A DNA stretch of 64,000 nucleotides. Origin: an uncultured Candidatus Saccharibacteria bacterium. GTDB lineage: Bacteria; Patescibacteriota; Minisyncoccia; Phycocordibacterales; UBA2100. Made by a program: the position numbers and the translations under genes. Below the pieces are notes generated by a model. The model had not been told where the DNA came from. It worked only from the letters and a program-made list of their open reading frames with translations, and made no database searches. Location of the stretch: the NCBI GenBank assembly GCA_964512835.1, contig CAZELA010000003.1:152098-216097 (forward strand). Reading direction: 5' to 3'. How positions within the stretch are numbered: position 1 is the stretch's first letter; every line of letters begins with the position of its first letter. Shown here piece by piece: positions 1 to 64,000 of this stretch.

Positions 1-247
1 CTTTTGCAGGTGGTCGAACTCTTCGGATAAAAGTGATCGTTCCACAGTATACGAGTCCGCCGGCTGTGTTGACGAAGAAATATCGTGGTAAATCAATACC
101 GGAATCGTGCTGTGTTTGGGCCAGAAGGCATACCCGATCAGGACAAACACGATTCCCAGGAGTGCAAACGGATAGCGCCATGCATGCATATGCGAAGTAT
201 ATAAAACAAATCGGCGCGCGGATGATCCCGCGCGCCGTTTCAAAAGA

Positions 248-1297
248 TCAGTGTCCGAAGAATCCGCGCGCTTCGGTGTCCGGTACGAGTAGCAGCGATG
301 TTTCGTGCGCGATGCACGCGTCTTTCACCTCGTGGTCGCGGATTGATCCGCTTGTTGCGAGTATGGCGTGTACGCCGGCCTGTATCAGGCAAAGCGGCCC
401 GTCCGAAAACGGAAAGAAGCTGTCCGAGTACGCGACCGCGTCGCGGATTGCGTGACCTGCATCATGTGCGCGCTTGATCGCAAGTTCGGCAGCACCTACC
501 CGGTCTTGCTGACCGACGCCGTTGCCGATCAGCTTGCCGTGAGAGACAAGCGTGATCGTGTTGCTGTTCGATGTTGAGCCGATTGCCCACGCGAACGCCA
601 TGTCGGTGAGACGCGATTCGTCCGGAAGCGGTCCGATGCACTCGCTGCCGAGAAGGTGCGGCACGAACGTGTAGTTCTCTTGCTCGAGGAATCCCCCGCG
701 AACGTACCGAATACGAGCGTGTGTATCGAGCGATGTCGCATCAATCGAAGCCAGTGCCGGATTTGCGAGCAGTACGCACTTGTCGCCCTTCCCCTTCAGG
801 AGCTCGACGGCATGTGCGGTGAATGACGGGGCGATGACCGCCGCGAGCAGTCGGCGAACGCCCTTGCTCTCGTGTTGCAGCAGGTCGGTCGCGATAGCGG
901 CGTCGATTTCGAAGTTCGTTATGATTACGCCGCCAAAGACCGCGCGCAAATCTCCTTCGATTGCGAACTGTGTCGCGTGTGAGTCGAGCTCGCTATATGC
1001 GCCACCGCAGCAATTTCCGTGCTTTGCTGCGAGTGCAATCTTCCACTGCCGCTGACGTCCGTTCTTGAGCAGGCCGGCAACTGCGTGTGTAATTGTCTGC
1101 AAAAGACGGTCGACGTCGCAGAGCGTGTTGTAGCTCGGCGCCGGGCCCGCAACCTGCTTGAACTTGTGGAGTGCAAGCGGGTCACCCGATTCGGGCATGA
1201 ACGCGTAGTGCGACATCATCCCCTGTTGGCCGTTCTCAGCCTTTCCCATCCTTTGTAGGATCCCCTTGATGCCGGGGTGCCATACGTCGCCATTCAT
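248..1297 (-). CDS. purH: AICAR transformylase domain protein (PurH C-terminal domain only)
   Basis: KHGNCCGGAY and YSDSFFPFSDG motifs typical of the PurH formyltransferase domain; no MGS-like IMP cyclohydrolase domain. The track ORF extends to 1396, but ATG at 1297 follows a GAGGAG RBS and avoids overlap with the divergent xer start. Confidence 0.7.
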   Translation of the reverse strand: MNGDVWHPGIKGILQRMGKAENGQQGMMSHYAFMPESGDPLALHKFKQVAGPAPSYNTLCDVDRLLQTITHAVAGLLKNGRQRQWKIALAAKHGNCCGGAYSELDSHATQFAIEGDLRAVFGGVIITNFEIDAAIATDLLQHESKGVRRLLAAVIAPSFTAHAVELLKGKGDKCVLLANPALASIDATSLDTHARIRYVRGGFLEQENYTFVPHLLGSECIGPLPDESRLTDMAFAWAIGSTSNSNTITLVSHGKLIGNGVGQQDRVGAAELAIKRAHDAGHAIRDAVAYSDSFFPFSDGPLCLIQAGVHAILATSGSIRDHEVKDACIAHETSLLLVPDTEARGFFGH

Positions 1298-1395
1298 GGT
1301 CTGTGCTCCTCTGTTGAGTGACTCATGTATGTCAAAGTAGGAGGATGTGGTCAATATCGACCGCGTCGCACAATATTGTGCGATACACTGGATCA

Positions 1396-2304
1396 ATGGC
1401 TGCAGATCTGGGGTTGATGAAAACGCAGTTCCTGGAATATCTCGAGATCGAGAAGGGTCGGGGTGTCAAAACCGTCGAAAATTACGACCGCTATCTCAAG
1501 CGTTTTCTCGACTTTGCAAAGGTAAAGAACCCTGCCGCGATCACCGAGCAAATGGTTCGTGAGTTTCGAATCGCACTGAATCGTTCTGCGGGTACGGCGG
1601 GCACGATGAAAAAGAATACGCAAAACTATCATCTGATAGCGCTGCGCGCGTTCCTGAAGTTCCTGCGTAAGCGAGACATCGAAAGCCTTAACCCCGAGCG
1701 GATAGAGCTTGCGAAGGTGGGCGGGCGCGATCTGGATCTCATCACAGCAGCCGAGCTTGAGCGGCTGATGAAAGGACCGACTGGTGACTCGCTCTCCGCA
1801 CTGCGCGACAAAGCGATCCTCGAACTCTTATTCTCGACCGGTCTACGCGTATCAGAGCTCTGTAATTTGAATCAGGACCTGGACCTGACGCGCGATGAGT
1901 TCTCGGTCCGAGGCAAGGGGGAAAAGGTGCGTGTCGTGTTCCTGTCCGACGACGCAAAAAAGGCGGTAGCTGCGTATCTGAAGAAGCGCGGCGATTTTGG
2001 CGAAGCGCTTTTCGTAGGCTACAGCAAAGCAAAGAAAACAAAGGACCTCTCGCGCCTCACGCCGCGCTCCGTCGAGCGGTTGGTTAAGAGTTATGCGACC
2101 AAAGCCGGGATCACCCGCAAGGTCACGCCGCACGTCATTCGCCACTCATTTGCGACCGATCTGCTTTCAAACGGTGCGGACCTGCGCAGCGTGCAGGCAC
2201 TGCTCGGTCATGCGAATATTTCTACAACGCAGGTCTACACACACGTGACCGACTCCCATCTGCGCGACGTGCACAAGGCATTTCACGGTAAGCGACGGCA
2301 CTAA
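1396..2304 (+). CDS. xerC: tyrosine site-specific recombinase XerC/XerD family
   Basis: N-terminal core-binding domain (YLEIEKGRGVKTVENYDRYLKRF) and C-terminal catalytic residues (HVIRHSFATDLL ... LLGHANISTTQVYTHV) with the conserved R..HxxR..Y pattern; start refined to MAADLG. Confidence 0.85.
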   Translation: MAADLGLMKTQFLEYLEIEKGRGVKTVENYDRYLKRFLDFAKVKNPAAITEQMVREFRIALNRSAGTAGTMKKNTQNYHLIALRAFLKFLRKRDIESLNPERIELAKVGGRDLDLITAAELERLMKGPTGDSLSALRDKAILELLFSTGLRVSELCNLNQDLDLTRDEFSVRGKGEKVRVVFLSDDAKKAVAAYLKKRGDFGEALFVGYSKAKKTKDLSRLTPRSVERLVKSYATKAGITRKVTPHVIRHSFATDLLSNGADLRSVQALLGHANISTTQVYTHVTDSHLRDVHKAFHGKRRH

Positions 2305-2317
2305 GCGCATACTAGAA

Positions 2318-2352
2318 AAGGCGGCACAAGGACGTGCCGCCTTTCTCCCCGA
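2318..2352 (+). terminator. rho-independent terminator after xer gene
   Basis: GGCGGCAC-AAGGAC-GTGCCGCC hairpin followed by TTTCT. Confidence 0.6.
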
Positions 2353-2733
2353 GAATGTGATGGAAGGTGTTAGCTGTTTGTCTGTCTCTTGAAGAACAGA
2401 GACTGCGCACGAACGGGTCGCTTGAGTGTCGTTACTGAATATCGCGACCGCTGTTCGGGTTGGCGGACGCGGAACATGCCGACACTGTCACCGGAGACCG
2501 TCCGGAACGACGCCCACTCGTCTGCCCCTTTTTCGGACGTGGCTGCAAACAAACTCATCTGGCCATTATTGAATCGGTTCATATATCGCGCACGCGAGCG
2601 GGCTCTTTAGTGATCCGTCATAATCAGACGTTTCATTCCCCCGCGTAAACATAGTTATAGCTCGCGGCACGTGTAACAAAGATGAAGAAGTTCATCGAGC
2701 CTCGCCCACGGTCACTATGGTAGGCTTGCTGCT

Positions 2734-3531
2734 ATGAAACTGGCTACCTGGAACGTGAACGGTATACGTAACGTGCACAAAAAGGGGTTACTGAGCGTGC
2801 TGTTTGACCGAGAGGACCCGGACATTGTCGGGTTTCAGGAGACCAAAGCCGAACAACACCAGTCAGAGGTTGATCTCCCTGACTACGAGGAGTTTTGGAA
2901 TTCTTCCAAGGCTAAAAAAGGGTATTCCGGGACGGCGATATTCACCAAACCGACTCCCGAGGCCGTTCTCTATGACTTTCCGGAAGATATTGTCTCTAAA
3001 TACCGGCTCGAGGATAAGTATGGCGACCCCAACGGCGAGGGCCGTGTAATAGCGGCCGAATACGAGGATTTTCATTTTGTGACGGTCTATACCCCGAACT
3101 CCAAGGACGACCTGTCGCGCATTCCCCTGCGGCACAAGAACTGGGACCCTGCGTTTCTCGAGTACATGAAACGGCTGGAAGAAACAAAGCCCGTGATCTT
3201 TTGCGGCGATCTCAACGTGGCCCATACGCCGGATGACCTTGCGAACGCAAAACCGAATGAAGGCAAGAAGGGTTTCACCATGGAGGAGCGCTCGGGCATA
3301 GACAAGATGATTGATGCGGGATTTGTTGACGCGTTTCGATTACATACACAGGGTAAAGGACACTACACGTGGTGGAGTCACTTCGCGAACGCGCGCGAGC
3401 GGAATGTAGGGTGGCGCATCGACTACTTTTTTGTCAGCGCATCGCTCGCACCGCTTGTTACACGAGTAAAGATCCATGCCGACATCATGGGATCTGACCA
3501 CTGTCCGGTGACGCTGGAGCTAGATTTATAG
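2734..3531 (+). CDS. xthA: exodeoxyribonuclease III (AP endonuclease)
   Basis: MKLATWNVNG, QETK, CGDLNVAH and SDHCPV motifs of the ExoIII/APE1 family. Confidence 0.9.
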   Translation: MKLATWNVNGIRNVHKKGLLSVLFDREDPDIVGFQETKAEQHQSEVDLPDYEEFWNSSKAKKGYSGTAIFTKPTPEAVLYDFPEDIVSKYRLEDKYGDPNGEGRVIAAEYEDFHFVTVYTPNSKDDLSRIPLRHKNWDPAFLEYMKRLEETKPVIFCGDLNVAHTPDDLANAKPNEGKKGFTMEERSGIDKMIDAGFVDAFRLHTQGKGHYTWWSHFANARERNVGWRIDYFFVSASLAPLVTRVKIHADIMGSDHCPVTLELDL

Positions 3532-3539
3532 GGACAGAA

Positions 3540-3960
3540 TAGAATCTGTGACCGATAGACGGAGCAAATGTCCGTTATCCACTTATCCCCATAAGTTATC
3601 CACAGTACTGTCCTTTACGACTTCCTAAAGGACAGTATTATTACCAACGGTGGTTCTTTAAGACTTCTCATTTGATTCTGAAAATAAATGAGATTCATAG
3701 GTACAAAGTACTCTCGCCTACAAAAATAAAGATGCCTCCGCATCTATTGGAGAAAAAGTACGTTTGTCCGAAGGATATCTCAAAGTTCTTTAAAAAGAAT
3801 GGAATGGGAGTCAAAAAAATGTCGCCAGACGGCGGCAATCCGACTAGAGAGAAACGGGTTGCTACGTCTGGCGATATCTTTTTTAAACTTCATATCCGAA
3901 GCGTAGCTTCGGGCATGAATGGAGTTTAAAAAAGATATGGCCGGAGCCGGGACCCAGTGC
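3540..3960. promoter_or_regulatory. AT-rich non-coding region with DnaA-box-like motifs
   Basis: Perfect TTATCCACA at 3596-3604 plus TTATCCACT; 36-bp element at 3570-3605 that recurs inverted at 7544-7577; 10-bp perfect hairpin at 3608-3635; strongly AT-rich relative to the ~58% GC background. Confidence 0.5.
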
Positions 3961-4115
3961 CGATTTAAGGCATTGGGCGGCGAGGCTGGGGCCGGCGGGC
4001 ATTTTGCGGAGCAAAATGAACCGTGGCTCTTTTTTGGGTCCTCTCGGCGAAGTCCAAAGCCCCTATAAACGAGTGCAAGAGGCCGCTATCTGCGGCCTTT
4101 TGCATACATATGTAT

Positions 4116-5594
4116 TTAATTGACGTGGTGTTTTTTTCGGAGTTCCGCTATGGCGGCGGCATCCTCCTCGGCGCGACGGTCCTTCCCCTGCTCCCCCAAC
4201 GTGCGCAGCTCTTCGTTGTTCATGGTGCGCATTTCCGTTGCGCGGGATTCCAAATATTCGGCTGTATTCCTAGTTGGTTCGTCTAAAACCTCTTCGAGCA
4301 ATGCATGCAGTATCCAGCCGATGCGCGGACCGGCAGGCTCCCCCATCGCGATCAATCGTGAGCCGTCGATCTTGAGCATGCCGACCGAAACAGGGTCGCG
4401 CATTGCCTCGTCAATCATCGACATGTACTTACGGAGCCGGAATGGGTGCGCCTTGGGCCGACCCGTGCCGATGCGGTCGCACACACGCAAGTTCAGGAGA
4501 TCTGCGATGTTCTCCTGCCCTACGCGCGCGATCAAGCGACGTACCGCTGAGAGCGTGATCTGGTCGGGATCCGAGAAAAACATGTGCACCCGAACGAGCA
4601 GAGAGACCTTTTCAATGATTTCCTTGGGGTATTTCAAATCAGCAAGGATACGTTTGGCCATCTTTGCGGACACAACATCGTGTCCATGGAAGGTCCAATC
4701 ACCCTTTTCGTCTGACCATTCTCGCGTCGCGGGTTTGCCGATGTCGTGCAAAAGCGCAGCCAGGCGCACATCGAGCGCCCATCCCTGATCTGCTGCATGC
4801 TGCATGCTGCGGAGCAGGTGCTCAAATACATCGAATGAGTGGGCCTGGTTTTGGGCGCATCCAATACCCTCTTCGAGCTCCGGTATCACATACGTGAGGA
4901 CGCCGAGCTTCTGCGCCATATAAATGGCCTGTAACGGCCGGTCCGAGAGGAGAATGCGCGAGAATTCGTCGCGTATACGCTCTTTTGATATTTTGCCGAG
5001 CTGTGCGGCATTTGCTGCAATCCCTGCCATCGTAGTGCCGTCGATCGCAAAATCGAGCTCCGCAGCAATGCGGATAGCGCGCAACATGCGCAGGGCGTCT
5101 TCCTCGAAGCGCTTGTGTGCGTCCCCCACTGTTACCAGCACTTTGCGCTCTATATCGGTCTTTCCCTCGTGCTCGTCGATGAGTTCTCCTGTTGATGGGT
5201 CGTACGCGATTGCATTGATCGTAAAGTCGCGACGTTCCAGGTCGTCGTGGAGCGTGTCGCTGAACCGAACCTCGTCGGGGTGTCGGGCGTTACTGTACTT
5301 TCCCTCGACGCGGTACGGCGTGATCTCGACGACTTTGAGTTTCGGGTTTTCCGACTGCGTCACGACGCCAACCGTGCCGTAGTCGTTCTCGTAAAACGAT
5401 TCTTCGTACAGAGACTGGATTTGTTCCGGGCGTGCATTGGTTGTGATGTCCCAGTCTTTGGGCTCTCGACCGATCAAGAGGTCGCGTACACAACCGCCGA
5501 CAAGATACGCTTCGTACCCTGCCTGCTTCAGTGTCGCGTGAATATCGAGGATTTCCTGCGGAACAAGAAGCTCCTTGTGTGTCATGTGAGACAT
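4116..5594 (-). CDS. cca: CCA-adding tRNA nucleotidyltransferase with HD domain
   Basis: Pol-beta nucleotidyltransferase N-terminus (GGCVRDLLIGREPKDWDITT) and HD domain (HDIGK) in a ~490-aa protein. Confidence 0.85.
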   Translation of the reverse strand: MSHMTHKELLVPQEILDIHATLKQAGYEAYLVGGCVRDLLIGREPKDWDITTNARPEQIQSLYEESFYENDYGTVGVVTQSENPKLKVVEITPYRVEGKYSNARHPDEVRFSDTLHDDLERRDFTINAIAYDPSTGELIDEHEGKTDIERKVLVTVGDAHKRFEEDALRMLRAIRIAAELDFAIDGTTMAGIAANAAQLGKISKERIRDEFSRILLSDRPLQAIYMAQKLGVLTYVIPELEEGIGCAQNQAHSFDVFEHLLRSMQHAADQGWALDVRLAALLHDIGKPATREWSDEKGDWTFHGHDVVSAKMAKRILADLKYPKEIIEKVSLLVRVHMFFSDPDQITLSAVRRLIARVGQENIADLLNLRVCDRIGTGRPKAHPFRLRKYMSMIDEAMRDPVSVGMLKIDGSRLIAMGEPAGPRIGWILHALLEEVLDEPTRNTAEYLESRATEMRTMNNEELRTLGEQGKDRRAEEDAAAIAELRKKHHVN

Positions 5595-5699
5595 TGTAAC
5601 TGGTTTTAGATACGGGATTCGGCCAAGAGCTCAAAACTTTGCCGTCGCAAAGTTTTTCCTCTCGGCCCTACTCACCCATCCCCGCCTACCGGCGGGTCC

Positions 5700-5730
5700 C
5701 CAGGGTTCGTTTTCGAATCCCTCCGGGAGG
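5700..5730 (+). repeat. inverted partial copy of the tRNA-Arg T-arm/acceptor 3' end
   Basis: GGGTTCG-ttttCGAATCCCTCCGGGAG matches the 3' 25 nt of the adjacent tRNA-Arg in the opposite orientation. Confidence 0.5.
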
Positions 5731-5779
5731 CTACTAAATCATAGTCGCATAACGCTTCGCGTTATGCTCGTTGATTTTG

Positions 5780-5851
5780 TGCTCCCGGAGGGATTCGAAC
5801 CCCCAATAACAGTTCCGAAGACTGTCGTGATATCCATTTCACTACGAGAGC
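5780..5851 (-). tRNA. tRNA-Arg (anticodon UCG)
   Basis: 72-nt cloverleaf read on the minus strand: acceptor GCTCTCG/CGGGAGC, anticodon stem ACAGT/ACTGT with loop CTTCGGA, T-loop TTCGAAT; CCA not encoded. Confidence 0.8.
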
Positions 5852-5908
5852 AGTGGGGGTATCTTACCCTATCTTGAGCATTTTTAATACGGAGAATCGG
5901 TCAAGCGC

Positions 5909-6134
5909 TCGAAAAGTCCCCGGCCGGGACTTTTCTCCGCCTGACCACGCTCGGGCATCCCCGCGTGCTCGCGGGGCCCTGCCCTCGCCTTCGATTCTCC
6001 TCCCACCGCCTAAAACGAAAGAGAGGGGCTCCTCGCCCCTCTCTTTCGTTTTAGGTGCGGGTTGGCTCCTACGGAGCCCCCGCACGTCGTCGGAACGAAA
6101 AGAGAGAGCCTGCTGGCTCTCTCTTTTCGTTCCT
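5909..6134. repeat. cluster of four long perfect stem-loops between tRNA-Arg and tRNA-Gly
   Basis: 10-bp hairpin at 5909-5934; 21-bp perfect stem at 6009-6055 (CCTAAAACGAAAGAGAGGGGC/GCCCCTCTCTTTCGTTTTAGG); hairpin at 6056-6084; 19-bp perfect stem at 6092-6134; the two long stems are sequence-related. Confidence 0.7.
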
Positions 6135-6139
6135 CCTAG

Positions 6140-6210
6140 TGCGGGTACGGAGAATCGAACTCCGATCTCCACCTTGGCAAGGTGGCGTTCTACCATTAAA
6201 CCATGCCCGC
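6140..6210 (-). tRNA. tRNA-Gly (anticodon GCC)
   Basis: 71-nt cloverleaf GCGGGCA...TACCCGCA, anticodon loop TTGCCAA, T-loop TTCGATT. Confidence 0.85.
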
Positions 6211-6376
6211 TTATCTTGATTGTCTACCCTACTCTCTACGTGGACGTATCATCCACCGAAACCTGCCGCATTTTGTTTTGTCACTGCTACTTCCCTGCTT
6301 TCGCAAGACTGAACCGCTGGATTATACAGCAGGAATGACGCTCAGCAATAAGCTGCGCTGCATTTCCGACTCTATG

Positions 6377-7369
6377 CTACTTGCTTTCGGTCTTTGTCTC
6401 CTCCGTCTTGGTAACGGTGGTCGTCTTTTTGTTCGGTACAGGCGAAGCGGGTGGCAGCATGACCGGTCCTGTCCGATAGGCGCTGTAGAGTCCTATAGCG
6501 GCCGCTACGAGCAGGATCACAGGAATGAAGTAGCTGAGGCGGCAGTCGAGAGCGAACTTCCAGAATACGAGCAGTATTACGAGCGGCACGCCGATCAGTA
6601 CTGCGGGCAACGCGCTGTGTCGCAGGGCGAGCGCCGGCTCTGAAAGGCCTACGAAGGCCGTGATCACAAAGAAGATCGCAAGCAGGATGAACCACAGCTG
6701 GTACGAACCGTTCTTCGTGCACATCTTCGCAACCAAGTTACCGATTGTCGTAGAAGTTGCCGACGTCGAACCGACGATCGGGGTGTTCGTGTGGCTGCCG
6801 GCCACAGATCCCTTGGAGCCCCCGGCATTCTGGTGGGCACCGGACACTGAGCCGGTTCCCGATACTCCCCCATTGTCTGATCCTGTATCAGTCGGCACCG
6901 TAGGCTGCTGTACCGGGTTCGATGTCTCAATATTCCCCGCTGCATCGGTTGTGAACGAGACTGTTGAAAGGCATACCGGGGCGTTCGGCAGCGCCGACAT
7001 CATGGTAATCGTGACCGGCACAATACCGTTCACTGGCACTGTAGTGTCCACATGAAGGCGGAGTGACCCGTCCGTATCAATATCGCGGGTCATGTAGTTG
7101 AACGGGATCGATACATCCCCTGCTACCCCGACAAGGCCCACGTATGAAGAGTCGGATAAGACTACGTCAAACGACTGCAGCTCGCCTTCATAAATGTACG
7201 GGGTGACCGATTTCACGAACAACGGTGCGCAGGTGTTTGAGCCTGGCGGCAAAACCTGCTTTGTAAGGACCGACGCAGATCCTGCAGCGGCAAGAGACGG
7301 CGTAGCGAGCAGCGCCACGGCAGTTATGGTTCCGACAATGCCTCGCGCGACGCGGGATGCGGTGTTCAT
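6377..7369 (-). CDS. hypothetical secreted/membrane-anchored protein
   Basis: N-terminal signal peptide, Ser/Thr/Gly-rich extracellular region, C-terminal transmembrane helices. Confidence 0.5.
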   Translation of the reverse strand: MNTASRVARGIVGTITAVALLATPSLAAAGSASVLTKQVLPPGSNTCAPLFVKSVTPYIYEGELQSFDVVLSDSSYVGLVGVAGDVSIPFNYMTRDIDTDGSLRLHVDTTVPVNGIVPVTITMMSALPNAPVCLSTVSFTTDAAGNIETSNPVQQPTVPTDTGSDNGGVSGTGSVSGAHQNAGGSKGSVAGSHTNTPIVGSTSATSTTIGNLVAKMCTKNGSYQLWFILLAIFFVITAFVGLSEPALALRHSALPAVLIGVPLVILLVFWKFALDCRLSYFIPVILLVAAAIGLYSAYRTGPVMLPPASPVPNKKTTTVTKTEETKTESK

Positions 7370-7429
7370 ATAGGAATGTCGACACCCTATTCTTTGTGCA
7401 CCGTCGCGTCAAGCGGTCGCAAGCCACAT

Positions 7430-7740
7430 TGGAAGCGCTGTCAAATCTGTGTTATAGCGCTCAACAGAGCCATTTAATCGGACATCGGCGCGTGTCCAAA
7501 ATGTACGTTTTACATGGACAAAACGTCAAAAATCATCAAATCTGGGGATAACTTATGGGTATAAGTGGATAACGGACGGAATTCAGCAGAAAAATGCGTC
7601 CGTGATTAATTGTTAATATGGCTTAACAGAGCCATATTATGACGCGCGCGTTAAAGACGCGTAATTATCCCCAAAGCCCACTGAATACGTTTCATTAGTA
7701 ACATAGGTGGCTCGGGTTTCCCGTGAAATGGGTATACTAC
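7430..7740. promoter_or_regulatory. AT-rich region with DnaA-box-like motifs and iteron-like direct repeats
   Basis: Inverted copy (7544-7577) of the 3570-3605 element; TTATCCCCA and TTATCCACT boxes; ~28-bp direct repeat GTTAnnnnGCTnAACAGAGCCATnTnAT at 7451-7478 and 7612-7640. Confidence 0.5.
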
Positions 7741-7744
7741 GTAC

Positions 7745-8140
7745 ATGGCCGCCTATTCAAAGCGGAGACAGTTGGGTAACCAAGGAGAGGATATTGCGTG
7801 CCAGTATCTTACGAGAAAGGGTTTTGCTGTGATCGAGCGAAACTTCCTGCGTCCTTGGGGAGAGGTCGACGTTATATGTAGGCTTGGTGATCAGATGCGC
7901 TTTATCGAGGTGAAGACCATTTCACGTGCAACGTCCACGAGCGAGGGTTCACGTGGAACACCGAATATGACGGCCGAGGATCATGTGCATCCCGCCAAAC
8001 TGCAACGGCTCGCTCGTACCGTCGAGACATATATGGCAGACATACCGGGCGATATCGACTATCAAATCGATTTGGTTACGGTAGAGCTCGATATGAAGAC
8101 GCGAACTGCCAAATGTAAGCTCTACGAACAAATCTTGTAG
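7745..8140 (+). CDS. YraN family (UPF0102) predicted endonuclease
   Basis: GxxGEDIAxxYLxxKGFxVIERNF...GEVDVI...FIEVK pattern typical of UPF0102. Confidence 0.7.
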   Translation: MAAYSKRRQLGNQGEDIACQYLTRKGFAVIERNFLRPWGEVDVICRLGDQMRFIEVKTISRATSTSEGSRGTPNMTAEDHVHPAKLQRLARTVETYMADIPGDIDYQIDLVTVELDMKTRTAKCKLYEQIL

Positions 8141-8385
8141 GAAAGATGCCATTCAAAGCGGCAATGTCCGTTAAAAGTGTCCTATAAGGCCTTAATTTGT
8201 CCTATAGGACACGTGGAGGGTGGGGGACGCGTGTTTCCTCGAGTGCACGAACTCGTTGCGTAAATGTTGATATATTCGGTCGTGTGGGTGTATGCAGACT
8301 GCCGTGAGGGCGTTACTGTCTATTTTTTTCAGTGCGCCAATGGCCGCACTCAGTTTTCTTGGTATCAGGGGAAGTGAGCTTTTTC

Positions 8386-8430
8386 AGGGTGCCGAGAATC
8401 GAACGCGGTCTACTTAGTCCCATAAGCTCT
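8386..8430 (-). repeat. partial tRNA-Pro-like 3' fragment
   Basis: GGGACTAAGTAGACCGCGTTCGATTCTCGGCACCC resembles the anticodon-to-3' portion of the adjacent tRNA-Pro but lacks a 5' half. Confidence 0.5.
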
Positions 8431-8436
8431 CTTCTT

Positions 8437-8507
8437 TCGGGGCGCCGAGAATCGAACTCGGTCTACATGGTCCCAAACCATGCGTACTACCGGTATACTA
8501 CGCCCCG
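8437..8507 (-). tRNA. tRNA-Pro (anticodon UGG)
   Basis: Acceptor CGGGGCG/CGCCCCG, anticodon stem CATGG/CCATG with loop TTTGGGA, T-arm CCGAG-TTCGATT-CTCGG. Confidence 0.8.
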
Positions 8508-8651
8508 AAACAAGAGACCTTAGCCAGGCGTGCTACCGCCGATTAATGTATAGGCTACGTCCCGTTATTCAGCTGTGGTGTTTCGTGCCGTGGCGCGTTA
8601 CACGTAAAACCTCCTGAACCTCAGGATACTAGCACGCTTTGGACGGGGGAG

Positions 8652-9815
8652 TTACCGGCCCGTCAGTGCGGCAATAAGCTTTTGGGCGAGCGCGGCCGCC
8701 TCGGGGCGAAACGCATCAGCCATCACTTTTGGATCCTGCGCAAGGGTTTCGGCGAGTGTACGGCCGGTCAGAGCGTTCATGTCTCGACTTATGTATGCGG
8801 TCGTTATGGCATGCAGATCGCGCGCTGATGTCGTGGGTTCTGCGCTCGTCGTCGTAATTATGCCGATTAGCCGGCCCCACTGGTTAACAACACCGCCGCC
8901 CGACGAGCCACTCTGTGCACCGATGACACCGCCGAGCGATAGTGCATCGGCAGATCCGCTGGTGAATGTCATCAGTCGACCGATCGATGTGATCGAGGTG
9001 ACAGGATACAGGTTGTTTTGAACCATCCCGCTGCCGACAAATTCGACGGGGTAACTTGCAACAAGTGCCGCGTCGTCCACAAATCCAATCGCTTCACGAA
9101 TGTCCGGGACCACTTCGGGAAACGAGGAGGGGAGTGGTGTGCTGTCTGCCGAAGCCGCTATATAGAGCAGTGCATAATCGTGTTCGCCGGTGCTGAGTGC
9201 ATGCTGCAGGGTGATGTCGCGTGCGTGCGTGTTGATCCAGGGGGTTGGCACATAGAGAACGAGCGGCACCCACCGTGTCGTCGCCGGAGCGCCGGTGCGC
9301 ACGACACATTCGAGATCGCTCCGCCCGCTTTGTGCGATCAGTACATATTGAGCCACGTGGGCGTTCGTGAGAATTATGCCGCGCTCGTCTACGATCATGC
9401 CGCTACCGGTGATCGGACTAAGTGCGCCGCTTGCTCGTGTCTGACACAGAATATTGACGAGCGCGGATCGTGCGGAGAGATTCACTGATTCAAAGGGGAG
9501 TGGGGGAGTTTGATACGGGTGTTCGATGCGTGTTATTTCGTTCGGTGACGTAGTGGAAAATGTTGTCACAGGCGATTTCGTGGCTTGAATACTCGCTTTA
9601 TTAGACTTTTTCAAAGTTGTCGTTGCAGCCGATGTCGTAGCGTCCGCGTGTTGCGTTGTTATTGCTGTGCCCGTTGCCGAAATGAGCGGTAGCGGTTCAG
9701 GTGCCGTCGGACGAGCCGGTTCGTTCGCTTTGTGAGGATACGATATGAATACGAGCGTGATTGCCGGGACTATGAGTATCCACGGATGCGCACGTATGCT
9801 GCGCAGTATGTGCAT
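8652..9815 (-). CDS. membrane-anchored trypsin-like (S1 family) serine protease
   Basis: N-terminal TM helix, Thr/Ser-rich linker, catalytic triad contexts TNAHV, DYALL and GAQSGSSGGGV (GxSGG). Confidence 0.7.
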   Translation of the reverse strand: MHILRSIRAHPWILIVPAITLVFISYPHKANEPARPTAPEPLPLISATGTAITTQHADATTSAATTTLKKSNKASIQATKSPVTTFSTTSPNEITRIEHPYQTPPLPFESVNLSARSALVNILCQTRASGALSPITGSGMIVDERGIILTNAHVAQYVLIAQSGRSDLECVVRTGAPATTRWVPLVLYVPTPWINTHARDITLQHALSTGEHDYALLYIAASADSTPLPSSFPEVVPDIREAIGFVDDAALVASYPVEFVGSGMVQNNLYPVTSITSIGRLMTFTSGSADALSLGGVIGAQSGSSGGGVVNQWGRLIGIITTTSAEPTTSARDLHAITTAYISRDMNALTGRTLAETLAQDPKVMADAFRPEAAALAQKLIAALTGR

Positions 9816-9816
9816 G

Positions 9817-9887
9817 TGCGGAATAAGGGAATCGAACCCTTGCTCTCAGTTTGGAAAACTGATGTTCTACCATTAAACTAATTCCGC
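9817..9887 (-). tRNA. tRNA-Gly (anticodon UCC)
   Basis: 71-nt cloverleaf GCGGAAT...ATTCCGC, anticodon loop TTTCCAA, T-loop TTCGATT. Confidence 0.85.
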
Positions 9888-10062
9888 TTTTGTGAACTCG
9901 TGTTTTCCGTCAAAGCGGTACACAGGTTCGTCTGCCACGGAAACATGTCCGGAGACAGTCTGCCGCGATTGGCACACTTTACACGATTCCTTTCATACGC
10001 ACAAAACCCGCCGTTCGGCGGGTTTTGTGTTCTCGAGAATCACCTGTGCACGGGTGATTTCG

Positions 10063-10338
10063 CTACTTGACCGCGTCTTTCAGCGTCTTAGATGCGCGAA
10101 ACTTCGGAACTCGCATCGATTTGATCTGAATCGTTGCGCCGGTTCGCGGATTGCGACCGGTTCGTCCTGCGCGGGTCTTTGCTTCGAAAATGCCAAGGCC
10201 GGCGATTGAAACCTCTTCACCTTTTTTCAGGTTCTCGGTAATGCCGGAGATGATTGACTCGACAGCGCGCTCTGCATCTGCCTTCGTGCAACCGATCGTC
10301 GAGTGAACGCGATCGATCAAATCAGCTTTATTTGCCAT
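10063..10338 (-). CDS. hup: DNA-binding protein HU
   Basis: 91-aa protein with the HU/IHF fold signature (MANKADLIDRV...GLGIFEAKTRAGRTGRNPRTG). Confidence 0.9.
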   Translation of the reverse strand: MANKADLIDRVHSTIGCTKADAERAVESIISGITENLKKGEEVSIAGLGIFEAKTRAGRTGRNPRTGATIQIKSMRVPKFRASKTLKDAVK

Positions 10339-10492
10339 AGACTGTTCGTAACATTAGTAAACATTGAAAATGCTTGCTTTTTCGACCTATAGAACCATTT
10401 TGAGCCGTATTTTAGGGCTGTCAATCGTCGAAATCGAGTATCCACACATGTATCAGAAGGGCCCGGCGGAGTATTCCGTCGGGCCCGGGGTG

Positions 10493-11038
10493 TCAATTCA
10501 TCTCGTGGTTCGCCGTAAATGTGAGCCGGTACGCCGCAGAGACTGCGCCGATCAGGCGGTCGATCGTGTCGCCTTCGGCGGGCGAGACGGTCTTTAGTAT
10601 CAATCGTTCACGAGCGTTCCACATCTTCGCCTCGAGAGCTTCCGCAATCTCCTCCCGCACCTCGCCGATTGCGATAGTGTGTAGAAAGATAGCAACCGGA
10701 GTGCCGTCGAGTGCGACGGCGGTCACGACACCGTTGACCTGATGTTCGATGGCTTGCTGGTTAACGAAGAACTCCATCCGACGCGGCGACAGGTACACCC
10801 CCCAGCGTCGCTCGTTCGGATGATCCGCGCTGAGTGGCGGCATGGCATTGACCACGTTTCGGACCGCCAGCTCAACCCCGTCATCGAAGGTCTTTCCGAC
10901 CGGAAAGTCCGGCCGACGGACGAGCGAACATGAAAGTCCGTGGCATTGTTCGGCTAAGGTGGCGTCGAGCGTCTGCATCAGACGTTCGCCGCTGGTATCG
11001 TTCGGGAGCAGTTCAACAGTAATAAGCGCACGTGTCAT
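10493..11038 (-). CDS. hypothetical protein
   Basis: 181-aa ORF with reasonable composition; no recognisable motif. Confidence 0.4.
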   Translation of the reverse strand: MTRALITVELLPNDTSGERLMQTLDATLAEQCHGLSCSLVRRPDFPVGKTFDDGVELAVRNVVNAMPPLSADHPNERRWGVYLSPRRMEFFVNQQAIEHQVNGVVTAVALDGTPVAIFLHTIAIGEVREEIAEALEAKMWNARERLILKTVSPAEGDTIDRLIGAVSAAYRLTFTANHEMN

Positions 11039-11145
11039 TCGACATCCTCCTGAAAGTCTTGCTTCACCTTACTGAAACGCGAGACGGCGGTCAATAAAAA
11101 GAAAAAGAGGGGACATGCCCCTCTTTTTCTGCTGATATAAGCCGT

Positions 11146-12675
11146 TTATTTGGCGTACTCAATCACGCGGGTCTCGCGAATAACCGACACTTTGATCTCG
11201 CCGGGGTACTGGAGTTCCTTTTCGATCTTGTCTGCAATGTCGCGGGCAAGTTTGCGAGCTTCGAGGTCCGTCATTTCTTCCGGTCGAACCATCACGCGAA
11301 GTTCGCGGCCGGCAGCGATTGCGAAGCTCTTCTCGACACCTTTTTCGTTGTTAGCGATGGCCTCCAGGTCCTCAAGTCGCTTGATGTAGTTCTCGACGGA
11401 GTCTCGTCGTGAACCGGGGCGGCCGCCGGAGATAGCGTCTGCCACCTGCACAATCATGCTTTCGGGGGTTTCGTACGGGTATTCCTCGTGGTGGGCCTGC
11501 ATTGCCTTAATCACGAGCTCGTCGACGTTGAATTTCTGAAGAATGCGACGACCGATCTCAACGTGGGTGCCCGGAACCTCGTGGTCAACAGCTTTACCGA
11601 TATCGTGGAAGAGGGCTCCGGCTCGCGCAATCGCAGGGTCGGCACCGAGCTCCTCTGCAAGCATTGCGGCCAGGTGTGCCATCTCTACCGAGTGGTCGAG
11701 CACATTCTGTCCATAGCTCGTGCGGAAATACAGTCGCCCGAGGATCATGAGGAGCTTCGGGTCCATACCGGGCACTTTTGCATCGTAGGCAGCCTCAGCG
11801 CCCTTCTTCTTGATGATGTTGGTGATCTCTTGTTCAGCCTTTTGTACGGCCTCCTCGATCTTTGCAGGCTGAATGCGTCCGTCGAGAATAAGGTTCTCGA
11901 GTGCAATTCGCGCGATCTGTCGTCGGATAGGGTCGTACGACGAGAGGGTAAGCGTACCCGGCGTATCGTCGATGATGACGTCGACGCCGGTTGCCCGCTC
12001 GAACGAGCGGATGTTGCGGCCTTCCTTGCCGATGATTTTGCCCTTGATCTCCTCATTCGGGAGTGAAACGGTGGTTGCAAGCACATCCGAAACGACCGAA
12101 TTACCGAGACGATGTACGGCGGTCGTCAGGATCTCCTTGGCTCGCTTCTCTATCTTTTCATCGCCGGAGATCTCGAGTTTACGCATGCGACCTTCAAGGT
12201 CGTGCTCGTACTGCTTTTCGATGGACTTCATCAGTCCGTTCTTCGCCTCTTCCGCCGTGAGGCCTGCAACCTTTTCCAGCTTTTCCTGCTGCTCGCGGAT
12301 CAGTGCCTCAGCCTCCTCGCGGGCGCGGGCGACATCTTCGTTCTTTCGGTTGAGCGATTCCTGCTCGTTATCGAGATTCAGTTGGCGCTTATCGAGGAGC
12401 TCTTCCTTGCGGACGAGGCGTTCTTCGACCTGTTTGAGGTCGCGTTCACGCTCCTTGTGTTCGGTCGTCAGTTGCAGGACCTTTTCATCGGCTCTGGTCT
12501 GAGCGTCGTTGATAATTCCTTTCGCCTTTTCCTCGGCATCGAGCATCATCTGTCGGATCTGGAGTTCCATGGAACCCTTCTTACCGATACTGATGATGTA
12601 TCGGAGGAAGTATCCGAATCCAATGCCAATAGCGCCGGCTGCGGCGAGGAGGGCAAGAATAACTTTTAATGACAT
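11146..12675 (-). CDS. rny: ribonuclease Y
   Basis: N-terminal TM helix, coiled-coil, KH domain (KGKIIGKEGRNIR) and HD domain (LFHDIGK). Confidence 0.9.
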   Translation of the reverse strand: MSLKVILALLAAAGAIGIGFGYFLRYIISIGKKGSMELQIRQMMLDAEEKAKGIINDAQTRADEKVLQLTTEHKERERDLKQVEERLVRKEELLDKRQLNLDNEQESLNRKNEDVARAREEAEALIREQQEKLEKVAGLTAEEAKNGLMKSIEKQYEHDLEGRMRKLEISGDEKIEKRAKEILTTAVHRLGNSVVSDVLATTVSLPNEEIKGKIIGKEGRNIRSFERATGVDVIIDDTPGTLTLSSYDPIRRQIARIALENLILDGRIQPAKIEEAVQKAEQEITNIIKKKGAEAAYDAKVPGMDPKLLMILGRLYFRTSYGQNVLDHSVEMAHLAAMLAEELGADPAIARAGALFHDIGKAVDHEVPGTHVEIGRRILQKFNVDELVIKAMQAHHEEYPYETPESMIVQVADAISGGRPGSRRDSVENYIKRLEDLEAIANNEKGVEKSFAIAAGRELRVMVRPEEMTDLEARKLARDIADKIEKELQYPGEIKVSVIRETRVIEYAK

Positions 12676-12881
12676 ACGCGTCTAAGACGCGCTGCTCTTA
12701 CGCTGAGACGCTAGAAAATGGCTTATTTACTACCTTTTTTGCTAGTTGAGTGCTCATGTTTGAGTGCGCGTTTGAAGAATGAAACATAAATACTAAGAGG
12801 TACTCACGCAATATAGCACCCATGAAAACAACATGCTATATGAAAACCCCGCCGGCTACGGCGGGGTTTTCACGGTCGACG

Positions 12882-13472
12882 TTAGTTCAGGACTTTGTCG
12901 ATTATTCCGTACTCTACGGCTTCCTTTGCTCCCATGAAGAAGTCGCGGTCGACGTCTCGTTCGATCTTTTCGAGCTTCTGGCCGGTGTTCTTCGCAAGTA
13001 TCTTATTGAGCTGTTCGCGCATTTTCAGGATCTGCTTGGCGGTGATTTCGATGTCCGAGGCCATACCTTCAGCTCCGCCCGACGGCTGATGGATCATGAC
13101 TTCGGCGTTCGGGAGTGCGAAACGCTTGCCTTTCTCGCCTGCGGAGAGGAGGATGGCGCCCATCGACGCCGCCATACCTACGCAGACGGTCGAGACCTGC
13201 GGCTGAATGTGGTTCATGGTATCCATGATTGCAAGGCCCGCGGTCACCATGCCGCCCGGAGAGTTAATGTAGAACGAAATGTCCTTTTTCGGGTCTTCTG
13301 ATGCGAGGAACAGGAGCTGGGCGATAACGAGGTTCGCAACATCGGTATCGATCGGTCCGCCGAGGAACACGATGCGCTCCTTGAGGAGGCGCGAGTAGAT
13401 GTCGTAGGCGCGTTCGCCCATCGACGTTTTTTCGACGACCATCGGAACTAACTGTGCGCGAGGTGTATTCAT
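12882..13472 (-). CDS. clpP: ATP-dependent Clp protease proteolytic subunit
   Basis: ClpP Ser-His contexts ([19 protein letters not shown]); start refined to the ATG at 13472. Confidence 0.9.
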
Positions 13473-13563
13473 ATGGAGGGAGTGTATCAGATTCGAATTG
13501 TTGCACGCAAATTGAAAGCGCGACGGCAAAGGTTTTCTTTTTCGCGGGTATCTATATGATGCC

Positions 13564-14016
13564 GTGATGAGTACGATATCCCTTGAGCTGAGTCGTGATG
13601 ACTTCCGCGAATTGTTGCTGCTGGCGTCCATCGGCGACCGCATCCGTGGCGCGGTCATGGAGGCGACCGCCGACGAAGAGGGCGGAGTACATGCGATTCA
13701 TGACCGCGTGATCGATGCGCTCTTTGAAGTGGCGCTTGATACCGAGCTGCCCGAAGTACAGGCGCACGAAGATCACATCGACCCGGCACGTTGGTTCGAC
13801 GAAGAACAAATCCGCATTTTAAAAGAGTACGAAGATGAGGTGTTCTGGGAAGAGCTCGAGATCCGCTTGAGTAAGCGCGACTTTGATCGTGCTGCGGAGC
13901 CGTTTCCGATCGGTACCTACCGGGAAAAATATGCTCACGAAACGTCATCGTACGGCGTTGATCGTCTTGTTATCGACGAGAACGCGCCGGTCTCCGACAT
14001 GCGCGACGTGCTGTAG
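13564..14016 (+). CDS. hypothetical acidic protein
   Basis: 150-aa strongly acidic ORF; the run of plus-strand ORFs ends at the bidirectional terminator at 15003. Confidence 0.4.
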
Positions 14017-14038
14017 CGGATGCGTTATTATTTCCGGT

Positions 14039-14431
14039 ATGGGAATCGAGCATATGCAGAATGCGGCCGCGAGTACCGAGGTACGCAGCGTCCATCTCGG
14101 TCCGAATATGCCGCTTCGCGATCAGCTCCACTTGCAGGCTGTGCTCATGCTGCGACGATACGCCCGAGAGCACAAAGATATTAAGAACATCGATTGTACG
14201 CATCCGCGCCGCAATAGCAGTGAGATACAGGCGGCGGCTATGAGTGAGTGGGTCGGTGATCAGGGGCCAAACGACGTCCGTGGTCGCTACCGCGCCTTTA
14301 TTGACCGACTCACCAGCGAGGAGACGGATCTCGGTGATATCGACCTTACCGACGAGGCTGTATGCGCGGATCTTATTACGCGCATTGAGAACGAAAAGGG
14401 ACCTGACGCTGCTACCCAGACCATTCACTAA
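14039..14431 (+). CDS. hypothetical protein
   Basis: 130-aa ORF from ATG at 14039, in the same orientation as its neighbours. Confidence 0.3.
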   Translation: MGIEHMQNAAASTEVRSVHLGPNMPLRDQLHLQAVLMLRRYAREHKDIKNIDCTHPRRNSSEIQAAAMSEWVGDQGPNDVRGRYRAFIDRLTSEETDLGDIDLTDEAVCADLITRIENEKGPDAATQTIH

Positions 14432-14490
14432 ATATTTGACTGTATGCCGTGGCGGCGTACAGTAGTTTTCGGACAAAACAGGAGGAAGCG

Positions 14491-14721
14491 ATGTTCCGCG
14501 AAGGGATTATGGACGTGCTCCGTGCGTGTGCGCACGGGGATTCGATCCGTCGTCAGTATCGTACCGAAGACGGCGTTCGAAATGTGGTGAGCGCAGTCAC
14601 AATGGGCTTGTGTGTGTTCGTGCCCGATCGCAATCATGCGGTCACGATGCTCGATCGACACTGGCCGGTTACGGTCGGCATCGAGCTCACCGACTTCGGT
14701 CGTGAGCAGGCGGGGCGATAG
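14491..14721 (+). CDS. small hypothetical protein, paralog A
   Basis: AGGAGG RBS 7 nt upstream of ATG; shares the C-terminal W-x-VxxELTxxGxxQxG motif with the next gene. Confidence 0.45.
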   Translation: MFREGIMDVLRACAHGDSIRRQYRTEDGVRNVVSAVTMGLCVFVPDRNHAVTMLDRHWPVTVGIELTDFGREQAGR

Positions 14722-14732
14722 AGAAGTCCGCC

Positions 14733-15002
14733 GTGTTGCTACGAGAGGACGTCAAGCATGTGCTACACGTCGTCGGAGATGCATTTAATACGGGAACCGT
14801 ATTTGAAACGCAGAGCGACGTCGCGTCTGTGTGTCGCGCTGTCGAGCTCGGGTTCTTGAGGCTCGTGCCGATCGAGCACAATCCGTTTCGAGTGCATGAT
14901 GCTGAACACGGTTCATCGTGGGGTGTGGAGCTCACTGAACCCGGCATGCGACAAATCGGAATCGATCCCGGCTCGTACTACAAATCACACGGTGAACCGT
15001 GA
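14733..15002 (+). CDS. small hypothetical protein, paralog B
   Basis: GTG start; tandem paralog of 14491-14721; ends at the bidirectional terminator. Confidence 0.4.
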   Translation: MLLREDVKHVLHVVGDAFNTGTVFETQSDVASVCRAVELGFLRLVPIEHNPFRVHDAEHGSSWGVELTEPGMRQIGIDPGSYYKSHGEP

Positions 15003-15030
15003 AAAAAGGCGCCCTTGCGGGCGCCTTTTC
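15003..15030. terminator. bidirectional terminator between paralog B and tig
   Basis: GGCGCCC-TTGC-GGGCGCC hairpin flanked by A and T runs. Confidence 0.6.
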
Positions 15031-16140
15031 CTATTCGTGTGAGTGGGCGTGGGCCGTATGGCCGACAGGCTCCGTATTTCCTTCGAGGAATCGAAGCGTC
15101 ATTTCGTTGCGCATTGCGTGTGCAATATGCGCGCGCAGATTCTCCGGATCCGCTTGCGGATAGTGCTGACGCGCATGTTCGAGCTCGTGCTCCAGCTCGG
15201 GCAGCGGTGGTTCGATTTTTTCCTGGCGGGCGATCTCTGCAAGGATGAGTCGTACCTTTGCGCGCTTGTCGGCAGCGTCTTTCCAGCTTTCGTGCAATTC
15301 CTCACGGGTTTTGTTTGTCTCTTTCAGGTAGGTCTCGAGTGTCTGACCGATGCGGGCGAGGTCGTCCTTCAGGCGTCCTTCCATTTCTTCGAGCTCGAAT
15401 TCGCGGAGCGAATACGGATACGAGATCACGGAATCCTTGATCATGTCGTCGAGCATGCCTGCACGGCGCTTTTCGCTTACGCGCATTTCCTTTTCGGTCT
15501 TGATGTTGTTTCGCAGTGCCTCAGTAAATGCAGCGGTGTTCTCGTATCCCAGGGTCTGCACAAACACATCGTCGAGTTCCGGCAATTCTGCGTCCGTCAT
15601 CGCCTTGGCCTCCTCTGCAGCCTGCTGTGCCTCGGTGCCGGACTCGATCTTGTCGATTCGGCTGCGTTCGCGACGCAGGTGGGTCAGCGCTTCCTGGTGC
15701 TCTGCATCGGAGACATCAGTATCCTCCTTTGTATCGAGATGCTTTTTTGATATTGCCTTGTAGTCGGCGAGCCCGATCTCCGGGGCGAGTGCGGCACGTG
15801 CCGTAAATACGACCGGCTTATCGAGCGTCGGCTGATCCGTCGTTACCCGAGGAGCTTCGACAATGGGAAGCTTTTCGTCAGCAAGCAGGTGCGGGAGCTC
15901 GTGCTCGATTGCATGCTCGACCGCGTGTCGGAGCACCTGGCTCTCGCCGTAGACCGCAACAATGCGGTCGATCGGCGCTTTGCCCGGCCGGAACCCGTCG
16001 AGCTTCGCGGTCTTTTGAATATCCTTGAGCGCGTGCTCGCGGTACTTGGTAAGGACCTCGGTCGGGATTTCCGCCGTGATCGAAGCCTCCCAGCGATCGG
16101 TGTCGCGGGAAACTTTTACGTTTTGAAATGGGTGTGACAT
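15031..16140 (-). CDS. tig: trigger factor (short form)
   Basis: Ribosome-binding signature GFRPGKAP in the N-terminal domain; start refined to MSHPFQN. Confidence 0.8.
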   Translation of the reverse strand: MSHPFQNVKVSRDTDRWEASITAEIPTEVLTKYREHALKDIQKTAKLDGFRPGKAPIDRIVAVYGESQVLRHAVEHAIEHELPHLLADEKLPIVEAPRVTTDQPTLDKPVVFTARAALAPEIGLADYKAISKKHLDTKEDTDVSDAEHQEALTHLRRERSRIDKIESGTEAQQAAEEAKAMTDAELPELDDVFVQTLGYENTAAFTEALRNNIKTEKEMRVSEKRRAGMLDDMIKDSVISYPYSLREFELEEMEGRLKDDLARIGQTLETYLKETNKTREELHESWKDAADKRAKVRLILAEIARQEKIEPPLPELEHELEHARQHYPQADPENLRAHIAHAMRNEMTLRFLEGNTEPVGHTAHAHSHE

Positions 16141-16185
16141 CGCGGGGGAGTGTAACTGCAAAAACGCCGCGAAGCAATGCGGCGT

Positions 16186-16377
16186 TTAGTCGATCGAAAC
16201 CTGCGAACGCACGAGTGGTGCATCCGGCGCAGGTTTCTTATTCAGTTTTTGGCCCCAGAAATAGAGCGCGCCGAAGACGAGCAAAATGATAATGATGATG
16301 GCGCCGATGATCGGCCCCGCACCCTCTTCGCGAGGACGACTCTGAGTTGCGTGGGAGTCAGCAGCAGGCATGTACAT
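16186..16377 (-). CDS. small membrane protein (63 aa)
   Basis: Single TM helix IIGAIIIIILLVFGALYFW; sits between ppa and tig; the longer track ORF overlaps ppa and was trimmed. Confidence 0.3.
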   Translation of the reverse strand: MYMPAADSHATQSRPREEGAGPIIGAIIIIILLVFGALYFWGQKLNKKPAPDAPLVRSQVSID

Positions 16378-16447
16378 ATAGTACACCCGCCTCTTCGGGC
16401 GGGTGTACGAGCTCGGCCTGTGGATTGCTCGAGTATGAAGTTCTTCG

Positions 16448-16984
16448 CTACTTTCCGAACTTTTCCTTGTAGAGATCGACGGATTTTTTAACCGCTTCGA
16501 TGGCGGCAGCCTTTCCCTGGATGCTCTTGATCTCAACCGGCGCCGGCTTTCCTTTGAGCGCCTTGTAGGTTTCGAGGAAATGCTGAAATTCCTTGAGCGA
16601 GTGCGAGTTGATGTCCTCAAGATCCTGTACGTCGTCCCAGCGCTTATCGTCGACGGGGACCGCGATGATTTTGTAATCGCTTTCACCCGTGTCGATCATT
16701 TCCATGACCGCGACCGGTCGGACTGATACCAGAATTCCCACATCGAGCGGGTAGGTCGTGAGCACGATCACGTCGAGTGCGTCGCCGTCGTCCCAGAGGG
16801 TCTGCGGAGCAAATCCGTAATCGTACGGGAATGCTGCCGCGGAATAATTTGCCCGATCGAGCTTGATAAGACCCGTTTCCTTGTCGATCTCGTACTTATT
16901 GTTGGACCCTTTCGGGACCTCGATGATCACATTAATTTCTTCCGGGGCGTTCTCGCCCAGCGGTACGTCGTGCCAAAGATTCAT
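16448..16984 (-). CDS. ppa: inorganic pyrophosphatase (family I)
   Basis: Family I PPase motifs (DGDALDVIV, EVPKGSNNKYEID). Confidence 0.9.
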   Translation of the reverse strand: MNLWHDVPLGENAPEEINVIIEVPKGSNNKYEIDKETGLIKLDRANYSAAAFPYDYGFAPQTLWDDGDALDVIVLTTYPLDVGILVSVRPVAVMEMIDTGESDYKIIAVPVDDKRWDDVQDLEDINSHSLKEFQHFLETYKALKGKPAPVEIKSIQGKAAAIEAVKKSVDLYKEKFGK

Positions 16985-17064
16985 ATAGGGGAGAGTGTAT
17001 CAGGTGTGTCCCGAAACGAAAACGGCGGGCCTGCGGCCCGCCGTTCGTTTTTATTTGTGAGGTG

Positions 17065-18408
17065 TTACGCAGCGTCTTTTTCTTTGTCTTCGACGCTTTC
17101 GCCCTGTTCTTCCTCAACCGCTTCGTCTGCAACGTCGCGATCCTGGTCAACCGGGTCGAGATTCTCGACACCGTCGTCCTTGGCCTCATCGTCGTCTCCC
17201 ACCATGTCAGCCTTTGCTTCCGCAAAGGTGTCTTCCTCGGCGCTCACATTCTCCACGTCAGTCGGGATGCTCTGCACCGGCTCTGCTCCATCATCGGATG
17301 CGACCTCCTCACCGCCCATCGAGCGGATGTCGATCTTCCAACCCGTAAGACGTGCGGCCAAGCGGACATTCTGACCGCCGCGACCGATCGCGAGTGACTG
17401 CTGATCTTCGGCTACCTGCACGATCGCGCGGCTCTCTTCTTCAAAGAGTTCGATCGAAAGTACTTGTGCGGGCTTGAGTGCCTCCTTAACGTAGTCGCCT
17501 GCGTTCTCGCTCCATTCCACAACGTCGATCTTTTCGCCGCCGAGTTCAGAGGTAACGACCGCAACGCGGACGCCGCGCTGGCCGACGAGTGCGCCGACCG
17601 GGTCGACGTGGTCGTCGTTTGAGTGCACGGCAATCTTTGCACGTGAACCCGGTTCGCGGACAATGCCTTTTACTTCGACGACGCCCTGTGCCATTTCCGG
17701 CACCTCTGTCTCGAAGAGCTTGGTCAGGAAGCGCGGATGCGATCGGGAGAGACGAATGAACGTACCTCGTACACCTTCGTCCACCCGAAGCAAGAGTGCG
17801 CGAACGCGCTCGCCCTGTCGGTATCGCTCGCCCGGGATCTGTTCGTCGTAGGGGAGAATTGCGGTAGCGCGGCCCAAGTCGATGTACAGGTTGCCTCGTT
17901 CGAAGCGCTGCACGTGACCGGTAACGATTTCGCCTTCGCGCTCACCGTATTCTTCGATGATGGAAGCGCGTTCCGCTTCGCGGACCTTTTGCATGATGAC
18001 CTGCTTGGCAGCCTGTGCCGCGATGCGGCCGAAGTCTTCCTGGGTCTCGAGGGGGAACGAAATCTCTTCGTCGAGCGCTGCATCGCGCTTAATGCGCTGT
18101 GCATCGGCAAGCATGATGTGCTGCTCGGGATTGAATCGGGAGCGGTGGTCGTTCTCGTCCTTGGCCTCCTCGTCTTCCTTGCGGACGAGGCTCTCATCGA
18201 CAACGATCTTTGCCTGACGGAACTCCATGTCACCGGACTCCGGGTTGAACGTTGCGCGGATGATCTGACCGCGCTTGCCGTATTCGCGTCGGTATGCGGC
18301 GGCGAGGGCCGTTGCGAGCGCATCGATCACGCTTTCGCGCGAGATGCCGCGTTCTGTCTGGAGCTCATCGAGCGCCGAATTCAATGATTTGAGGTCAAAG
18401 AGTGCCAT
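17065..18408 (-). CDS. nusA: transcription termination/antitermination factor NusA
   Basis: NusA N-terminal domain, S1 domain and tandem KH domains, with an acidic C-terminal tail. Confidence 0.9.
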   Translation of the reverse strand: MALFDLKSLNSALDELQTERGISRESVIDALATALAAAYRREYGKRGQIIRATFNPESGDMEFRQAKIVVDESLVRKEDEEAKDENDHRSRFNPEQHIMLADAQRIKRDAALDEEISFPLETQEDFGRIAAQAAKQVIMQKVREAERASIIEEYGEREGEIVTGHVQRFERGNLYIDLGRATAILPYDEQIPGERYRQGERVRALLLRVDEGVRGTFIRLSRSHPRFLTKLFETEVPEMAQGVVEVKGIVREPGSRAKIAVHSNDDHVDPVGALVGQRGVRVAVVTSELGGEKIDVVEWSENAGDYVKEALKPAQVLSIELFEEESRAIVQVAEDQQSLAIGRGGQNVRLAARLTGWKIDIRSMGGEEVASDDGAEPVQSIPTDVENVSAEEDTFAEAKADMVGDDDEAKDDGVENLDPVDQDRDVADEAVEEEQGESVEDKEKDAA

Positions 18409-18632
18409 ATGGATTATGTTGTATTTTCCGTTCCGCTCTATTAATAGAGGGGACCCCTTTCAAAAAAAGGGTCCGCCAGCGGCGGAACTAATGCGGGCAG
18501 TATACGAATCGTTCAGGGGGTCGTCAAGCGGGCTCCATTGTTGCGTCGCGGTCTCCCGAAGGCGGCTATTTTCACAGCGGAAACGAAATAATTTCCGCCG
18601 CTTTCACGTTGTGCGCGGTATAATAATGGTGC

Positions 18633-20360
18633 ATGTACATTTCAGAAACCCATTTGAAAACGTTTCTCGCTGATGCGGGACTTGTTTCGCAGAAGGATTT
18701 CGATGCCGCGGAAGCGGAAGCAAAAGCAAACGGGCAATCGGTCGGCGAAGTCCTGACCGCGAAGAACGCGATCGGCGAGGACGAGCTGCGACGCACCTAC
18801 GCGTACATCCTCGGTATCCCGTTCGTATCGCTCTCCGGTACCCAGATCAAATACGAGACGCTCTCGCTCATTCCCGAGCCGGTCGCACGCCGCAACAACA
18901 TCATCGCCTACAACCATCGCGGGGATGAGCTCGAAGTCGCGATGCTCGATACCGACGATCTTGCCGCTATCGACTTCATCAAAAAGAAGACTCATTTGAA
19001 AGTGCAGGCACGCCTGACGGACGCGGCATCGATCAAATTTGCACTCAAGCAGTATCAGCAGGGGCTGAAAGACAATCTCGGCGACGTGATCGAGCGCGAA
19101 ACCGCGGCGCTTGCAGGTGCGGTGATCGGCGACGAAAAGCAGATGGCAGAGGGCGTGCCGGCTGTCCGCATCGTCGACACGCTGCTCCGACATGCAAACG
19201 CTCAGAACGCGTCCGACATCCATATCGAACCGCTCGAAAATACGCTGCTCATCCGTTATCGCATCGACGGTCTGCTTCATGATGCGATGGAGCTCCCGAA
19301 ACATGCCGCGGCTGCAGTAACTGCGCGCATCAAGGTGCTCGCCAACATGAAGCTCGACGAGAAACGGCTGCCGCAGGACGGCCGATTCGGAACAGAGAGC
19401 GCAGGCGAACGTGTGTCGTTCCGCGTATCAGTGCTCCCGACATATTTCGGCGAAAAGATTGTCATGCGATTGCTCCGCGACAATATCTCAGGCTTCACGC
19501 TCGAAGGCATCGGGTTCCACGGCACCGGGCTCGAGCGCATGCACGATGCGATCAAAAAGACGACGGGACTCATTCTCACGACCGGTCCGACCGGTGCGGG
19601 TAAATCAACGACGCTCTACACGCTTTTGGATATCGTGAACACGCCGGATGTGAACATTTCGACCATCGAAGACCCGATTGAATACCAGATGGCACGCGTG
19701 AATCAGACGCAGGTGCGACCGGAGATCGGCTTCACGTTCGCAAACGGACTCCGCTCCTTGGTGCGACAAGACCCGGATATCGTCATGGTGGGCGAAATCC
19801 GCGACAAAGAGACCGCTGCGCTCGCGGTCAACGCGGCACTCACCGGTCACTTGGTGCTCTCTACCCTGCACACCAACTCCGCGGCAGGAGCGGTGGCGCG
19901 ACTCCTCGACATGGGTATTGAACCGTTCCTGTTGGTCTCCACGCTTCGCGTGATCATCGGACAGCGACTTGTCCGCCGCCTGACGCCTGATCACGAACCC
20001 TACGAACTCACGAAGGATCAGCAGGCTGACCTTGAAAACCTCATCGATCAAGGGGCGGTCCTGAAAGCGCTCAAGGAGGAGAAAATCGTTTCCGCTGAAA
20101 CGACCTGGAAGAACGCCCCGTTTTACAAGCCGCATGAGAACGGACAGTCCCCGTCGGGTTACGCCACGCGCATCGGCATTTATGAGGTGCTCCCGGTCAC
20201 GTCCACTATTAAGGAGCTCATCATGAAAAGCGCCGCAGGCGACGAGATTCATGAGCAGGCCCGCAAGGAGGGAATGCTTACTATGAGCGAGGACGGAATA
20301 TTCAAGTCGGTACAGGGCCTCACAACAATTGAGGAAGTCCTTCGTGTGATTACGGAGTAA
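18633..20360 (+). CDS. pilB: type IV pilus assembly ATPase PilB (GspE family)
   Basis: Walker A GPTGAGKSTTLY and GspE-family Asp and His boxes in a 575-aa protein. Confidence 0.9.
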   Translation: MYISETHLKTFLADAGLVSQKDFDAAEAEAKANGQSVGEVLTAKNAIGEDELRRTYAYILGIPFVSLSGTQIKYETLSLIPEPVARRNNIIAYNHRGDELEVAMLDTDDLAAIDFIKKKTHLKVQARLTDAASIKFALKQYQQGLKDNLGDVIERETAALAGAVIGDEKQMAEGVPAVRIVDTLLRHANAQNASDIHIEPLENTLLIRYRIDGLLHDAMELPKHAAAAVTARIKVLANMKLDEKRLPQDGRFGTESAGERVSFRVSVLPTYFGEKIVMRLLRDNISGFTLEGIGFHGTGLERMHDAIKKTTGLILTTGPTGAGKSTTLYTLLDIVNTPDVNISTIEDPIEYQMARVNQTQVRPEIGFTFANGLRSLVRQDPDIVMVGEIRDKETAALAVNAALTGHLVLSTLHTNSAAGAVARLLDMGIEPFLLVSTLRVIIGQRLVRRLTPDHEPYELTKDQQADLENLIDQGAVLKALKEEKIVSAETTWKNAPFYKPHENGQSPSGYATRIGIYEVLPVTSTIKELIMKSAAGDEIHEQARKEGMLTMSEDGIFKSVQGLTTIEEVLRVITE

Positions 20361-20389
20361 ATCTGCGGGACTAACGGGTCGTGCCCGGT

Positions 20390-21076
20390 TCAGCGGAGCG
20401 CTCCGATACTCCACACCAAGACTGCGCTTTCCTGCAGAACAAAGAACCAGTAGAACGCGAGCCCGGTCGCATATCCTCGTTTCCCGTTATAAAGGAGTAT
20501 CAACGGCAGTGCGAGCACGCCGAAGTGCTCCATCGGATGCATGTAAAACGGTGCGCCGAACCCCGGAGCAATAAAAAAGCTCAGTTTCGTCATAACGAGC
20601 ATGATGAAGATCTGGCTGAACACCATTTCATAGGGTTTGTTATAGAACAGGTAGAACGCGACGATCATAAGCACTCCGCCTGATGCAAAATCGGTATGCA
20701 GAACGTATCCGAGTGCGATACACGCAATCACGCCTATCCACGCGAGATATCGGGGTGTATTCGTCTTGAGGATACGAATAGCAAGTAGTCCGAGGAACAG
20801 CGTCCAGAGTACGTTCAGGAACAGCTCGTGCGAGTGGTTTATGTAGTGTGCGATCTCTACCGGGATTTGTGCGATGAGGGCAAATATGCCGAGACGCATG
20901 AGGTATCGGTCGATGTTACTCGTGTGCACCGCGCCGTTGGCGATCAGCCACGCGATAAGGGGGAAGGCGAGGCGGCCGATAATGATTAACGGAAGTGATT
21001 TTGGGTAGTAGAGAAGTGCGTAGTGATCAACGATCATTGCGCTTATTGCGACGACCTTTATCCAAAACGCATTCAT
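20390..21076 (-). CDS. TraX-family polytopic membrane protein (putative)
   Basis: N-terminal WIKVVAISAMIVDHYALL resembles the TraX-family signature; multiple TM helices. Confidence 0.45.
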   Translation of the reverse strand: MNAFWIKVVAISAMIVDHYALLYYPKSLPLIIIGRLAFPLIAWLIANGAVHTSNIDRYLMRLGIFALIAQIPVEIAHYINHSHELFLNVLWTLFLGLLAIRILKTNTPRYLAWIGVIACIALGYVLHTDFASGGVLMIVAFYLFYNKPYEMVFSQIFIMLVMTKLSFFIAPGFGAPFYMHPMEHFGVLALPLILLYNGKRGYATGLAFYWFFVLQESAVLVWSIGALR

Positions 21077-21168
21077 GCATAAACGATAGCACCTCAACGG
21101 TTCACATTATGTACATTCGTCAGTGGTTTTGCGTCTCGCGTGATACAGCGCACGCTATACTTGAATGA

Positions 21169-22386
21169 ATGGCGCACTTTTCCTATACCGCAGAAAAAAA
21201 TGACGGCGAAGTATATAAAGGCGTTGCCGAGGCGAATGATCGTTTCGAGCTCTACCAGATAATCCGTCGCGAGGGTGCCCACATTATTTCGGTAAACGAG
21301 GATTCCGGCTCGTCGAAATACAGTCTCAAGTACATCAATTCGATCTTCAGCAGCATCAAAGAGTACGACAAGATATTGTTCGCTCGTAATCTCGGCGCCA
21401 TGCTCGGTGCCGGACTTTCGCTCGCTCGTGCACTGTCGGTCATCGAGCGCCAGTCCAAGAACCCGAAACTGGCGGTGACTGTTGCCGAACTCGCGAGTGA
21501 CGTCCGCCGCGGCGATACGCTCCATATGGCGCTTGGTAAGTATCCGAACGTCTTTCCGAAGCTCATGGTTGCTATGGTGCGGGCGGGTGAAGAAGGCGGC
21601 GATCTTTCGTCGTCGCTCGCCGTCACATCGGACCAGATGGAGCGTATTCACGATCTCAAAAAGAAGATCCGCGGTGCCATGCTGTATCCGTGCATCATTC
21701 TCTTCGCGATCGTCGGTATCGGAACGCTCATGATGATCAAGGTGGTTCCGACACTCGCACAGACATTCATTGAGATGAATGCAAAACTGCCGCAGTCGAC
21801 ACGCATCGTAATCGCGATCAGCGACTTCCTCATTACGAATACTGTGTTGGCAGTCATCGTGCTTGTCGGTGCGTTTGCATCAATTATTCTGATGGCAAAG
21901 ACAACTCCCGGCAGGCGACTATCGGATAAGCTGTTCCTAACGATGCCGATCATCGGCCCGATGGTAAAAGAGGTCAACGCTGCGCGCACTGCGCGCACGC
22001 TCGCGTCACTCTCGAGTTCGGGTGTCGACGTGCTCACGAGTCTCGAGATCACCGAAGAGGTCGTGCAAAACTCCTATTTTCGCGACATTTTACGGCGTGC
22101 CCGAAAGTCGGTCGGAGAAGGTGAGCCGCTCTCGGCTACATTCGTACGCAGTGACGCGTTATATCCGGCATTCGTCGGGGAAATGATGGCGGTCGGCGAA
22201 GAGACGGGACAGACCGCAGAAATGCTCAAGCGACTCGCCGCGTATTACGAGACCGAGGTCGACCGCAAGACTAAAGACATGTCGACAATCATCGAGCCGT
22301 TCCTGATGCTCTTCATCGGCGGTGCGGTCGGGTTCTTTGCTATCTCTATGATTTCTCCGATTTATCAGCTCTCCGAACACATCTAA
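21169..22386 (+). CDS. pilC: type IV pilus platform protein PilC (GspF family)
   Basis: Two GspF-like repeats with TM segments in a 405-aa protein. Confidence 0.9.
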   Translation: MAHFSYTAEKNDGEVYKGVAEANDRFELYQIIRREGAHIISVNEDSGSSKYSLKYINSIFSSIKEYDKILFARNLGAMLGAGLSLARALSVIERQSKNPKLAVTVAELASDVRRGDTLHMALGKYPNVFPKLMVAMVRAGEEGGDLSSSLAVTSDQMERIHDLKKKIRGAMLYPCIILFAIVGIGTLMMIKVVPTLAQTFIEMNAKLPQSTRIVIAISDFLITNTVLAVIVLVGAFASIILMAKTTPGRRLSDKLFLTMPIIGPMVKEVNAARTARTLASLSSSGVDVLTSLEITEEVVQNSYFRDILRRARKSVGEGEPLSATFVRSDALYPAFVGEMMAVGEETGQTAEMLKRLAAYYETEVDRKTKDMSTIIEPFLMLFIGGAVGFFAISMISPIYQLSEHI

Positions 22387-22417
22387 CGCCTGACTTTCCG
22401 CTTTTCTCTCTCATTGC

Positions 22418-24169
22418 ATGCGGACCCCTCTCTCAACTGCTCGCCCCCGCACCTTGTCTCAGGCAGGTGTGACGCTCATCGATACGATCGTCGGCACCGC
22501 ACTGATGCTCGTTGTATTCATGGGCATTACGGCCGCCTTCCAGCTGACGGTCGATGTTGTGAGTAACAGTAAGGCTCGTGCAGGGGCAATCGCGCTCGAC
22601 AACGAGCGTATGGAGTATTTAAAGAGTTTGTCATACTCGCAGATCGGTGTGATTGGCGGAATTCCGTCCGGTATCGTGCCGCAGCTTGAAACGGTCACAC
22701 TCAACGGCGTTACCTACACCCGCCGAACGCTGGTCTACTATTCAGACGATCCCGCCGACGGCACAGGCGCCGCCGACACGAATAACATCATCGCCGACTA
22801 CAAAACGATCCGCGTCGAGGTGTCGTGGAAATACAAACGATCGGATCGCAGTATTCAGGTGGTCGGTCGCGTATCGCCGACTGGCATAGAAACCTCTGTC
22901 CCGGGCGGCACGCTCACGATCAACGTGGTGGATGCGAATGCGGCACCGCTTCGAGACGCACAGGTTGATATCACCAATACGTCAACGACTCCCGCAGTCT
23001 CAATTCGCACATTCACCAATGATCTCGGCTCCATCACGTTCATTGGTGCACCCGCCTCAAGTAACTATCAGGTCGTGGTCTCAAAAACCGGCTACTCTTC
23101 AGCGCAAACGTACCCCGTGACCGTGCAGAATCCGAATCCGAATCCGCGACACCTCACGGTCTCGAATAATCTCACGACGACGGGAACCTTCGCGATTGAC
23201 CTGCTTTCGAGCAAATCGATTCAGACATACAAAGCTGTCGAAGACCGCACATGGACCGACACACTATCGAATGCAACGTATGTTGCGACAACGAGCAACG
23301 TCACCGTTTCCGGCGGCACTGCAAAACTGTTCGGTCCTCCGTACGGAACGAGCGGTTTCATACTTTCGACCGACATCACAACCTCGCTGCTCAACAGCTG
23401 GAATACAATCACGTGGACCGACACGACACCGGCACAGACTGATGTCCTGTATTCGCTCTACACCATGTCCGGCGGCGTGCCGACGCTGATTCCTGACAGT
23501 GACTTTCCGGGAAATTCGACGGGGTTCTCGAGTTCAACGGTCGACATATCCGCGCTCTCCACATCAACGTACCCGATCGTGCGCATCGGTGCCACGCTTA
23601 TCAGTACAAGCTCGAGCGCTACACCATCCATCGACTCGTGGAATGTTTCGTACAAGTACGGGCCGGAAGTGTTTCCGAACCTCGCCGTGACCATTCGCGG
23701 GCAGAAGACGATCGGGAACAGTCCCACCGTCTATAAATACAACGCAACGAGCACGAGCGACGGGGCGGGCAAAATATCCATTCCGTCCATTGAATGGGAT
23801 ACGTATCAGATCGATCCGGCGACCATGTCCGGATTCGAGACCGCAGAAGTCTGTGCCCCGCAACCTGAACTGCTCTCGCCGGGCGGCTCGCAGTTCACGC
23901 GGCTCTACGTCGCAACGAACACCCCGCGCGCACTTATCGTCGACGTACGCGAGGGTAGCGGTACCTATATTCAGAATGCATCGGTACAATTGTTCAGTAC
24001 GACAACGAATAAGACATTGAAAACGTCGGCGTGCGGACAGGTGTACTTCCCGGGACTTGGCAGCGGTTCGTATACGTTAAACGTGTCGAAGGCCGGTTTC
24101 CAGCCGAAGTCGTCCAATATCATCATTTCGACCGTCGACTCGCGTCAATCCGTCGTACTCGTACCGTAG
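22418..24169 (+). CDS. large prepilin-type protein with beta-rich domains
   Basis: Class III signal (AG|VTLIDTIVGTALMLVVF) followed by carboxypeptidase-regulatory-like beta domains. Confidence 0.6.
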   Translation: MRTPLSTARPRTLSQAGVTLIDTIVGTALMLVVFMGITAAFQLTVDVVSNSKARAGAIALDNERMEYLKSLSYSQIGVIGGIPSGIVPQLETVTLNGVTYTRRTLVYYSDDPADGTGAADTNNIIADYKTIRVEVSWKYKRSDRSIQVVGRVSPTGIETSVPGGTLTINVVDANAAPLRDAQVDITNTSTTPAVSIRTFTNDLGSITFIGAPASSNYQVVVSKTGYSSAQTYPVTVQNPNPNPRHLTVSNNLTTTGTFAIDLLSSKSIQTYKAVEDRTWTDTLSNATYVATTSNVTVSGGTAKLFGPPYGTSGFILSTDITTSLLNSWNTITWTDTTPAQTDVLYSLYTMSGGVPTLIPDSDFPGNSTGFSSSTVDISALSTSTYPIVRIGATLISTSSSATPSIDSWNVSYKYGPEVFPNLAVTIRGQKTIGNSPTVYKYNATSTSDGAGKISIPSIEWDTYQIDPATMSGFETAEVCAPQPELLSPGGSQFTRLYVATNTPRALIVDVREGSGTYIQNASVQLFSTTTNKTLKTSACGQVYFPGLGSGSYTLNVSKAGFQPKSSNIIISTVDSRQSVVLVP

Positions 24170-24173
24170 ATCT

Positions 24174-24770
24174 ATGCTCACGAACACACGAGGCATGTCA
24201 TTCATAGAAACGATGGTGTGGATCGCGCTTTTGATTTCTGCGATGCTCGCGATCTCGTCGACCGTTCTCTACTTCTATCGGACGAACTCGTACGCACTCG
24301 AACAGTCGACGGCGGTCACTTCGGCGCAGCGCGGATTGGAAAGCATGGTAAAGACGATCCGTGAGGCCGCATACTCGTCGCAGGGCGCGTTTCCGGTTGT
24401 CACGGTTCAGCCGAACGATTTCATCTTTTATGCCGACGTCGACAGTGATCCTTTGATCGAGAGAGTGCACTATTATCTGGTCGGTACGACGATGATGCGT
24501 GGGGTACTGAACCCGAGCGGCGATCCGCCGGATTACACCGGTGCCGAAACGACTGAAGTGCTCGCGGACTACGTGCGCAATACCTCGCTCGGTCTGTCGA
24601 CATTCAGATACTACGACGCGCTCGGAGCGGAAATCGCGTCGTCCAGCTCCGCGTATACTGCAGTGCGCTTCGTCAAAGTAACACTCGCGGTCAACGTGAA
24701 TACCGCGACGCTCCCGAACCAATTGAGTCTTTATTCATCGGCTGCGCTCCGAAACCTCGCCGGCAAATGA
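24174..24770 (+). CDS. prepilin-type minor pilin
   Basis: RG|MSFIETMVWIALL prepilin peptidase motif with Glu at +5. Confidence 0.6.
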   Translation: MLTNTRGMSFIETMVWIALLISAMLAISSTVLYFYRTNSYALEQSTAVTSAQRGLESMVKTIREAAYSSQGAFPVVTVQPNDFIFYADVDSDPLIERVHYYLVGTTMMRGVLNPSGDPPDYTGAETTEVLADYVRNTSLGLSTFRYYDALGAEIASSSSAYTAVRFVKVTLAVNVNTATLPNQLSLYSSAALRNLAGK

Positions 24771-24771
24771 T

Positions 24772-26190
24772 ATGAACACATTACGTACTGCCCGCGGTGT
24801 TACTACGCTCATGGTGCTGCTCTACATGGCGCTGTTCGTGCTCATATTGAGCACCATCTCAGGGTATGCACTTACACAATCGCGATACGGTCGCGCGCTC
24901 GCTGCGCGGGAACAAGGCCTGCATGTGGCCGAAGCGGGTCTTGAATATTACCGCTGGTTCCTCGCGCACAATCCGACGATCATGGATGCGGGTGTGGGAC
25001 TCGTGAGTCCGAAAACGTACACAGAGGTCGACCCGGAGACCGGAGCCGTAGGCGACGCCACGGTTACCGCGACCGCGACGCTGCAGTGCGGTGTCGTGCA
25101 GTGGGTAGATCTCCAGTCGAAGGGTGTCGCGTATGCGGATCGTTTGTTCCCGCGCACACTGACCGCACGCTACATGAAGCCTTCAGTCGCTGAATACTCA
25201 TATGTGGTTAATACGAGTGTATGGGCAGGGCCGGATCGAAATATCCGCGGTCCGTATCATTCAAACGGCGGCGTTCGCATGGACGGGTCAAGCAATTCAA
25301 CCGTTTCGAGCTCGGTTGCAACGTGGAACTGCGACGCAAGTTATGGCTGCTCGCCGTCACAAAGCACGGCGCCGGGAGTCGTAGGCAGCGGCACAAATCC
25401 CGAGTTGTGGAAATTTCCCGTCCCGACGATCGACTTTGCGCTCATTGCGGTCGACTTCACGAACCTGAAAGCAAAAGCGCAAGCGGGCGGCATTTACTAT
25501 CCGGCGGCCGCGGGTTCGCAGAGCGAGCGAGGGTACCACGTGATATTCAATGCGGACGGCACCTTTACCCTTTACCGAGTGACTTCGACGGACGGCTACC
25601 CGAGTCAATCGTCGCAGTACGGTGTGACCACGGAAAATAGTGTGATTACGGGACAGACGCTTATCGGCACCTTTGCGGTGCCGCCGAGCTGCTCCCTCAT
25701 GTTTTTCGAAGACCGCGTGTGGGTAGAGGGAACCGTGAATGCCAAGGTCACTGTCGTTGCAGCAACGCCGAGTAACAGCTCAACGCCGGACGCGTATTTG
25801 AATAACAACATTTTGTACGGCTCAAACGACGGTACGGACGGATTGACCGTGATCGCAGAGCGAAACGTGCTCATTCCGCTCGTAGTTCCCGACCTTATGG
25901 AGGTGCACGGAATCTTCGTGGCACAGAGCGGTCACTACGGGCGTGACTACTTTTCCATCAACGACACCCCGGCGTCGCTTGACCAGTATGTGTCCCAAAC
26001 ACGGCTGACAACTATCGGCACGGTCGTTTCAAACGGACGAACGGGCACATCGTGGATTTGCGGCGGTGTTTTCTGCTCCGGTTTCCAGACTCGATACGAT
26101 TACTACGATCAGCTTGTCGCGTTCTCGCCGCCTCCGTTCACGCCGGTCGCGTCCACAAACTACACCTTCTCTTTGTGGCGCGAAAAGTAG
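24772..26190 (+). CDS. PilX-like minor pilin
   Basis: Hydrophobic prepilin-like N-terminus plus a PilX_N-like AEAGLEYYRWFL motif. Confidence 0.55.
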   Translation: MNTLRTARGVTTLMVLLYMALFVLILSTISGYALTQSRYGRALAAREQGLHVAEAGLEYYRWFLAHNPTIMDAGVGLVSPKTYTEVDPETGAVGDATVTATATLQCGVVQWVDLQSKGVAYADRLFPRTLTARYMKPSVAEYSYVVNTSVWAGPDRNIRGPYHSNGGVRMDGSSNSTVSSSVATWNCDASYGCSPSQSTAPGVVGSGTNPELWKFPVPTIDFALIAVDFTNLKAKAQAGGIYYPAAAGSQSERGYHVIFNADGTFTLYRVTSTDGYPSQSSQYGVTTENSVITGQTLIGTFAVPPSCSLMFFEDRVWVEGTVNAKVTVVAATPSNSSTPDAYLNNNILYGSNDGTDGLTVIAERNVLIPLVVPDLMEVHGIFVAQSGHYGRDYFSINDTPASLDQYVSQTRLTTIGTVVSNGRTGTSWICGGVFCSGFQTRYDYYDQLVAFSPPPFTPVASTNYTFSLWREK

Positions 26191-26237
26191 CGCGGACGTA
26201 CGGCCCCGTCGGGAAAAATCGAGCGTGATACAATCGC

Positions 26238-26993
26238 GTGATGAAAACACTTCTGGTCGCTAACTGGAAGATGAACCCGTCGACCTTCAAAGAGGCGAAG
26301 GCGCTGCTCGACGCGACCAAGAAAGTGGGAGATAAGGCTAAGCAGGTAACGATCGTGCTTGCTCCGCCGAGTATTTACCTGCGTCAGCTTCGCCTCCTCT
26401 ATAAAGGAAAGCGTATCGCATTTTGTGCGCAGAACGCGCGCGGCGAGAACGGCGGCGCGCTTACCGGCGAGATCTCAATGGTGCAAGCGCGTGATGCCAA
26501 GGCGCTGTTTGTCCTTATCGGTCATGCTGAACGGCGGGCGATGGGCGAAACGAACGACGACACAAAGAAAAAAGTCGCCGCAGCGCTTGCGCTCAACATG
26601 ACGCCGATCCTCTGCATCGGCGAGACCGAGCGTACGAGCTCAGGTGCCCACTACGCACATGTCGCCGAACAGTTGATCGTCGGCCTTTCGGCTGTTCCGA
26701 AGGGAATGCTCAAAAAAGTACTGGTCGCCTATGAGCCGGTGTGGGCGATCGGCGCCACGAGTGCCATGTCGCCGCGCGACATGCACGAAATGGCAATCTT
26801 CATACGAAAGACGGTCGTCGGGGTACATGGTGAGGTCGGTATGCAAATGCGAATTCTGTACGGAGGATCAATCGATGACACGAACGCCGCAGATATGTGC
26901 ACAGAGGGGGATGTCGAGGGGCTGCTTGTTGGGCGCGCCTCGGCTGATCCGCGAAAGGTAACGCAACTCATCAACGTGCTTCAAAACGCCTGA
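26238..26993 (+). CDS. tpiA: triosephosphate isomerase
   Basis: ANWKMN start and the TIM active-site loop (AYEPVWAIGT). Confidence 0.9.
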   Translation: MMKTLLVANWKMNPSTFKEAKALLDATKKVGDKAKQVTIVLAPPSIYLRQLRLLYKGKRIAFCAQNARGENGGALTGEISMVQARDAKALFVLIGHAERRAMGETNDDTKKKVAAALALNMTPILCIGETERTSSGAHYAHVAEQLIVGLSAVPKGMLKKVLVAYEPVWAIGATSAMSPRDMHEMAIFIRKTVVGVHGEVGMQMRILYGGSIDDTNAADMCTEGDVEGLLVGRASADPRKVTQLINVLQNA

Positions 26994-26994
26994 T

Positions 26995-28122
26995 ATGCGG
27001 AGTATCCGCGACATACCGGTCACTGACCTCAAGGGAAAGCGCGTGCTTGTGCGTGCGGGTTTCGATCTGCCGCTCAATAAGAAAGGCGAGGTGGCGGATC
27101 TGTTCCGTGTGCGACGCTCTTCCGAGACCATCAAGTATCTCTCCGAGATCGGGGCGCGCGTCATCATTCTCTCGCACATCGGCCGCGACCCGGAGGAAAC
27201 GAACGAGCCTGTTTCGCGCGCGCTCACGAATGAAATGAAAGTTACATACATTCAGGACCTTACCGGTCCGATTGCGCACTCTGCAAAAGATGCGATGCGG
27301 GACGGCGATATTCTTTTGCTCGAGAACTTGCGTCGTGATTCTCGCGAGACCCAGAATGATGACGGGTTCGCGCGCGAACTCGCTGCGCTCGGCGAGATCT
27401 ACGTCGGCGACGCGTTTTCCGCAGCGCATCGCGCGCACGCCTCGATTGTCGGCGTTCCGAAATACCTGCCCCACTATGCCGGCATCCTGATGGATGCGGA
27501 GGTTCGCGAGCTTTCAAAAGCGCGATCGCCGCTACACCCGTCTTTTGCGATACTCGGCGGTGCAAAATTCGAGACCAAAGCTCCGCTCATCCGCACGCTG
27601 CTTGAAAACTACGACAACGTGTTCATTACGGGCGCGCTCGCAAATGATGTGTTCAAGGCACGCGGTATGACGGTCGGGCGGTCGCTCATCTCTGCCGAGC
27701 TCCCCGGCGAGGATGTATTGAATCATGAACACTTCCTTGCCCCGGTCGACGTGACCGTCGAGCGACCGGATAAGCAGTCGCGGGTCAAAAAGGCGACCGA
27801 CGTTGAGGCCGACGAGAAGATCGTTGATATCGGTCCGGAGACCGTCGCGCTGATTGCTCCGTATATAGATCAGGCAAAATTCATTCTGTGGAACGGCCCG
27901 ACCGGTCTCTATGAAGCAGGGTACGGTGAATGGACGCACGCGATCGCGGAATTGATAGCGAACAGCGGCGCTCAAAAGGTGATCGGTGGAGGAGATACGA
28001 TAGCCGTCATTGAGGAAAGCGGTATGGAACGGGAGCACCTTGGCTTCTTGTCCACCGGCGGAGGCGCCATGCTCGAATACATTCTTGCGGGAACGCTTCC
28101 CGGTATCGAGGCGCTTTCCTAG
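26995..28122 (+). CDS. pgk: phosphoglycerate kinase
   Basis: PGK N-terminal (KRVLVRAGFDLPL) and C-terminal (GGGAMLEY) motifs. Confidence 0.9.
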   Translation: MRSIRDIPVTDLKGKRVLVRAGFDLPLNKKGEVADLFRVRRSSETIKYLSEIGARVIILSHIGRDPEETNEPVSRALTNEMKVTYIQDLTGPIAHSAKDAMRDGDILLLENLRRDSRETQNDDGFARELAALGEIYVGDAFSAAHRAHASIVGVPKYLPHYAGILMDAEVRELSKARSPLHPSFAILGGAKFETKAPLIRTLLENYDNVFITGALANDVFKARGMTVGRSLISAELPGEDVLNHEHFLAPVDVTVERPDKQSRVKKATDVEADEKIVDIGPETVALIAPYIDQAKFILWNGPTGLYEAGYGEWTHAIAELIANSGAQKVIGGGDTIAVIEESGMEREHLGFLSTGGGAMLEYILAGTLPGIEALS

Positions 28123-28217
28123 CGGCTCTATGAAAGAGCGGGCCCGTCGGTCCGTCTTTGTACACATGCGGAGAGACAGCTCCGCGCTTATACATACGTA
28201 ACCTCTATACTGGAGCT

Positions 28218-29978
28218 ATGAATACTAAATCACTCGTAGCCGGCGTTATTATCGCCTGCGCGCTCGCGACCCCGTTTGCGGCGTCGGCACTTTCGATCGA
28301 TGAACTGCAGCAGCAGATCAAGGACTTGCTCGCGAGGGTCGCGACACTACAGGTGCAGCTTAAGGAGCAGGCAGTGGCAACGACCACACAGTCGTCGTGG
28401 AGCGAATCGCGATCGAATCGCATTTGTACGCTTATCTCCAGAAATCTTTCACGCGGTCAGAGCGGAGACGATGTGAAGGGGCTGCAGGAATATCTCACGA
28501 GCGAAGGCTACCTGAACGCGACCGCGACCGGCTTTTTCGGCCCCGCGACCGCGCAGGCGCTCTCAAAATGGCAGACCAAGAACAATATTTCAGCGATCGG
28601 CTCATTCGGTCCTCTCTCTCGTGAACGCATCAAGCTATGGTGTGGTACCTCCGGCAATGCGCTCTTGCAGGTATCACCGCACAAAGGATCGGCGCCGCTC
28701 ACAGTGACCGTCACGTCGAAGACCGGCGATGCGAGCGACTACCGCCCGAGTATGGCTGACGGTCGCGACACAATGATCGATTTTGGTGACGGTAGTGAAC
28801 GGCAGTGGGTACACTGCGTGACCAACGGACAGGATATCTATCCGGCGCGATGTGCGACTCCGCAATCGTTCACTCACACCTACAGCGCGAACGGAACCTA
28901 CACGGTCTCGCTCGTGAAGAGCGGCGGAATGTGTATGGGCGGATGCAAGGACGAAACACTTGCAAAGGAGCAGGTTGTCGTGGGCGACGCGCCCGTTGCG
29001 TGCACGATGGACTACACGCCGGTGTGCGGCGCAAAGCAGGTCGTGTGCATCACGACTCCCTGCAATCCCGTGCCGACCACATACTCCAATCTCTGCGGCA
29101 TGAAAGCCGATAAGGCAACCTTGCTCTATGAGGGCGAGTGTAAGGACACGAGCACCAACCAGGGCTCACTCTCGGCGTCTCCGTCATCCGGTCAGGCGCC
29201 GCTTACTGCGTCGTTCATGTATCAACCTTCCGAAGAAAACGGCCAGTACTGGATCGAGTTCGGAGACGGCACCGGTCAGATTATGACGCTGCACCCTGTT
29301 CAGTGCGTCCGTGCACCGTGCATCTCGCCGGTCGGTGCAGACCATGCGTACACAAGCGCAGGTCACTATGAGATCTACGTTACGAAATACATCGCATGCA
29401 TGCACACCAATCCCCGCTGCATGATCGCCACCATTCCGCTCGCGAAAACATCCGTCGATGTCACGGGTTCCGCCGGCGGCGCCCCCGTTATTTCATCGTT
29501 TGCCGGTCCTGTGTCGCTCGCAGTGAACGAGATCGGCACCTGGAAGATCACCGCATCAGACCCGGAGAACGGAACGCTCAAGTACTCCATCATGTGGGGT
29601 GATGAATGGACCGCCTCCGACGCGGCAATGCGATTGATGGCTCCGCAGGCGAGTATCCAGCAGGACTCATCGTTCACGCACTCATACACGAATGCAGGTA
29701 ACTACACGGTCGCGCTCACGGTGACCGATTCCGACGGTAAGCAGGCACGCTCGACTGCAACAGTGCAGGTATCACCGACGGCATGCACCAAGGAATATCA
29801 GCCGGTGTGCGGACGGCCGACAGGATGTGCGAACACGTGCGCCGCCGGTATGTACTGCACGATGCAGTGCCAATTGTACTCGCCGCAAACATATTCGAAC
29901 CGCTGTGTCATGAACAATTCCAACGCCACGTTCATGCATGACGGCGCATGCACGGGAAATGAAGGGTATCTACAGTAA
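28218..29978 (+). CDS. secreted protein with peptidoglycan-binding, PKD-like and Kazal-like domains
   Basis: Signal peptide; PG_binding_1-like segment (GDDVKGLQEYL...FGPATAQALSKWQ); PKD-like repeats (SASPSSGQAPLTASF); two Cys-rich Y-PVCG...TYSN-C segments. Confidence 0.6.
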   Translation: MNTKSLVAGVIIACALATPFAASALSIDELQQQIKDLLARVATLQVQLKEQAVATTTQSSWSESRSNRICTLISRNLSRGQSGDDVKGLQEYLTSEGYLNATATGFFGPATAQALSKWQTKNNISAIGSFGPLSRERIKLWCGTSGNALLQVSPHKGSAPLTVTVTSKTGDASDYRPSMADGRDTMIDFGDGSERQWVHCVTNGQDIYPARCATPQSFTHTYSANGTYTVSLVKSGGMCMGGCKDETLAKEQVVVGDAPVACTMDYTPVCGAKQVVCITTPCNPVPTTYSNLCGMKADKATLLYEGECKDTSTNQGSLSASPSSGQAPLTASFMYQPSEENGQYWIEFGDGTGQIMTLHPVQCVRAPCISPVGADHAYTSAGHYEIYVTKYIACMHTNPRCMIATIPLAKTSVDVTGSAGGAPVISSFAGPVSLAVNEIGTWKITASDPENGTLKYSIMWGDEWTASDAAMRLMAPQASIQQDSSFTHSYTNAGNYTVALTVTDSDGKQARSTATVQVSPTACTKEYQPVCGRPTGCANTCAAGMYCTMQCQLYSPQTYSNRCVMNNSNATFMHDGACTGNEGYLQ

Positions 29979-30020
29979 CCGCTCGGTATATATAAAAACG
30001 ACCCCACAGAGGGGTCGTTT

Positions 30021-30383
30021 TTATTTGAGAGCCTCGATGATCTTTGCCGCGTTACCCGCAAAGTCACGTTTATCGCCGCCTGTTTCCTCGGGGTGAGGGA
30101 ACAGCCACACATGCGCATGGTGAACCTCGTCTCCCATGACACGCGAGCGCACGGACTCGTGGAATACGCTCTGTTGTGCCTTCGCGATTTTTTGCACGAC
30201 CTCAAAGTAGTGCCCGATCTGCGGGACGTCCCATACCCATCGGAAATGCTCCTTGGGAATGACCTGCACGTGTCCTGCCGCATGGGGATTAATGTCCATA
30301 AACGCGAGAAAGTGGTCGTCTTCGTATACGACGGTCGCCGGTATTTCTTTGCGTACGATCTTGCAAAACACGCAATCGTTCAT
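30021..30383 (-). CDS. HIT family hydrolase
   Basis: Histidine triad HHAHVWLFP; start refined to MNDCVFCKIV. Confidence 0.75.
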   Translation of the reverse strand: MNDCVFCKIVRKEIPATVVYEDDHFLAFMDINPHAAGHVQVIPKEHFRWVWDVPQIGHYFEVVQKIAKAQQSVFHESVRSRVMGDEVHHAHVWLFPHPEETGGDKRDFAGNAAKIIEALK

Positions 30384-30424
30384 GTCGAGAGTGTACACCG
30401 AGCTTTGCGCGATACAATGCCCCC

Positions 30425-32104
30425 ATGCAAACCGCTGAAATGGAATTGAGTGAAGCGGTTCGTTCACTCCTGAAGCGTCGAGGTGTCGAGTCCGAGCCCG
30501 ACATCCGTGCGTTTCTGCAGCCGGATTACGATGCTCACACCCACGCGCCCGAGCTCATTGCAGATATGGGTGTCGCGACCGCGCGTGTGATCGCCGCGAT
30601 AGAGGCGGGGGAGCGTATCGCCGTGTACGCCGATTTCGATTGCGACGGCATCCCCGGTGCATCGGTTCTGAGCGATTTTTTCGAGAAGATCGGCTACGAC
30701 AATGTGCGGGTTTACATTCCGCATCGCGATCGAGAGGGGTACGGATTTCATGAGGCAGCGATTACCGAGCTCGCCAAAGACGGCGTGAAGCTCATCATCA
30801 CGGTCGACGTGGGCACCAACGCGTTCGATGCCGTCGCGCACGCGGGTTCACTCGGGGTGGATGTCATAGTTACCGACCATCATGAATTGATCGGCGACTT
30901 GCCGCGTGCGGTTGCCGTGCTGAATCCGAAGCGCGAAGCGTATCCGTTCCCGAACCTGTGCGGTGCGGCCATGGCGTTCAAGCTTGTGCAGGCGACGCTC
31001 CGCGAAGGGAAGCGTCGGGGCATCGAGCGATTTGCAGCGGTACAGGAGGGATGGGAAAAATGGTTGCTCGATCTTGTTGCGATCGCAACGATCGCCGATA
31101 TGGTGCCGCTTGTCGGCGAGAACCGAGTCCTTGCACACTGGGGGCTGCAGGTCCTGCGCAAGTCGCCGCGCCCGGGCATAACAGCTCTCGTGATTAAGCT
31201 CCGTCTCAGAAAGGCAGAGCTCTCCGAGGAAGACATCGGATTCTCGATCGGTCCCCGCATTAATGCCGCATCGCGCATGGGCACGCCGGAACTGGCGTTC
31301 CGACTGCTCACAACAAAAGACCACGCGGAAGCCGATGCGATAGCGGGAGAGCTTGAAAAGTTGAACGCATCCCGTAAGGGTGTCGTGGCGGGAATTGTCC
31401 GCGAGATTAAGAAGCGCGCAAAGGAGCGCTACACCGAAGCGGATACTGTCGTGGTCATGGGAAATCCTGAGTGGAAACCGTCGCTGCTTGGCCTTGCTGC
31501 AAACTCGATCATGAACGATCGAGGCGGTGTCGTGTGTTTGTGGGGTCGCGACGGCAATGGAAATATAAAAGGATCGTGCCGCTCCGACGGATCGGTTTCC
31601 GTAGTCGCCCTCTTCACCGCGGCGAAAGATTCATTCGCCGAATTCGGCGGCCACTCCGCCTCCGGAGGATTTTCGGTCGTCCCGGAAAAGGTGCACACGC
31701 TCCAGGAGGACCTCGCCGCCGCCGCCGAAACGATCGAACGGGTGCAGCAGACGCGTGAGACGGTCGCTGATCTCAATATTACGTTGCCGGAAGTCTCGTG
31801 GGCGCTATTTCGTGACCTTGGTCGTCTTGCACCGTTCGGTATCGGAAATCCGAAACCGATCATTCGTATTAATAGGGCAAAAGTCGTCAGTCTGAAACGT
31901 TTCGGCAAGGAACAGAATCATGTCGAAGTGCAGCTGACATGTCTCGATTCCGGGTGGACCGCGCGGGCGTATGATTTTTTTCGTGGCCCGTCAGATTTTA
32001 CCCATGAACCGACACCCGACACGCCCACAACGCCGCTCGCAACGATAGAAAAGGACTCATTCCGGGGCGGTCTTGCGCTGCGGCTCGTCGACATGCTGCC
32101 GTAA
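30425..32104 (+). CDS. recJ: single-stranded-DNA-specific exonuclease RecJ
   Basis: DHH motifs (DFDCDG, DHH) followed by a DHHA1 domain in a 559-aa protein. Confidence 0.85.
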   Translation: MQTAEMELSEAVRSLLKRRGVESEPDIRAFLQPDYDAHTHAPELIADMGVATARVIAAIEAGERIAVYADFDCDGIPGASVLSDFFEKIGYDNVRVYIPHRDREGYGFHEAAITELAKDGVKLIITVDVGTNAFDAVAHAGSLGVDVIVTDHHELIGDLPRAVAVLNPKREAYPFPNLCGAAMAFKLVQATLREGKRRGIERFAAVQEGWEKWLLDLVAIATIADMVPLVGENRVLAHWGLQVLRKSPRPGITALVIKLRLRKAELSEEDIGFSIGPRINAASRMGTPELAFRLLTTKDHAEADAIAGELEKLNASRKGVVAGIVREIKKRAKERYTEADTVVVMGNPEWKPSLLGLAANSIMNDRGGVVCLWGRDGNGNIKGSCRSDGSVSVVALFTAAKDSFAEFGGHSASGGFSVVPEKVHTLQEDLAAAAETIERVQQTRETVADLNITLPEVSWALFRDLGRLAPFGIGNPKPIIRINRAKVVSLKRFGKEQNHVEVQLTCLDSGWTARAYDFFRGPSDFTHEPTPDTPTTPLATIEKDSFRGGLALRLVDMLP

Positions 32105-32168
32105 ACGGCAGGCGACACATCTCCACAGGGTGCCTTCCGCAAAGTCTCCGGCGTGCTAGCGTTTAGGT

Positions 32169-32810
32169 ATGAATACTATTTCAGTGCAGGACGCGCTTCG
32201 TTACGGGTGGGACACCTTTAAGAAGCGCCCCGGTTTCTTTATCGGTGTAACCCTTATCATTTTTCTCGTATCGTGGCTGACGGGATTCATTATCAGCATG
32301 GTCGGGTTAAAGGATAACTTCATCGGTAGTATCGTGAATCTCCTCGTGACCACACTCCTCGACCTCGGCGTTGTTGCAACGATGCTGAAGGTCTACGATG
32401 CTCCGGAAAGCGCCACAATCAATGATCTCTGGCACCCGAGTCAGTATCTTCCGTACCTTGGTGCGACACTGTTGACCGCGATCATCGTCGTGATCGGTCT
32501 GATTCTCCTTATTGTGCCGGGAGTTATCGCTGCGATGATGCTTCTCTTTGTAAAGTTCATCGTCGTCGACCGAAAGATGGGTCCGATCGAAGCACTGAAA
32601 GAAAGCGTGCGCATGACCAAGGGTCATCGCATGACCCTCTTCCTCCTTGTGCTGCTCATTGCAGTTATTAATATCATCGGCGCGATCCTGCTTTTGGTCC
32701 CGCTCCTCGTAACAATCCCGGTATCGACGCTTGCGATGGTGTACGCCTACCGCAAGATCGGTCACGCAGCGAGCGAAGTCGTCCCGGCTGCCGCTCCCGC
32801 AACTCACTAA
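32169..32810 (+). CDS. hypothetical polytopic membrane protein
   Basis: Several TM helices; followed by a terminator at 32822-32850. Confidence 0.5.
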   Translation: MNTISVQDALRYGWDTFKKRPGFFIGVTLIIFLVSWLTGFIISMVGLKDNFIGSIVNLLVTTLLDLGVVATMLKVYDAPESATINDLWHPSQYLPYLGATLLTAIIVVIGLILLIVPGVIAAMMLLFVKFIVVDRKMGPIEALKESVRMTKGHRMTLFLLVLLIAVINIIGAILLLVPLLVTIPVSTLAMVYAYRKIGHAASEVVPAAAPATH

Positions 32811-32854
32811 CGTTTCCAACGAAAAACCCCGGCAAGCGCCGGGGTTTTTCATGT

Positions 32855-33277
32855 ATGATGTCCGCCATGGAGAAACTCGTTATCTATACCGACGGTGGCG
32901 CGCGCGGCAATCCGGGCCCCGCCGGAGCAGGTGCAATCGTCTATGAGGGAGACACGACCGTCTTGGAGTACAAGAAATATCTGGGCGATAAACAAACCAA
33001 CAATTTCGCAGAGTACGAAGCGGTCGCGCTTGTGCTTGCGGAGCTGAAAGCACAAGGGTTTGCGGGGCGGGCAGTGGAAGTCCGTATGGATAGTAAGCTC
33101 GTCGTCGAACAGATTTCCGGCAATTGGAAGATCAAAGAACCGACATTGAAGCCTCAAGCGGCAAAAGTACACGCGTTACTGAAAGACTTCGCATCGTTTC
33201 AATTTACCTACGTGCCGCGCGAACAGAACAAAGAAGCCGATCGTCTTGTGAACGAAGCGCTCGACGAGGCGCTGTGA
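32855..33277 (+). CDS. rnhA: ribonuclease HI
   Basis: RNase H fold motifs (YTDGGARGNPGPAG, EYEA, the D..D contexts). Confidence 0.85.
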   Translation: MMSAMEKLVIYTDGGARGNPGPAGAGAIVYEGDTTVLEYKKYLGDKQTNNFAEYEAVALVLAELKAQGFAGRAVEVRMDSKLVVEQISGNWKIKEPTLKPQAAKVHALLKDFASFQFTYVPREQNKEADRLVNEALDEAL

Positions 33278-33369
33278 TCTGCCCGTGAGCGGGTTGATAA
33301 GGAGCCTACGACGCTATACAGTGCCGCGAGGATCGTTCGAGTGAACGGTCTGCAACGGGAGGGTACCGA

Positions 33370-33822
33370 ATGAGCGGACAACTTCGTATTGACCAAGCAG
33401 CCCGGCTGAAAGCTGCGTCGCTTGCTGAGCGTTTGGAAGCGATCGGCATTGTCGTGCCCGATCAGGCACAGGCGGAGCGCATGAAGCATGCAATGCTCCT
33501 CGGCCTGCCGCTCGGCTCGTCGTGGTTTCGCATGCGGTATGCGTATCTGCGCAAGATCGCCGTAACGTTCAACGCGACGATGTACCGCGAATTCCAATGG
33601 GACGAATTCTGCAAGGATACGTGGCGCAACTACGGCGGCTATCCGCCGGCCGTTGTGCACGAGACCTCGGAGAAGGTCGCGCGGTTTCTGCCCGATGTGC
33701 AACGTCTCGTCCACGCGACGCACGATGATCCGTGGCTGGTCGTTTCCGACGGCAACGAGTCCGTCATTCTGCACGGATGGTTCCGCGCTCGTCGCGAAGA
33801 CGACGCGCATCTCGTTCTTTGA
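33370..33822 (+). CDS. hypothetical protein
   Basis: 150-aa ORF followed by the terminator hairpin at 33843-33872. Confidence 0.35.
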   Translation: MSGQLRIDQAARLKAASLAERLEAIGIVVPDQAQAERMKHAMLLGLPLGSSWFRMRYAYLRKIAVTFNATMYREFQWDEFCKDTWRNYGGYPPAVVHETSEKVARFLPDVQRLVHATHDDPWLVVSDGNESVILHGWFRARREDDAHLVL

Positions 33823-33842
33823 TTGCTCACGCAGTCACATCA

Positions 33843-33872
33843 ATGCCCCGGGTCTCCCGGGGCATTCTTTTT
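33843..33872 (+). terminator. rho-independent terminator
   Basis: GCCCCGGG-TCT-CCCGGGGC hairpin followed by ATTCTTTTT. Confidence 0.6.
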
Positions 33873-33886
33873 GCTACTGTGAATAC

Positions 33887-35368
33887 ATGCTCACGCGTAT
33901 CGCGGTGGCCGGCGTCATCGGGTTCCTTGCAGGAGTGTGGTACGCATCGGTTATTCCGGTAGCAGTACCCGTTGTCATGGCGCTCCTGCTGTGCGCATGT
34001 GTGTTTTTGTTTGTGTCGTGGAAAGTGCCGCACGACCGCAGAGCGCTCCCGGTTGTTGTGTGTTTGTGTGCGGCAGTATGCGGAATGGCTCGCCTTGAGC
34101 TTGCACGGCTGCACCCGACGCCTGACCTCTCAGCGCGACTCAATACCACAGTCCGTCTTGAGGGAACGATCATCGCCGAGCCCGACGTCCGCGAACGCAG
34201 CACTCGCTTGTTTATGGACGTTACCGCCGTCGATGGCGTGCCTGCGGCACTGAGAGTTCTCGTGAACGCCCCCTCATTCTCGCGAACTACATACGGCGAC
34301 CGTATTTCGGTTGCGGGAACACTCCGTGAGCCGGAACCGTTCGAAAGCGGTGAAGGTCGTGCGTTCAACTATCCGATGTTCCTCGCGGTACGGGGCGTCT
34401 CATACGAAGTTGCCTTTGCAGAGATTGCCGTCGTGGGGCACGGGGGTAACCCGCTCATCACGGGCGCATTGGTCGTGAAGGCAGCGTATATCCACGGACT
34501 GCAGTCTGTGTTGCCCGAACCGTATGCGGGGTTGGCAGCGGGCATCACGGCGGGCGATAAGCGGTCGGTCGGAGTCGAGTTGTCGGAAACATTCCGCCGT
34601 GTCTCGCTTGTTCATATTCTCGTACTGTCCGGCTATAACATCACGGTCGTGATGAGTGTGCTTATGCGGCTGAACACCGGCATGTCTCGATTCGGTAGGC
34701 TTGCGGTCGCGTTGCTCACTATCATCTTTTTCATACTGATTTCCGGTGGGGCAGCGAGTTCGGTACGTGCGGGTGCGATGGCGTTTGCGGCGGCATTCGC
34801 GAATCAGTTCGGCAGGCAATTCGTGGCGTTGCGCGTGCTCGCTGCGGTCGTGCTGGCGATGGTCATCTGGAACCCGCTCATCCTCGCATTCGATCCGGGA
34901 TTCCAATTATCAGTTCTGGCCACGCTTGGACTTGTGCTGTTCGGTAACGACCTCAGCGGATATCTACGTGGTGTGACAGAACACTTTGCGCTGCGTGAAA
35001 TACTCGCATCGTCGATCGCAACGCAAGTCGCCGTGCTTCCGCTTTTGCTCTATCAAAACGGACTCCTTAGTTTGGTGGCTTTGCCTGCTAATATTTTCGC
35101 GCTCGTCGCAGTGCCGCTTGCAATGGCATTCTCCGCGATCGCAGCGTGTATCGGTATCGTACTCGGGACGTGGGGGACCGTTCTTGCGCTTCCGGCGTTC
35201 ATGCTGCTGCGATACATCGTGTTTGTTGCCGAAACCTTGGCGCGACTGCCGTTTGCTACCGTTACAATACCTGCGTTTAACGCGTATATACTTTTTCTCG
35301 TGTACGGATGTCTCGCGTGCGCCGCGTACATGTGTCACCGTCTCTCCATAATCAAAACGACCCCGTAA
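33887..35368 (+). CDS. comEC: ComEC/Rec2 N-terminal part (DUF4131 plus competence channel domain)
   Basis: Polytopic membrane protein with the competence-domain motif HILVLSGYNITVV; the track ORF start at 33653 overlaps the upstream gene and terminator, so start refined to MLTRIAVAG. Confidence 0.75.
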   Translation: MLTRIAVAGVIGFLAGVWYASVIPVAVPVVMALLLCACVFLFVSWKVPHDRRALPVVVCLCAAVCGMARLELARLHPTPDLSARLNTTVRLEGTIIAEPDVRERSTRLFMDVTAVDGVPAALRVLVNAPSFSRTTYGDRISVAGTLREPEPFESGEGRAFNYPMFLAVRGVSYEVAFAEIAVVGHGGNPLITGALVVKAAYIHGLQSVLPEPYAGLAAGITAGDKRSVGVELSETFRRVSLVHILVLSGYNITVVMSVLMRLNTGMSRFGRLAVALLTIIFFILISGGAASSVRAGAMAFAAAFANQFGRQFVALRVLAAVVLAMVIWNPLILAFDPGFQLSVLATLGLVLFGNDLSGYLRGVTEHFALREILASSIATQVAVLPLLLYQNGLLSLVALPANIFALVAVPLAMAFSAIAACIGIVLGTWGTVLALPAFMLLRYIVFVAETLARLPFATVTIPAFNAYILFLVYGCLACAAYMCHRLSIIKTTP

Positions 35369-35396
35369 AGGGGTCGTTTTGATTTAGAGCGCTTGA

Positions 35397-35849
35397 TTAC
35401 ATCGAGGCGGGAGCCATCGGTGCCTTGCGCTGCAGCCACCAGCCGACGATCGCCGACGGGATGACCCAGTAGCCCAAGAGAATGAGAGTGGACCAGCTCA
35501 TGAGGAACGGTCCGAAGTTCGGGATGATCCCGAACATCTGCGAGATGGAGCCGGTCTGCGCGAGCACGCCGGTGACACCGGTCACGAAAGCGGTGACGAT
35601 CGACACCACGAAGGCGATGACGCCGAAGATGATGCCTGCACGCATCGCGCGCGAAGCCGACACATGCATGATCGTCCACCACGCAAAGAGTGCCGCGAAG
35701 ATCATCGCGAGGATGACATATGCGACGTACTGCGGCGTGAAGACGCTCGTCGAGGACGATGACGGGATGAGTGCGACGATAGCCGCGACTACGTTATTGA
35801 TAAGGTAGTTGCCGATAAAGGCAACCAGGATCGATCGTTCAAGATTCAT
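35397..35849 (-). CDS. hypothetical membrane protein
   Basis: Four predicted TM helices; convergent with comEC-N at a shared hairpin. Confidence 0.45.
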   Translation of the reverse strand: MNLERSILVAFIGNYLINNVVAAIVALIPSSSSTSVFTPQYVAYVILAMIFAALFAWWTIMHVSASRAMRAGIIFGVIAFVVSIVTAFVTGVTGVLAQTGSISQMFGIIPNFGPFLMSWSTLILLGYWVIPSAIVGWWLQRKAPMAPASM

Positions 35850-35904
35850 AATCGAGGATAATTTTTATAGATCCGTGACCAATGCTAATAGCGTAAGCGT
35901 ATCG

Positions 35905-36492
35905 TTACTTACTTGCCTCTGCAAACCGCTTTTCCACTACCCCCCAGTTGAGATTTGCGAAGAATGCGTCGATGTATTTGCCCTTTCCCTGGGCCCCGTA
36001 GTCCAAAAGGAATGCGTGTTCCCACACGTCGAGAGCCAGAATGACCGGGAGGGTCGCGAAATGGCCCTGATGCTGTTCACCGGAGAAGCCTGCGAGTATC
36101 TGTTTACCGACCGGGTCCCAGTACAGAAGCGCCCATCCCGGACCGCGCATCATGCCGATCGCCTTGAGGTAGGGAACAAGGTGAGCGGGATCTTTGTATT
36201 CCGTCGTCAGTGCGTCTTTGAGCGGACCGTCCGATAGCCCCGTTGCGCCGCCTTCGAACTGAGAAAAATAGATCTCGTGCAGTCGCATGCCGCCGAATTC
36301 GAATGACCGTCGGCGAATGAGCTCCGACAGTGCGTGTGCATGTTTTTCGCTGTCCTGCGCATATTCCGGGAGTAGCGCGGAGATTGCGTTGAAGTTCTTT
36401 ACGTAGCCTGCGTACAGCCCCAGGTGCTCCTCGACGGATTTTTCCGAGATACCCTCGAGCTTCGGAATGGTGAATGTTTTTGCCTCGTACAT
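35905..36492 (-). CDS. sodA: Fe/Mn superoxide dismutase
   Basis: DVWEHAFLLDY signature and N-terminal helical domain. Confidence 0.9.
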   Translation of the reverse strand: MYEAKTFTIPKLEGISEKSVEEHLGLYAGYVKNFNAISALLPEYAQDSEKHAHALSELIRRRSFEFGGMRLHEIYFSQFEGGATGLSDGPLKDALTTEYKDPAHLVPYLKAIGMMRGPGWALLYWDPVGKQILAGFSGEQHQGHFATLPVILALDVWEHAFLLDYGAQGKGKYIDAFFANLNWGVVEKRFAEASK

Positions 36493-36574
36493 ATGAGTGA
36501 GTGCTTATGTAATGCAGGGAGTATACCACCGGCACTCATGAAGAGACGGTGACAGGTCATGACATACTTTTGCG

Positions 36575-37438
36575 ATGACTCGCAGCATGCGCATCACACT
36601 CGCGGCCATTATTGTTTTGTCGATGCTTTCGGCGGGGATTTGGTACGCGGTGTACGAGCAACCCCGCAGGGAAGATTTAACCGTCTCCTTTCTCGATGTG
36701 GGACAGGGCGATGCGGTATTTATTCAGTCTCCGACAGGGCAACAGATTCTCATTGACGGGGGACCCGGCAGTCGGATTCTGCGCATGCTTCCGACCGTGA
36801 TGCCCTGGTATGACCGCTCGCTCGATCTGGTCGTGGGCACACATGCGGATTTGGATCATATCGGCGGATTGATTGAACTATTGCCCCGGTATCGCGTGAG
36901 TTTTGCGTTGGTGCCGAGTACGATGGGCGAAAGCGATGCGTGGCGTACCTATCTTGAGGAGCTGAAAGCGGAAGAACGCTCGGGTGCGCGTGTCTATCAG
37001 GCGAAGCGCGGCGAGCACATCGACATCGGCGGCGGTGCGTACGTGGATGTGTTGTTTCCGGACCGCGACGTGCCGGATCTTGAAACAAACACCGGCTGTG
37101 TCGTCGCTCGGCTCGTGTACGGGGAGACGGCTTTCATGCTCTCGTGTGATGCACCGAGTGCTATCGAGCAGTATCTGGCGCTACTCGACGGTACAAACCT
37201 CAAGGCGAATGTGCTGAAAGCCGGGCACCACGGTTCAAAGACGTCCTCGCATCCGCTTTTCGTCGGACTTGTCGATCCGGAGTACGCGGTCTTTTCGCGC
37301 GGCTGCGACAACACCTACGGACATCCGTCGCAACAGACAATCGATACGTTTGAGCGATTTAATATTCCAACCCTCGATACGTGCACTGACGGAACAGTTA
37401 CGTTTGTATCCGACGGGCATACTGTGGCGCGCAAATAA
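36575..37438 (+). CDS. membrane-anchored ComEC-type metallo-beta-lactamase-fold protein
   Basis: N-terminal TM helix followed by an MBL fold (FLDVGQGDAVFIQSP, HADLDHIGG, GHHGS). Confidence 0.8.
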   Translation: MTRSMRITLAAIIVLSMLSAGIWYAVYEQPRREDLTVSFLDVGQGDAVFIQSPTGQQILIDGGPGSRILRMLPTVMPWYDRSLDLVVGTHADLDHIGGLIELLPRYRVSFALVPSTMGESDAWRTYLEELKAEERSGARVYQAKRGEHIDIGGGAYVDVLFPDRDVPDLETNTGCVVARLVYGETAFMLSCDAPSAIEQYLALLDGTNLKANVLKAGHHGSKTSSHPLFVGLVDPEYAVFSRGCDNTYGHPSQQTIDTFERFNIPTLDTCTDGTVTFVSDGHTVARK

Positions 37439-37500
37439 AAGGCCCCGGGGAACCCGGGGCTTTCGTTTTTTTGCTGATTGCTTGGACGGACCGTTCGTCC

Positions 37501-37995
37501 TTATCGGGCAGGGATCATAAGCGACGGACAGCGTGACGCCCACGGCTTCTGTGCCACGAACGATCGTACGAGCTTGTTGTCGAAGTAGAAGTACGCGATG
37601 TAGATGCGATTGTCCAAGGTGGAACGCATTCGCGTCGACGTCATGATCCGCACCGGTTCACCGGATACTCGCGCCAAGCACGATGGCGGGACCGTAGAGG
37701 GGTACCGGTCGAACACGTCTGCAATACTGATACCAAGCATGACTCCGCGCTTCGTGAGCGCGCGACGCTGGGAGTTAAGTAGTACAGATCGCGGATATGC
37801 GAGTTGCAGTGTCTCGGGGTCCACGTGTTGTACGGCCGGTGCGCGCCGGTCGATCGGGTCGATCGCGACGAAGCCTTTATAGTCCGAGCACGACGCAAGT
37901 GTCTGTTCGTCGGAGCAGATAGGGTAGAGCATGTCGGCCTCCTTGTCGGCGTTTGAGCTAGAGCAAGTGATATACCGGCGGACGTGGTGAGTCAA
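37501..37995 (-). CDS. hypothetical protein
   Basis: 164-aa ORF with no recognisable motifs. Confidence 0.3.
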   Translation of the reverse strand: MTHHVRRYITCSSSNADKEADMLYPICSDEQTLASCSDYKGFVAIDPIDRRAPAVQHVDPETLQLAYPRSVLLNSQRRALTKRGVMLGISIADVFDRYPSTVPPSCLARVSGEPVRIMTSTRMRSTLDNRIYIAYFYFDNKLVRSFVAQKPWASRCPSLMIPAR

Positions 37996-38040
37996 TCAAT
38001 AAAAAAATGCCCGGGTTTCCCCGGACATTTTGTTTTTCTT

Positions 38041-38283
38041 TTATACGAGCCCTGCCTTTTTGAGGGTGATGAAGGCTCCTCGCTTCTTCATCGTCTTGAG
38101 GCCCTTTGCCGAGACGCGAACGGTGACCTTTTTGTTGAGCTCCGGGACGAAGAGGGTCTTGGTCTGGAGGTTTACCTGGCGGCGTCGCTTGCCCGTCGGG
38201 TTGAACTTGGTAGCACGAACACGGTTGGAGTAACCGCCTCCGACCTGAGAAGTTGCACCTGTGATTGCGCAGACCTTTGCCAT
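38041..38283 (-). CDS. rpmB: 50S ribosomal protein L28
   Basis: MAKVCAITG start and basic L28-like sequence; terminator on the minus strand at ~38005-38040. Confidence 0.75.
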   Translation of the reverse strand: MAKVCAITGATSQVGGGYSNRVRATKFNPTGKRRRQVNLQTKTLFVPELNKKVTVRVSAKGLKTMKKRGAFITLKKAGLV

Positions 38284-38331
38284 AAGTTCGCGCACTGTAG
38301 CGTGGGGAGCGGAAAATGTCAAAAACCGAAA

Positions 38332-38769
38332 TTAGGCAACGGCCTGGAACGCTTCGGTGAGGGCTCGGGCCAGCTCGGTAAACGTTTCTGTGGTCAGGCG
38401 CACGTCGTTGTTTTCTGAGCGGCGACCGAAGTGTCTGTCGGGGTACGATGCTCCACCAAACTGTGCGGGCGTCTCGTAGCGAGGCACGAGGTGCCAGTGC
38501 ACATGGGGCTTCGGCGGTTTTTCCTGATACGCGTTGTTCATGGCGCACGACCAGTTGAACATGGTCGTACCCAACGTCTTCCGGTATACCGCCTCGGTTG
38601 TACGAACAAGAGCCAGGAAATCAAGCATCTCCTCTTCGGTTACATCGGCCAGATCGCCGCACTCGCGCTTCAGAAGCACAACCGCACGGCCGAGGTACTC
38701 CTGTTTCGGATTGAGAACCATTTTCCAGGATGTCGTCTCGTATATGGGTGTTTTCTCGATAGGATCCAT
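38332..38769 (-). CDS. HIT-like nucleotide hydrolase
   Basis: HVHWHLVPRY histidine triad-like motif. Confidence 0.65.
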   Translation of the reverse strand: MDPIEKTPIYETTSWKMVLNPKQEYLGRAVVLLKRECGDLADVTEEEMLDFLALVRTTEAVYRKTLGTTMFNWSCAMNNAYQEKPPKPHVHWHLVPRYETPAQFGGASYPDRHFGRRSENNDVRLTTETFTELARALTEAFQAVA

Positions 38770-38870
38770 CCGATGAGTATATCGGAGGGAAGAGAACGGT
38801 GCATGGTTTGACCCGTAACAACGCGCATACTAGGCTGCCGAAAGAATGATCACCGACGGAGGGCTCTGAT

Positions 38871-39413
38871 ATGCCTGCTCGAATGCAATACCGCTGTTCC
38901 CTCGAAGACATGCGGCAGGAATACCTGCCACAACACGTTGCGTTCCTTCAAGATTCCGACGTTCGACGATACCTTCGCATACGATCTGAGGTCACGATTG
39001 AACAGCAGCGCGCATGGCTCGAACGGGTACAACGGTCCTCTTCCGACGTGCTGCACGCGATCATCGCGACAGACGACCGTAGTTTTATCGGAGTCGCACA
39101 ACTCAAGGATATCGATGTATTCGATCGGACCGCGAACGGTGGGCTGGTTATCGGCGACAAACAGCGATGGGGGAAGGGGTATGCGACGGAGGCCCGATCT
39201 CTCCAATTGCAATATGCGTTCGATCACCTGCGTCTCCGTTGGGTGTATGGCCGCACAGCCGCGTGCAATATCGGCGCTCAGCGATTGATGGTTGCAAACG
39301 GGTATCGCGAAATCGGACGACGACCGGAGTGCCGATTAATCGACGGGATCTTTTACGATGAATATCTCTACGCGGTTTCGCGTGAGTGGTGGCTCGCTGC
39401 GCTGGCGCAGTAG
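38871..39413 (+). CDS. GNAT family N-acetyltransferase
   Basis: GNAT acetyl-CoA binding region (RWGKGYATEA) and RimJ/RimL-like organisation. Confidence 0.75.
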   Translation: MPARMQYRCSLEDMRQEYLPQHVAFLQDSDVRRYLRIRSEVTIEQQRAWLERVQRSSSDVLHAIIATDDRSFIGVAQLKDIDVFDRTANGGLVIGDKQRWGKGYATEARSLQLQYAFDHLRLRWVYGRTAACNIGAQRLMVANGYREIGRRPECRLIDGIFYDEYLYAVSREWWLAALAQ

Positions 39414-39464
39414 TTTACAAAAAGAAAATGGCCCCCGGACATCCGGGGGCCATTACTGTTGTGT

Positions 39465-40253
39465 CTACGAGGGAACATCGACGCGCAATACCCATCCGTC
39501 GAGAGAAAACCCGCCCATTTTTTCTTGTACGAAAACAGTCAGGCGTTCAATGTTTTCAAATGAGCATGATTCCATGCATCGTGACGCAAGGTTCACGAAG
39601 TCGTTGTCGAGGAATCCTGGTACCCGGTATTTCTCACGGAACGAGGCGTCTGTCAGGAACGCATGCATGCGGATGGGTCGCAGTGTTTCAACACCCACAT
39701 ACTTCGCGTAATGGTTGATGATGTTCTGGAGTCCGCAATGATATGCGTACGGAAATGCGATCGGATTCTCCGCGGCGATGCGACGCAGATCTTCGATCTG
39801 GTCCCACATGTAGTATTTCGCCATCTCTGCGCTTGTCGTGTCCTGCGCGGGGAATGGCAGAGTCATATACATTCGAGACGTTTCCAGTACACGTGCGAAT
39901 TGCTTGCCGCGTTTGAACAACACGATACCTGTCGTGATCTTGCGCGCGCAGTGACGCAGACTCATGCGGTGCTGCTCCTCTTGAAGCCGCAGAATATAGC
40001 GCACGGGATCGGCGTTGTACTCGATAACAGTGGTTCCGTACACGCTGTCGCCGCGCTGGCGATATTCGACAGCGTCAGAGAAGATCACGTACAGGTCGAT
40101 GTCGGAATAGGCATCAGCGAGCTGAATTGACCAGCTTCCTGTCAGAAGAATCGCGACGACGTGCGGGTTCTTCTTCCACGTTTCGACGAACTGATCAATG
40201 TGCGACAACTCATCGCTCGAGAGACCGATGTTCGAGATGGTATGGCGTGGCAT
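39465..40253 (-). CDS. nucleotidyltransferase domain protein (possible aminoglycoside/antibiotic NTase type)
   Basis: GSxxxxxADxxSDIDLYV nucleotidyltransferase motif; start refined to MPRHT, which follows a GGAGG RBS. Confidence 0.55.
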   Translation of the reverse strand: MPRHTISNIGLSSDELSHIDQFVETWKKNPHVVAILLTGSWSIQLADAYSDIDLYVIFSDAVEYRQRGDSVYGTTVIEYNADPVRYILRLQEEQHRMSLRHCARKITTGIVLFKRGKQFARVLETSRMYMTLPFPAQDTTSAEMAKYYMWDQIEDLRRIAAENPIAFPYAYHCGLQNIINHYAKYVGVETLRPIRMHAFLTDASFREKYRVPGFLDNDFVNLASRCMESCSFENIERLTVFVQEKMGGFSLDGWVLRVDVPS

Positions 40254-40353
40254 GTGAGCCTCCATTGGGTGCGGTTCAGTTAGACTGCGGACGTCATATC
40301 ATGGTGAAAGCGGGGTGTATAGCAGCGCTTCCTATTTGCTATAGTGCCTCGAT

Positions 40354-40974
40354 ATGGAGGTTGTAGACATCATCTTTGTCATCGTGGTGATCATCTTCTC
40401 GCTCGTCATTCACGAGCTTATGCACGGGGTTGCGGCCGACTGGCTCGGCGACCACACCGCCCGCTACGAAGGGCGCCTGACCCTCAACCCGATCAAGCAC
40501 ATGGATCTCTTGGGATCGGTCATTGTGCCTATTCTTACCGCATTTGCGGGCTCGTTTTTCGGATGGGCAAAGCCCGTGCCCTACAATCCGTATAATTTCC
40601 GAAAGCACCTTCGCTGGGCAGAGGCCATCGTGTCGTTTGCCGGTCCGCTCTCGAACCTCGTCATCGCGCTCGTTGGTGGGTTTGCTATCCGTGCGGGGGT
40701 GAACGAGGCGCTGTTTCCCCTCGTGTTTTATGTGGTGGCCATCAATACATCCCTGTTTCTATTGAACATGCTCCCTATCCCGCCCCTCGACGGCTCGAAG
40801 GTGCTCTCCTCCATATTGCCGAGGCCGCTTTCGTATCGGTACGACATGTTCCGGGCAGTTATTGAGCAGAATGCCATGGTCGGGTTCGTGCTTATTTTCG
40901 TGTTCATCAACATATTTAGCGGTGTATACAGCTCTGTTGTCATATCGCTCGCGAGCGCGATTGCGGGGCTATAG
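40354..40974 (+). CDS. site-2 protease (peptidase M50) family zinc metalloprotease
   Basis: HELMH zinc motif within a TM helix and a polytopic membrane topology. Confidence 0.65.
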
Positions 40975-41056
40975 GGCGCGGATACCGCCTCTCTTGCATC
41001 GCACAGGGATACATAGTAGTATCCGAGCACTTCCCCGCAGGGGATTTAATTTTGCA

Positions 41057-41473
41057 ATGGCTACAATCAATCAGCTCACGCGCAAAGGCCGAAGCCCTCG
41101 CGTCTACAAGACTAAGACCGGTGCGCTTGCACGCGGTTTTAACACGCTGAAAAACCGCCCTTCGATCTACCCTGCACCCTTCAAGCGCGGCGTCTGCACT
41201 CGCGTCACGACGAAGACCCCTCGTAAGCCGAACTCCGCTATCCGAAAGATCGCCCGTGTCCGCCTTTCAAACGGCATGGAAATCACTGCGTACATCCCGG
41301 GAGAGGGACACAACCTCCAGGAACACTCAGTCGTCCTCGTACGAGGCGGTCGTGTGAAGGACATCGGTATCCGATACACCATCGTTCGCGGTAAGCTCGA
41401 TGCGACCGGCGTAGACAAGCGCCGCCGCGGTCGATCACGATACGGTGCTAAGCGCCCGAAGGCAGCTAAATAA
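41057..41473 (+). CDS. rpsL: 30S ribosomal protein S12
   Basis: [12 protein letters not shown] ... PNSAIRK ... [10 protein letters not shown]. Confidence 0.95.
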
Positions 41474-41478
41474 ATCCT

Positions 41479-41940
41479 ATGCGACGACCTGTAAAAAATC
41501 GAAAACAGCCGGCTCCGGATGAAGTCTACGGATCTCTCAAGGTAGCCAAGCTCATCAACTACGTGATGGAGCGCGGAAAGAAGGACACTGCCCGCAAGAT
41601 CGTCTACAAGATGATGGACGAGCTCAAGAAGGACGGTGATCCGTTGGTCATCCTCGAAGAAGCGCTCGAAAACGCAGCTCCGACGGTAGAAGTGCGCTCC
41701 CGACGAGTCGGCGGTGCAAACTACCAGGTTCCGCGCGAAGTCCGACCGGAACGACGCCTCTCGCTCGGCCTCCGCTGGATCGTAGAAGCAGCAGAAGGAA
41801 CCAAGGGTAAGCCGATGAACGTTTCGCTCTTGAACGAAGTTCGTGCAGCTCACAAGGGTGAGGGCTCGGCAGTCACCAAGAAGGAAACGACTCACCGCAT
41901 GGCAGAAGCCAACAAGGCATTCGCGCACTTCGCGTGGTAG
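41479..41940 (+). CDS. rpsG: 30S ribosomal protein S7
   Basis: S7 family sequence immediately downstream of rpsL. Confidence 0.95.
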   Translation: MRRPVKNRKQPAPDEVYGSLKVAKLINYVMERGKKDTARKIVYKMMDELKKDGDPLVILEEALENAAPTVEVRSRRVGGANYQVPREVRPERRLSLGLRWIVEAAEGTKGKPMNVSLLNEVRAAHKGEGSAVTKKETTHRMAEANKAFAHFAW

Positions 41941-42118
41941 TTTGCTCAGACACCACATCTCCTCGAGTACGAAATCCCCCTACTGGGGGATTTCTCCATT
42001 TTCGCGCCGTCGCGCTCAAAAGCCTCGATGAGATGTAGTGTCGCTCGCTTTTGCTGGCATATCCGTCATAGGTTGATATGTTGCAGATGGAAACAAAGAG
42101 AGAGAAAGGAGCCGCGTC

Positions 42119-42556
42119 ATGACCGCATGGCGATATGTACTGTTCGTGCTGTACCACAAGTATTTGGTGTTCAAGTTCGGCCTCCGGGTCGGTGGGATTC
42201 CACTGTGGCAATTGCTGATTCACGACCTGTCGAAGTTCGGCCCAAACGAGTTCGGTCCGTACCGGATGCGCAGCGTGACCGGTAAGGACACGCCTGCATA
42301 CCAGGCAGCATGGAAACATCATTGGAGCATCAATCCGCATCACTGGGAGTACTGGGTTCGCGACGGTGTAGCCACTCCGATGCCCGAAGTCTATGTGCGA
42401 GAAATGCTTGCCGACTGGCACGCAGCGAATCGCACCTACGACACCGAGCCGCTCCAGATCTGGCTCGACCGGAAATGGGGTCGTATGAATCTGCATGTGC
42501 AAACGGTCGAGATTTTGCGACCGCTTGCATGGAAAATGGGCCTCATCGTTCCGTGA
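42119..42556 (+). CDS. hypothetical protein
   Basis: AAGGAG RBS upstream; 145 aa with conserved-looking His/Trp-rich segments. Confidence 0.5.
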   Translation: MTAWRYVLFVLYHKYLVFKFGLRVGGIPLWQLLIHDLSKFGPNEFGPYRMRSVTGKDTPAYQAAWKHHWSINPHHWEYWVRDGVATPMPEVYVREMLADWHAANRTYDTEPLQIWLDRKWGRMNLHVQTVEILRPLAWKMGLIVP

Positions 42557-42698
42557 CCGCGTGGTCACTACCGCCTGTCTATGCAGGCGGTTTTTGTCAG
42601 GTTTTGAGCGCTGATTCGACCACGTCGCTCTGTTGCGTCAAAGGTAAATGTGTGTCATTATATTGGCAGGAGATTTCCAAAGAAAGGAGGTGATAACA

Positions 42699-42938
42699 AT
42701 GGAATTTCTCATTCTGATGGTGCCCATCGCACTGTTCTGCGGCTTCCTGGCTCTTGTGTTGTCATCGGACAACAGCGAAGAGCGTAAGCGGAAGCGGTAC
42801 GAACGGTCGAAGGAGGGATCATCGGGCGGCTCTGATGGGGGACCATACTGGTTCTCTGGCGGAGATAGTAGTTCCAGCTCAGGCGACTCATGTTCTTCCG
42901 GTGACGGAGGCGGAGGCGGCTGCGGCGGGGGCGACTAA
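42699..42938 (+). CDS. small membrane protein with Gly/Ser/Cys-rich tail
   Basis: GGAGG RBS 7 nt upstream of ATG; one TM helix, then SGGSDGG...GDGGGGGCGGGD; terminator at 42942-42975. Confidence 0.45.
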   Translation: MEFLILMVPIALFCGFLALVLSSDNSEERKRKRYERSKEGSSGGSDGGPYWFSGGDSSSSSGDSCSSGDGGGGGCGGGD

Positions 42939-43120
42939 ATAAAGCGGATCGGCTTATGAGCCGATTTTTTTAATTCTGGCTTCACTTATGGAGCGGTAGG
43001 CTTCGCTGCTTATCGATAGCTATTTTTGATATGAAAGGAATCGTTCTGTGGATTCTTGGTGTACCGCTCAGTCTCATCGTCATTTTGTACTTGCTGCACA
43101 TCCTCTAGTAGGATTGCCGC

Positions 43121-43786
43121 ATGAACGACGTGCGGATCGGCGGCGGATGGAAGGAAAAGCTGTCTCACGAATTCACGCTCGACTACTTCAAGAACCTCTC
43201 TTCGTTTGTGCGCGATGAGTATGCAAAGGGAACAGTATTTCCCAATCCGAAGCACATCTTCCGCGCATTCGATGAAACACCGTTCGATATGGTGAAGGTG
43301 GTGGTACTCGGACAAGATCCGTATCACGGTCCCGGACAGGCCAATGGACTGTGTTTTGCGGTGAATCAGGGTGTGCAAACACCGCCGTCGCTGCAGAACA
43401 TTTTTAAAGAATTAGAGAGCGATCTCGGTCACGCGGTGAATCGTGATGCCGACCTCGGGCGCTGGGCGCGGCAGGGAGTGCTCTTGTTGAACGCGGTGCT
43501 CACCGTACGAGCAGCGAGTGCCGCATCGCACCAAGGCAAAGGCTGGGAGGAATTCACGGATGCAGCGATCAAAAAACTCAACGATGAGCGCGAGGGCATC
43601 GTATTCATTTTGTGGGGAAATTATGCAAAGAAAAAAGGCGCGCACATTGATCGTGCGAAACACTGCGTGATCGAGAGTGCGCACCCGTCGCCGCTTTCCG
43701 CGCACAACGGATTCTTCGGTTCGAAACCGTTTTCAAAAGCGAACGCATATCTTATTGCGCGAGGTGGGACGCCGATTGACTGGTAG
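43121..43786 (+). CDS. ung: uracil-DNA glycosylase (family 1)
   Basis: GQDPYH and HPSPLS motifs. Confidence 0.9.
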   Translation: MNDVRIGGGWKEKLSHEFTLDYFKNLSSFVRDEYAKGTVFPNPKHIFRAFDETPFDMVKVVVLGQDPYHGPGQANGLCFAVNQGVQTPPSLQNIFKELESDLGHAVNRDADLGRWARQGVLLLNAVLTVRAASAASHQGKGWEEFTDAAIKKLNDEREGIVFILWGNYAKKKGAHIDRAKHCVIESAHPSPLSAHNGFFGSKPFSKANAYLIARGGTPIDW

Positions 43787-43843
43787 CTCAAAGAAAAAGG
43801 CCGCGCATTTTGCGCGGCCCGAGTTCCCACGCGACCGATCCCG

Positions 43844-44338
43844 TTAGGGGCAATCGCGGAAGAGTAGTTTGGAAGTTCCGAATGTCTTTTCGTAGAGGGT
43901 GAAGTTGTTCTTCACTGCCTCGTTGTATCGACCCGTCTGCTGCGAGACCTGTGTCCATGCCGGCGAGGCACGGATCGTGCGGTCGTCGACCGTTTTCGAG
44001 ATCGCACACTGGATCTCGACGAAGCGGTCGAACTGTTTTCGCGACGAGGCGAACGGTTCGGCAAGCGCAAAGTCACTCCTGAGCGAGTCGCCGATCTTGC
44101 GTGCTTCGGCGGCCAGGTCGCGGATGTTCTTCGCGGTCGTCGCGTCCTTGCGGACGTTCTCGAAGTAGTGGGTGACGGCCATATTGCGACCCTCGTACGC
44201 CCTGATTGCGTCGAGTGCGCGCGAGTATGCAAGTGCATCGGCCGGTTTCCCGAGCGAGAACACGCCGACGAAGAATGCCGTAGCGATCACGGCGATGCCT
44301 GCTGCCAAGGCAACAAACAGCTTCTTTTTGAAGGTCAT
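43844..44338 (-). CDS. hypothetical secreted/membrane-anchored protein
   Basis: AAGGAG RBS, N-terminal signal/TM segment; start refined to MTFKKK. Confidence 0.45.
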   Translation of the reverse strand: MTFKKKLFVALAAGIAVIATAFFVGVFSLGKPADALAYSRALDAIRAYEGRNMAVTHYFENVRKDATTAKNIRDLAAEARKIGDSLRSDFALAEPFASSRKQFDRFVEIQCAISKTVDDRTIRASPAWTQVSQQTGRYNEAVKNNFTLYEKTFGTSKLLFRDCP

Positions 44339-44490
44339 GGGGGAACTCCTTCTTGTTGACCGGGTATATTGTACAATAATTAAGTGAAGAGTCAAACTCG
44401 GTTTACGCACCCGTTCGGTGGCATTTTTTCGGGCCAGGCGTACCGTTATAGAGGGAATGAGCATTCGCTCACTCCACAGGGGAGGTTCTC

Positions 44491-44646
44491 ATGGTGAGGA
44501 TCAAAGACGAGTCGGGCTTCGCAACGAATGTCATATTGAGTTTGTTTGCGCTCGCGGTTGTGGCCGTCATGGGTCACGCACTGCTCTATGCAGGCGCGCA
44601 CAATATGAACATCGTTCCGACGGCACTCGCCTCGGCCGCGCGCTAG
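44491..44646 (+). CDS. small membrane peptide (51 aa)
   Basis: GGGGAGG RBS, one TM helix, followed by a terminator hairpin at 44670-44700. Confidence 0.35.
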   Translation: MVRIKDESGFATNVILSLFALAVVAVMGHALLYAGAHNMNIVPTALASAAR

Positions 44647-44780
44647 TGTCGCGCGTCCACGCACGAAAGACTGCAGCTCGCTGCAGTCTTTTGCTTGTGC
44701 TGGCGCAATTCGGTGCGCAGTGTATCGTTTTTAACGGTAGAGGTGTCTCTGCCGACACATACATAACGAGGGAGTTTGAA

Positions 44781-44927
44781 ATGCTCAACTGGATCAGCGA
44801 GAACAAGCTGTTCGCGGCCGTCATCGCCATTGTGGTCGTCGTCGGCGTCTGGATGCTGGTGTCGCGCAACAAGCCGGCGGTCAAGAAGACCCATGTCCCG
44901 GCTATCGAGCGCGTCATCACCGTCTGA
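44781..44927 (+). CDS. small membrane peptide (48 aa)
   Basis: GAGGGAG RBS, TM helix AAVIAIVVVVGVWMLV. Confidence 0.35.
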   Translation: MLNWISENKLFAAVIAIVVVVGVWMLVSRNKPAVKKTHVPAIERVITV

Positions 44928-44952
44928 GCCGGCGTTCCCGAGGAGGGATCCG

Positions 44953-45057
44953 ATGAGTACTCACCAGAAGCCATTCGTGCTGCTGAATTGGCACGGGTGG
45001 GCGATATTCGTGATCGTTGTCGGCGGCACGTTCGCGTACAAGTGGCTGACAAAGTAG
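44953..45057 (+). CDS. small membrane peptide (34 aa)
   Basis: AGGAGGG RBS, TM helix WAIFVIVVGGTFAY; terminator at 45063-45100. Confidence 0.35.
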   Translation: MSTHQKPFVLLNWHGWAIFVIVVGGTFAYKWLTK

Positions 45058-45200
45058 TCAGAAAGGGGACCGCGGTCAGAGCGCGGTCCTTTTCTATATA
45101 TTGAAAGCGGCATCCTTTGCTTTTTGGGGTGAATTCGCCTATATTACGGGAACTTGGCTCCGCCACCGGCGGATTCTTTTTTAGAAAAATTACTTGTTAT

Positions 45201-47342
45201 ATGTCACGAGATTACCCATTGGAAAAAGTTCGAAACTTCGGAATCGTCGCACACGTCGATGCGGGCAAAACGACCACATCCGAGCGCATCCTCTACTACA
45301 CCGGGGAGAGCCACAAGATCGGCGAAGTGCACGACGGCAACACGGTTACCGACTGGATGGAACAGGAGCGAGAACGCGGCATCACGATCACCGCGGCGGC
45401 GATCACCTGCTTCTGGAACCCGTCGTACATGGGAACCGATCTCTCGCAGAAAGTTCGGTTCAACGTCATCGACACGCCGGGACACATCGACTTCACCTCT
45501 GAAGTAAAGCGATCCATGCGCGTACTCGACGGTGCCGTCGTCGTTTTCGACGGCGTTGCAGGCGTTGAGCCGCAGTCGGAAACCAACTGGCGTTACGCAG
45601 AAGAGGCCGAGGTGCCCCGTATCTGCTACATCAACAAGCTCGACCGAACCGGTGCGTCGTTTGAAAAGTCATACGCGTCCATCCTCGATCGTCTCTCCAC
45701 CAAAGCAGTCCGTCTCCAGATTCCGGTCGGAGCAGAAGCCGACTTCGAAGCCGTCATCGATGTGCTCGAAATGAAAATGTTCAAGTTCGAAGGCGAAATG
45801 GGTAAGAATGTTTCCGCTCACGAGATCCCGGAGGCGTACATGGCAGATGCCAAGAAGTACCACGACGAGATCGTTGAGCGCATCGTCGAGACCGACGACG
45901 TGCTCATGAACGACTTCCTCGAGGGCAAGGTGCCGGAGCTCTCTGTTTTGAAGGCAACGCTTCGCAAGGCGGTGATCGCCAACAAGATCTTCCCGGTGCT
46001 CACCGGCTCGTCACTCAAGAACAAGGGTGTGCAGCGCGTGCTCGATGCGGTCGTCGACTACCTCCCGTCTCCGCTCGATCTTCCGCAGGCTCAGGGAACC
46101 AATCCTGACACCGGCGCCGAAGAAACCCGTCCTGCTGACGACAGCGCACCGTTTGCTGCGCTTGTCTTCAAGCTTCAGACCGACCCGTTCGTGGGTAACC
46201 TCGCGTTCTTCCGTGTTTACTCGGGTTCGATCTCTGCCGGTGACACTGTCTACAATTCCGCAAACAACAAGAAAGAGCGCTTGGGCCGCATCGTGCGCCT
46301 CCAGGCAGACAAGCGCGAAGAAGTAAAAACCGTCTTCGCCGGCGAAATCGCCGCGGCCGTCGGTCTCAAGGAGATTAAGATCGGTAACACGCTCTGCACC
46401 TCGGACAACCCGATCATTCTCGAATCGATCGTGTTCCCGGAACCGGTCGTATCGATGCGAATCGAACCGGACACTAAGGCAGACCAGGAAAAGATGGGTA
46501 TCGCGCTCTCGAAGCTCTCCGACGAAGACCCGACCTTCCGCGTGAAGTCGGACCCGGAGACGATGGAAACAATCATCTCGGGCATGGGCGAATTGCACCT
46601 CGACATCATCGTCGATCGTATGAAGCGCGAATTTGCAGTAAACGCAAAGACCGGCAAGCCGCAGGTCGCGTACCGCGAAACGATCCAGGGAACATCGGAC
46701 GTGGAATACAAGCACATCAAGCAGACGGGCGGCCGCGGTCAGTACGGTCACGTAAAGATCAAAATGGCGCCGCTTGCTCCGCTCGAAGAGGGTGCAAAGA
46801 TCAAGAACAATGTCGATCGCGAAGACCACTTCGAATTCATCAACAACATCAAGGGAGGTGTTATTCCGCAGGAATACATTCCGGCTGTGAAGAAGGGTCT
46901 CAAAGAAGGCCTGGATCGCGGCGTGCTCGCGGGCTTCCCGGTTGTCGATGTGTCAGTCGACCTCTACGACGGCAGCTACCACGATGTCGACTCATCCGAA
47001 ATCGCGTTCAAGCTCGCAGCGCTCAACGCATTCCAGGAGGCGTGCCAGAAGGCAAAGCCGGTCATCCTCGAGCCGATCATGAAGCTCGAAGTCGTTGTCC
47101 CGGAAAAGTTCATGGGCGACGTAACCGGTATGATCAACTCGAAGCGCGGTTCCATCGAAGCGATGGGCGAGCGCGGTCAGGCGAAGGTCATCACCTCGAA
47201 AGTGCCTCTCTCGGAACTCTTCGGATTCACGACGCAGCTTCGCTCCCTTACGGAAGGCCGCGGTGTGCCGAACCTCGAGTTCTCGCACTACTCCGTCGTG
47301 CCGCGAAATGTGCAGGACGAGATCATCGCATCCCGAAAGTAA
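45201..47342 (+). CDS. fusA: elongation factor G
   Basis: GTPase G1 AHVDAGKTT and full EF-G domain organisation; start refined to MSRDYP. Confidence 0.95.
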   Translation: MSRDYPLEKVRNFGIVAHVDAGKTTTSERILYYTGESHKIGEVHDGNTVTDWMEQERERGITITAAAITCFWNPSYMGTDLSQKVRFNVIDTPGHIDFTSEVKRSMRVLDGAVVVFDGVAGVEPQSETNWRYAEEAEVPRICYINKLDRTGASFEKSYASILDRLSTKAVRLQIPVGAEADFEAVIDVLEMKMFKFEGEMGKNVSAHEIPEAYMADAKKYHDEIVERIVETDDVLMNDFLEGKVPELSVLKATLRKAVIANKIFPVLTGSSLKNKGVQRVLDAVVDYLPSPLDLPQAQGTNPDTGAEETRPADDSAPFAALVFKLQTDPFVGNLAFFRVYSGSISAGDTVYNSANNKKERLGRIVRLQADKREEVKTVFAGEIAAAVGLKEIKIGNTLCTSDNPIILESIVFPEPVVSMRIEPDTKADQEKMGIALSKLSDEDPTFRVKSDPETMETIISGMGELHLDIIVDRMKREFAVNAKTGKPQVAYRETIQGTSDVEYKHIKQTGGRGQYGHVKIKMAPLAPLEEGAKIKNNVDREDHFEFINNIKGGVIPQEYIPAVKKGLKEGLDRGVLAGFPVVDVSVDLYDGSYHDVDSSEIAFKLAALNAFQEACQKAKPVILEPIMKLEVVVPEKFMGDVTGMINSKRGSIEAMGERGQAKVITSKVPLSELFGFTTQLRSLTEGRGVPNLEFSHYSVVPRNVQDEIIASRK

Positions 47343-47415
47343 TTTCAAGGGATTCTTTACACAAAACCCCGCGCATGCGGGGTTTTGTCGTGTATGGGTG
47401 TGCGACAATATTCCC

Positions 47416-48318
47416 ATGAACCCAAAAACGCGTATTGCCGCCCTTGTTTGTGCGATTATCGCGCTCGCGGCCCCGCTCTCGGCTGCCGCATCGACATGTC
47501 CCGCGCTCTATCGATCGCTGTCGCGTAATGCCGAAGGGAGCGATGTGCGCGAACTCCAGCAGTTCCTGGCAGACTGGGGAGTGCTTGAGCGCGCCTTTGT
47601 GATCGGCATATTCGGACTCAAGACCGAGCGAGCCGTCCAGGCATTTCAGGTACAACAGGGCATCGTGAGCGTGGGAACTCCGGCGACGACCGGCTTTGGT
47701 GGGGTCGGGGGCAAGACTCGCGCCCGTATCGCGGCAGTCTGCGCAGCGGGTCCGTCGCAAAACGGGGGAAATAGTCAGCAAACAAGCCGTCCGTCGAGTG
47801 TAAATATCGTTATTCCGACAGGGACGATGCCGGTGCAGACCGGCCCGATCGTAACGGCCAAAACGGCGAAAGCACCCACGATCGAACTCGGGACCGTCGC
47901 CGTCGATAAGGTTATGGTCAATTTCTACGGGATTCCGCCGCTGAGCATTATGTTCATGATTGACCCGGTGACCGGAAAGCGAGTCGAAATGGGAGGCTAC
48001 AGTCCGCTGGATATCGGAGGCAGCGGCTACGTTACGTACCCGATGCTCGGTGAATTTGCGGGAAATACCTATGCGTTTGTCATACAAGCCAGTTCAACTA
48101 AGCAGAGCTGGGCCACATCGACATCATTTACCGTACCAAAGCCGACCGCTCAGGACGAGGTCGGCGTGTTTACGCTCTACGACGGACAGGTTTTGATCTA
48201 CTCAACCACAAACGTAACCAAAAGCAGCGCGACAGCTCGATGCAAGTCCGAAAAGTCTTCGTACCCCGCACGTAACACACAGTGCACGTTCAACGGCTAC
48301 ACGATATTCGTGCAGTAG
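47416..48318 (+). CDS. secreted protein with peptidoglycan-binding-like domain
   Basis: Signal peptide then a PG_binding_1-like segment (GSDVRELQQFLADWG...GLKTERAVQAFQ). Confidence 0.55.
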   Translation: MNPKTRIAALVCAIIALAAPLSAAASTCPALYRSLSRNAEGSDVRELQQFLADWGVLERAFVIGIFGLKTERAVQAFQVQQGIVSVGTPATTGFGGVGGKTRARIAAVCAAGPSQNGGNSQQTSRPSSVNIVIPTGTMPVQTGPIVTAKTAKAPTIELGTVAVDKVMVNFYGIPPLSIMFMIDPVTGKRVEMGGYSPLDIGGSGYVTYPMLGEFAGNTYAFVIQASSTKQSWATSTSFTVPKPTAQDEVGVFTLYDGQVLIYSTTNVTKSSATARCKSEKSSYPARNTQCTFNGYTIFVQ

Positions 48319-48437
48319 AGTTATCCACATCAATCGGTCGCGGGCACGTTGCATAGCGATTGTTCGTGCAATACTACGCATACCACTTTCTCTCTAGTGG
48401 TGCGGTTTTCCTTTTATAGGGTAAGCACATTAGAGAG

Positions 48438-50843
48438 ATGTCTAAAAAAATTGTTTCGGGTGCGGTTGCACTTTTCATGATGGTCGTCCCGATGAGCGCA
48501 GCCGCGCTCTCGATGCCGGATCAGTTCATGCTGCCGCAATTGCCGCAGAATCCGACCGTACAGGATCTGCAGGCGTATGTAATCCGACTCACGTCTCTCG
48601 TCACGGAGCTCATTGCCCGTAACGCGCAGACTCCGATACCGCCGGTCATGACGGATCGGATCAGCTGCCCGGTCTACATGCCGGCACTCTGCGCCTCGAA
48701 CGAGCATCTTGTGGGCGGTACCTACCTGCAGAACGGCTGTCAAGGTGCGCCGCGCTGCGTGCCGAATTCAGACACTGCCGCTACGGTCGCGCTCAGTGTT
48801 TCACCCGCCTTAGGAACCGCACCGCTCAGTGTTCTTGCAACCGTCAGTAATTTGGGAAGCTCGAACAAATATTCTATCGACTTCGGTGATGGTGCGGGCG
48901 GTGTGATCTGTAACCAGGAGTCCGGCGGCGTTTCAAACTGCGGAAGTTCATGGAGTGGCTCGTATGTGTATCAGTTTCCGGGAACGTATGTTGTCAAAGT
49001 TTCGCAAGTGCCCGGTCCGACTGACGGCAATTGTGTCGGGACGGATTGTTGGGTGCGCGCGAGCGCGCGCGTAGTAGTGACCGGCGGCTCGACGCCCACG
49101 AGCGGATCGTCGCGCGTTACGTTCGGGTCAATATCCGGTCGCACTGTCTCGTACTCATTCGCAAGTCTGCCGGCCAATACACAGCTCATATTTGTAAATC
49201 AAACCAACGGAGACCGTATCTACTCCGTTTCTGCAATCGCATCGGGAAGCGGCGAAGGTGCGATGACTCTGCCCGACAATGCGACCGCCGGGGCGTATGT
49301 TGTGCGCGCGCAGAGTTACGGAACCGGCGTGTATGTAGCACAGACGGTACCGTTCACGTTGTCGGGCACGACGGAGGGCTGCGTAGCACCGACAATCACC
49401 ATGCCTGCTGCCGGATACTCACTCGCAATCAGCATGGCCGGTCAGGGACAGCAGATCGCTGCAACAGGCAACCCGCAGCTTTCGGTAACGTCGCTCCCGT
49501 GGGCAACGCTCGCAGGCTCAGTGCTTACATTCAACTCACTTCCGGTTGCCGGGACCTATCCCATCGTGATCACGGCAACGAATCCCTGTGGAACTGCCAC
49601 GCGCACGTTTAATGTAATCGTGCCGCAGGCGGTGAGCGTATGTCCCGTCTATACGATCCCGCTCTGCCCCGAAGGACAGTCGATGGTGCACGAACTCACC
49701 ACGCGAGATGCAAACAACTGCGAAGTTCCTCACTGGCACTGCACAATAAGCCCGATCGCAAAGGGTACATGTACCTACTCACAAGGCAGCTCGAGGTTCG
49801 GAGATAAGGCCACGGTTGCAAAAGCGCCGGTTTCGATCCAAATCGAAGGCGGTCAGGCTGCATGCAGCGCGTGGTGCTTGTCGCAGGGTGTAATGGCGTA
49901 TTCGTATTACACCTGTGCCTACAATGGGTCCACGGTCTCGATGTCGGACAGCGCATCAAATGTTTCGAACATCGCATACGAAGGTGAACAGCAGAATACG
50001 GGCACCGTTGCGGGCGTATCGGTCTCGCTTGATCAGGAGACGTTCACTGCCGATCAGCGAGCTCAGGTGGCAGGTGCGCTTGAATCGCTCGAAGGAATCG
50101 TGAAATGGATACTCGCATACTTCCGACCGGCAGCTTCGGGTGATGTGGCGGTCACGTCTACGACCACCGCTCCGGTACCAGATGTTCCGAAAGAGAATCG
50201 GCCGATGACGGCGCCGTCCCTCCCGGTGCAGCAGGCTCCGACACCCACGACAACGTCGTCGGGCGCGGGCGCACAAGTGGTCGGCTCGTCGAGCACCAAC
50301 ACGAACGTGCCGGCAAAGGGGACACTGCGCGCCTCGTTCAAAGGAGTCGCATTACCCGATGTGCCGAACGTAACAAAACGTATTGCCGAGGCGCTGTGTC
50401 GCGCGGAGGCCGTGTGCACATGGAACTACGAGCCGATCACCGCGATCCCGACGTTTGGTCAGCCCGGGGACCCTACGATCACGCTTTCTAAACCGGTTGC
50501 CGGTTCGAACGAAAAAGTGGAGTTGGGCGGCACCTATACATTCGTGCTCAAAGACACATCGAACACCTCCGGCGCTGTACCGGCCGGCATGTATCGTGTG
50601 TATCTTGCAAAGGTAACGACGCGCAACGGACCGGATTTGATTTATCAGGGCGAGATCACGAGTGCAAAGCGAAACGCTGCGGGTGACATCGAACTGACGT
50701 GGTCCACACATACTCAGCGACAGACCGCATACTCGCTTGTATCGGATCTGATTCCTGCCGGTTTGTATTACGTGGGTGCGGTCAATATTACGAACGGCCT
50801 CAAGGGTTCGTCGTCGGGTTCACTCACACTGCTTGTTCAATAA
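48438..50843 (+). CDS. large secreted protein with PKD/Ig-like repeats and Cys-rich segments
   Basis: Signal peptide, PKD-like LSVSPALGTAPLSV, repeated CPVY-x-LC Cys-rich modules, and Ser/Thr/Gly-rich beta-type composition. Confidence 0.55.
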   Translation: MSKKIVSGAVALFMMVVPMSAAALSMPDQFMLPQLPQNPTVQDLQAYVIRLTSLVTELIARNAQTPIPPVMTDRISCPVYMPALCASNEHLVGGTYLQNGCQGAPRCVPNSDTAATVALSVSPALGTAPLSVLATVSNLGSSNKYSIDFGDGAGGVICNQESGGVSNCGSSWSGSYVYQFPGTYVVKVSQVPGPTDGNCVGTDCWVRASARVVVTGGSTPTSGSSRVTFGSISGRTVSYSFASLPANTQLIFVNQTNGDRIYSVSAIASGSGEGAMTLPDNATAGAYVVRAQSYGTGVYVAQTVPFTLSGTTEGCVAPTITMPAAGYSLAISMAGQGQQIAATGNPQLSVTSLPWATLAGSVLTFNSLPVAGTYPIVITATNPCGTATRTFNVIVPQAVSVCPVYTIPLCPEGQSMVHELTTRDANNCEVPHWHCTISPIAKGTCTYSQGSSRFGDKATVAKAPVSIQIEGGQAACSAWCLSQGVMAYSYYTCAYNGSTVSMSDSASNVSNIAYEGEQQNTGTVAGVSVSLDQETFTADQRAQVAGALESLEGIVKWILAYFRPAASGDVAVTSTTTAPVPDVPKENRPMTAPSLPVQQAPTPTTTSSGAGAQVVGSSSTNTNVPAKGTLRASFKGVALPDVPNVTKRIAEALCRAEAVCTWNYEPITAIPTFGQPGDPTITLSKPVAGSNEKVELGGTYTFVLKDTSNTSGAVPAGMYRVYLAKVTTRNGPDLIYQGEITSAKRNAAGDIELTWSTHTQRQTAYSLVSDLIPAGLYYVGAVNITNGLKGSSSGSLTLLVQ

Positions 50844-50945
50844 CAGGAGCGAACACGCATCAAAGGCCGCCTCATGGGCGGCTTTTGCATTGAGATGTCA
50901 ACAGCCACCGCTTAGATATTCATATGAAGGCTTTACAATAGAGAG

Positions 50946-51437
50946 GTGAATCACTCTATCGGCCGTCAGGTGGTCGTACTCATTGTTCTTGTCCTCCTTT
51001 TGATCGCTGTAGGAATTTTTTCATCCCTCACCAACGGTATTCATCCGCGCGGATTTTCTGATGCAGATACTGCGCAACAAGTACCGCCCCCACCGCCCCG
51101 AACCGAACATATGGAAAAGGTATTGAGCGAGAGCAGGGGATTTTCGCAGTTCGTTTCGTATACCGATAACGGCTTTGAACCTGCCGACGTTACGGTGAGC
51201 AAGGGCGAGACCGTGCGGTTCACCAACAACTCTGCGCACGATCTATGGATCATGGCGAGCGGAGGCGACGGCGGCGTGTACCCGGCAACAGGAAACAACT
51301 GCGGTCAGAGCGATTTTGATACATGCATCGCGCTCCCGCCGAACGAGATCTGGGAGTTCACGTTTACTGCGGCGGGTACGTGGGTGTATCGCAACAATGT
51401 CGAAAAAGAACACGTCGGTGTCATCCGCGTGAAATAA
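50946..51437 (+). CDS. putative cupredoxin-like domain protein (membrane-anchored)
   Basis: N-terminal TM helix, PPPPP linker, then TVRFTNNSAHDLWI...WEFTF...GTWVY...HVGVIRV resembling a cupredoxin fold; GTG start, so start uncertain. Confidence 0.4.
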   Translation: MNHSIGRQVVVLIVLVLLLIAVGIFSSLTNGIHPRGFSDADTAQQVPPPPPRTEHMEKVLSESRGFSQFVSYTDNGFEPADVTVSKGETVRFTNNSAHDLWIMASGGDGGVYPATGNNCGQSDFDTCIALPPNEIWEFTFTAAGTWVYRNNVEKEHVGVIRVK

Positions 51438-51439
51438 CT

Positions 51440-54073
51440 ATGCATCATCACTCAAAACGGGAGCGATACACGGCATGGATCGCGCGGGCCATCATTGCCA
51501 CGTCGATCTTTGTAACGATGCTCTACGTGTTCGACGGCAAGCTCGATCTGTTCACGAGCGCGCCAAATCCGGAATTTGCCGATGCCACACCGTCGGGCAT
51601 GTTGGTTGTACCCGCCTCCGGCGCGAGTCAGAGCTCATATACGGGCAGCTACACGGCTACGTACACGGGCACCTACACGGGCTCGTATGTGCCGCCCACA
51701 CCGACAGGCCTTACGCTCACCTGCGATGCCGCTGGTACCACGGGCACGATCGCGTGGACGAGCGCACCGGGAGCAACCAGCTACTTGGTGCGCGCCGACG
51801 ACGGAGCTTCGCCGTGGACGCCGTCGCGCTGCGACGGTACCGTGAACGACACGGGTGCGGGCGACTACTGCTGGCCGGCTGCCGCAACAAATCCAAAAAC
51901 ATTTACCACACAGGCCGGGCACAGCTACACGGTGTGGGTGCACTCGAACAATGCTGCCGGATACAACACGACTCCGGCACAGGGAACACTCACCTGCTCG
52001 GCAATGCCGTCGTGCACCGTGAACATCTCGCCGAATCCGCTTGCACGCGGCGGCAGCGCAACAGTCACGTGGTCTTCGCAGAACGCATCGAGCATGACGC
52101 TTGCAACCATCGGGCCGGTGGCGACGGCCGGCTCTTCGAGCGTGTCTCCGACGGTTACTACCAGTTACGGCGGCACGGTGTCCAACACCACTCAAAACAT
52201 TTCATACGGGGCTAATGTTCGTGTCGTGCTTGGCTCAGGATCATCATGGTCAGTTCCTGCGGACTGGAACAACTCGAACAACGTGATCGAGTGCATCGGC
52301 GGCGGTGCAGGCGGCAGCCGTGGTGCAGCAGGCGGAGGCGGCGCGTACTCGCGAGCCACCAATGCTGTGCTTCCGATGGGCCGCACTGTTGCGTACAACA
52401 TCGGCACAGCGGGTGTCGGATGGGGTTACGGAGGTCCGACGAACGGCGGCGCAACGTACTTTGGTGCATATTACTGCTACGCGCAGGGTGGTTACGTGGG
52501 CGGCGATCTCTCGTTGACGGGTGGCACAGGCGGACAGTCGTCCGGATATGGCAATGTGAATTATGTCGGCGGAAACGGCGGCGGCGCATCAAACGTCTGG
52601 GACGGTATCCGCACATTCAACGGCGGTGGCGGCGGTGGTGCAGGAGGACCGAACGGTAACGGCTACAGCGGTGCATCCGGTGTCGCGGCGAGCGTCGGCG
52701 GTAATGGCGGATACGGTGGTGCCGGTTACGGTGGCGGTGGCGGTGGCGGCGGAGGATTTACCTACTACTGGGCTTACACATACGGTGGCACCGGCGGAAC
52801 CGCGTATAACGGTGCTGAATGGTCGTCTGCCGGATCCGGCGGCGGAGGCGGCGGAGGTGGTGGCGGTTACTACGGCGGCGCAGGCGGTCACGGCGGCTAC
52901 TACGGCGGTGGTGGAGGCGGTGGCGCGCAGGGCTATGCAGTCGACGGCTACGGAGGCTACGGCCGACAGGGTGTTGTGGTAATCACGTACCAGCCGATCA
53001 TCTACACTCCGCAAAACAATACGGCTACATGCCCCGCAACACTTACGGTACAAACTCCGACTGCCGCACTCACACTTGCGGGCGGTGTCTCATCACAAAC
53101 GGTGAACGTGGGTCAGCAGTCGACCTGGACGTGGTCGTCAACATTCGGCAATACCTACACAACAATCGTGACGCTTGATCAGGCCGATGCGTGCGGTAAC
53201 GGCGTTGGACCCATCACATGGCCGTACGGTACGAGCGCGAGCGGCAACTACACTGCGACGTGGCAGGCCTGCACCGCAGGACGCACGTACAACTATAGTT
53301 ATCGCGTCACGAATTCTGCGGGCTACATTGCAACCGCACCGACCGCGTCGGTCACCGTTCGACCGCTCCCGTCGTGCACGCTCACACCGACCCCGGCAAC
53401 CATCGTTCGCGGTGGTAGTGCTGCACTCGCCTGGACCTCGGCAAACAGCACATCAGGCTCGATTGCGCCGGGAGGCACGAACATGTCGCCGCTTGCAAGC
53501 GGACAGGTATCTGTTGCCCCGACCGTTACGACCACGTACACAGGATCGGTGACGGGTGCAGGTGGTGCAGGCAGCTGCCAGACCACGGTGAACGTAACGT
53601 GTGCACCGATCTATCAGTGCTCCGGCCAGCAGATCACGTATACCGACAGTAACTGCAATACAACGAACCTCAATGGCGGCGTTGCCTGCGCAGCACCGTC
53701 GTACTGCCAGGCAGGTCAGGCGGTCTGTATAAACCCGCCGCCGTCATTCACTGCCGGCACCACTGCAGGCGGCACGCCGACCACCGGTGACTTGGAAGCG
53801 AATCCGCAGCTCGTGCGAAAGGGAACATCGGCAAAGCTGTACTGGAACGTATCGAATGTGGCGAGCTGCACCGTAACGGGTAACAACGGCGAAACGCTGG
53901 CTTCGGGCTGCACCGGCTCGGTCTGCACCTCGGGTAGCGCAGGTCGCACGACTGCGGCGATCAACTCGAGCGTGATTTACTCGCTCCGCTGCAATGCGCT
54001 CTCGGGCGTGACGCCGTCGTCGTTCAATCACACGGTAACGGTGCTGCCGTCGCCGGAATACGAAGAGAAATAA
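51440..54073 (+). CDS. giant secreted glycine-rich protein (877 aa)
   Basis: Signal anchor, Ig/fibronectin-like Thr/Ser-rich domains, and a ~300-aa central region of GGxGG/GYGG repeats ending GYGRQGVVVITYQP; alternative-frame ORFs across it are high-GC artefacts. Confidence 0.55.
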   Translation: MHHHSKRERYTAWIARAIIATSIFVTMLYVFDGKLDLFTSAPNPEFADATPSGMLVVPASGASQSSYTGSYTATYTGTYTGSYVPPTPTGLTLTCDAAGTTGTIAWTSAPGATSYLVRADDGASPWTPSRCDGTVNDTGAGDYCWPAAATNPKTFTTQAGHSYTVWVHSNNAAGYNTTPAQGTLTCSAMPSCTVNISPNPLARGGSATVTWSSQNASSMTLATIGPVATAGSSSVSPTVTTSYGGTVSNTTQNISYGANVRVVLGSGSSWSVPADWNNSNNVIECIGGGAGGSRGAAGGGGAYSRATNAVLPMGRTVAYNIGTAGVGWGYGGPTNGGATYFGAYYCYAQGGYVGGDLSLTGGTGGQSSGYGNVNYVGGNGGGASNVWDGIRTFNGGGGGGAGGPNGNGYSGASGVAASVGGNGGYGGAGYGGGGGGGGGFTYYWAYTYGGTGGTAYNGAEWSSAGSGGGGGGGGGGYYGGAGGHGGYYGGGGGGGAQGYAVDGYGGYGRQGVVVITYQPIIYTPQNNTATCPATLTVQTPTAALTLAGGVSSQTVNVGQQSTWTWSSTFGNTYTTIVTLDQADACGNGVGPITWPYGTSASGNYTATWQACTAGRTYNYSYRVTNSAGYIATAPTASVTVRPLPSCTLTPTPATIVRGGSAALAWTSANSTSGSIAPGGTNMSPLASGQVSVAPTVTTTYTGSVTGAGGAGSCQTTVNVTCAPIYQCSGQQITYTDSNCNTTNLNGGVACAAPSYCQAGQAVCINPPPSFTAGTTAGGTPTTGDLEANPQLVRKGTSAKLYWNVSNVASCTVTGNNGETLASGCTGSVCTSGSAGRTTAAINSSVIYSLRCNALSGVTPSSFNHTVTVLPSPEYEEK

Positions 54074-54321
54074 TCCCCAGACTATCCACAAAAAGCGCCT
54101 CAAACAGGCGCTTTTTGCGTATTTGACCAGACACCTCGTTCTGTTATTATCACTGCACGCACGCTCTGTGCGTATTTCTTTGCCCCACTATTTGCGTGCG
54201 GATTAGCGACCCGCGTGACGCGCAGTAGGGGAAGGTAGGGAAACACCGGAGCACTCAAAAGCGTTGGCACATGGTTCGCCTAAAAAACGAGCCGATTATT
54301 ATTTAGCTGTATAAAAATAAT

Positions 54322-55521
<1,200 letters not shown>

Positions 55522-55555
55522 TCCAAGCCAACTCGGTTTCTCTCCAGAAACCAAA

Positions 55556-55586
55556 GAAAACCCCGGCCCAAAGCCGGGGTTTTCTA
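55556..55586. terminator. bidirectional terminator shared by tuf and the reverse transcriptase gene
   Basis: AAAACCCCGGCC-CAAA-GCCGGGGTTTTCT. Confidence 0.7.
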
Positions 55587-57041
55587 GTTGTTCTTAAATG
55601 CTACTTTGCGCGATTTACCGCGAATCTTCTCTCTGAGTTTTCGGGCATTTTTTACCGTTTTTATCTGCTCTTTAACCTCTGGGGCACTCAATTTTGACGC
55701 AACCACTCGTGAGTAGGCTAGGAAATTTTTCTTAGCGACACCGTACTTTGTATGTAAGTACTTTTTCGGCGCACCACTGCGCTTTTTCCTTGCAGCATTC
55801 TTCACTGATTTCTTCACCGCCTTATTCATCCTTCTCTGAAACTTCGCAATTGCGGCGTGACGTAGATAAACCTTCTGCCCGTCGGTCTGGATGCCAAGGT
55901 ATTGAACCGTTGCCTTCTTCATTGTTTCGGGATTTAGAATAGCCAAGCGCTCTTCAGTTCCGATGCAGTCGCGTCTTTCTGTTTTTTCCTTTTTTATAAC
56001 CAAAGCCTGCTCCTTTATCGCCTCGTATACGAAGTTCACAATTTGTGCAGCGTTCTGCGGCGAACACACAATCAGGATGTCGTCCGAGTATCGCCGATAG
56101 AGTCCATTTATCTTTCTCACGGCGGTTGCTACGGCGGCATCAAAGTCGAGCATGTACATGTTGGCCAATACACAACTAATAGGCGACCCCTGAGGAATTC
56201 CTTTGCTTTCCTTGTGAATCTCCTGTAAATGCTTTGAAATCACTTCGCGTTTGTATTCGGGGGCTGTAAATATTCGTGACCGACGTTTTTTCATGGCCTC
56301 ATCGGCGAACTTACGAATTCGTCCTTTTCGGACAAATGTAAAATTTGTGACCGCTCTAAAAACCTTGTAGTGGTCTTCAGGTAGTCGTTCATACCCCATT
56401 ATCTGACTCCATTTTGATTTAAGTTTACTGTGATCAATCTCCTCGAAGAATTTTGAGACATCTATCGCCAGAACACTACACGGTGCGTGAGCATCAATGA
56501 ACGCGAAAACTTCTCCTGCGAAATCAGCGTTACTTTTTCCTCTACCCGTCACAGGGCTCTTGATGCTTCTGTAAGCAATGACAGCATCACTCAGGTTCAT
56601 TTCGGAAAGTATCTTTTCGTAGCGTTCTGAAAGTTGCGCCGCGTACCATGAAAACACAAGCGCATCCTTGTGCGACGAAAAATCAATGGGTCTCTTTTTT
56701 ACAAAAATCTCACGTTTGCGCGCACCGGACTTCCTATTTTTTGGACGTCTGTAGCGACGGTCTCGTGTATCGATACGAATAAACGGGTAGAAGGAGTGAC
56801 GGGATACCGAATCCGGTGACAACATAGATTTCGTAATGTCTTCCTTCAGTCGAGATATCCGACTATCAAAATGCAAATATGTCCGCTTCGGTGGACGGTC
56901 TTGCCCGTCCCCGTTTAGTTTTTTTGATTCATTTACAAACCAACTGCTCCACCGGTCATTTTCCATATTCAAAGTAGACCCAACACCCCCTGGGTTCCTG
57001 GTACCTCGGGTTTTATCCCGTTGGCAGGGGTGTGGGCGCAA
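55584..57041 (-). CDS. free-standing reverse transcriptase (RNA-directed DNA polymerase), unclassified family
   Basis: RT motifs: LAIDVSKFFEEIDH (motif 2), GIPQGSPISCVLANMYM (motif 4, QGxxxSP), YRRYSDDILIVC (motif 5, YxDD), QYLGIQTDG (motif 7); highly basic C-terminal tail; start codon uncertain (first Met of the ORF given). Confidence 0.85.
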   Translation of the reverse strand: MRPHPCQRDKTRGTRNPGGVGSTLNMENDRWSSWFVNESKKLNGDGQDRPPKRTYLHFDSRISRLKEDITKSMLSPDSVSRHSFYPFIRIDTRDRRYRRPKNRKSGARKREIFVKKRPIDFSSHKDALVFSWYAAQLSERYEKILSEMNLSDAVIAYRSIKSPVTGRGKSNADFAGEVFAFIDAHAPCSVLAIDVSKFFEEIDHSKLKSKWSQIMGYERLPEDHYKVFRAVTNFTFVRKGRIRKFADEAMKKRRSRIFTAPEYKREVISKHLQEIHKESKGIPQGSPISCVLANMYMLDFDAAVATAVRKINGLYRRYSDDILIVCSPQNAAQIVNFVYEAIKEQALVIKKEKTERRDCIGTEERLAILNPETMKKATVQYLGIQTDGQKVYLRHAAIAKFQRRMNKAVKKSVKNAARKKRSGAPKKYLHTKYGVAKKNFLAYSRVVASKLSAPEVKEQIKTVKNARKLREKIRGKSRKVAFKNN

Positions 57042-57738
57042 ATCCGCGAGCGACTTTTTGGGGTCGGTACCGTCAGTGACGGCCAGGACTTAATTACCAT
57101 CAAGTTATCATTAACATTATGAACATGACTGAGTACATCATCGCGATTGCGGTGAATGCATGTGGCCTGCTCCTAATGATGCTAGGTGCCAGTTCCTGTG
57201 AATTGACATCAAGTAACTTAGTTCCCCATAGCCTATGCCATGGGGGCTCGCGGTATTAGCGTATTAACGCCAGAGGTATTCTACGCCTACCTGACAACGG
57301 GTCAATCAATCGTTGATACGCGCAATCGAGCACTCAGCACATTTCGTGTCGTTATCGTCGATGTTCCCGACAATGTTGCCGCCCGACTGCTGCATGTGCT
57401 TGAGACACAAGGCAACCCGGTGCCCGTTAGTTTCGACTATGTACTTTGCAGGATACATGACGGCCATAGAGTGCATTATATAGGGAATTGGGGTCAGTCC
57501 CCACATATCTCGTCGTTGCTACGACTCGCAAGCAGGGCCCGTCTCGCTATCCCATGCGCCGTCGCGCACGGGCCCCAAGCTCCGATCGAGTTTTGTCTTG
57601 TATCGAGCAGTGTTCGCTACAAGCGGAAAACTCCTCCAGAAACGAGAAACGTGTGGTGAAAACAAAAACCCCGGCATCGCTGCTGGGGTTTGACGGACCA
57701 AATGCAAATTGGCACTGTGTGCGTGGGAGGATACCAGC
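57042..57738 (-). ncRNA. candidate structured non-coding region upstream of the RT
   Basis: ~700 bp with no convincing CDS; AT-rich promoter-like stretch at 57100-57240; contains copy A of a 200-bp structured element (57488-57690) with hairpins GGGGTCAGTCCCC and GGGCCCGT...ACGGGCCC. Confidence 0.3.
57488..57690. repeat. 200-bp repeat element, copy A
   Basis: ~90% identical to 59537-59740; ends in the CTCCTCCAGAAACGAGAAACGTGTGG + GAAAACAAAAACCCCGG...CCGGGG module. Confidence 0.8.
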
Positions 57739-58125
57739 ATGACAAGAGCTCGGTACGAAAAGCCCACGTTCTCACATGTTTTTCTCGATAGCGACACGAT
57801 CACGGTTCGAAATAAGCTCGGCGTTGCGATAACGTTTTCGATCCAAACCGATATCCCGATCGAACGACACGATCAGATGCTCCGGAGTGTCCTCGTCGAC
57901 GGGTGGGGGAAAATGCAGCTCGTACTCCATGAGCCGTACTCTGCCCACGATGTTGCGCACGAACCTGCGAACCGGCGCGACAACGTTGTCGACGGAGGCT
58001 ACGACGCCAAGCTTATCAAGCAGTGGTTTGGTATCGAGTGGCACGAGTTCCAGTTGATGTACAACCATGCTCGGTTACAGATAGTCACTGCAATCGAAGA
58101 GCGCCTCAGTGCGCTCACAAAGTAA
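57739..58125 (+). CDS. hypothetical protein
   Basis: GGGAGG RBS, 128 aa, followed by a repeat-module terminator. Confidence 0.45.
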   Translation: MTRARYEKPTFSHVFLDSDTITVRNKLGVAITFSIQTDIPIERHDQMLRSVLVDGWGKMQLVLHEPYSAHDVAHEPANRRDNVVDGGYDAKLIKQWFGIEWHEFQLMYNHARLQIVTAIEERLSALTK

Positions 58126-58250
58126 AACTCCGGTCGTTAGGCCGGAGTTTTCTGCTTAGACCGAATCAATCCCTCCCGAAACGAGAAGCGTGTGGCCTGC
58201 CTGCGCAGGCAGGTGAAAACAAAAACCCCGGGCGTGCTAGGATTTTTGCA

Positions 58251-58553
58251 ATGAGGTGTCCTACGTTCTTGCGCGTACTAGCGGGTTTTGTCCTGAGTGG
58301 ATGCATCCTATACGTCTTTGTAGGCACGACTTCGGCCTTGGAAAGGGTCGGTCAAATTTTAGGGGGTGCAATACTGGTGCCGCTAGTGTTAATGCTTGCT
58401 ATGGGTATGACGTTTAGCTTTGCTAGACTATTGGACCGCCAGAACATCGGCACAATTGCAGCCGACTTTAAGTATTCGTTAGCGATATGGATTTTAGGCT
58501 TTGCTATATATGTACCCATCACTCTGTGGTTAGTAAGTATCTATGGCGAATAG
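58251..58553 (+). CDS. small membrane protein
   Basis: Three TM helices; start overlaps the end of a repeat module. Confidence 0.4.
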   Translation: MRCPTFLRVLAGFVLSGCILYVFVGTTSALERVGQILGGAILVPLVLMLAMGMTFSFARLLDRQNIGTIAADFKYSLAIWILGFAIYVPITLWLVSIYGE

Positions 58554-58839
58554 CGACATGCGTAATGGATGGTTCTGGATCCAGCGAACAACGATGTTTG
58601 TGGTTGCCACGGGTGCAAACCTTTCAACTTTGTTCATAGGCTTCGACCAGCCATGGCTGAATTTACCAGTGGTTGCACTGCTGTCGTATGCTTCGGGGCG
58701 AATGTTTCATCGCAAAACAGGTACTGCCTGGCGTACCGACTTGGTGTGGGCCGTTGGTTTAAGTTTTGTGGGACCCATCGCTCTCATTTTGGTGATGGCG
58801 GAAACCTACGGATGGGTGGAAATGTTCGGACTAGTTTGA
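58543..58839 (+). CDS. small membrane protein
   Basis: Start overlaps the previous gene stop (translational coupling); TM helices; ends at the repeat module at 58845. Confidence 0.4.
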   Translation: MANSDMRNGWFWIQRTTMFVVATGANLSTLFIGFDQPWLNLPVVALLSYASGRMFHRKTGTAWRTDLVWAVGLSFVGPIALILVMAETYGWVEMFGLV

Positions 58840-58844
58840 GGAAT

Positions 58845-58940
58845 TCACTCCTCCAGAAACGAGAAGCGTGTGGCTTGCCTCCTGCATGCGCAGGCAGATG
58901 AAAACAAAAACCCCGGCGCGATGGCCGGGGCTTTAAAATA
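58845..58940. repeat. repeat module / bidirectional terminator
   Basis: CTCCTCCAGAAACGAGAAGCGTGTGG + palindromic CCTGCATGCGCAGG + GAAAACAAAAACCCCGGCGCGATGGCCGGGG. Confidence 0.7.
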
Positions 58941-59514
58941 TCCGCTTTCGATAGACTGCCGCAATAAGCATTACGTTGACGACGAGTAGATATATTTGGA
59001 AGCTTGAATTCTCAATACTCCACACATGCATAGAGGGGAGCACTAGAAGCACGCTTACGAGCGAGGTTACATAAGTAAACCCTGTCTCGGTCTCTGGGAA
59101 CTTCCACGCCTTTACGATGGTGGGGAGTGCTGCAAAGAAGTCTCCGAGCGCCGCAAGAAGTATGGCGTATGTCGGGATGCCGACCACAAGCCAGAGAATG
59201 AGCGCGAGTATCGAGAATCCGCCGCAGGTGATATCAAAGGATGTCGCTTTCCAGAAACTCTTTCGATTCCAGAATGATGCAATAAATACGAGGAGTGGCA
59301 GGAATCCTGCGAGGAAGGTACGAATTGTTACCCACACATCAGCTCCTGCAGTGAGTGCTGCACCTGTACCAATGAGCGGTGCGAGTGCCCACAGTCCCCA
59401 AGAAATCCGATTGGGTTGAGTCGTGCCGCGAATGGTGTCCCGTACGTACGCGTATCCACCGATACAGCTTATGAGCGCGCTCAGTATCACCAGCCAGTGC
59501 TCAAAGCTCAGCAT
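58933..59514 (-). CDS. polytopic membrane protein
   Basis: Six predicted TM helices; start refined to MLSFEHW because the track N-terminus runs into repeat copy B. Confidence 0.5.
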   Translation of the reverse strand: MLSFEHWLVILSALISCIGGYAYVRDTIRGTTQPNRISWGLWALAPLIGTGAALTAGADVWVTIRTFLAGFLPLLVFIASFWNRKSFWKATSFDITCGGFSILALILWLVVGIPTYAILLAALGDFFAALPTIVKAWKFPETETGFTYVTSLVSVLLVLPSMHVWSIENSSFQIYLLVVNVMLIAAVYRKRIF

Positions 59515-59536
59515 GGTCAGATAGTAGCACTGGGGG

Positions 59537-59740
59537 ATGGGGTCAGTCCCCACATGGCTCGTCACTACTGCGACTCGCACGCAGGGCCCGTCTCGCTATC
59601 CCAAACGCCGTCGCATTTGGGCCCCAAGCTCCGACCGAGTTTTGTCTTGTATCGAGCAGTGCGCGCTACAAGCGGAAAACTCCTCCAGAGACGGAAAACG
59701 TGTGGTGAAAACAAAAACCCCGGTCGATTGGCCGGGGTCC
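59537..59740. repeat. 200-bp repeat element, copy B
   Basis: See copy A; the differences are not adenine-specific. Confidence 0.8.
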
Positions 59741-59757
59741 TGCTTTTGCGCAGGATG

Positions 59758-60279
59758 TTATGCGAGGAGCAGGGGGAAGTCTGAGACGCGTTTGTACACG
59801 CCTCTCCGCCATCGCGCAATGCTCTGGATGATTCCGTATAGCTCGATGAAGGTTTTCACCGCATCCTGCAGGCGAATCGCCACGAAGTCATCCGGTGCGC
59901 CACTGTTCGCTGGATTCATGAGAATCAGGTACTCCTCGTCGACGACGAGTCGCGAGAACACGGCGATCCGGTAGGAATTTGATACAGCGAGCGATTCCCA
60001 TCGTGGATTGTCCGGATTCACAATCTGCATCGCGGGGCCGACACCCATGAGTTTCGCGTACGCATCACGAAGTGATTCGCCGCGCTCTGGGGTCGGGATG
60101 AAAAAATACACGTGACCGCACAGCAGTTCGGTCGTGGCCGACAGCTTGTTGATTTCGTCCCACGGCGCCGTTGCGTTTGGGAAGCCTGTCATATCGTAAA
60201 GACCCCACCCCGTGCGCTTCACCGCGGAGCAGATTTCACCGCCATCCGGTAACACTGTTTCCTGAGCCAGTCGCAACAT
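59758..60279 (-). CDS. hypothetical protein
   Basis: GGAGGA RBS before MLRLAQ; repeat-module terminator downstream. Confidence 0.4.
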   Translation of the reverse strand: MLRLAQETVLPDGGEICSAVKRTGWGLYDMTGFPNATAPWDEINKLSATTELLCGHVYFFIPTPERGESLRDAYAKLMGVGPAMQIVNPDNPRWESLAVSNSYRIAVFSRLVVDEEYLILMNPANSGAPDDFVAIRLQDAVKTFIELYGIIQSIARWRRGVYKRVSDFPLLLA

Positions 60280-60317
60280 TCTGTCCTCCAAGGCGTTGTT
60301 CCCGCCAGCACCCTACA

Positions 60318-60410
60318 CCAAAATCCAGAGACGGAAAACGTGTTGCCTGCCTCCTGCATGCGCAGGCATGGCGCATTCAGAACCCCCCCCCGTCGATTGT
60401 TCGAGGGTTG
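60318..60410. repeat. repeat module (degenerate copy)
   Basis: CCAGAGACGGAAAACGTGTTGCCTGCCTCCTGCATGCGCAGGCA followed by a C-rich tract. Confidence 0.6.
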
Positions 60411-60466
60411 CACAAATCTTCAGTTCCCGTTAGGGTGACGCTCGGTTGCAACAGGGAGGACTCGAA

Positions 60467-60952
60467 ATGCTTACGATCAATCCGGTCAGGGATCGAGACG
60501 AGGCGCTCCGCCGCATCGAATCGCTCGACAATGCCCTCATAGGCTGCGGGCACGTGTGCGCGTGTCGCGCGCGGATGGCGCTCGTGATCACCGCCGAACA
60601 CATGACGCGGGTCGAGGCCGTGGTCGCAGAAGTGCGGTCCGGCACGTCCGCAGGCGGCATAGAAGCGCTCCGCGAGATCATCGGCGCCGATATCAATGAG
60701 GTGCAGGCCGAAGTGGCGCTGCGCATCGAGAACACGATGCAGCATCCCGACTACGTGCGCACCAAGAAGGGCGGGGGCATGGCCGCCGCCGAGCGCTCGC
60801 TCTCCGAGATGCTCGAGCAAGAACTCGACCCCACCGGGTATGCAGAGCGCCGGACGGAGCGACTGATGCACGCCATACTCAGCGGTGATCACTCGGCTCT
60901 GCCCGCGGGAATGCATGTCATTCAAATCGGCGGTCGAGGACCCCTGAACTAG
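60467..60952 (+). CDS. hypothetical protein
   Basis: GGGAGGA RBS; strong terminator hairpin at 60963-61000. Confidence 0.4.
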   Translation: MLTINPVRDRDEALRRIESLDNALIGCGHVCACRARMALVITAEHMTRVEAVVAEVRSGTSAGGIEALREIIGADINEVQAEVALRIENTMQHPDYVRTKKGGGMAAAERSLSEMLEQELDPTGYAERRTERLMHAILSGDHSALPAGMHVIQIGGRGPLN

Positions 60953-61052
60953 ATCGTTTCCAAGACGGCCACGCAGAGCACTGCGTGGCCGCATTGTTTT
61001 ACATAAAAACTCCGCCGGAACGGCCGGGACTTTGCCTTGCTACACTGGTGGC

Positions 61053-62114
61053 ATGAACGAGAAGTGGGGTGGGCTGCACAAAATGCGCGAGCGATTGCGC
61101 ACTGAGCGCGGTGTGGGTGGTCGCATTGCAGACGAGGACGAACAAGCGGGCCTGCGCGATGCAGCACTCGCAAAGTTCAAACTCAAGCAAGATCTGTTCC
61201 GACTCGAGCATTCAGAGCTCGCACAAAAGTTGGAGGGATGGCTCGGAGAAATTGATTTTGACGAACTCAATGAGATTTTTGCAGAGCAGCTGAGGCGCTC
61301 GGGTATCGACACCAGTCGTCTCAACCCGCTGTTTCGAGAAAATATTTACATGGACGGCGGCACCGATACTGCGACCATGTCGTATACCGGCTCCATCAAT
61401 GCCATACAGATTCATGCGAACGAATTTGAAGACTACGTCGCCCGTCAGAACACATCGAATGTCGATCCGCGCCTTATTTTTATGCAGCACCTCATACACG
61501 AGGGTGCTCATGCCGCCTCAGCCAATATAACGGTGATGAAGGACCAGGCGAGCGGCTTTGTGCAATTGTCCGATTCGGGGCTCAATCATCGTCACGTCAA
61601 TGCGGTACTGCAAGGCGACGATACGTTCTCCCTCGAGGAAAACAATGAGTTCCTCATGTTCAACGAGGGTGTGACCGAGCTTGTCGCCGATGAGGTGCTG
61701 TCCGAGTATCTGAAGCGTCGTCCGCTTGCCGGACTCTCAGGCGAGATTGCTAACAGCACATTCGATAATTTGGTGGGCACTCACTCCACCGAGGGAGTGG
61801 GTTATGCGACAGCTCGTCAGTTTGTGACTGCATTTGTGGATGCCATCGCGCGAGAGGTCGGTATTCCCGAAGATGTAGTGTGGTCGGCTTTGAAGCGACA
61901 GTATTTCCGTGGGGATTCGCTCGCAGAGAAAGAAACAAGTGATCTGCTCAACGAGAGTCTTGGCGAGATTTTCACCGAAATGCTGAGCGAGGCGGATACG
62001 GCGGGGTTCTTGCGAGCAATACGAAGAAGCTATCCAAAAATCACACTCACCAAAGATCAGGCGATCAATGCGTGGCTTGCTCACTTGCAGCTCAAGCGAG
62101 GGGGCTCAAGCTAA
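61053..62114 (+). CDS. hypothetical protein with HExxH motif (possible zinc metallopeptidase)
   Basis: HLIHEGAHA motif in a 354-aa ORF; no other recognisable domain. Confidence 0.4.
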   Translation: MNEKWGGLHKMRERLRTERGVGGRIADEDEQAGLRDAALAKFKLKQDLFRLEHSELAQKLEGWLGEIDFDELNEIFAEQLRRSGIDTSRLNPLFRENIYMDGGTDTATMSYTGSINAIQIHANEFEDYVARQNTSNVDPRLIFMQHLIHEGAHAASANITVMKDQASGFVQLSDSGLNHRHVNAVLQGDDTFSLEENNEFLMFNEGVTELVADEVLSEYLKRRPLAGLSGEIANSTFDNLVGTHSTEGVGYATARQFVTAFVDAIAREVGIPEDVVWSALKRQYFRGDSLAEKETSDLLNESLGEIFTEMLSEADTAGFLRAIRRSYPKITLTKDQAINAWLAHLQLKRGGSS

Positions 62115-62180
62115 ATCCTCCGGAAACGCACAACGTGTGGTGCAAGCAAAACCCCGCCGAGGACGGCGGGGCATAACGTT
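62113..62180. repeat. repeat module / bidirectional terminator
   Basis: CCTCCGGAAACGCACAACGTGTGGTGCAAGCAAAACCCCGCCGAGGACGGCGGGG. Confidence 0.6.
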
Positions 62181-62199
62181 TGCGGAAGGTGCGCGTCGC

Positions 62200-62598
62200 C
62201 TAGGCGGCGATCGTTCCGTTTGCGAACACGTGGATCACGGGTGAGAGCGACGGGTGCACCGCGATCTCGCGGTCGTACCGGCGCCGAAGTTCGCGGAGTT
62301 GCGTCTCGCCGGGGATGCGCACCACGTGGTACTTCTGCGAGCAGTACACGGGCTCGGAATGAGTCGTGCGCTCCGTGGTGCCGTCCAGGTAGGTCGTGAG
62401 CACGAAGCGCTCGATGTGAATGAAATCCACACGCGCACCGATCTCGTCGTGGGAGAGCGAGGCGATGATTTCTTCGTCGGTGCGGGTGTCGGCACCGAGC
62501 GGGTTGAATCCGCTCCGGCTACCGTCTGTCCACGAAACAACGCGGGCACCGGTCTCGGACTTGATGATGTCGATCTCAGTCAGGGGCAGCGTGCGCAT
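62200..62598 (-). CDS. hypothetical protein
   Basis: GGAGGA RBS before MRTLPL. Confidence 0.4.
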   Translation of the reverse strand: MRTLPLTEIDIIKSETGARVVSWTDGSRSGFNPLGADTRTDEEIIASLSHDEIGARVDFIHIERFVLTTYLDGTTERTTHSEPVYCSQKYHVVRIPGETQLRELRRRYDREIAVHPSLSPVIHVFANGTIAA

Positions 62599-62690
62599 TC
62601 GAAATCCTCCGGGGTTCAAAACTGATCCGCGAACACTATGCGTTATATCTGGGATTTGTCAAACAATCGGCGCTCCGGAAAGTCGGTCGT

Positions 62691-63086
62691 TTAGCCGACA
62701 AGCGCGACGGTAGCCACTGCAACGAGCGCCCACTGTGCGACCGTAAAGGCTGTTTCGATCACAAAGAAATTCGGCACCGACGTCATTCTGTGTTTTGCGC
62801 CCACGGCTACGGTTGTGTAGCTCCACGACAGCACCGCTCCGGCCACAAAGTACACAAGCCCGCGCGTTGTCGCATCCGCAAACATTGTCTGGATGAGGTG
62901 TATGTACACGTAGGAAAATATGACTGCCTGCGTTGCCATTGAGAGGAGGCCGAACGGAATGATGACGTCATCGCGATATATAGCGAGTGCCTTGTAGCGG
63001 GCATCAAAGAGCTTCAAGTGCCATACAAACCCGAGGATAAAGGTCGGAACAAGATACGCGGCGATCGATATATAGAGTGGTGTCAT
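62691..63086 (-). CDS. small polytopic membrane protein
   Basis: Four TM helices; the track N-terminal extension is antisense to the VOC gene and was trimmed to the ATG at 63086. Confidence 0.45.
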   Translation of the reverse strand: MTPLYISIAAYLVPTFILGFVWHLKLFDARYKALAIYRDDVIIPFGLLSMATQAVIFSYVYIHLIQTMFADATTRGLVYFVAGAVLSWSYTTVAVGAKHRMTSVPNFFVIETAFTVAQWALVAVATVALVG

Positions 63087-63200
63087 ATGCACAAGTATAC
63101 AGACGTCGGGGCGAGCGCTCCGCATCGCGGTTAGCGACCTGCCAGTGGCGTGGGTGTAGGATCGTTCACTGTGCCTGCATGGCGGCGCTATACTGGGGAA

Positions 63201-63587
63201 ATGACTCACATCAATCATGCATTCAGCGGGTTTTCGGTCAGTGACCTCGCGGCTGCAAAGGCGTTTTACGAGGAGGTGCTTGGTATTTCGGTGCGCGAGG
63301 AACCGGGCATGGGTATGAATCTCGTGCTCCCGGGCGGCGGCAACTTTTTTGTGTATCCGAAGGCAGATCATGTGCCCGCTACGTACACGACGCTTAATCT
63401 TGTCGTCGACAACATCGACGCGGCAGTCGACGAGCTCGTGGGGAGGGGCGTTACCTTTGAGCGGTACGACGGCATGCATCAGGATGACAAAGGTATCGCG
63501 CGAGGGATCGCCGCCAACATGGGGCCGGACATCGCGTGGTTCAAAGATCCCGCAGGCAATATCTTGTCGGTAATGCAGGAGAAATAG
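63201..63587 (+). CDS. glyoxalase/bleomycin-resistance (VOC) family protein
   Basis: VOC fold signatures (FSVSDLAAAKAFYEEVLG ... DPAGNIL). Confidence 0.7.
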   Translation: MTHINHAFSGFSVSDLAAAKAFYEEVLGISVREEPGMGMNLVLPGGGNFFVYPKADHVPATYTTLNLVVDNIDAAVDELVGRGVTFERYDGMHQDDKGIARGIAANMGPDIAWFKDPAGNILSVMQEK

Positions 63588-63656
63588 CATTACTGCTTCT
63601 GCAGATAGCAAAAACCCCGGCAGCGATGCCGGGGTTCGTTCGTGAGAACAGGGGAG

Positions 63657-63986
63657 CTACGTCTGGGCGGATGCGCCCGCGAATCCCTCGTCGAGCTTTG
63701 CGGCGATGGTCCACGCGGCGATGCCTGCACCGGCCACCGCGAGGATCGGCAACATCGGTGCGATCAGATGATGGACGAAAAAGGCTACACCCACTAGTGC
63801 GATCTGAGCCACGTAGTAGTTCAGGAGTGTCCCGCGCAGGGGATCGAGTGCGCGAGCGGCCGCGTCCGTATCCATGATTTCCTGCAGTTTGCCCTTGAGG
63901 TAGCGGTACATCATCAGGTAGATGCCGCCGATCACGGCCGCGAAACCGAGCGCGGAGCCGCAGATCTTGGCGAGCCACAGCGGCAT
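63657..63986 (-). CDS. small membrane protein
   Basis: Three TM helices; terminator hairpin AAAACCCCGGCAGCGATGCCGGGG at 63603-63640. Confidence 0.4.
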   Translation of the reverse strand: MPLWLAKICGSALGFAAVIGGIYLMMYRYLKGKLQEIMDTDAAARALDPLRGTLLNYYVAQIALVGVAFFVHHLIAPMLPILAVAGAGIAAWTIAAKLDEGFAGASAQT

Positions 63987-64000
63987 GAACAGCGACCGGA

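What the first reader, a model, noticed from the sequence alone, without database searches (positions are those of the whole stretch)
57488..59740. Two ~200-bp, ~90% identical direct repeats 2 kb apart with conserved hairpins
57488-57690 and 59537-59740 align over their whole length. The differences are scattered and not adenine-specific, so this is not a DGR TR/VR pair. Both copies keep the hairpins GGGGTCAGTCCCC and GGGCCC(GT)...GGGCCC, a substitution in one stem being accommodated by a G-U pair. Both end in the same 45-nt module and terminator-like stem. Predicted ORFs overlapping them on both strands are probably artefacts. This looks like a structured RNA element or a miniature mobile element present in multiple copies; one copy lies in the leader region of the RT.
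Basis: seen in the sequence. Interest (0 to 1): 0.6.

Follow-up and report, generated by a model that had tools for sequence, protein, structure and literature searches.

The report
Duplicated structured RNA-like element beside DRT2
The two 186-base repeats are real copies of a small, hairpin-rich non-coding element from an undescribed family; it is not the RNA that the neighbouring antiviral reverse transcriptase uses, and its function is unknown.

Summary
57489-57674 and 59538-59723 match without gaps at 89.8% identity (blastn E=7e-69).

The repeat is composite, read on the minus strand:
- A hairpin, a T-run and a ~45-nt motif. This "module" recurs four more times between 58.1 and 62.2 kb.
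- A ~150-nt insert of three hairpins: P0, D1 and D2.

The D1+D2 core (~95 nt) has three more relatives:
- A divergent third copy in the window, 3922-4031 (+).
- A copy in a Candidatus Paceibacteria genome (L013).
- A copy in a closely related metagenome contig (L009/L030).

Across the five copies, 12 of 32 base pairs change on both sides and stay paired. G-U pairs place the structure on the minus strand. D2 is followed by a U-run, like an intrinsic terminator, in three of the five copies. There is no Rfam match, no protein homolog and no conserved reading frame.

The RT is a DRT2. Its real non-coding RNA lies at 56967-57268, between copy A and the RT, with its own promoter. It is conserved in four homologous DRT2 loci that lack the repeat.

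Best reading: paralogous copies of a new small structured RNA, embedded in the boundary repeats of a variable gene array downstream of tuf. A selfish repeat is the main rival. Function is unknown and interest is moderate.

The parts
57489..57674 (-). Repeat copy A (186 nt, gapless match to copy B)
   Evidence: 89.8% identity, E=7e-69
59538..59723 (-). Repeat copy B
   Evidence: A second assembly's contig (L031) breaks inside it
57631..57691 (-). Copy A, 5' part: hairpin (57665-57691), TTTTTGTTTTC, and the motif CACCACACGTTTCTCGTTTCTGGAGGAG. Together these are the short module.
59680..59741 (-). Copy B, 5' part: hairpin (59714-59741, scored as an intrinsic terminator on the minus strand), T-run and module motif
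57588..57633 (-). Copy A, hairpin P0 (GAGUUUUCCGCUUGUAGCG...CGAUACAAGACAAAACUC)
   Evidence: The stem is invariant between A and B, and the loop differs at 2 positions
59637..59682 (-). Copy B, hairpin P0
57538..57585 (-). Copy A, domain D1: UCGGAGCUUGGGG, a 9-bp hairpin with a GACG loop, then AUAGCGAGACGGG
   Evidence: All 6 A/B differences here are in the stem and keep the pairs
59587..59634 (-). Copy B, domain D1
57499..57537 (-). Copy A, domain D2: long hairpin made of P3 (three G-U pairs) and hp2 (AGCA loop). In the three copies outside this island, D2 is followed by a U-run.
59548..59586 (-). Copy B, domain D2
3867..4035 (+). Third, divergent copy (C): a ~35-bp hairpin (3867-3945), D1+D2 core (3922-4031), then UUUUUU. 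It lies between the convergent ExoIII-family and CCA-adding-enzyme genes.
   Evidence: z=-8.4; 73.5 bits with model R2, which includes this copy
58168..58247 (-). Short module copy without the P0/D1/D2 insert
58846..58934 (-). Short module copy without the insert
60324..60388 (-). Degenerate short module copy. Homology to the related contig L030 starts at its edge.
62113..62172 (-). Short module copy
56967..57268 (-). The true DRT2 non-coding RNA: a basal stem CCGCGAGC/GCUCGCGG encloses a ~194-nt template region, followed by a 3' scaffold. Not part of the repeat.
   Evidence: 82 pairs, 39 with compensatory changes across 5 loci
57278..57305 (-). Promoter-like site TTGACC-16-TAGAAT for the DRT2 ncRNA/RT. 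It is the only such site in 56900-60400.
55584..56966 (-). DRT2 reverse transcriptase (probable start at MENDRW...)
   Evidence: (PADLOC Drt2, E=4.6e-127)

Best explanation
The two repeats are paralogous copies of a composite, non-coding intergenic element read on the minus strand.

Shown:
- Each copy consists of (i) a boundary module (hairpin, TTTTTGTTTTC and a ~27-nt motif ending in GGAGG) and (ii) a ~150-nt insert of three hairpins, P0, D1 and D2.
- The module also occurs without any insert at four other places in the same 6-kb stretch downstream of tuf.
- The D1+D2 core belongs to a small family with no Rfam counterpart. I found five members: copies A, B and a divergent copy C in this window, one in another Paceibacteria genome, and one in a close relative.
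- Its helices are kept by compensatory changes, and its G-U pairs fit only this strand.
- It is not the DRT2 RNA, and it is not a conserved leader of the membrane-protein gene downstream of copy B.

Inferred:
- The element is a small RNA of about 100-190 nt, and its 3' hairpin D2 acts as its own intrinsic terminator. D2 is followed by a U-run in copy C, L013 and L009.
- Copies A and B arose by duplication of one module-plus-insert unit within the variable array. They have lost the U-run, so any transcript would run on toward the next gene, or these copies are decaying.
- After the duplication the stems diverged quickly under a constraint to stay paired, while the joining segments stayed identical. 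That pattern points to a sequence-specific partner (a protein or another RNA) that recognises the unpaired segments.

What the RNA does is not known.
For: - The repeat is real and composite.
- The core has homologs. L013 5694-5803 was found by an exact 20-mer scan of 185,579 species genomes. L009 869-1005 scores 81.5 bits. Window 3922-4031 scores 21 bits (E~0.003) with a model built without it.
- Structure. On four sequences, 5 pairs change on both sides, and 1 of 500 shuffles reaches that. On five sequences, 92% of cells are paired, 12 pairs change on both sides, and 0 of 500 shuffles reach that. Slid controls pair only 30-44% of cells.
- Strand. 31-32 of 32 pairs form on the given strand, against 24-27 on the opposite strand, for A, B and L013.
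- A U-run follows D2 in copy C, L013 and L009.
- Of the 19 A/B differences, 13 are in D1+D2. The 9 that lie in the hp1/hp2 stems all keep the pairs.
- In the core, unpaired columns are 22-25 of 27 identical among A, B and L013. Paired columns are 52-57 of 64 identical.
- Non-coding: no conserved frame, no protein hit, no Pfam or PADLOC hit for the overlapping ORFs.
- Not the DRT2 RNA.
- Not a family-wide leader: close homologs of the membrane protein have 14-145-nt upstream gaps without the element.
Against: - No promoter could be identified upstream of any copy. Each copy follows another terminator-like hairpin directly.
- Copies A and B lack the U-run.
- There are only five members, and the five-sequence alignment was fitted to the model, which inflates the pair counts.
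- Template-switch repair of quasi-palindromes in DNA can create apparently compensatory changes without any selection on RNA.
- Copy C has a ~35-bp near-perfect hairpin, which is more typical of selfish palindromic repeats than of small RNAs.
- At the orthologous site upstream of the membrane-protein gene, the close relative has the module but not the insert. That is an insertion/deletion polymorphism, as expected of a mobile element.
- The core of L013 is as close to A and to B (85-87%) as A is to B, which suggests horizontal spread.
Confidence: 0.45

Rival explanations
1. It is a selfish or mobile intergenic repeat, of the REP/BIME or MITE kind, or a hairpin element moved as single-stranded DNA by an IS200-type Y1 transposase. 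On this view the hairpins are recognition structures, not a functional RNA. The short modules would be internally deleted derivatives that keep only the two ends (...CTGGAGG | GACTGAYC...).
For: - There are several copies per genome, always in intergenic DNA beside terminator-like hairpins.
- The insert is present in the window but absent at the same module position upstream of the orthologous membrane-protein gene in L009/L030.
- The core in L013 sits between a 16-nt direct repeat, GT(T/G)GGGGCTTTTGTTT, 133 nt apart, which looks like a duplicated target.
- An IS200-like Y1 transposase gene lies 2 kb from the L013 copy.
- The A, B and L013 cores are equidistant.
- Copy C folds with z=-8.4 and has a ~35-bp hairpin.
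Against: - There are no terminal inverted repeats and no target-site duplication around A or B.
- The window has no Y1 transposase homolog.
- A and B share both flanks. The module part is 93% identical between them, against 60-81% to the other modules. That fits a segmental duplication better than two separate insertions.
- Conservation is highest in the unpaired linkers while the stems covary, which is the pattern of a functional RNA.
- The element is very rare. Exact scans found it in 1 of 185,579 species genomes and found nothing related in the metagenome or viral collections.
Confidence: 0.3
2. It is a cis-acting 3'-end structure: a stack of hairpins that terminates or insulates transcription, or protects upstream mRNAs from 3' exonucleases. 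It would have been duplicated together with the boundary module of the gene array.
For: - Every copy lies just after another terminator-like hairpin with a T-run on the same strand.
- Three copies end in a hairpin plus U-run and sit between convergent genes, or between a gene and the 3' end of the next.
- Terminator stems are expected to evolve by compensatory change.
Against: - Copy A has no upstream gene on its strand.
- Plain terminators do not keep 16- and 22-nt unpaired segments identical between different genomes.
- D1 is not needed for termination.
- A and B have lost the U-run yet remain well conserved.
Confidence: 0.15
3. Copy A is part of the DRT2 system, either as part of its template RNA or as a leader that controls the RT. 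Copy B would then be an orphan copy of that RNA.
For: - Copy A lies 450-700 nt upstream of the DRT2 RT on the same strand.
- One plus-strand frame is open through both copies, antisense to the RT strand. In Klebsiella DRT2 the product gene is read antisense to the RNA.
Against: - The ~300 nt directly upstream of the RT are conserved in sequence and structure in four homologous DRT2 loci, with a covarying basal stem. That accounts fully for the DRT2 RNA.
- None of those loci has the repeat.
- A promoter-like site lies between copy A and that RNA.
- Three other family members (C, L013, L009) have no RT nearby.
- The open frame is not conserved in L013 or in copy C.
Confidence: 0.03
4. The copies are coding: C-terminal ends of paralogous proteins, or a small basic protein on the plus strand.
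For: Frame 2 of the plus strand is open across both copies (57488-57742 and 59537-59974).
Against: - The A/B amino-acid changes in that frame are radical and coincide with compensatory stem changes.
- A 1-nt indel between copy C and the others breaks every frame.
- A six-frame search of 5.8 billion proteins gave no hit at E<=10.
- There is no Pfam or PADLOC hit.
Confidence: 0.02

Closest known systems
DRT2 non-coding RNA (template and scaffold RNA of the defence-associated reverse transcriptase type 2; Tang et al. 2024, doi 10.1101/2024.05.08.593200; Wilkinson et al. 2024, PMC12039810)
   Same: It is a structured RNA of a few hundred nucleotides on the same strand as a DRT2 RT and upstream of it. 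One antisense frame is open.
   Different: The real DRT2 RNA of this locus lies elsewhere, at 56967-57268, and is conserved with the RT. The repeat is not conserved with the RT. It lies upstream of the promoter and has no basal stem enclosing a template. It also occurs at three sites with no RT.
REP / BIME mosaic intergenic repeats and their RAYT (IS200-like Y1) transposases; also MITE-type repeats such as ERIC, BOX and Correia elements
   Same: These are short, hairpin-rich, multi-copy elements in intergenic DNA near gene ends. They are built from modules that occur in different combinations. One relative lies 2 kb from a Y1 transposase gene.
   Different: Copy number is very low. There are no inverted-repeat ends or target duplications. 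The unpaired linkers are more conserved than the stems. No Y1 transposase is present in this window.
Small RNA genes that end in their own intrinsic terminator
   Same: The size is ~100-190 nt, with a 3' hairpin plus U-run in three of five copies. The structure is strand-specific, and the position does not depend on neighbouring genes.
   Different: No promoter or transcript is known. Two copies lack the U-run. There is no match to any of the 4227 Rfam families.
Integron attC sites and gene-cassette arrays
   Same: The short module recurs in one orientation between small, mostly unknown genes. A close relative carries different genes between the same modules, and homology breaks at the module edge.
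   Different: No integron integrase was seen and there are no RYYYAAC/GTTRRRY core sites. The module is not an overall imperfect palindrome, and the genes point both ways.

Membership tests
DRT2 ncRNA | Lies directly upstream of the RT and is conserved together with it in homologous loci | tested here: not met
   The conserved block is 56967-57268. The repeat is absent from L001, L003, L005 and L007
DRT2 ncRNA | A basal stem (SL2) encloses a template region and is followed by a 3' scaffold | tested here: not met
   This is found only in 56967-57268, where CCGCGAGC/GCUCGCGG covaries with CTACGAG/CTCGTAG and CTATGAG/CTCATAG. The repeat has two or three independent hairpins
DRT2 ncRNA | A stop-free antisense reading frame through the concatenated template | tested here: inconclusive
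   One plus-strand frame is open in A and B. No template boundaries exist with which to define a repeat unit, and the frame is not kept in L013 or copy C
DGR template/variable repeat pair | The differences between the two repeats fall only at adenines of one copy | tested here: not met
   Of 19 differences, at most 6 involve A (or T) of any one copy or strand
DGR template/variable repeat pair | A DGR-type RT, with the variable repeat at the 3' end of a target gene | tested here: not met
   The RT is a DRT2 (PADLOC E=4.6e-127). Both repeats are intergenic
Riboswitch / conserved 5' leader | Found upstream of homologous genes in many genomes | tested here: not met
   Homologs of the membrane protein at 73-83% identity have 14-145-nt upstream gaps without the element. 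The five copies have unrelated neighbours, and three face convergent genes
Any Rfam family | Covariance-model score at the gathering threshold, or at least E<10 | tested here: not met
   Only terminator-like chance matches were found
MITE | Terminal inverted repeats and a target-site duplication | tested here: not met
   The flanks of A and B show neither. L013 has a 16-nt direct repeat around the core, which could also be part of a terminator
REP/REPIN with RAYT | Many copies per genome and a cognate Y1 (IS200-like) transposase gene | tested here: inconclusive
   There are three copies in 64 kb and no Y1 homolog in the window. A Y1_Tnp gene lies 2 kb from the L013 copy. The rest of the genome was not available
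Integron attC / cassette array (for the short module) | Core sites RYYYAAC and GTTRRRY at the ends of an imperfect palindrome, and an IntI integrase | tested here: not met
   By inspection of the module copies, neither core site nor an overall palindrome is present. No recombinase was found among the ORFs scanned from 55 to 64 kb. The array may continue past the window end
Intrinsic terminator (domain D2) | A GC-rich hairpin followed immediately by a U-run on the transcribed strand | tested here: inconclusive
   Met in copy C (UUUUUU), L013 (GCUUUUGUUUAUUU) and L009 (UUUUGAUUU). Not met in A and B, where ACUGACCCCA follows

The most novel reading that the evidence does not exclude
The three-hairpin element is a new class of small RNA in Paceibacteria. 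On this reading it is functionally tied to the boundary repeats of a variable gene-cassette array downstream of tuf, an array that resembles an integron but lacks its sites and integrase and carries defence genes such as DRT2. The RNA might serve as a cofactor or regulator of cassette exchange or cassette expression. Its fast-changing but always paired stems would then be specificity determinants.
Probability: 0.12. Interest if true: 0.75.

Novelty: new variant of a known kind. Interest (0 to 1): 0.4.

Why it matters
If the element is a functional RNA, it adds a new structured RNA family to the Candidate Phyla Radiation. These organisms have tiny genomes and almost no characterised small RNAs.

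Three practical points follow:
- The analysis corrects the annotation of this DRT2 locus. The RNA to use for any work on this CPR-type DRT2 is 56967-57268, not the repeat.
- In this clade the antisense reading frame of the DRT2 template is not always stop-free. This bears on the question, left open by Tang et al., of how divergent DRT2 clades express their product.
- The region downstream of tuf differs by whole genes between two close relatives, and homology breaks next to the same short repeat. That is worth testing as a cassette-exchange mechanism.

Tried and rejected
- Rfam, at gathering thresholds over the whole window and at E<10 over 55-61 kb and 3.4-4.25 kb: only tRNAs and terminator-like chance matches.
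- The idea that the repeat is the DRT2 ncRNA: rejected after aligning the upstream regions of four DRT2 homologs.
- The idea that copy B is a riboswitch for the conserved membrane protein: rejected, because four homolog loci lack any long leader.
- Exact-pattern scans. The genome collection gave one true hit, L013. The metagenome collection gave 15 hits, all unrelated coding sequence. Three viral scans gave one chance hit and then nothing.
- blastn against phage and plasmid collections: no match.
- Search of 5.8 billion proteins with a chimera of all six reading frames of the core, meant to catch spurious ORFs called on related elements: nothing at E<=10.
- Look-up of the window's own RT, to read beyond the window: not on record.
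- The GGGGCCC/GGGCCCU pairing, as a possible anti-terminator: no covariation, and only partly kept in the divergent copies.
- A search for a shared promoter upstream of the five copies: none found.
- tblastn of the L013 Y1 transposase against the window: no homolog.
Full report
The repeat finder reports one gapless 186-nt direct repeat, 57489-57674 and 59538-59723, at 90% identity and 2049 nt apart. blastn of either copy against the window gives 89.8% identity and E=7e-69, with no further full-length copy. A second public assembly of the same population (L031, 99.94% identical to 58008-59646) has a contig that ends inside copy B, as expected at a true repeat. The two copies differ at 19 positions and the changes are not adenine-specific.

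**2. The strand is minus.**
- Six differences lie in the hairpin CCCGUGCGC-GACG-GCGCAUGGG (copy A) / CCCAAAUGC-GACG-GCGUUUGGG (copy B).
- Three lie in UCGU-AGCA-ACGA / UCGC-AGUA-GUGA.
- All nine keep the pairs when the sequence is read on the minus strand.
- Three of these pairs are G-U and would be A-C on the plus strand. Over the whole predicted structure, 31-32 of 32 pairs form on the minus strand and only 24-27 on the plus strand.

**3. The repeat is composite.** Read on the minus strand it has four parts (coordinates):
- A hairpin whose sequence differs between A and B, followed by the invariant TTTTTGTTTTCACCACACG and the motif TTTCTCGTTTCTGGAGGAG.
- Hairpin P0 (57633-57588).
- Domain D1 (57585-57538).
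- Domain D2 (57537-57499), followed by ACTGACCCCA.

The first part, the module, also occurs without the rest at 58168-58247, 58846-58934, 60324-60388 and 62113-62172, always in the same orientation. The string GGGGTTTTTGTTT occurs nowhere else in the 64 kb. In the close relative L009/L030, the module upstream of the orthologous membrane-protein gene reads ...CTGGAGG|GACTGATC.... In copy B, about 150 nt (P0, D1 and D2) lie exactly at that bar.

**4. The core has relatives.**
- An exact 20-mer from D1 hit one of 185,579 species genomes, a Candidatus Paceibacteria MAG (L013 5694-5803).
- A weak blastn hit led to a diverged copy in L009 (869-1005).
- A covariance model built from these four sequences found a fifth at window 3922-4031 (+), at 21 bits and E~0.003. 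That copy lies between the convergent ExoIII-family and CCA-adding-enzyme genes.
- A rebuilt model with filters off found nothing further in the window or in the 14 loci searched with it.

Copy C has the same layout: a long hairpin, then D1, D2 and UUUUUU. It folds with z=-8.4.

**5. Structure and covariation.** The consensus is a 9-bp hairpin inside a short outer helix (D1), then a long hairpin made of P3 and hp2 (D2).
- On four sequences, 5 pairs change on both sides, and 1 of 500 shuffles reaches that.
- On five sequences, 92% of cells pair and 12 pairs change on both sides, with 0 of 500 shuffles reaching that. Pairings slid by 1-3 columns give 30-44% paired. That alignment was fitted to the model, so these numbers lean toward the structure.
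- D2 is followed by a U-run in copy C, L013 and L009, which makes it an intrinsic-terminator-like 3' end on this strand. A and B have ACUGACCCCA instead.

**6. It is not coding and not a known RNA.** Several frames are open, but none is conserved and an indel in copy C breaks them. A six-frame chimera found no protein among 5.8 billion. Rfam gave nothing, and neither did the phage, plasmid or viral collections.

**7. It is not the DRT2 RNA.**
- The ORF 55584-57041 (-) is a DRT2 RT (PADLOC E=4.6e-127; the nearest relatives, at 49% identity, are named Drt2 from Paceibacterota).
- In Klebsiella DRT2 a 281-nt RNA directly upstream of the RT holds a template enclosed by stem SL2, and the product gene is read antisense to that RNA.
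- Four homologous loci share about 300 nt of conserved sequence directly upstream of the RT with window 56967-57268.
- The consensus fold of that sequence has 82 pairs, 39 of them with compensatory changes. It includes a basal stem (CCGCGAGC/GCUCGCGG here, CTACGAG/CTCGTAG and CTATGAG/CTCATAG elsewhere) that encloses 194-204 nt.
- The only sigma-70-like promoter site in 56900-60400 is TTGACC-16-TAGAAT at 57305-57278, just upstream of this RNA.
- Copy A lies beyond that promoter, and none of the homologous loci has it.

**8. It is not a leader of the neighbouring genes.** The 193-aa membrane protein downstream of copy B belongs to a well-conserved Patescibacteria/Bdellovibrionota family with no Pfam domain. 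Its homologs have short upstream gaps and no such element. By inspection, their starts are preceded by TGnTAnnnT six or seven bases before the ATG, which suggests leaderless transcription from a promoter downstream of the element. The five family members have unrelated neighbours in every orientation.

**9. Context.** The contig L030 is from a close relative: the 360-aa and 161/168-aa genes are 94% identical in DNA and the tuf end is 90% identical. It carries the same kind of array next to the 3' end of tuf, but with different genes between the shared ones. For the 161/168-aa gene block, homology stops exactly at the edge of a module (window 60389, L030 2039). DRT2 is present only in the window. 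Copies A and B share both flanks, and their module parts are far more alike (93%) than either is to the other modules (60-81%). A segmental duplication of one module-plus-insert unit is therefore the simplest origin. Within the core, however, A-B identity (85%) is no higher than A-L013 (85%) or B-L013 (87%), and nearly all differences are in stems. Either the stems evolve fast under a pairing constraint, or the cores have been exchanged.

**10. Verdict.** What is shown: a real, non-coding, strand-specific, structured element from a small undescribed family, embedded in a lineage-specific boundary repeat, and separate from the DRT2 RNA. What is inferred: that it is a small RNA with its own terminator (confidence about 0.45). 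The rivals are a selfish hairpin repeat (0.3) and a cis-acting 3'-end structure (0.15). No promoter, transcript or partner is known, so the function stays open. Interest is moderate, 0.4.

Noticed in passing
window 56967-57305 (-), 57119-57259 (+): This is the true DRT2 non-coding RNA with its promoter. Antisense to its template is a 46-codon ORF, MNMTEYIIAIAVNACGLLLMMLGASSCELTSSNLVPHSLCHGGSRY. It has a hydrophobic N-terminal part and a TATCAT box 7 nt before the ATG. The homologous antisense frame is stop-free across the template in L001, L003 and L005. In the window it is interrupted by TGA at 57077-57079, and in L007 by three stops. The never-ending ORF of Klebsiella DRT2 is therefore not obviously kept in this CPR clade.
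   Followed up: partly
window 55521-62172; L030 1-7324: A variable gene array lies directly downstream of tuf. Six copies of one ~60-90-nt module (including the two inside the repeats) lie between small genes that point either way, all in one orientation. A close relative has the same array beside tuf, with shared and different genes, and for one shared gene block the homology ends exactly at a module edge. No recombinase was seen in the part available.
   Followed up: partly
window 3531-4116: A 585-nt non-coding gap lies between the convergent ExoIII-family and CCA-adding-enzyme genes. It holds the divergent third copy of the element and a ~35-bp near-perfect hairpin (3867-3945). The fold has z=-8.4.
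   Followed up: partly
window 57306-57470 (-): A small ORF (54 aa, MHSMAVMYPAKY...CLKH...CAEC) lies between copy A and the DRT2 promoter. It has a Cys-x2-His ... Cys-x2-Cys spacing, and TATAAT lies 7 nt before an internal ATG. There is no Pfam or PADLOC match, and it is unclear whether the gene is real.
   Followed up: no
window 58933-59514 (-): A 193-aa multi-pass membrane protein with no Pfam domain is conserved at 60-83% identity across Patescibacteria and Bdellovibrionota (557 hits). In close relatives its start is preceded by TGnTAnnnT plus 6-7 nt, which suggests leaderless mRNAs.
   Followed up: partly
L013 3051-3623 (-), 4760-4847 (-), 5661-5809: The Paceibacteria contig with the closest core relative carries an IS200-like Y1 transposase gene and a tRNA-Ser gene within 2.7 kb of it. 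The core there sits between two copies of GT(T/G)GGGGCTTTTGTTT, 133 nt apart.
   Followed up: partly
window 51323-54073 (+): A 916-aa ORF upstream of tuf has long glycine- and tyrosine-rich runs (GGGGGG, GYGG) and repeated Thr/Ser-rich domains. It looks like a surface protein.
   Followed up: no
L031 (NCBI GCA_054403375.1, JBQVBM010047207.1): This 1639-nt contig from another assembly is 99.94% identical to window 58008-59646 and ends inside repeat copy B. The repeat evidently breaks short-read assemblies.
   Followed up: yes

Follow-up and report, generated by a model that had tools for sequence, protein, structure and literature searches.

Mosaic non-coding modules at the gene-cassette junctions of a strain-variable island downstream of tuf in a CPR bacterium

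In the window, the whole 64-kb stretch of DNA analysed here, which comes from an uncultured, ultra-small Kaiserbacteria-like CPR bacterium, the strain-variable region starts at position 55533, the alignment with one alternative haplotype (L030) stopping at 55532. A predicted bidirectional terminator, AAAACCCCGG...CCGGGGTTTT, is common to tuf on the plus strand and a reverse transcriptase (RT) gene on the minus strand. The RT, of the antiviral DRT2 (UG2) type (Table 1), scores 392 bits against the NCBIfam Drt2 model (cutoff 390), its homologues comprise 451-459 residues with a coverage of the 460-residue form of 97-100%, and its gene displays a GC content of 45%, against 56% for the genome. The adjacent region 56967-57305 folds with a z-score of -3.8 and is likely the DRT2 ncRNA region, judging from a position and length as in KpnDRT2, whose ncRNA of 281 nt lies directly upstream of the RT (PMC11100668). 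Because this region sits between the RT and the first copy of a longer repeat, D1, both D1 and the short modules described below are outside the DRT2 unit.

Six matches to CCAGARACGRRAARCGTGTGG are found in the 64-kb window with at most three mismatches, at 57636, 58175, 58853, 59685, 60325, and 62120, against a chance expectation of 0.01, and no shuffled sequence gives six. The six core copies of the preliminary description are thereby borne out, but not their occurrence in both orientations, since all six are on the plus strand and the flanking genes alone point both ways. The repeats are genuine copies of one non-coding module of mosaic build, which sits where small gene cassettes meet; it combines a core box with the A-tract TGAAAACAAAAA and a GC hairpin, and a palindrome may come in after the core. 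Read on the tuf strand, a full module consists of (i) (G)TCAGTCC(C), an optional D1 body of 140 nt, TCCAGAAACGAGAAAC, and an optional hairpin H1, followed by (ii) GTGTGG, an optional palindrome H2, TGAAAACAAAAA, and the GC hairpin H3. Across at least 15 modules from the window and the strain contigs, the core, H1, H2, the A-tract/H3, and D1 are each present or absent independently.

The core contains the heptamer AGAAACG twice in tandem and is without dyad symmetry, CCAGAAAC agreeing with its reverse complement CCACACGT at four of eight positions, and H3 displays 8-bp inverted arms around a 4-nt spacer that is found in both orientations. The sequence GAAAACAAAAACCCCGG is exact in copies 1-4, with copy 2 lacking the 3' stem arm (CCCCGGGCGTGCTAGGATTTTT), and copy 6 carries the variant GCAAGCAAAACCCCGCC with a hairpin of its own. 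The inserted palindrome described before for three copies is indeed present, in copies 2, 3, and 5; the stem-loop attributed to the end of five copies is an exact CCCCGG...C(C/T)GGGG hairpin in three, one further copy being a variant and two degenerate. The modules occupy nearly every gene junction in three haplotypes, in one orientation regardless of gene direction.

Table 1. Positions of the DRT2 locus, the D1 repeat, and the module family in the window
Feature	Coordinates	Strand	Description
Module 0 (module-like tuf 3' UTR)	55535-55583	+	Hairpin GGTTTCT-CTCC-AGAAACC, A-tract, bidirectional terminator (predicted)
DRT2 (UG2) antiviral RT gene	55584-56966	-	First cassette gene; PADLOC Drt2, E = 4.6e-127
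Likely DRT2 ncRNA region and sigma-70-like promoter	56967-57305	-	TTGACC-16-TAGAAT at 57305-57278, from promoter scan
D1a body	57489-57635	-	186-nt repeat, 5' portion as read on the plus strand; continuous with module 1; structured
Module 1	57636-57688	+	Core 57636-57656; A-tract and hairpin CCCCGGCATCGCTGCTGGGG 57657-57688
Module 2	58175-58247	+	Core 58175-58195 (1 mismatch); perfect palindrome CCTGCCTGCGCAGGCAGG 58196-58213
Module 2, 3' part	58214-58247	+	A-tract and half hairpin, 3' arm missing
Module 3	58853-58930	+	Core 58853-58873; palindrome 58874-58898; A-tract and hairpin 58899-58930
D1b body	59538-59684	-	Second copy of the 186-nt repeat; immediately upstream, on the minus strand, of 59514, where the 193-aa gene starts
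Module 4	59685-59737	+	Core 59685-59705; A-tract and hairpin 59706-59737
Module 5	60325-60409	+	Core 60325-60345 (GTGTTG); palindrome 60346-60380; divergent hairpin CCCGTCGATTGTTCGAGGG 60381-60409
Core-less junction	61005-61030	+	A-tract and hairpin AAAAACTCCGCCGGAACGGCCGGGAC; separates the 161-aa and 353-aa genes
Module 6	62120-62171	+	Divergent core 62120-62140 (3 mismatches); variant A-tract and hairpin 62141-62171
Orphan A-tract and hairpin	63604-63634	+	GATAGCAAAAACCCCGGCAGCGATGCCGGGG, without core; same hairpin at module junctions of other haplotypes

The two occurrences of D1, a direct repeat of 186 nt (57489-57674 and 59538-59723), are 90% identical and have copies 1 and 4, respectively, as their 3' ends. 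Two hairpins of D1a (57551-57572 and 57512-57525) covary with D1b, pairing being kept through six changed pairs in the two sequences compared; pairing is best on the minus strand, where all three wobble positions read G.U, against A.C on the plus strand. The fold z-scores range from -3.4 to -3.8. Comparison of the D1 ends (GGGGTCAGTCC... and ...AAAAACCCCGG) discloses no inverted repeats, the flanks GGGAATT/TTTGACG and GGGGGAT/TCCTGCT no duplication, and Rfam no match.

In the window, the island alone contains the core, the palindrome, and the A-tract with its stem, the orphan A-tract and hairpin being the sole exception. A profile HMM built from the long module copies gave no match in positions 1-55000, and neither the remaining 59 kb of the window nor ~30 kb of related contigs beyond the island contains a module copy; the core is therefore specific to the island, as first proposed, across about 95 kb of sequence from the lineage. 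Moreover, the family has no real match in 185,579 reference genomes (four single matches, at chance level) and was not found in the viral contigs searched, and it appears from these searches to be lineage-restricted. The tuf 3' UTR shares with the modules CTCCAGAAAC, an A-tract, and a CCCCGG hairpin, this 10-mer occurring three times in the window (tuf 3' UTR, modules 1 and 3) versus 0.05 expected; in the UTR the motif forms one half of a conserved local hairpin.

The A-tract and hairpin followed by a T-run (TTTTTGTTTTC) read as an intrinsic terminator on the minus strand, and not on the plus strand. Minus-strand terminators are predicted at 58934-58907, 59741-59714, 62172-62151, and 55585-55555, each just past a minus-strand stop codon, so that modules 3, 4, and 6 and the tuf/RT junction combine the GC hairpin, T-run, and gene-end position of rho-independent terminators. 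The genes predicted to be terminated by these three modules encode proteins of 193, 173, and 132 aa, respectively. At modules 2 and 5 of the window, where no minus-strand gene needs termination, the hairpin is degenerate; at module 5 of a related contig (L037) it is intact and a minus-strand gene comes next. We infer that the modules act as terminators: the A-tract and H3, read on the opposite strand, would end the minus-strand gene to the right by rho-independent termination and would insulate neighbouring cassettes.

Comparison of strains, in metagenome contigs of mixed populations that record end states only, highlights the modules as sites of change. Up to 60343, inside module 5, two contigs (L012 and L013) match the window at 99.2-99.9% identity; they then continue with a different cassette. 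In L037 the same cassette, of ~850 bp and with a 79-aa gene, is an extra unit that separates core 5 from the 161-aa cassette. Module 4 of L037, with a core of module-1 type, carries a 36-nt palindrome exactly between GTGTGG and TGAAAAC. In the RT-less haplotype (L030, L031, L032, and L034), 55533-60388 is replaced by other genes accompanied by at least five modules in the same orientation, some of them long forms with hairpin H1, and other strains contain, at 61005-61015, a 929-bp insert with a SET-domain gene and two modules. Module 5 is the breakpoint of three haplotype differences, and overall five of the eight structural differences between strains fall at module or A-tract-hairpin sequence, which occupies, as a rough estimate, 5% of the region; the other three lie outside the modules, at 58076, 62674/62684, and 63136-63509.

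The 193-aa gene (73% nucleotide identity) is module-bounded in two unrelated arrays with different neighbours, and the sub-elements are more conserved than the genes, H2 being 97% identical between haplotypes and a 22-nt block of D1 being unchanged in a species whose tuf displays 89% nucleotide identity. The crossover point varies, falling after GTGT, in the A-tract, or after H3, and is not always at the core, because the right end of the extra L037 cassette and both ends of the SET insert consist of the A-tract and hairpin without a core. A role as cassette boundaries, one of those suggested at the outset, is upheld as a description by the divergence at module 5, the palindrome indel, the replacement of the array, and the 193-aa gene in two arrays. 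Module 6 is kept in strains that are ~95% identical.

No such backing exists for a dedicated system behind the recombination-based gene shuffling also put forward there: no haplotype encodes a recombinase within or beside its island, and attC features are absent. The island ORFs contain no integrase domain, and the only tyrosine recombinase in the window, an Xer-like protein (1345-2304), is encoded 53 kb from the island and scores 130 bits on the integron-integrase model (cutoff 265). A regex search over both strands of 55400-62800 for the attC hallmarks, the inverted core sites R'' (RYYYAAC) and R' (GTTRRRY) with a spacing of 50-150 bp, detected no RYYYAAC...GTTRRRY pair, and the modules contain neither motif. 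Units are gained or lost at the repeats as in integrons (L012, L013, L037, the SET insert, and the 193-aa cassette); nevertheless, the absent R''/R' cores and the lack of a nearby integrase rule out the modules as integron attC sites. Xer/dif sites comprise two inverted arms of ~11 bp, a 6-8-bp spacer, and a chromosomal location at the replication terminus; the core contains no 11-6-11 XerC/XerD-type site, and the spacer of the H3 dyad is 4 nt, as in any terminator. The GC skew is positive throughout the island, and since it keeps its sign the island is not at the terminus/dif.

These observations bear on a rather unlikely reading in which a dedicated site-specific system, integron-like or att-type and with its recombinase encoded elsewhere in the genome, uses the modules for attachment; circular cassettes would integrate serially at a site that arose from the tuf 3' UTR/terminator, a hybrid module being regenerated each time. 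The module at nearly every junction, in one orientation and in three haplotypes, speaks for it, as do an array that begins directly after tuf and its module-like 3' UTR, one cassette that keeps its boundaries in two arrays, the inverted arms of H3 with a spacer in both orientations, and the Xer-type recombinase; against it stand, besides the missing recombinase and attC hallmarks and the distance from terminus/dif, (i) a crossover position that is not fixed, (ii) junctions without a core, (iii) cassettes that point both ways and have their own terminators, and (iv) a likeness to the tuf UTR that amounts to 10 nt, themselves half of a local hairpin, and a generic hairpin. Integron arrays with attC (sedentary chromosomal integrons and CALINs) resemble the island in the short direct repeats between one- or two-gene cassettes, the strain-variable array, the gain and loss of cassettes at the repeats, and the presence of one cassette in different arrays, whereas the module is not one long imperfect palindrome with R''/R' cores, no intI or attI/Pc platform is present, crossovers are variable, and the cassettes are bidirectional with terminators of their own. 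In tRNA-gene islands and Prochlorococcus tycheposons, successive integrations at a conserved gene's 3' end leave repeated att scars; likewise, the hypervariable island abuts a housekeeping gene and its direct repeats resemble that gene's 3' end, but no haplotype encodes an integrase, the tuf 3' UTR similarity is short, and the units are single genes. Acinetobacter pdif modules and IMEX arrays at dif are Xer-dependent, with short sites used by the housekeeping tyrosine recombinase; they share with the island small gene modules bounded by short sites, and an Xer-like gene is in the window, but the core lacks a XerC/XerD-type site, orientation does not alternate, and the location is not the terminus.

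Selfish palindromic mini-elements of REP/BIME/BOX type accumulating at terminators, with breakpoints that are incidental (since repeats favour both recombination and breaks in the assembly), are likewise unlikely, even though the palindromes H1, H2, H3, and D1 come and go independently, the 36-nt H2 indel between close strains is precise, haplotypes differ far less in H2 and H3 than in the neighbouring genes, and palindromes are nested in L021. E. coli BIME/REP, pneumococcal BOX, and Neisseria NIME/Correia elements are genome-wide, in both orientations and in tens to hundreds of copies. The modules resemble them as intergenic mosaics, at gene ends, of conserved boxes combined with short palindromes, hairpin-rich, terminator-like, and hot spots of rearrangement, and differ in being confined to one island, at nearly every junction, and all in tuf orientation in ~95 kb of the lineage. 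They are absent from the generic terminators at 12845, 32824, and 47365 and from the flanking contigs, no RAYT or IS200-type transposase is encoded in the window, and neither terminal inverted repeats nor target-site duplications surround D1 or the modules, so the REP/MITE-like role considered earlier retains the BIME/BOX-like palindrome mosaic and loses the MITE hallmarks and the dispersal. More doubtful still is that the modules, especially in their D1 form, are repeated through a shared function, as a minus-strand regulatory RNA or leader or as a protein-binding operator co-regulating the island genes. The paired changes, minus-strand wobbles, and fold z-scores of D1 fit such a role, as does the tandem heptamer of the core; minus-strand genes start downstream of D1b, of the core of module 5, of the core of L030 module M_b, and of a D1-like element in L035, and a good promoter, TTGGGA-17-TGTAGAAT, immediately ahead of a CapP-like gene of L035 coincides with the conserved D1 block there. 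However, the genes around modules 3 and 6 are convergent and those ahead of modules 2, M_a, and M_c are on the plus strand, positions that require neither a promoter nor a leader on the minus strand; the promoter scan predicts nothing in the modules of the window, Rfam gives no match, the covariation comes from two sequences only, and the strain breakpoints are left unexplained. Finally, the repeats could belong to DRT2 as copies of its ncRNA template, cDNA integration products, or the RT-associated factor sites of the preliminary description, given that the first full-length copy adjoins the RT gene and that a common 3' end with a shorter 5' extent superficially resembles 5'-truncated retrocopies. 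This is effectively refuted: two alternative post-tuf islands without RT contain this module family, oriented as in the window, modules are absent from the locus of L005, the closest RT relative available, and the short modules share one left boundary instead of random truncation points. The modules are independent of the RT. The DRT2 ncRNA (KpnDRT2; Tang et al. 2024, PMC11100668) is likewise structured, non-coding, and close to a DRT2 RT gene, but it is single-copy, directly upstream of the RT, required by it and co-transcribed with it, whereas the modules and D1 are multi-copy, occur without any RT, and are beyond the predicted promoter at 57305-57278, which puts D1a ~180 nt further out.

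We put the chances at about even that the modules are lineage-specific mosaic cassette-junction repeats, doubling as terminators and recombination substrates, in a strain-variable, accessory, and partly antiviral island that begins directly after tuf. The modules would separate cassettes of one or two genes, and near-identical boxes of 20-60 bp, in direct orientation between otherwise unrelated genes, would be sites of DNA exchange. Such exchange, if modules recombine on a single chromosome, would remove, add, or replace whole cassettes, with gene conversion homogenising the module sequences; alternatively, the partner could be DNA taken up via a ComEC/pilus competence system, ComEC, PilB, PilC, and RecJ being encoded in the window. 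Exchange at the modules was presumably homology-driven or recombinase-catalysed, and homology-driven exchange does not by itself explain the near-universal junction placement and shared orientation. The compensatory changes in D1 point to a possible role as RNA (or single strand), of which the cassette-junction explanation makes no use.

The post-tuf island is punctuated by a non-coding module, a lineage-restricted mosaic repeat comprising a core, an optional palindrome (H2), an A-tract and a GC hairpin (H3). Searched with up to three mismatches, the core CCAGARACGRRAARCGTGTGG gives six matches in the 64 kb, all on the plus strand, compared with 0.01 in shuffled sequence, which bears out the six copies of the preliminary description and contradicts its placing of the repeats in both orientations. 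The palindrome (CCTGCCTGCGCAGGCAGG, or variants of CCTCCTGCATGCGCAGG) lies directly 3' of the core in copies 2, 3, and 5, the three such copies previously described, and the A-tract with its half-stem TGAAAACAAAAACCCCGG is exact in copies 1-4, following the palindrome where one is present. The hairpin had been taken to end every copy except the fifth; this holds for copies 1, 3, and 4, whereas copy 2 lacks the 3' arm of the stem, the A-tract of copy 6 is a variant one followed by a hairpin peculiar to that copy, and the hairpin of copy 5 differs from those of the other copies. The core is missing from the generic terminators found elsewhere in the window, and these have a symmetric form (AAAACCCCG...CGGGGTTTT).

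Features of the window and their coordinates
Feature	Position	Strand	Remarks
Xer-type tyrosine recombinase	1345-2304		passes NCBIfam XerA_Arch cutoff
PilB/PilC	18633-22386		
RecJ	30425-32104		
ComEC	33695-35368		
336-, 801-, and 916-aa proteins	47308-54073		between fusA and tuf; 916-aa protein Gly/Thr/Ser-rich
Generic terminators	12845, 32824, 47365, 55558		
Hairpin directly after tuf stop	55535-55552		
DRT2 (UG2) antiviral reverse transcriptase (RT)	55584-56966	minus	first ORF after tuf; PADLOC E=4.6e-127; NCBIfam Drt2 392 bits vs cutoff 390
Open frame	56836-57093	plus	antisense to putative DRT2 ncRNA
Sigma-70-like promoter (scan)	57305-57278	minus	TTGACC-16-TAGAAT
D1 repeat (D1a; D1b)	57489-57674; 59538-59723		
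9-bp hairpin of D1	57551-57572; 59600-59621		8 differences between copies
5-bp hairpin of D1	57512-57525; 59561-59574		4 differences between copies
Core copies 1-6	57636, 58175, 58853, 59685, 60325, 62120	plus	
353-aa island protein	61053-62114		HExxH motif (HEGAH)
Glyoxalase/VOC-like gene	~63201-63587		
Orphan A-tract and hairpin	63604-63634		

Copies 1 and 4 form the ends of D1, a 186-nt direct repeat whose two copies are 90% identical. The 18-19 positions at which D1a and D1b differ include those within the two hairpins, where every pair is kept despite the changes, and three wobble positions in these hairpins are G.U on the minus strand and A.C mismatches on the plus strand. The compensatory changes fit the minus strand only, so the sense strand of D1 is probably opposite to tuf, as judged from two sequences only. 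A minus-strand role for D1 at the RNA level is a further, quite unlikely, rival reading. Rfam returns no match to D1. Other readings were rejected: (i) the template and variable repeats of a diversity-generating retroelement, the differences between D1a and D1b not being adenine-specific; (ii) D1 as coding sequence, since each copy keeps ORFs on either strand, yet ~10 of ~62 codons change and purifying selection thus leaves no sign; and (iii) a group II intron remnant, neither a domain V-like sequence nor an Rfam match being present. Diverged copies occur in the related contigs L030 (5931-6110) and L035 (12927-13056).

A profile HMM of D1 plus module matches the island copies and the orphan A-tract with hairpin, and gives no match in window positions 1-55000; the claimed specificity of the core to the island stands for the ~95 kb of this lineage read, the 64-kb window included. 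Exact-pattern searches with the core returned no real match in 185,579 GTDB species genomes (four single matches, about chance level) and three matches, again about chance, in JGI metagenome contigs, the source genome being evidently absent from both sets; none of these matches carries the A-tract or hairpin. Neither the core nor GTRTGGTGAAAACAAAAACCCC matched anything in IMG/VR, and blastn of D1 against a phage collection was likewise negative; against plasmids, D1 gave a single terminator-like match of 36 nt, and Rfam (gathering and E-value thresholds) returned only tRNAs elsewhere and sub-threshold terminator-like matches.

The layout of the module resembles integron attC sites or att scars and its composition BIME or BOX elements, but it displays the defining features of neither family. 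Integron attC sites are ruled out by the lack of R''/R' motifs and of an integron integrase, a dif site or replication terminus by a GC skew that is positive throughout the island with no switch, and a CRISPR array by the spacing of 540-1800 bp with genes in the intervals. As to the REP/MITE-like element initially suggested, the BIME/BOX-like composition speaks for it, whereas a MITE is ruled out by the absence of terminal inverted repeats and target duplications, and a dispersed REP-like family is not supported in the ~95 kb.

Exact-protein look-ups brought up contigs of this population and of related ones, which place the modules in a strain-variable setting. An assembly artefact is rejected, as six independent contigs from different samples (L012-L016 and L009) share the window arrangement at 99-100% identity. 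The differences comprise (i) L012 and L013, which follow the window as far as 60343, within core 5, beyond which they read GG-TGTAAACAAAAA-CCCCGGCATCGCTGCCGGGG and enter another minus-strand gene; (ii) L037, which spans the extra cassette that L012 and L013 enter at module 5 (~850 bp, including a 79-aa Cys-rich gene), returns to the window sequence where the 161-aa cassette begins, and in module 4 displays a 36-nt palindrome exactly between GTGTGG and TGAAAAC together with a core of the module-1 type instead of the window's module-4 type; (iii) L030, L031, L032, and L034, in which 55533-60388 is replaced, without RT, by genes for an SDH-family protease, 291-, 186-, and 92-aa proteins, and an HTH_Crp protein, and by a homologue of the 193-aa gene (73% nucleotide identity); and (iv) L021- and L030-type strains, with a 929-bp insert at 61005-61015 in which two further modules accompany a SET-domain gene. 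Modules of the RT-less array keep the window's orientation, the long ones containing a hairpin H1 (e.g., CCCCATCGCAcaaaaTGCGAGGGG) between GAGAAAC and GTGTGG; this array also has a D1-like element, and the 193-aa homologue is bordered on its left by a degenerate, H2-bearing module. The relative L035 (GCA_040959275.1; tuf 89% nucleotide identity) again displays different post-tuf genes, including a CapP-like M78 peptidase and a nucleotidyltransferase, along with a D1-like element bearing a 22-nt block identical to the window and GTATGG-TGAAAACAAAAACCCCGG. The Cys-rich protein (L037 607-846; ...WYKCTFHNTKTQTPFIITNEECRQCICSPTCH...) has one exact match in a collection of 5.8 billion proteins and occurs in some strains only. 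L021-type strains also carry a module-less 2.1-kb insertion at 62674/62684 (232-aa, DM13-domain, and 150-aa genes) and lack 374 bp (63136-63509) of the glyoxalase/VOC-like gene.

Modules and A-tract-hairpin sequence, together only a few percent of the region, contain five of the eight structural differences; the other three lie at 58076, 62674/62684, and 63136-63509. The strain comparison proposed beforehand finds cassette-like units that do differ in presence, and supports the suggested cassette boundaries as a description. At least three unrelated gene sets (DRT2; SDH-protease/HTH_Crp; CapP-like M78 peptidase and nucleotidyltransferase) occupy this hot spot (55533-62180 of the window) among close relatives, which suggests a defence/accessory island. 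The modules occur without the RT and are absent at the RT locus of L005, the closest RT relative fetched, which rules out a tie to the RT and leaves the idea of binding sites for an RT-associated factor unsupported. Since CPR/Patescibacteria genomes are tiny and few mobile elements are recognised in them, little is understood of how accessory and antiviral genes vary in these bacteria; here, in a compact hot spot immediately 3' of tuf, a conserved non-coding module is the site at which strains swap single genes, among them the DRT2 RT in one haplotype and the CapP-like peptidase with its nucleotidyltransferase in another, and the modules offer a concrete, testable handle on this variation.

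A good T-run follows the hairpin on the minus strand only (CCGGGGTTTTTGTTTTC), and a terminator scan predicts termination on that strand at the tuf/RT junction and in modules 3, 4, and 6, in every case just past the stop codon of a minus-strand gene (RT, 193-aa, 173-aa, and 132-aa); modules 2 and 5, which have no minus-strand gene to their right, carry degenerate hairpins. On the likeliest reading the module is a composite, in which the A-tract and H3 would serve as terminator of the opposite-strand gene and a conserved box with optional palindromes marks the border of the next cassette. Being near-identical and directly oriented between unrelated genes, boxes of 20-60 bp would be natural places of exchange, at which recombination and gene conversion would swap cassettes, donor DNA from related strains being provided through the competence genes of the window. 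The breakpoints at modules, the core-type swap in L037, and sub-elements more conserved than the genes are consistent with this.

If the modules are terminators with short homology only, the island is a tidy but ordinary case of repeat-mediated plasticity, and it may be just that, as far as the present evidence goes. Homology alone, however, leaves unexplained the presence of a module at nearly every junction and the orientation that never varies, and a dedicated site-specific system acting on the modules, although unlikely, thus stays a live rival. If a recombinase does act on them, the cassette system would be a new one, and the modules could readily serve as markers in the search for variable and defence genes of uncultured bacteria. 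It is quite improbable that CPR bacteria have in the post-tuf array a cassette-capture system not described before, distant from its integrase and equivalent in function to integrons although its sites are unrelated to theirs, in which the module is a novel type of recombination site used by a recombinase encoded elsewhere, e.g., the Xer-like enzyme; defence and accessory genes would then be stockpiled and exchanged next to tuf, and core, A-tract, and hairpin might fold together from the minus strand, as the strand-specific pairing of D1 hints.

The host belongs to the CPR/Patescibacteria, its tuf product being ~90% identical to that of Candidatus Kaiserbacteria. The RT gene has a GC content of 45%, compared with 56% for the genome, and its public gene call (413 aa) is apparently 47 codons short relative to homologues of 451-459 aa. 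About 300 nt of structured DNA separate it from the predicted promoter, and D1a starts ~180 nt farther out. The ncRNA of DRT2 systems is expected directly upstream of the RT and of similar size (PMC11100668), a place and size that this ~300-nt region would fit; the open frame antisense to it could be a 'neo' template. Apart from the RT, the island encodes eight proteins, none of which is assigned to a family by Pfam, PADLOC, or NCBIfam; the one of 353 aa may be an unclassified metallopeptidase. Housekeeping genes fill window positions 1-54 kb, including the Xer-type recombinase, ComEC, PilB, PilC, RecJ, and fusA, of which all but the last constitute a toolkit for DNA uptake and recombination typical of CPR genomes. 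The 336-, 801-, and 916-aa proteins reach only 69-75% identity to the counterpart region of L035, and that over short stretches, so the fusA side of tuf is also fast-evolving. The hairpin directly after the tuf stop, found as well in L030 (935-950) and L035 (11213-11228), covaries between haplotypes (GGTTTCT/AGAAACC vs GGTTC/GAACC), which suggests a conserved structure in the tuf 3' UTR.
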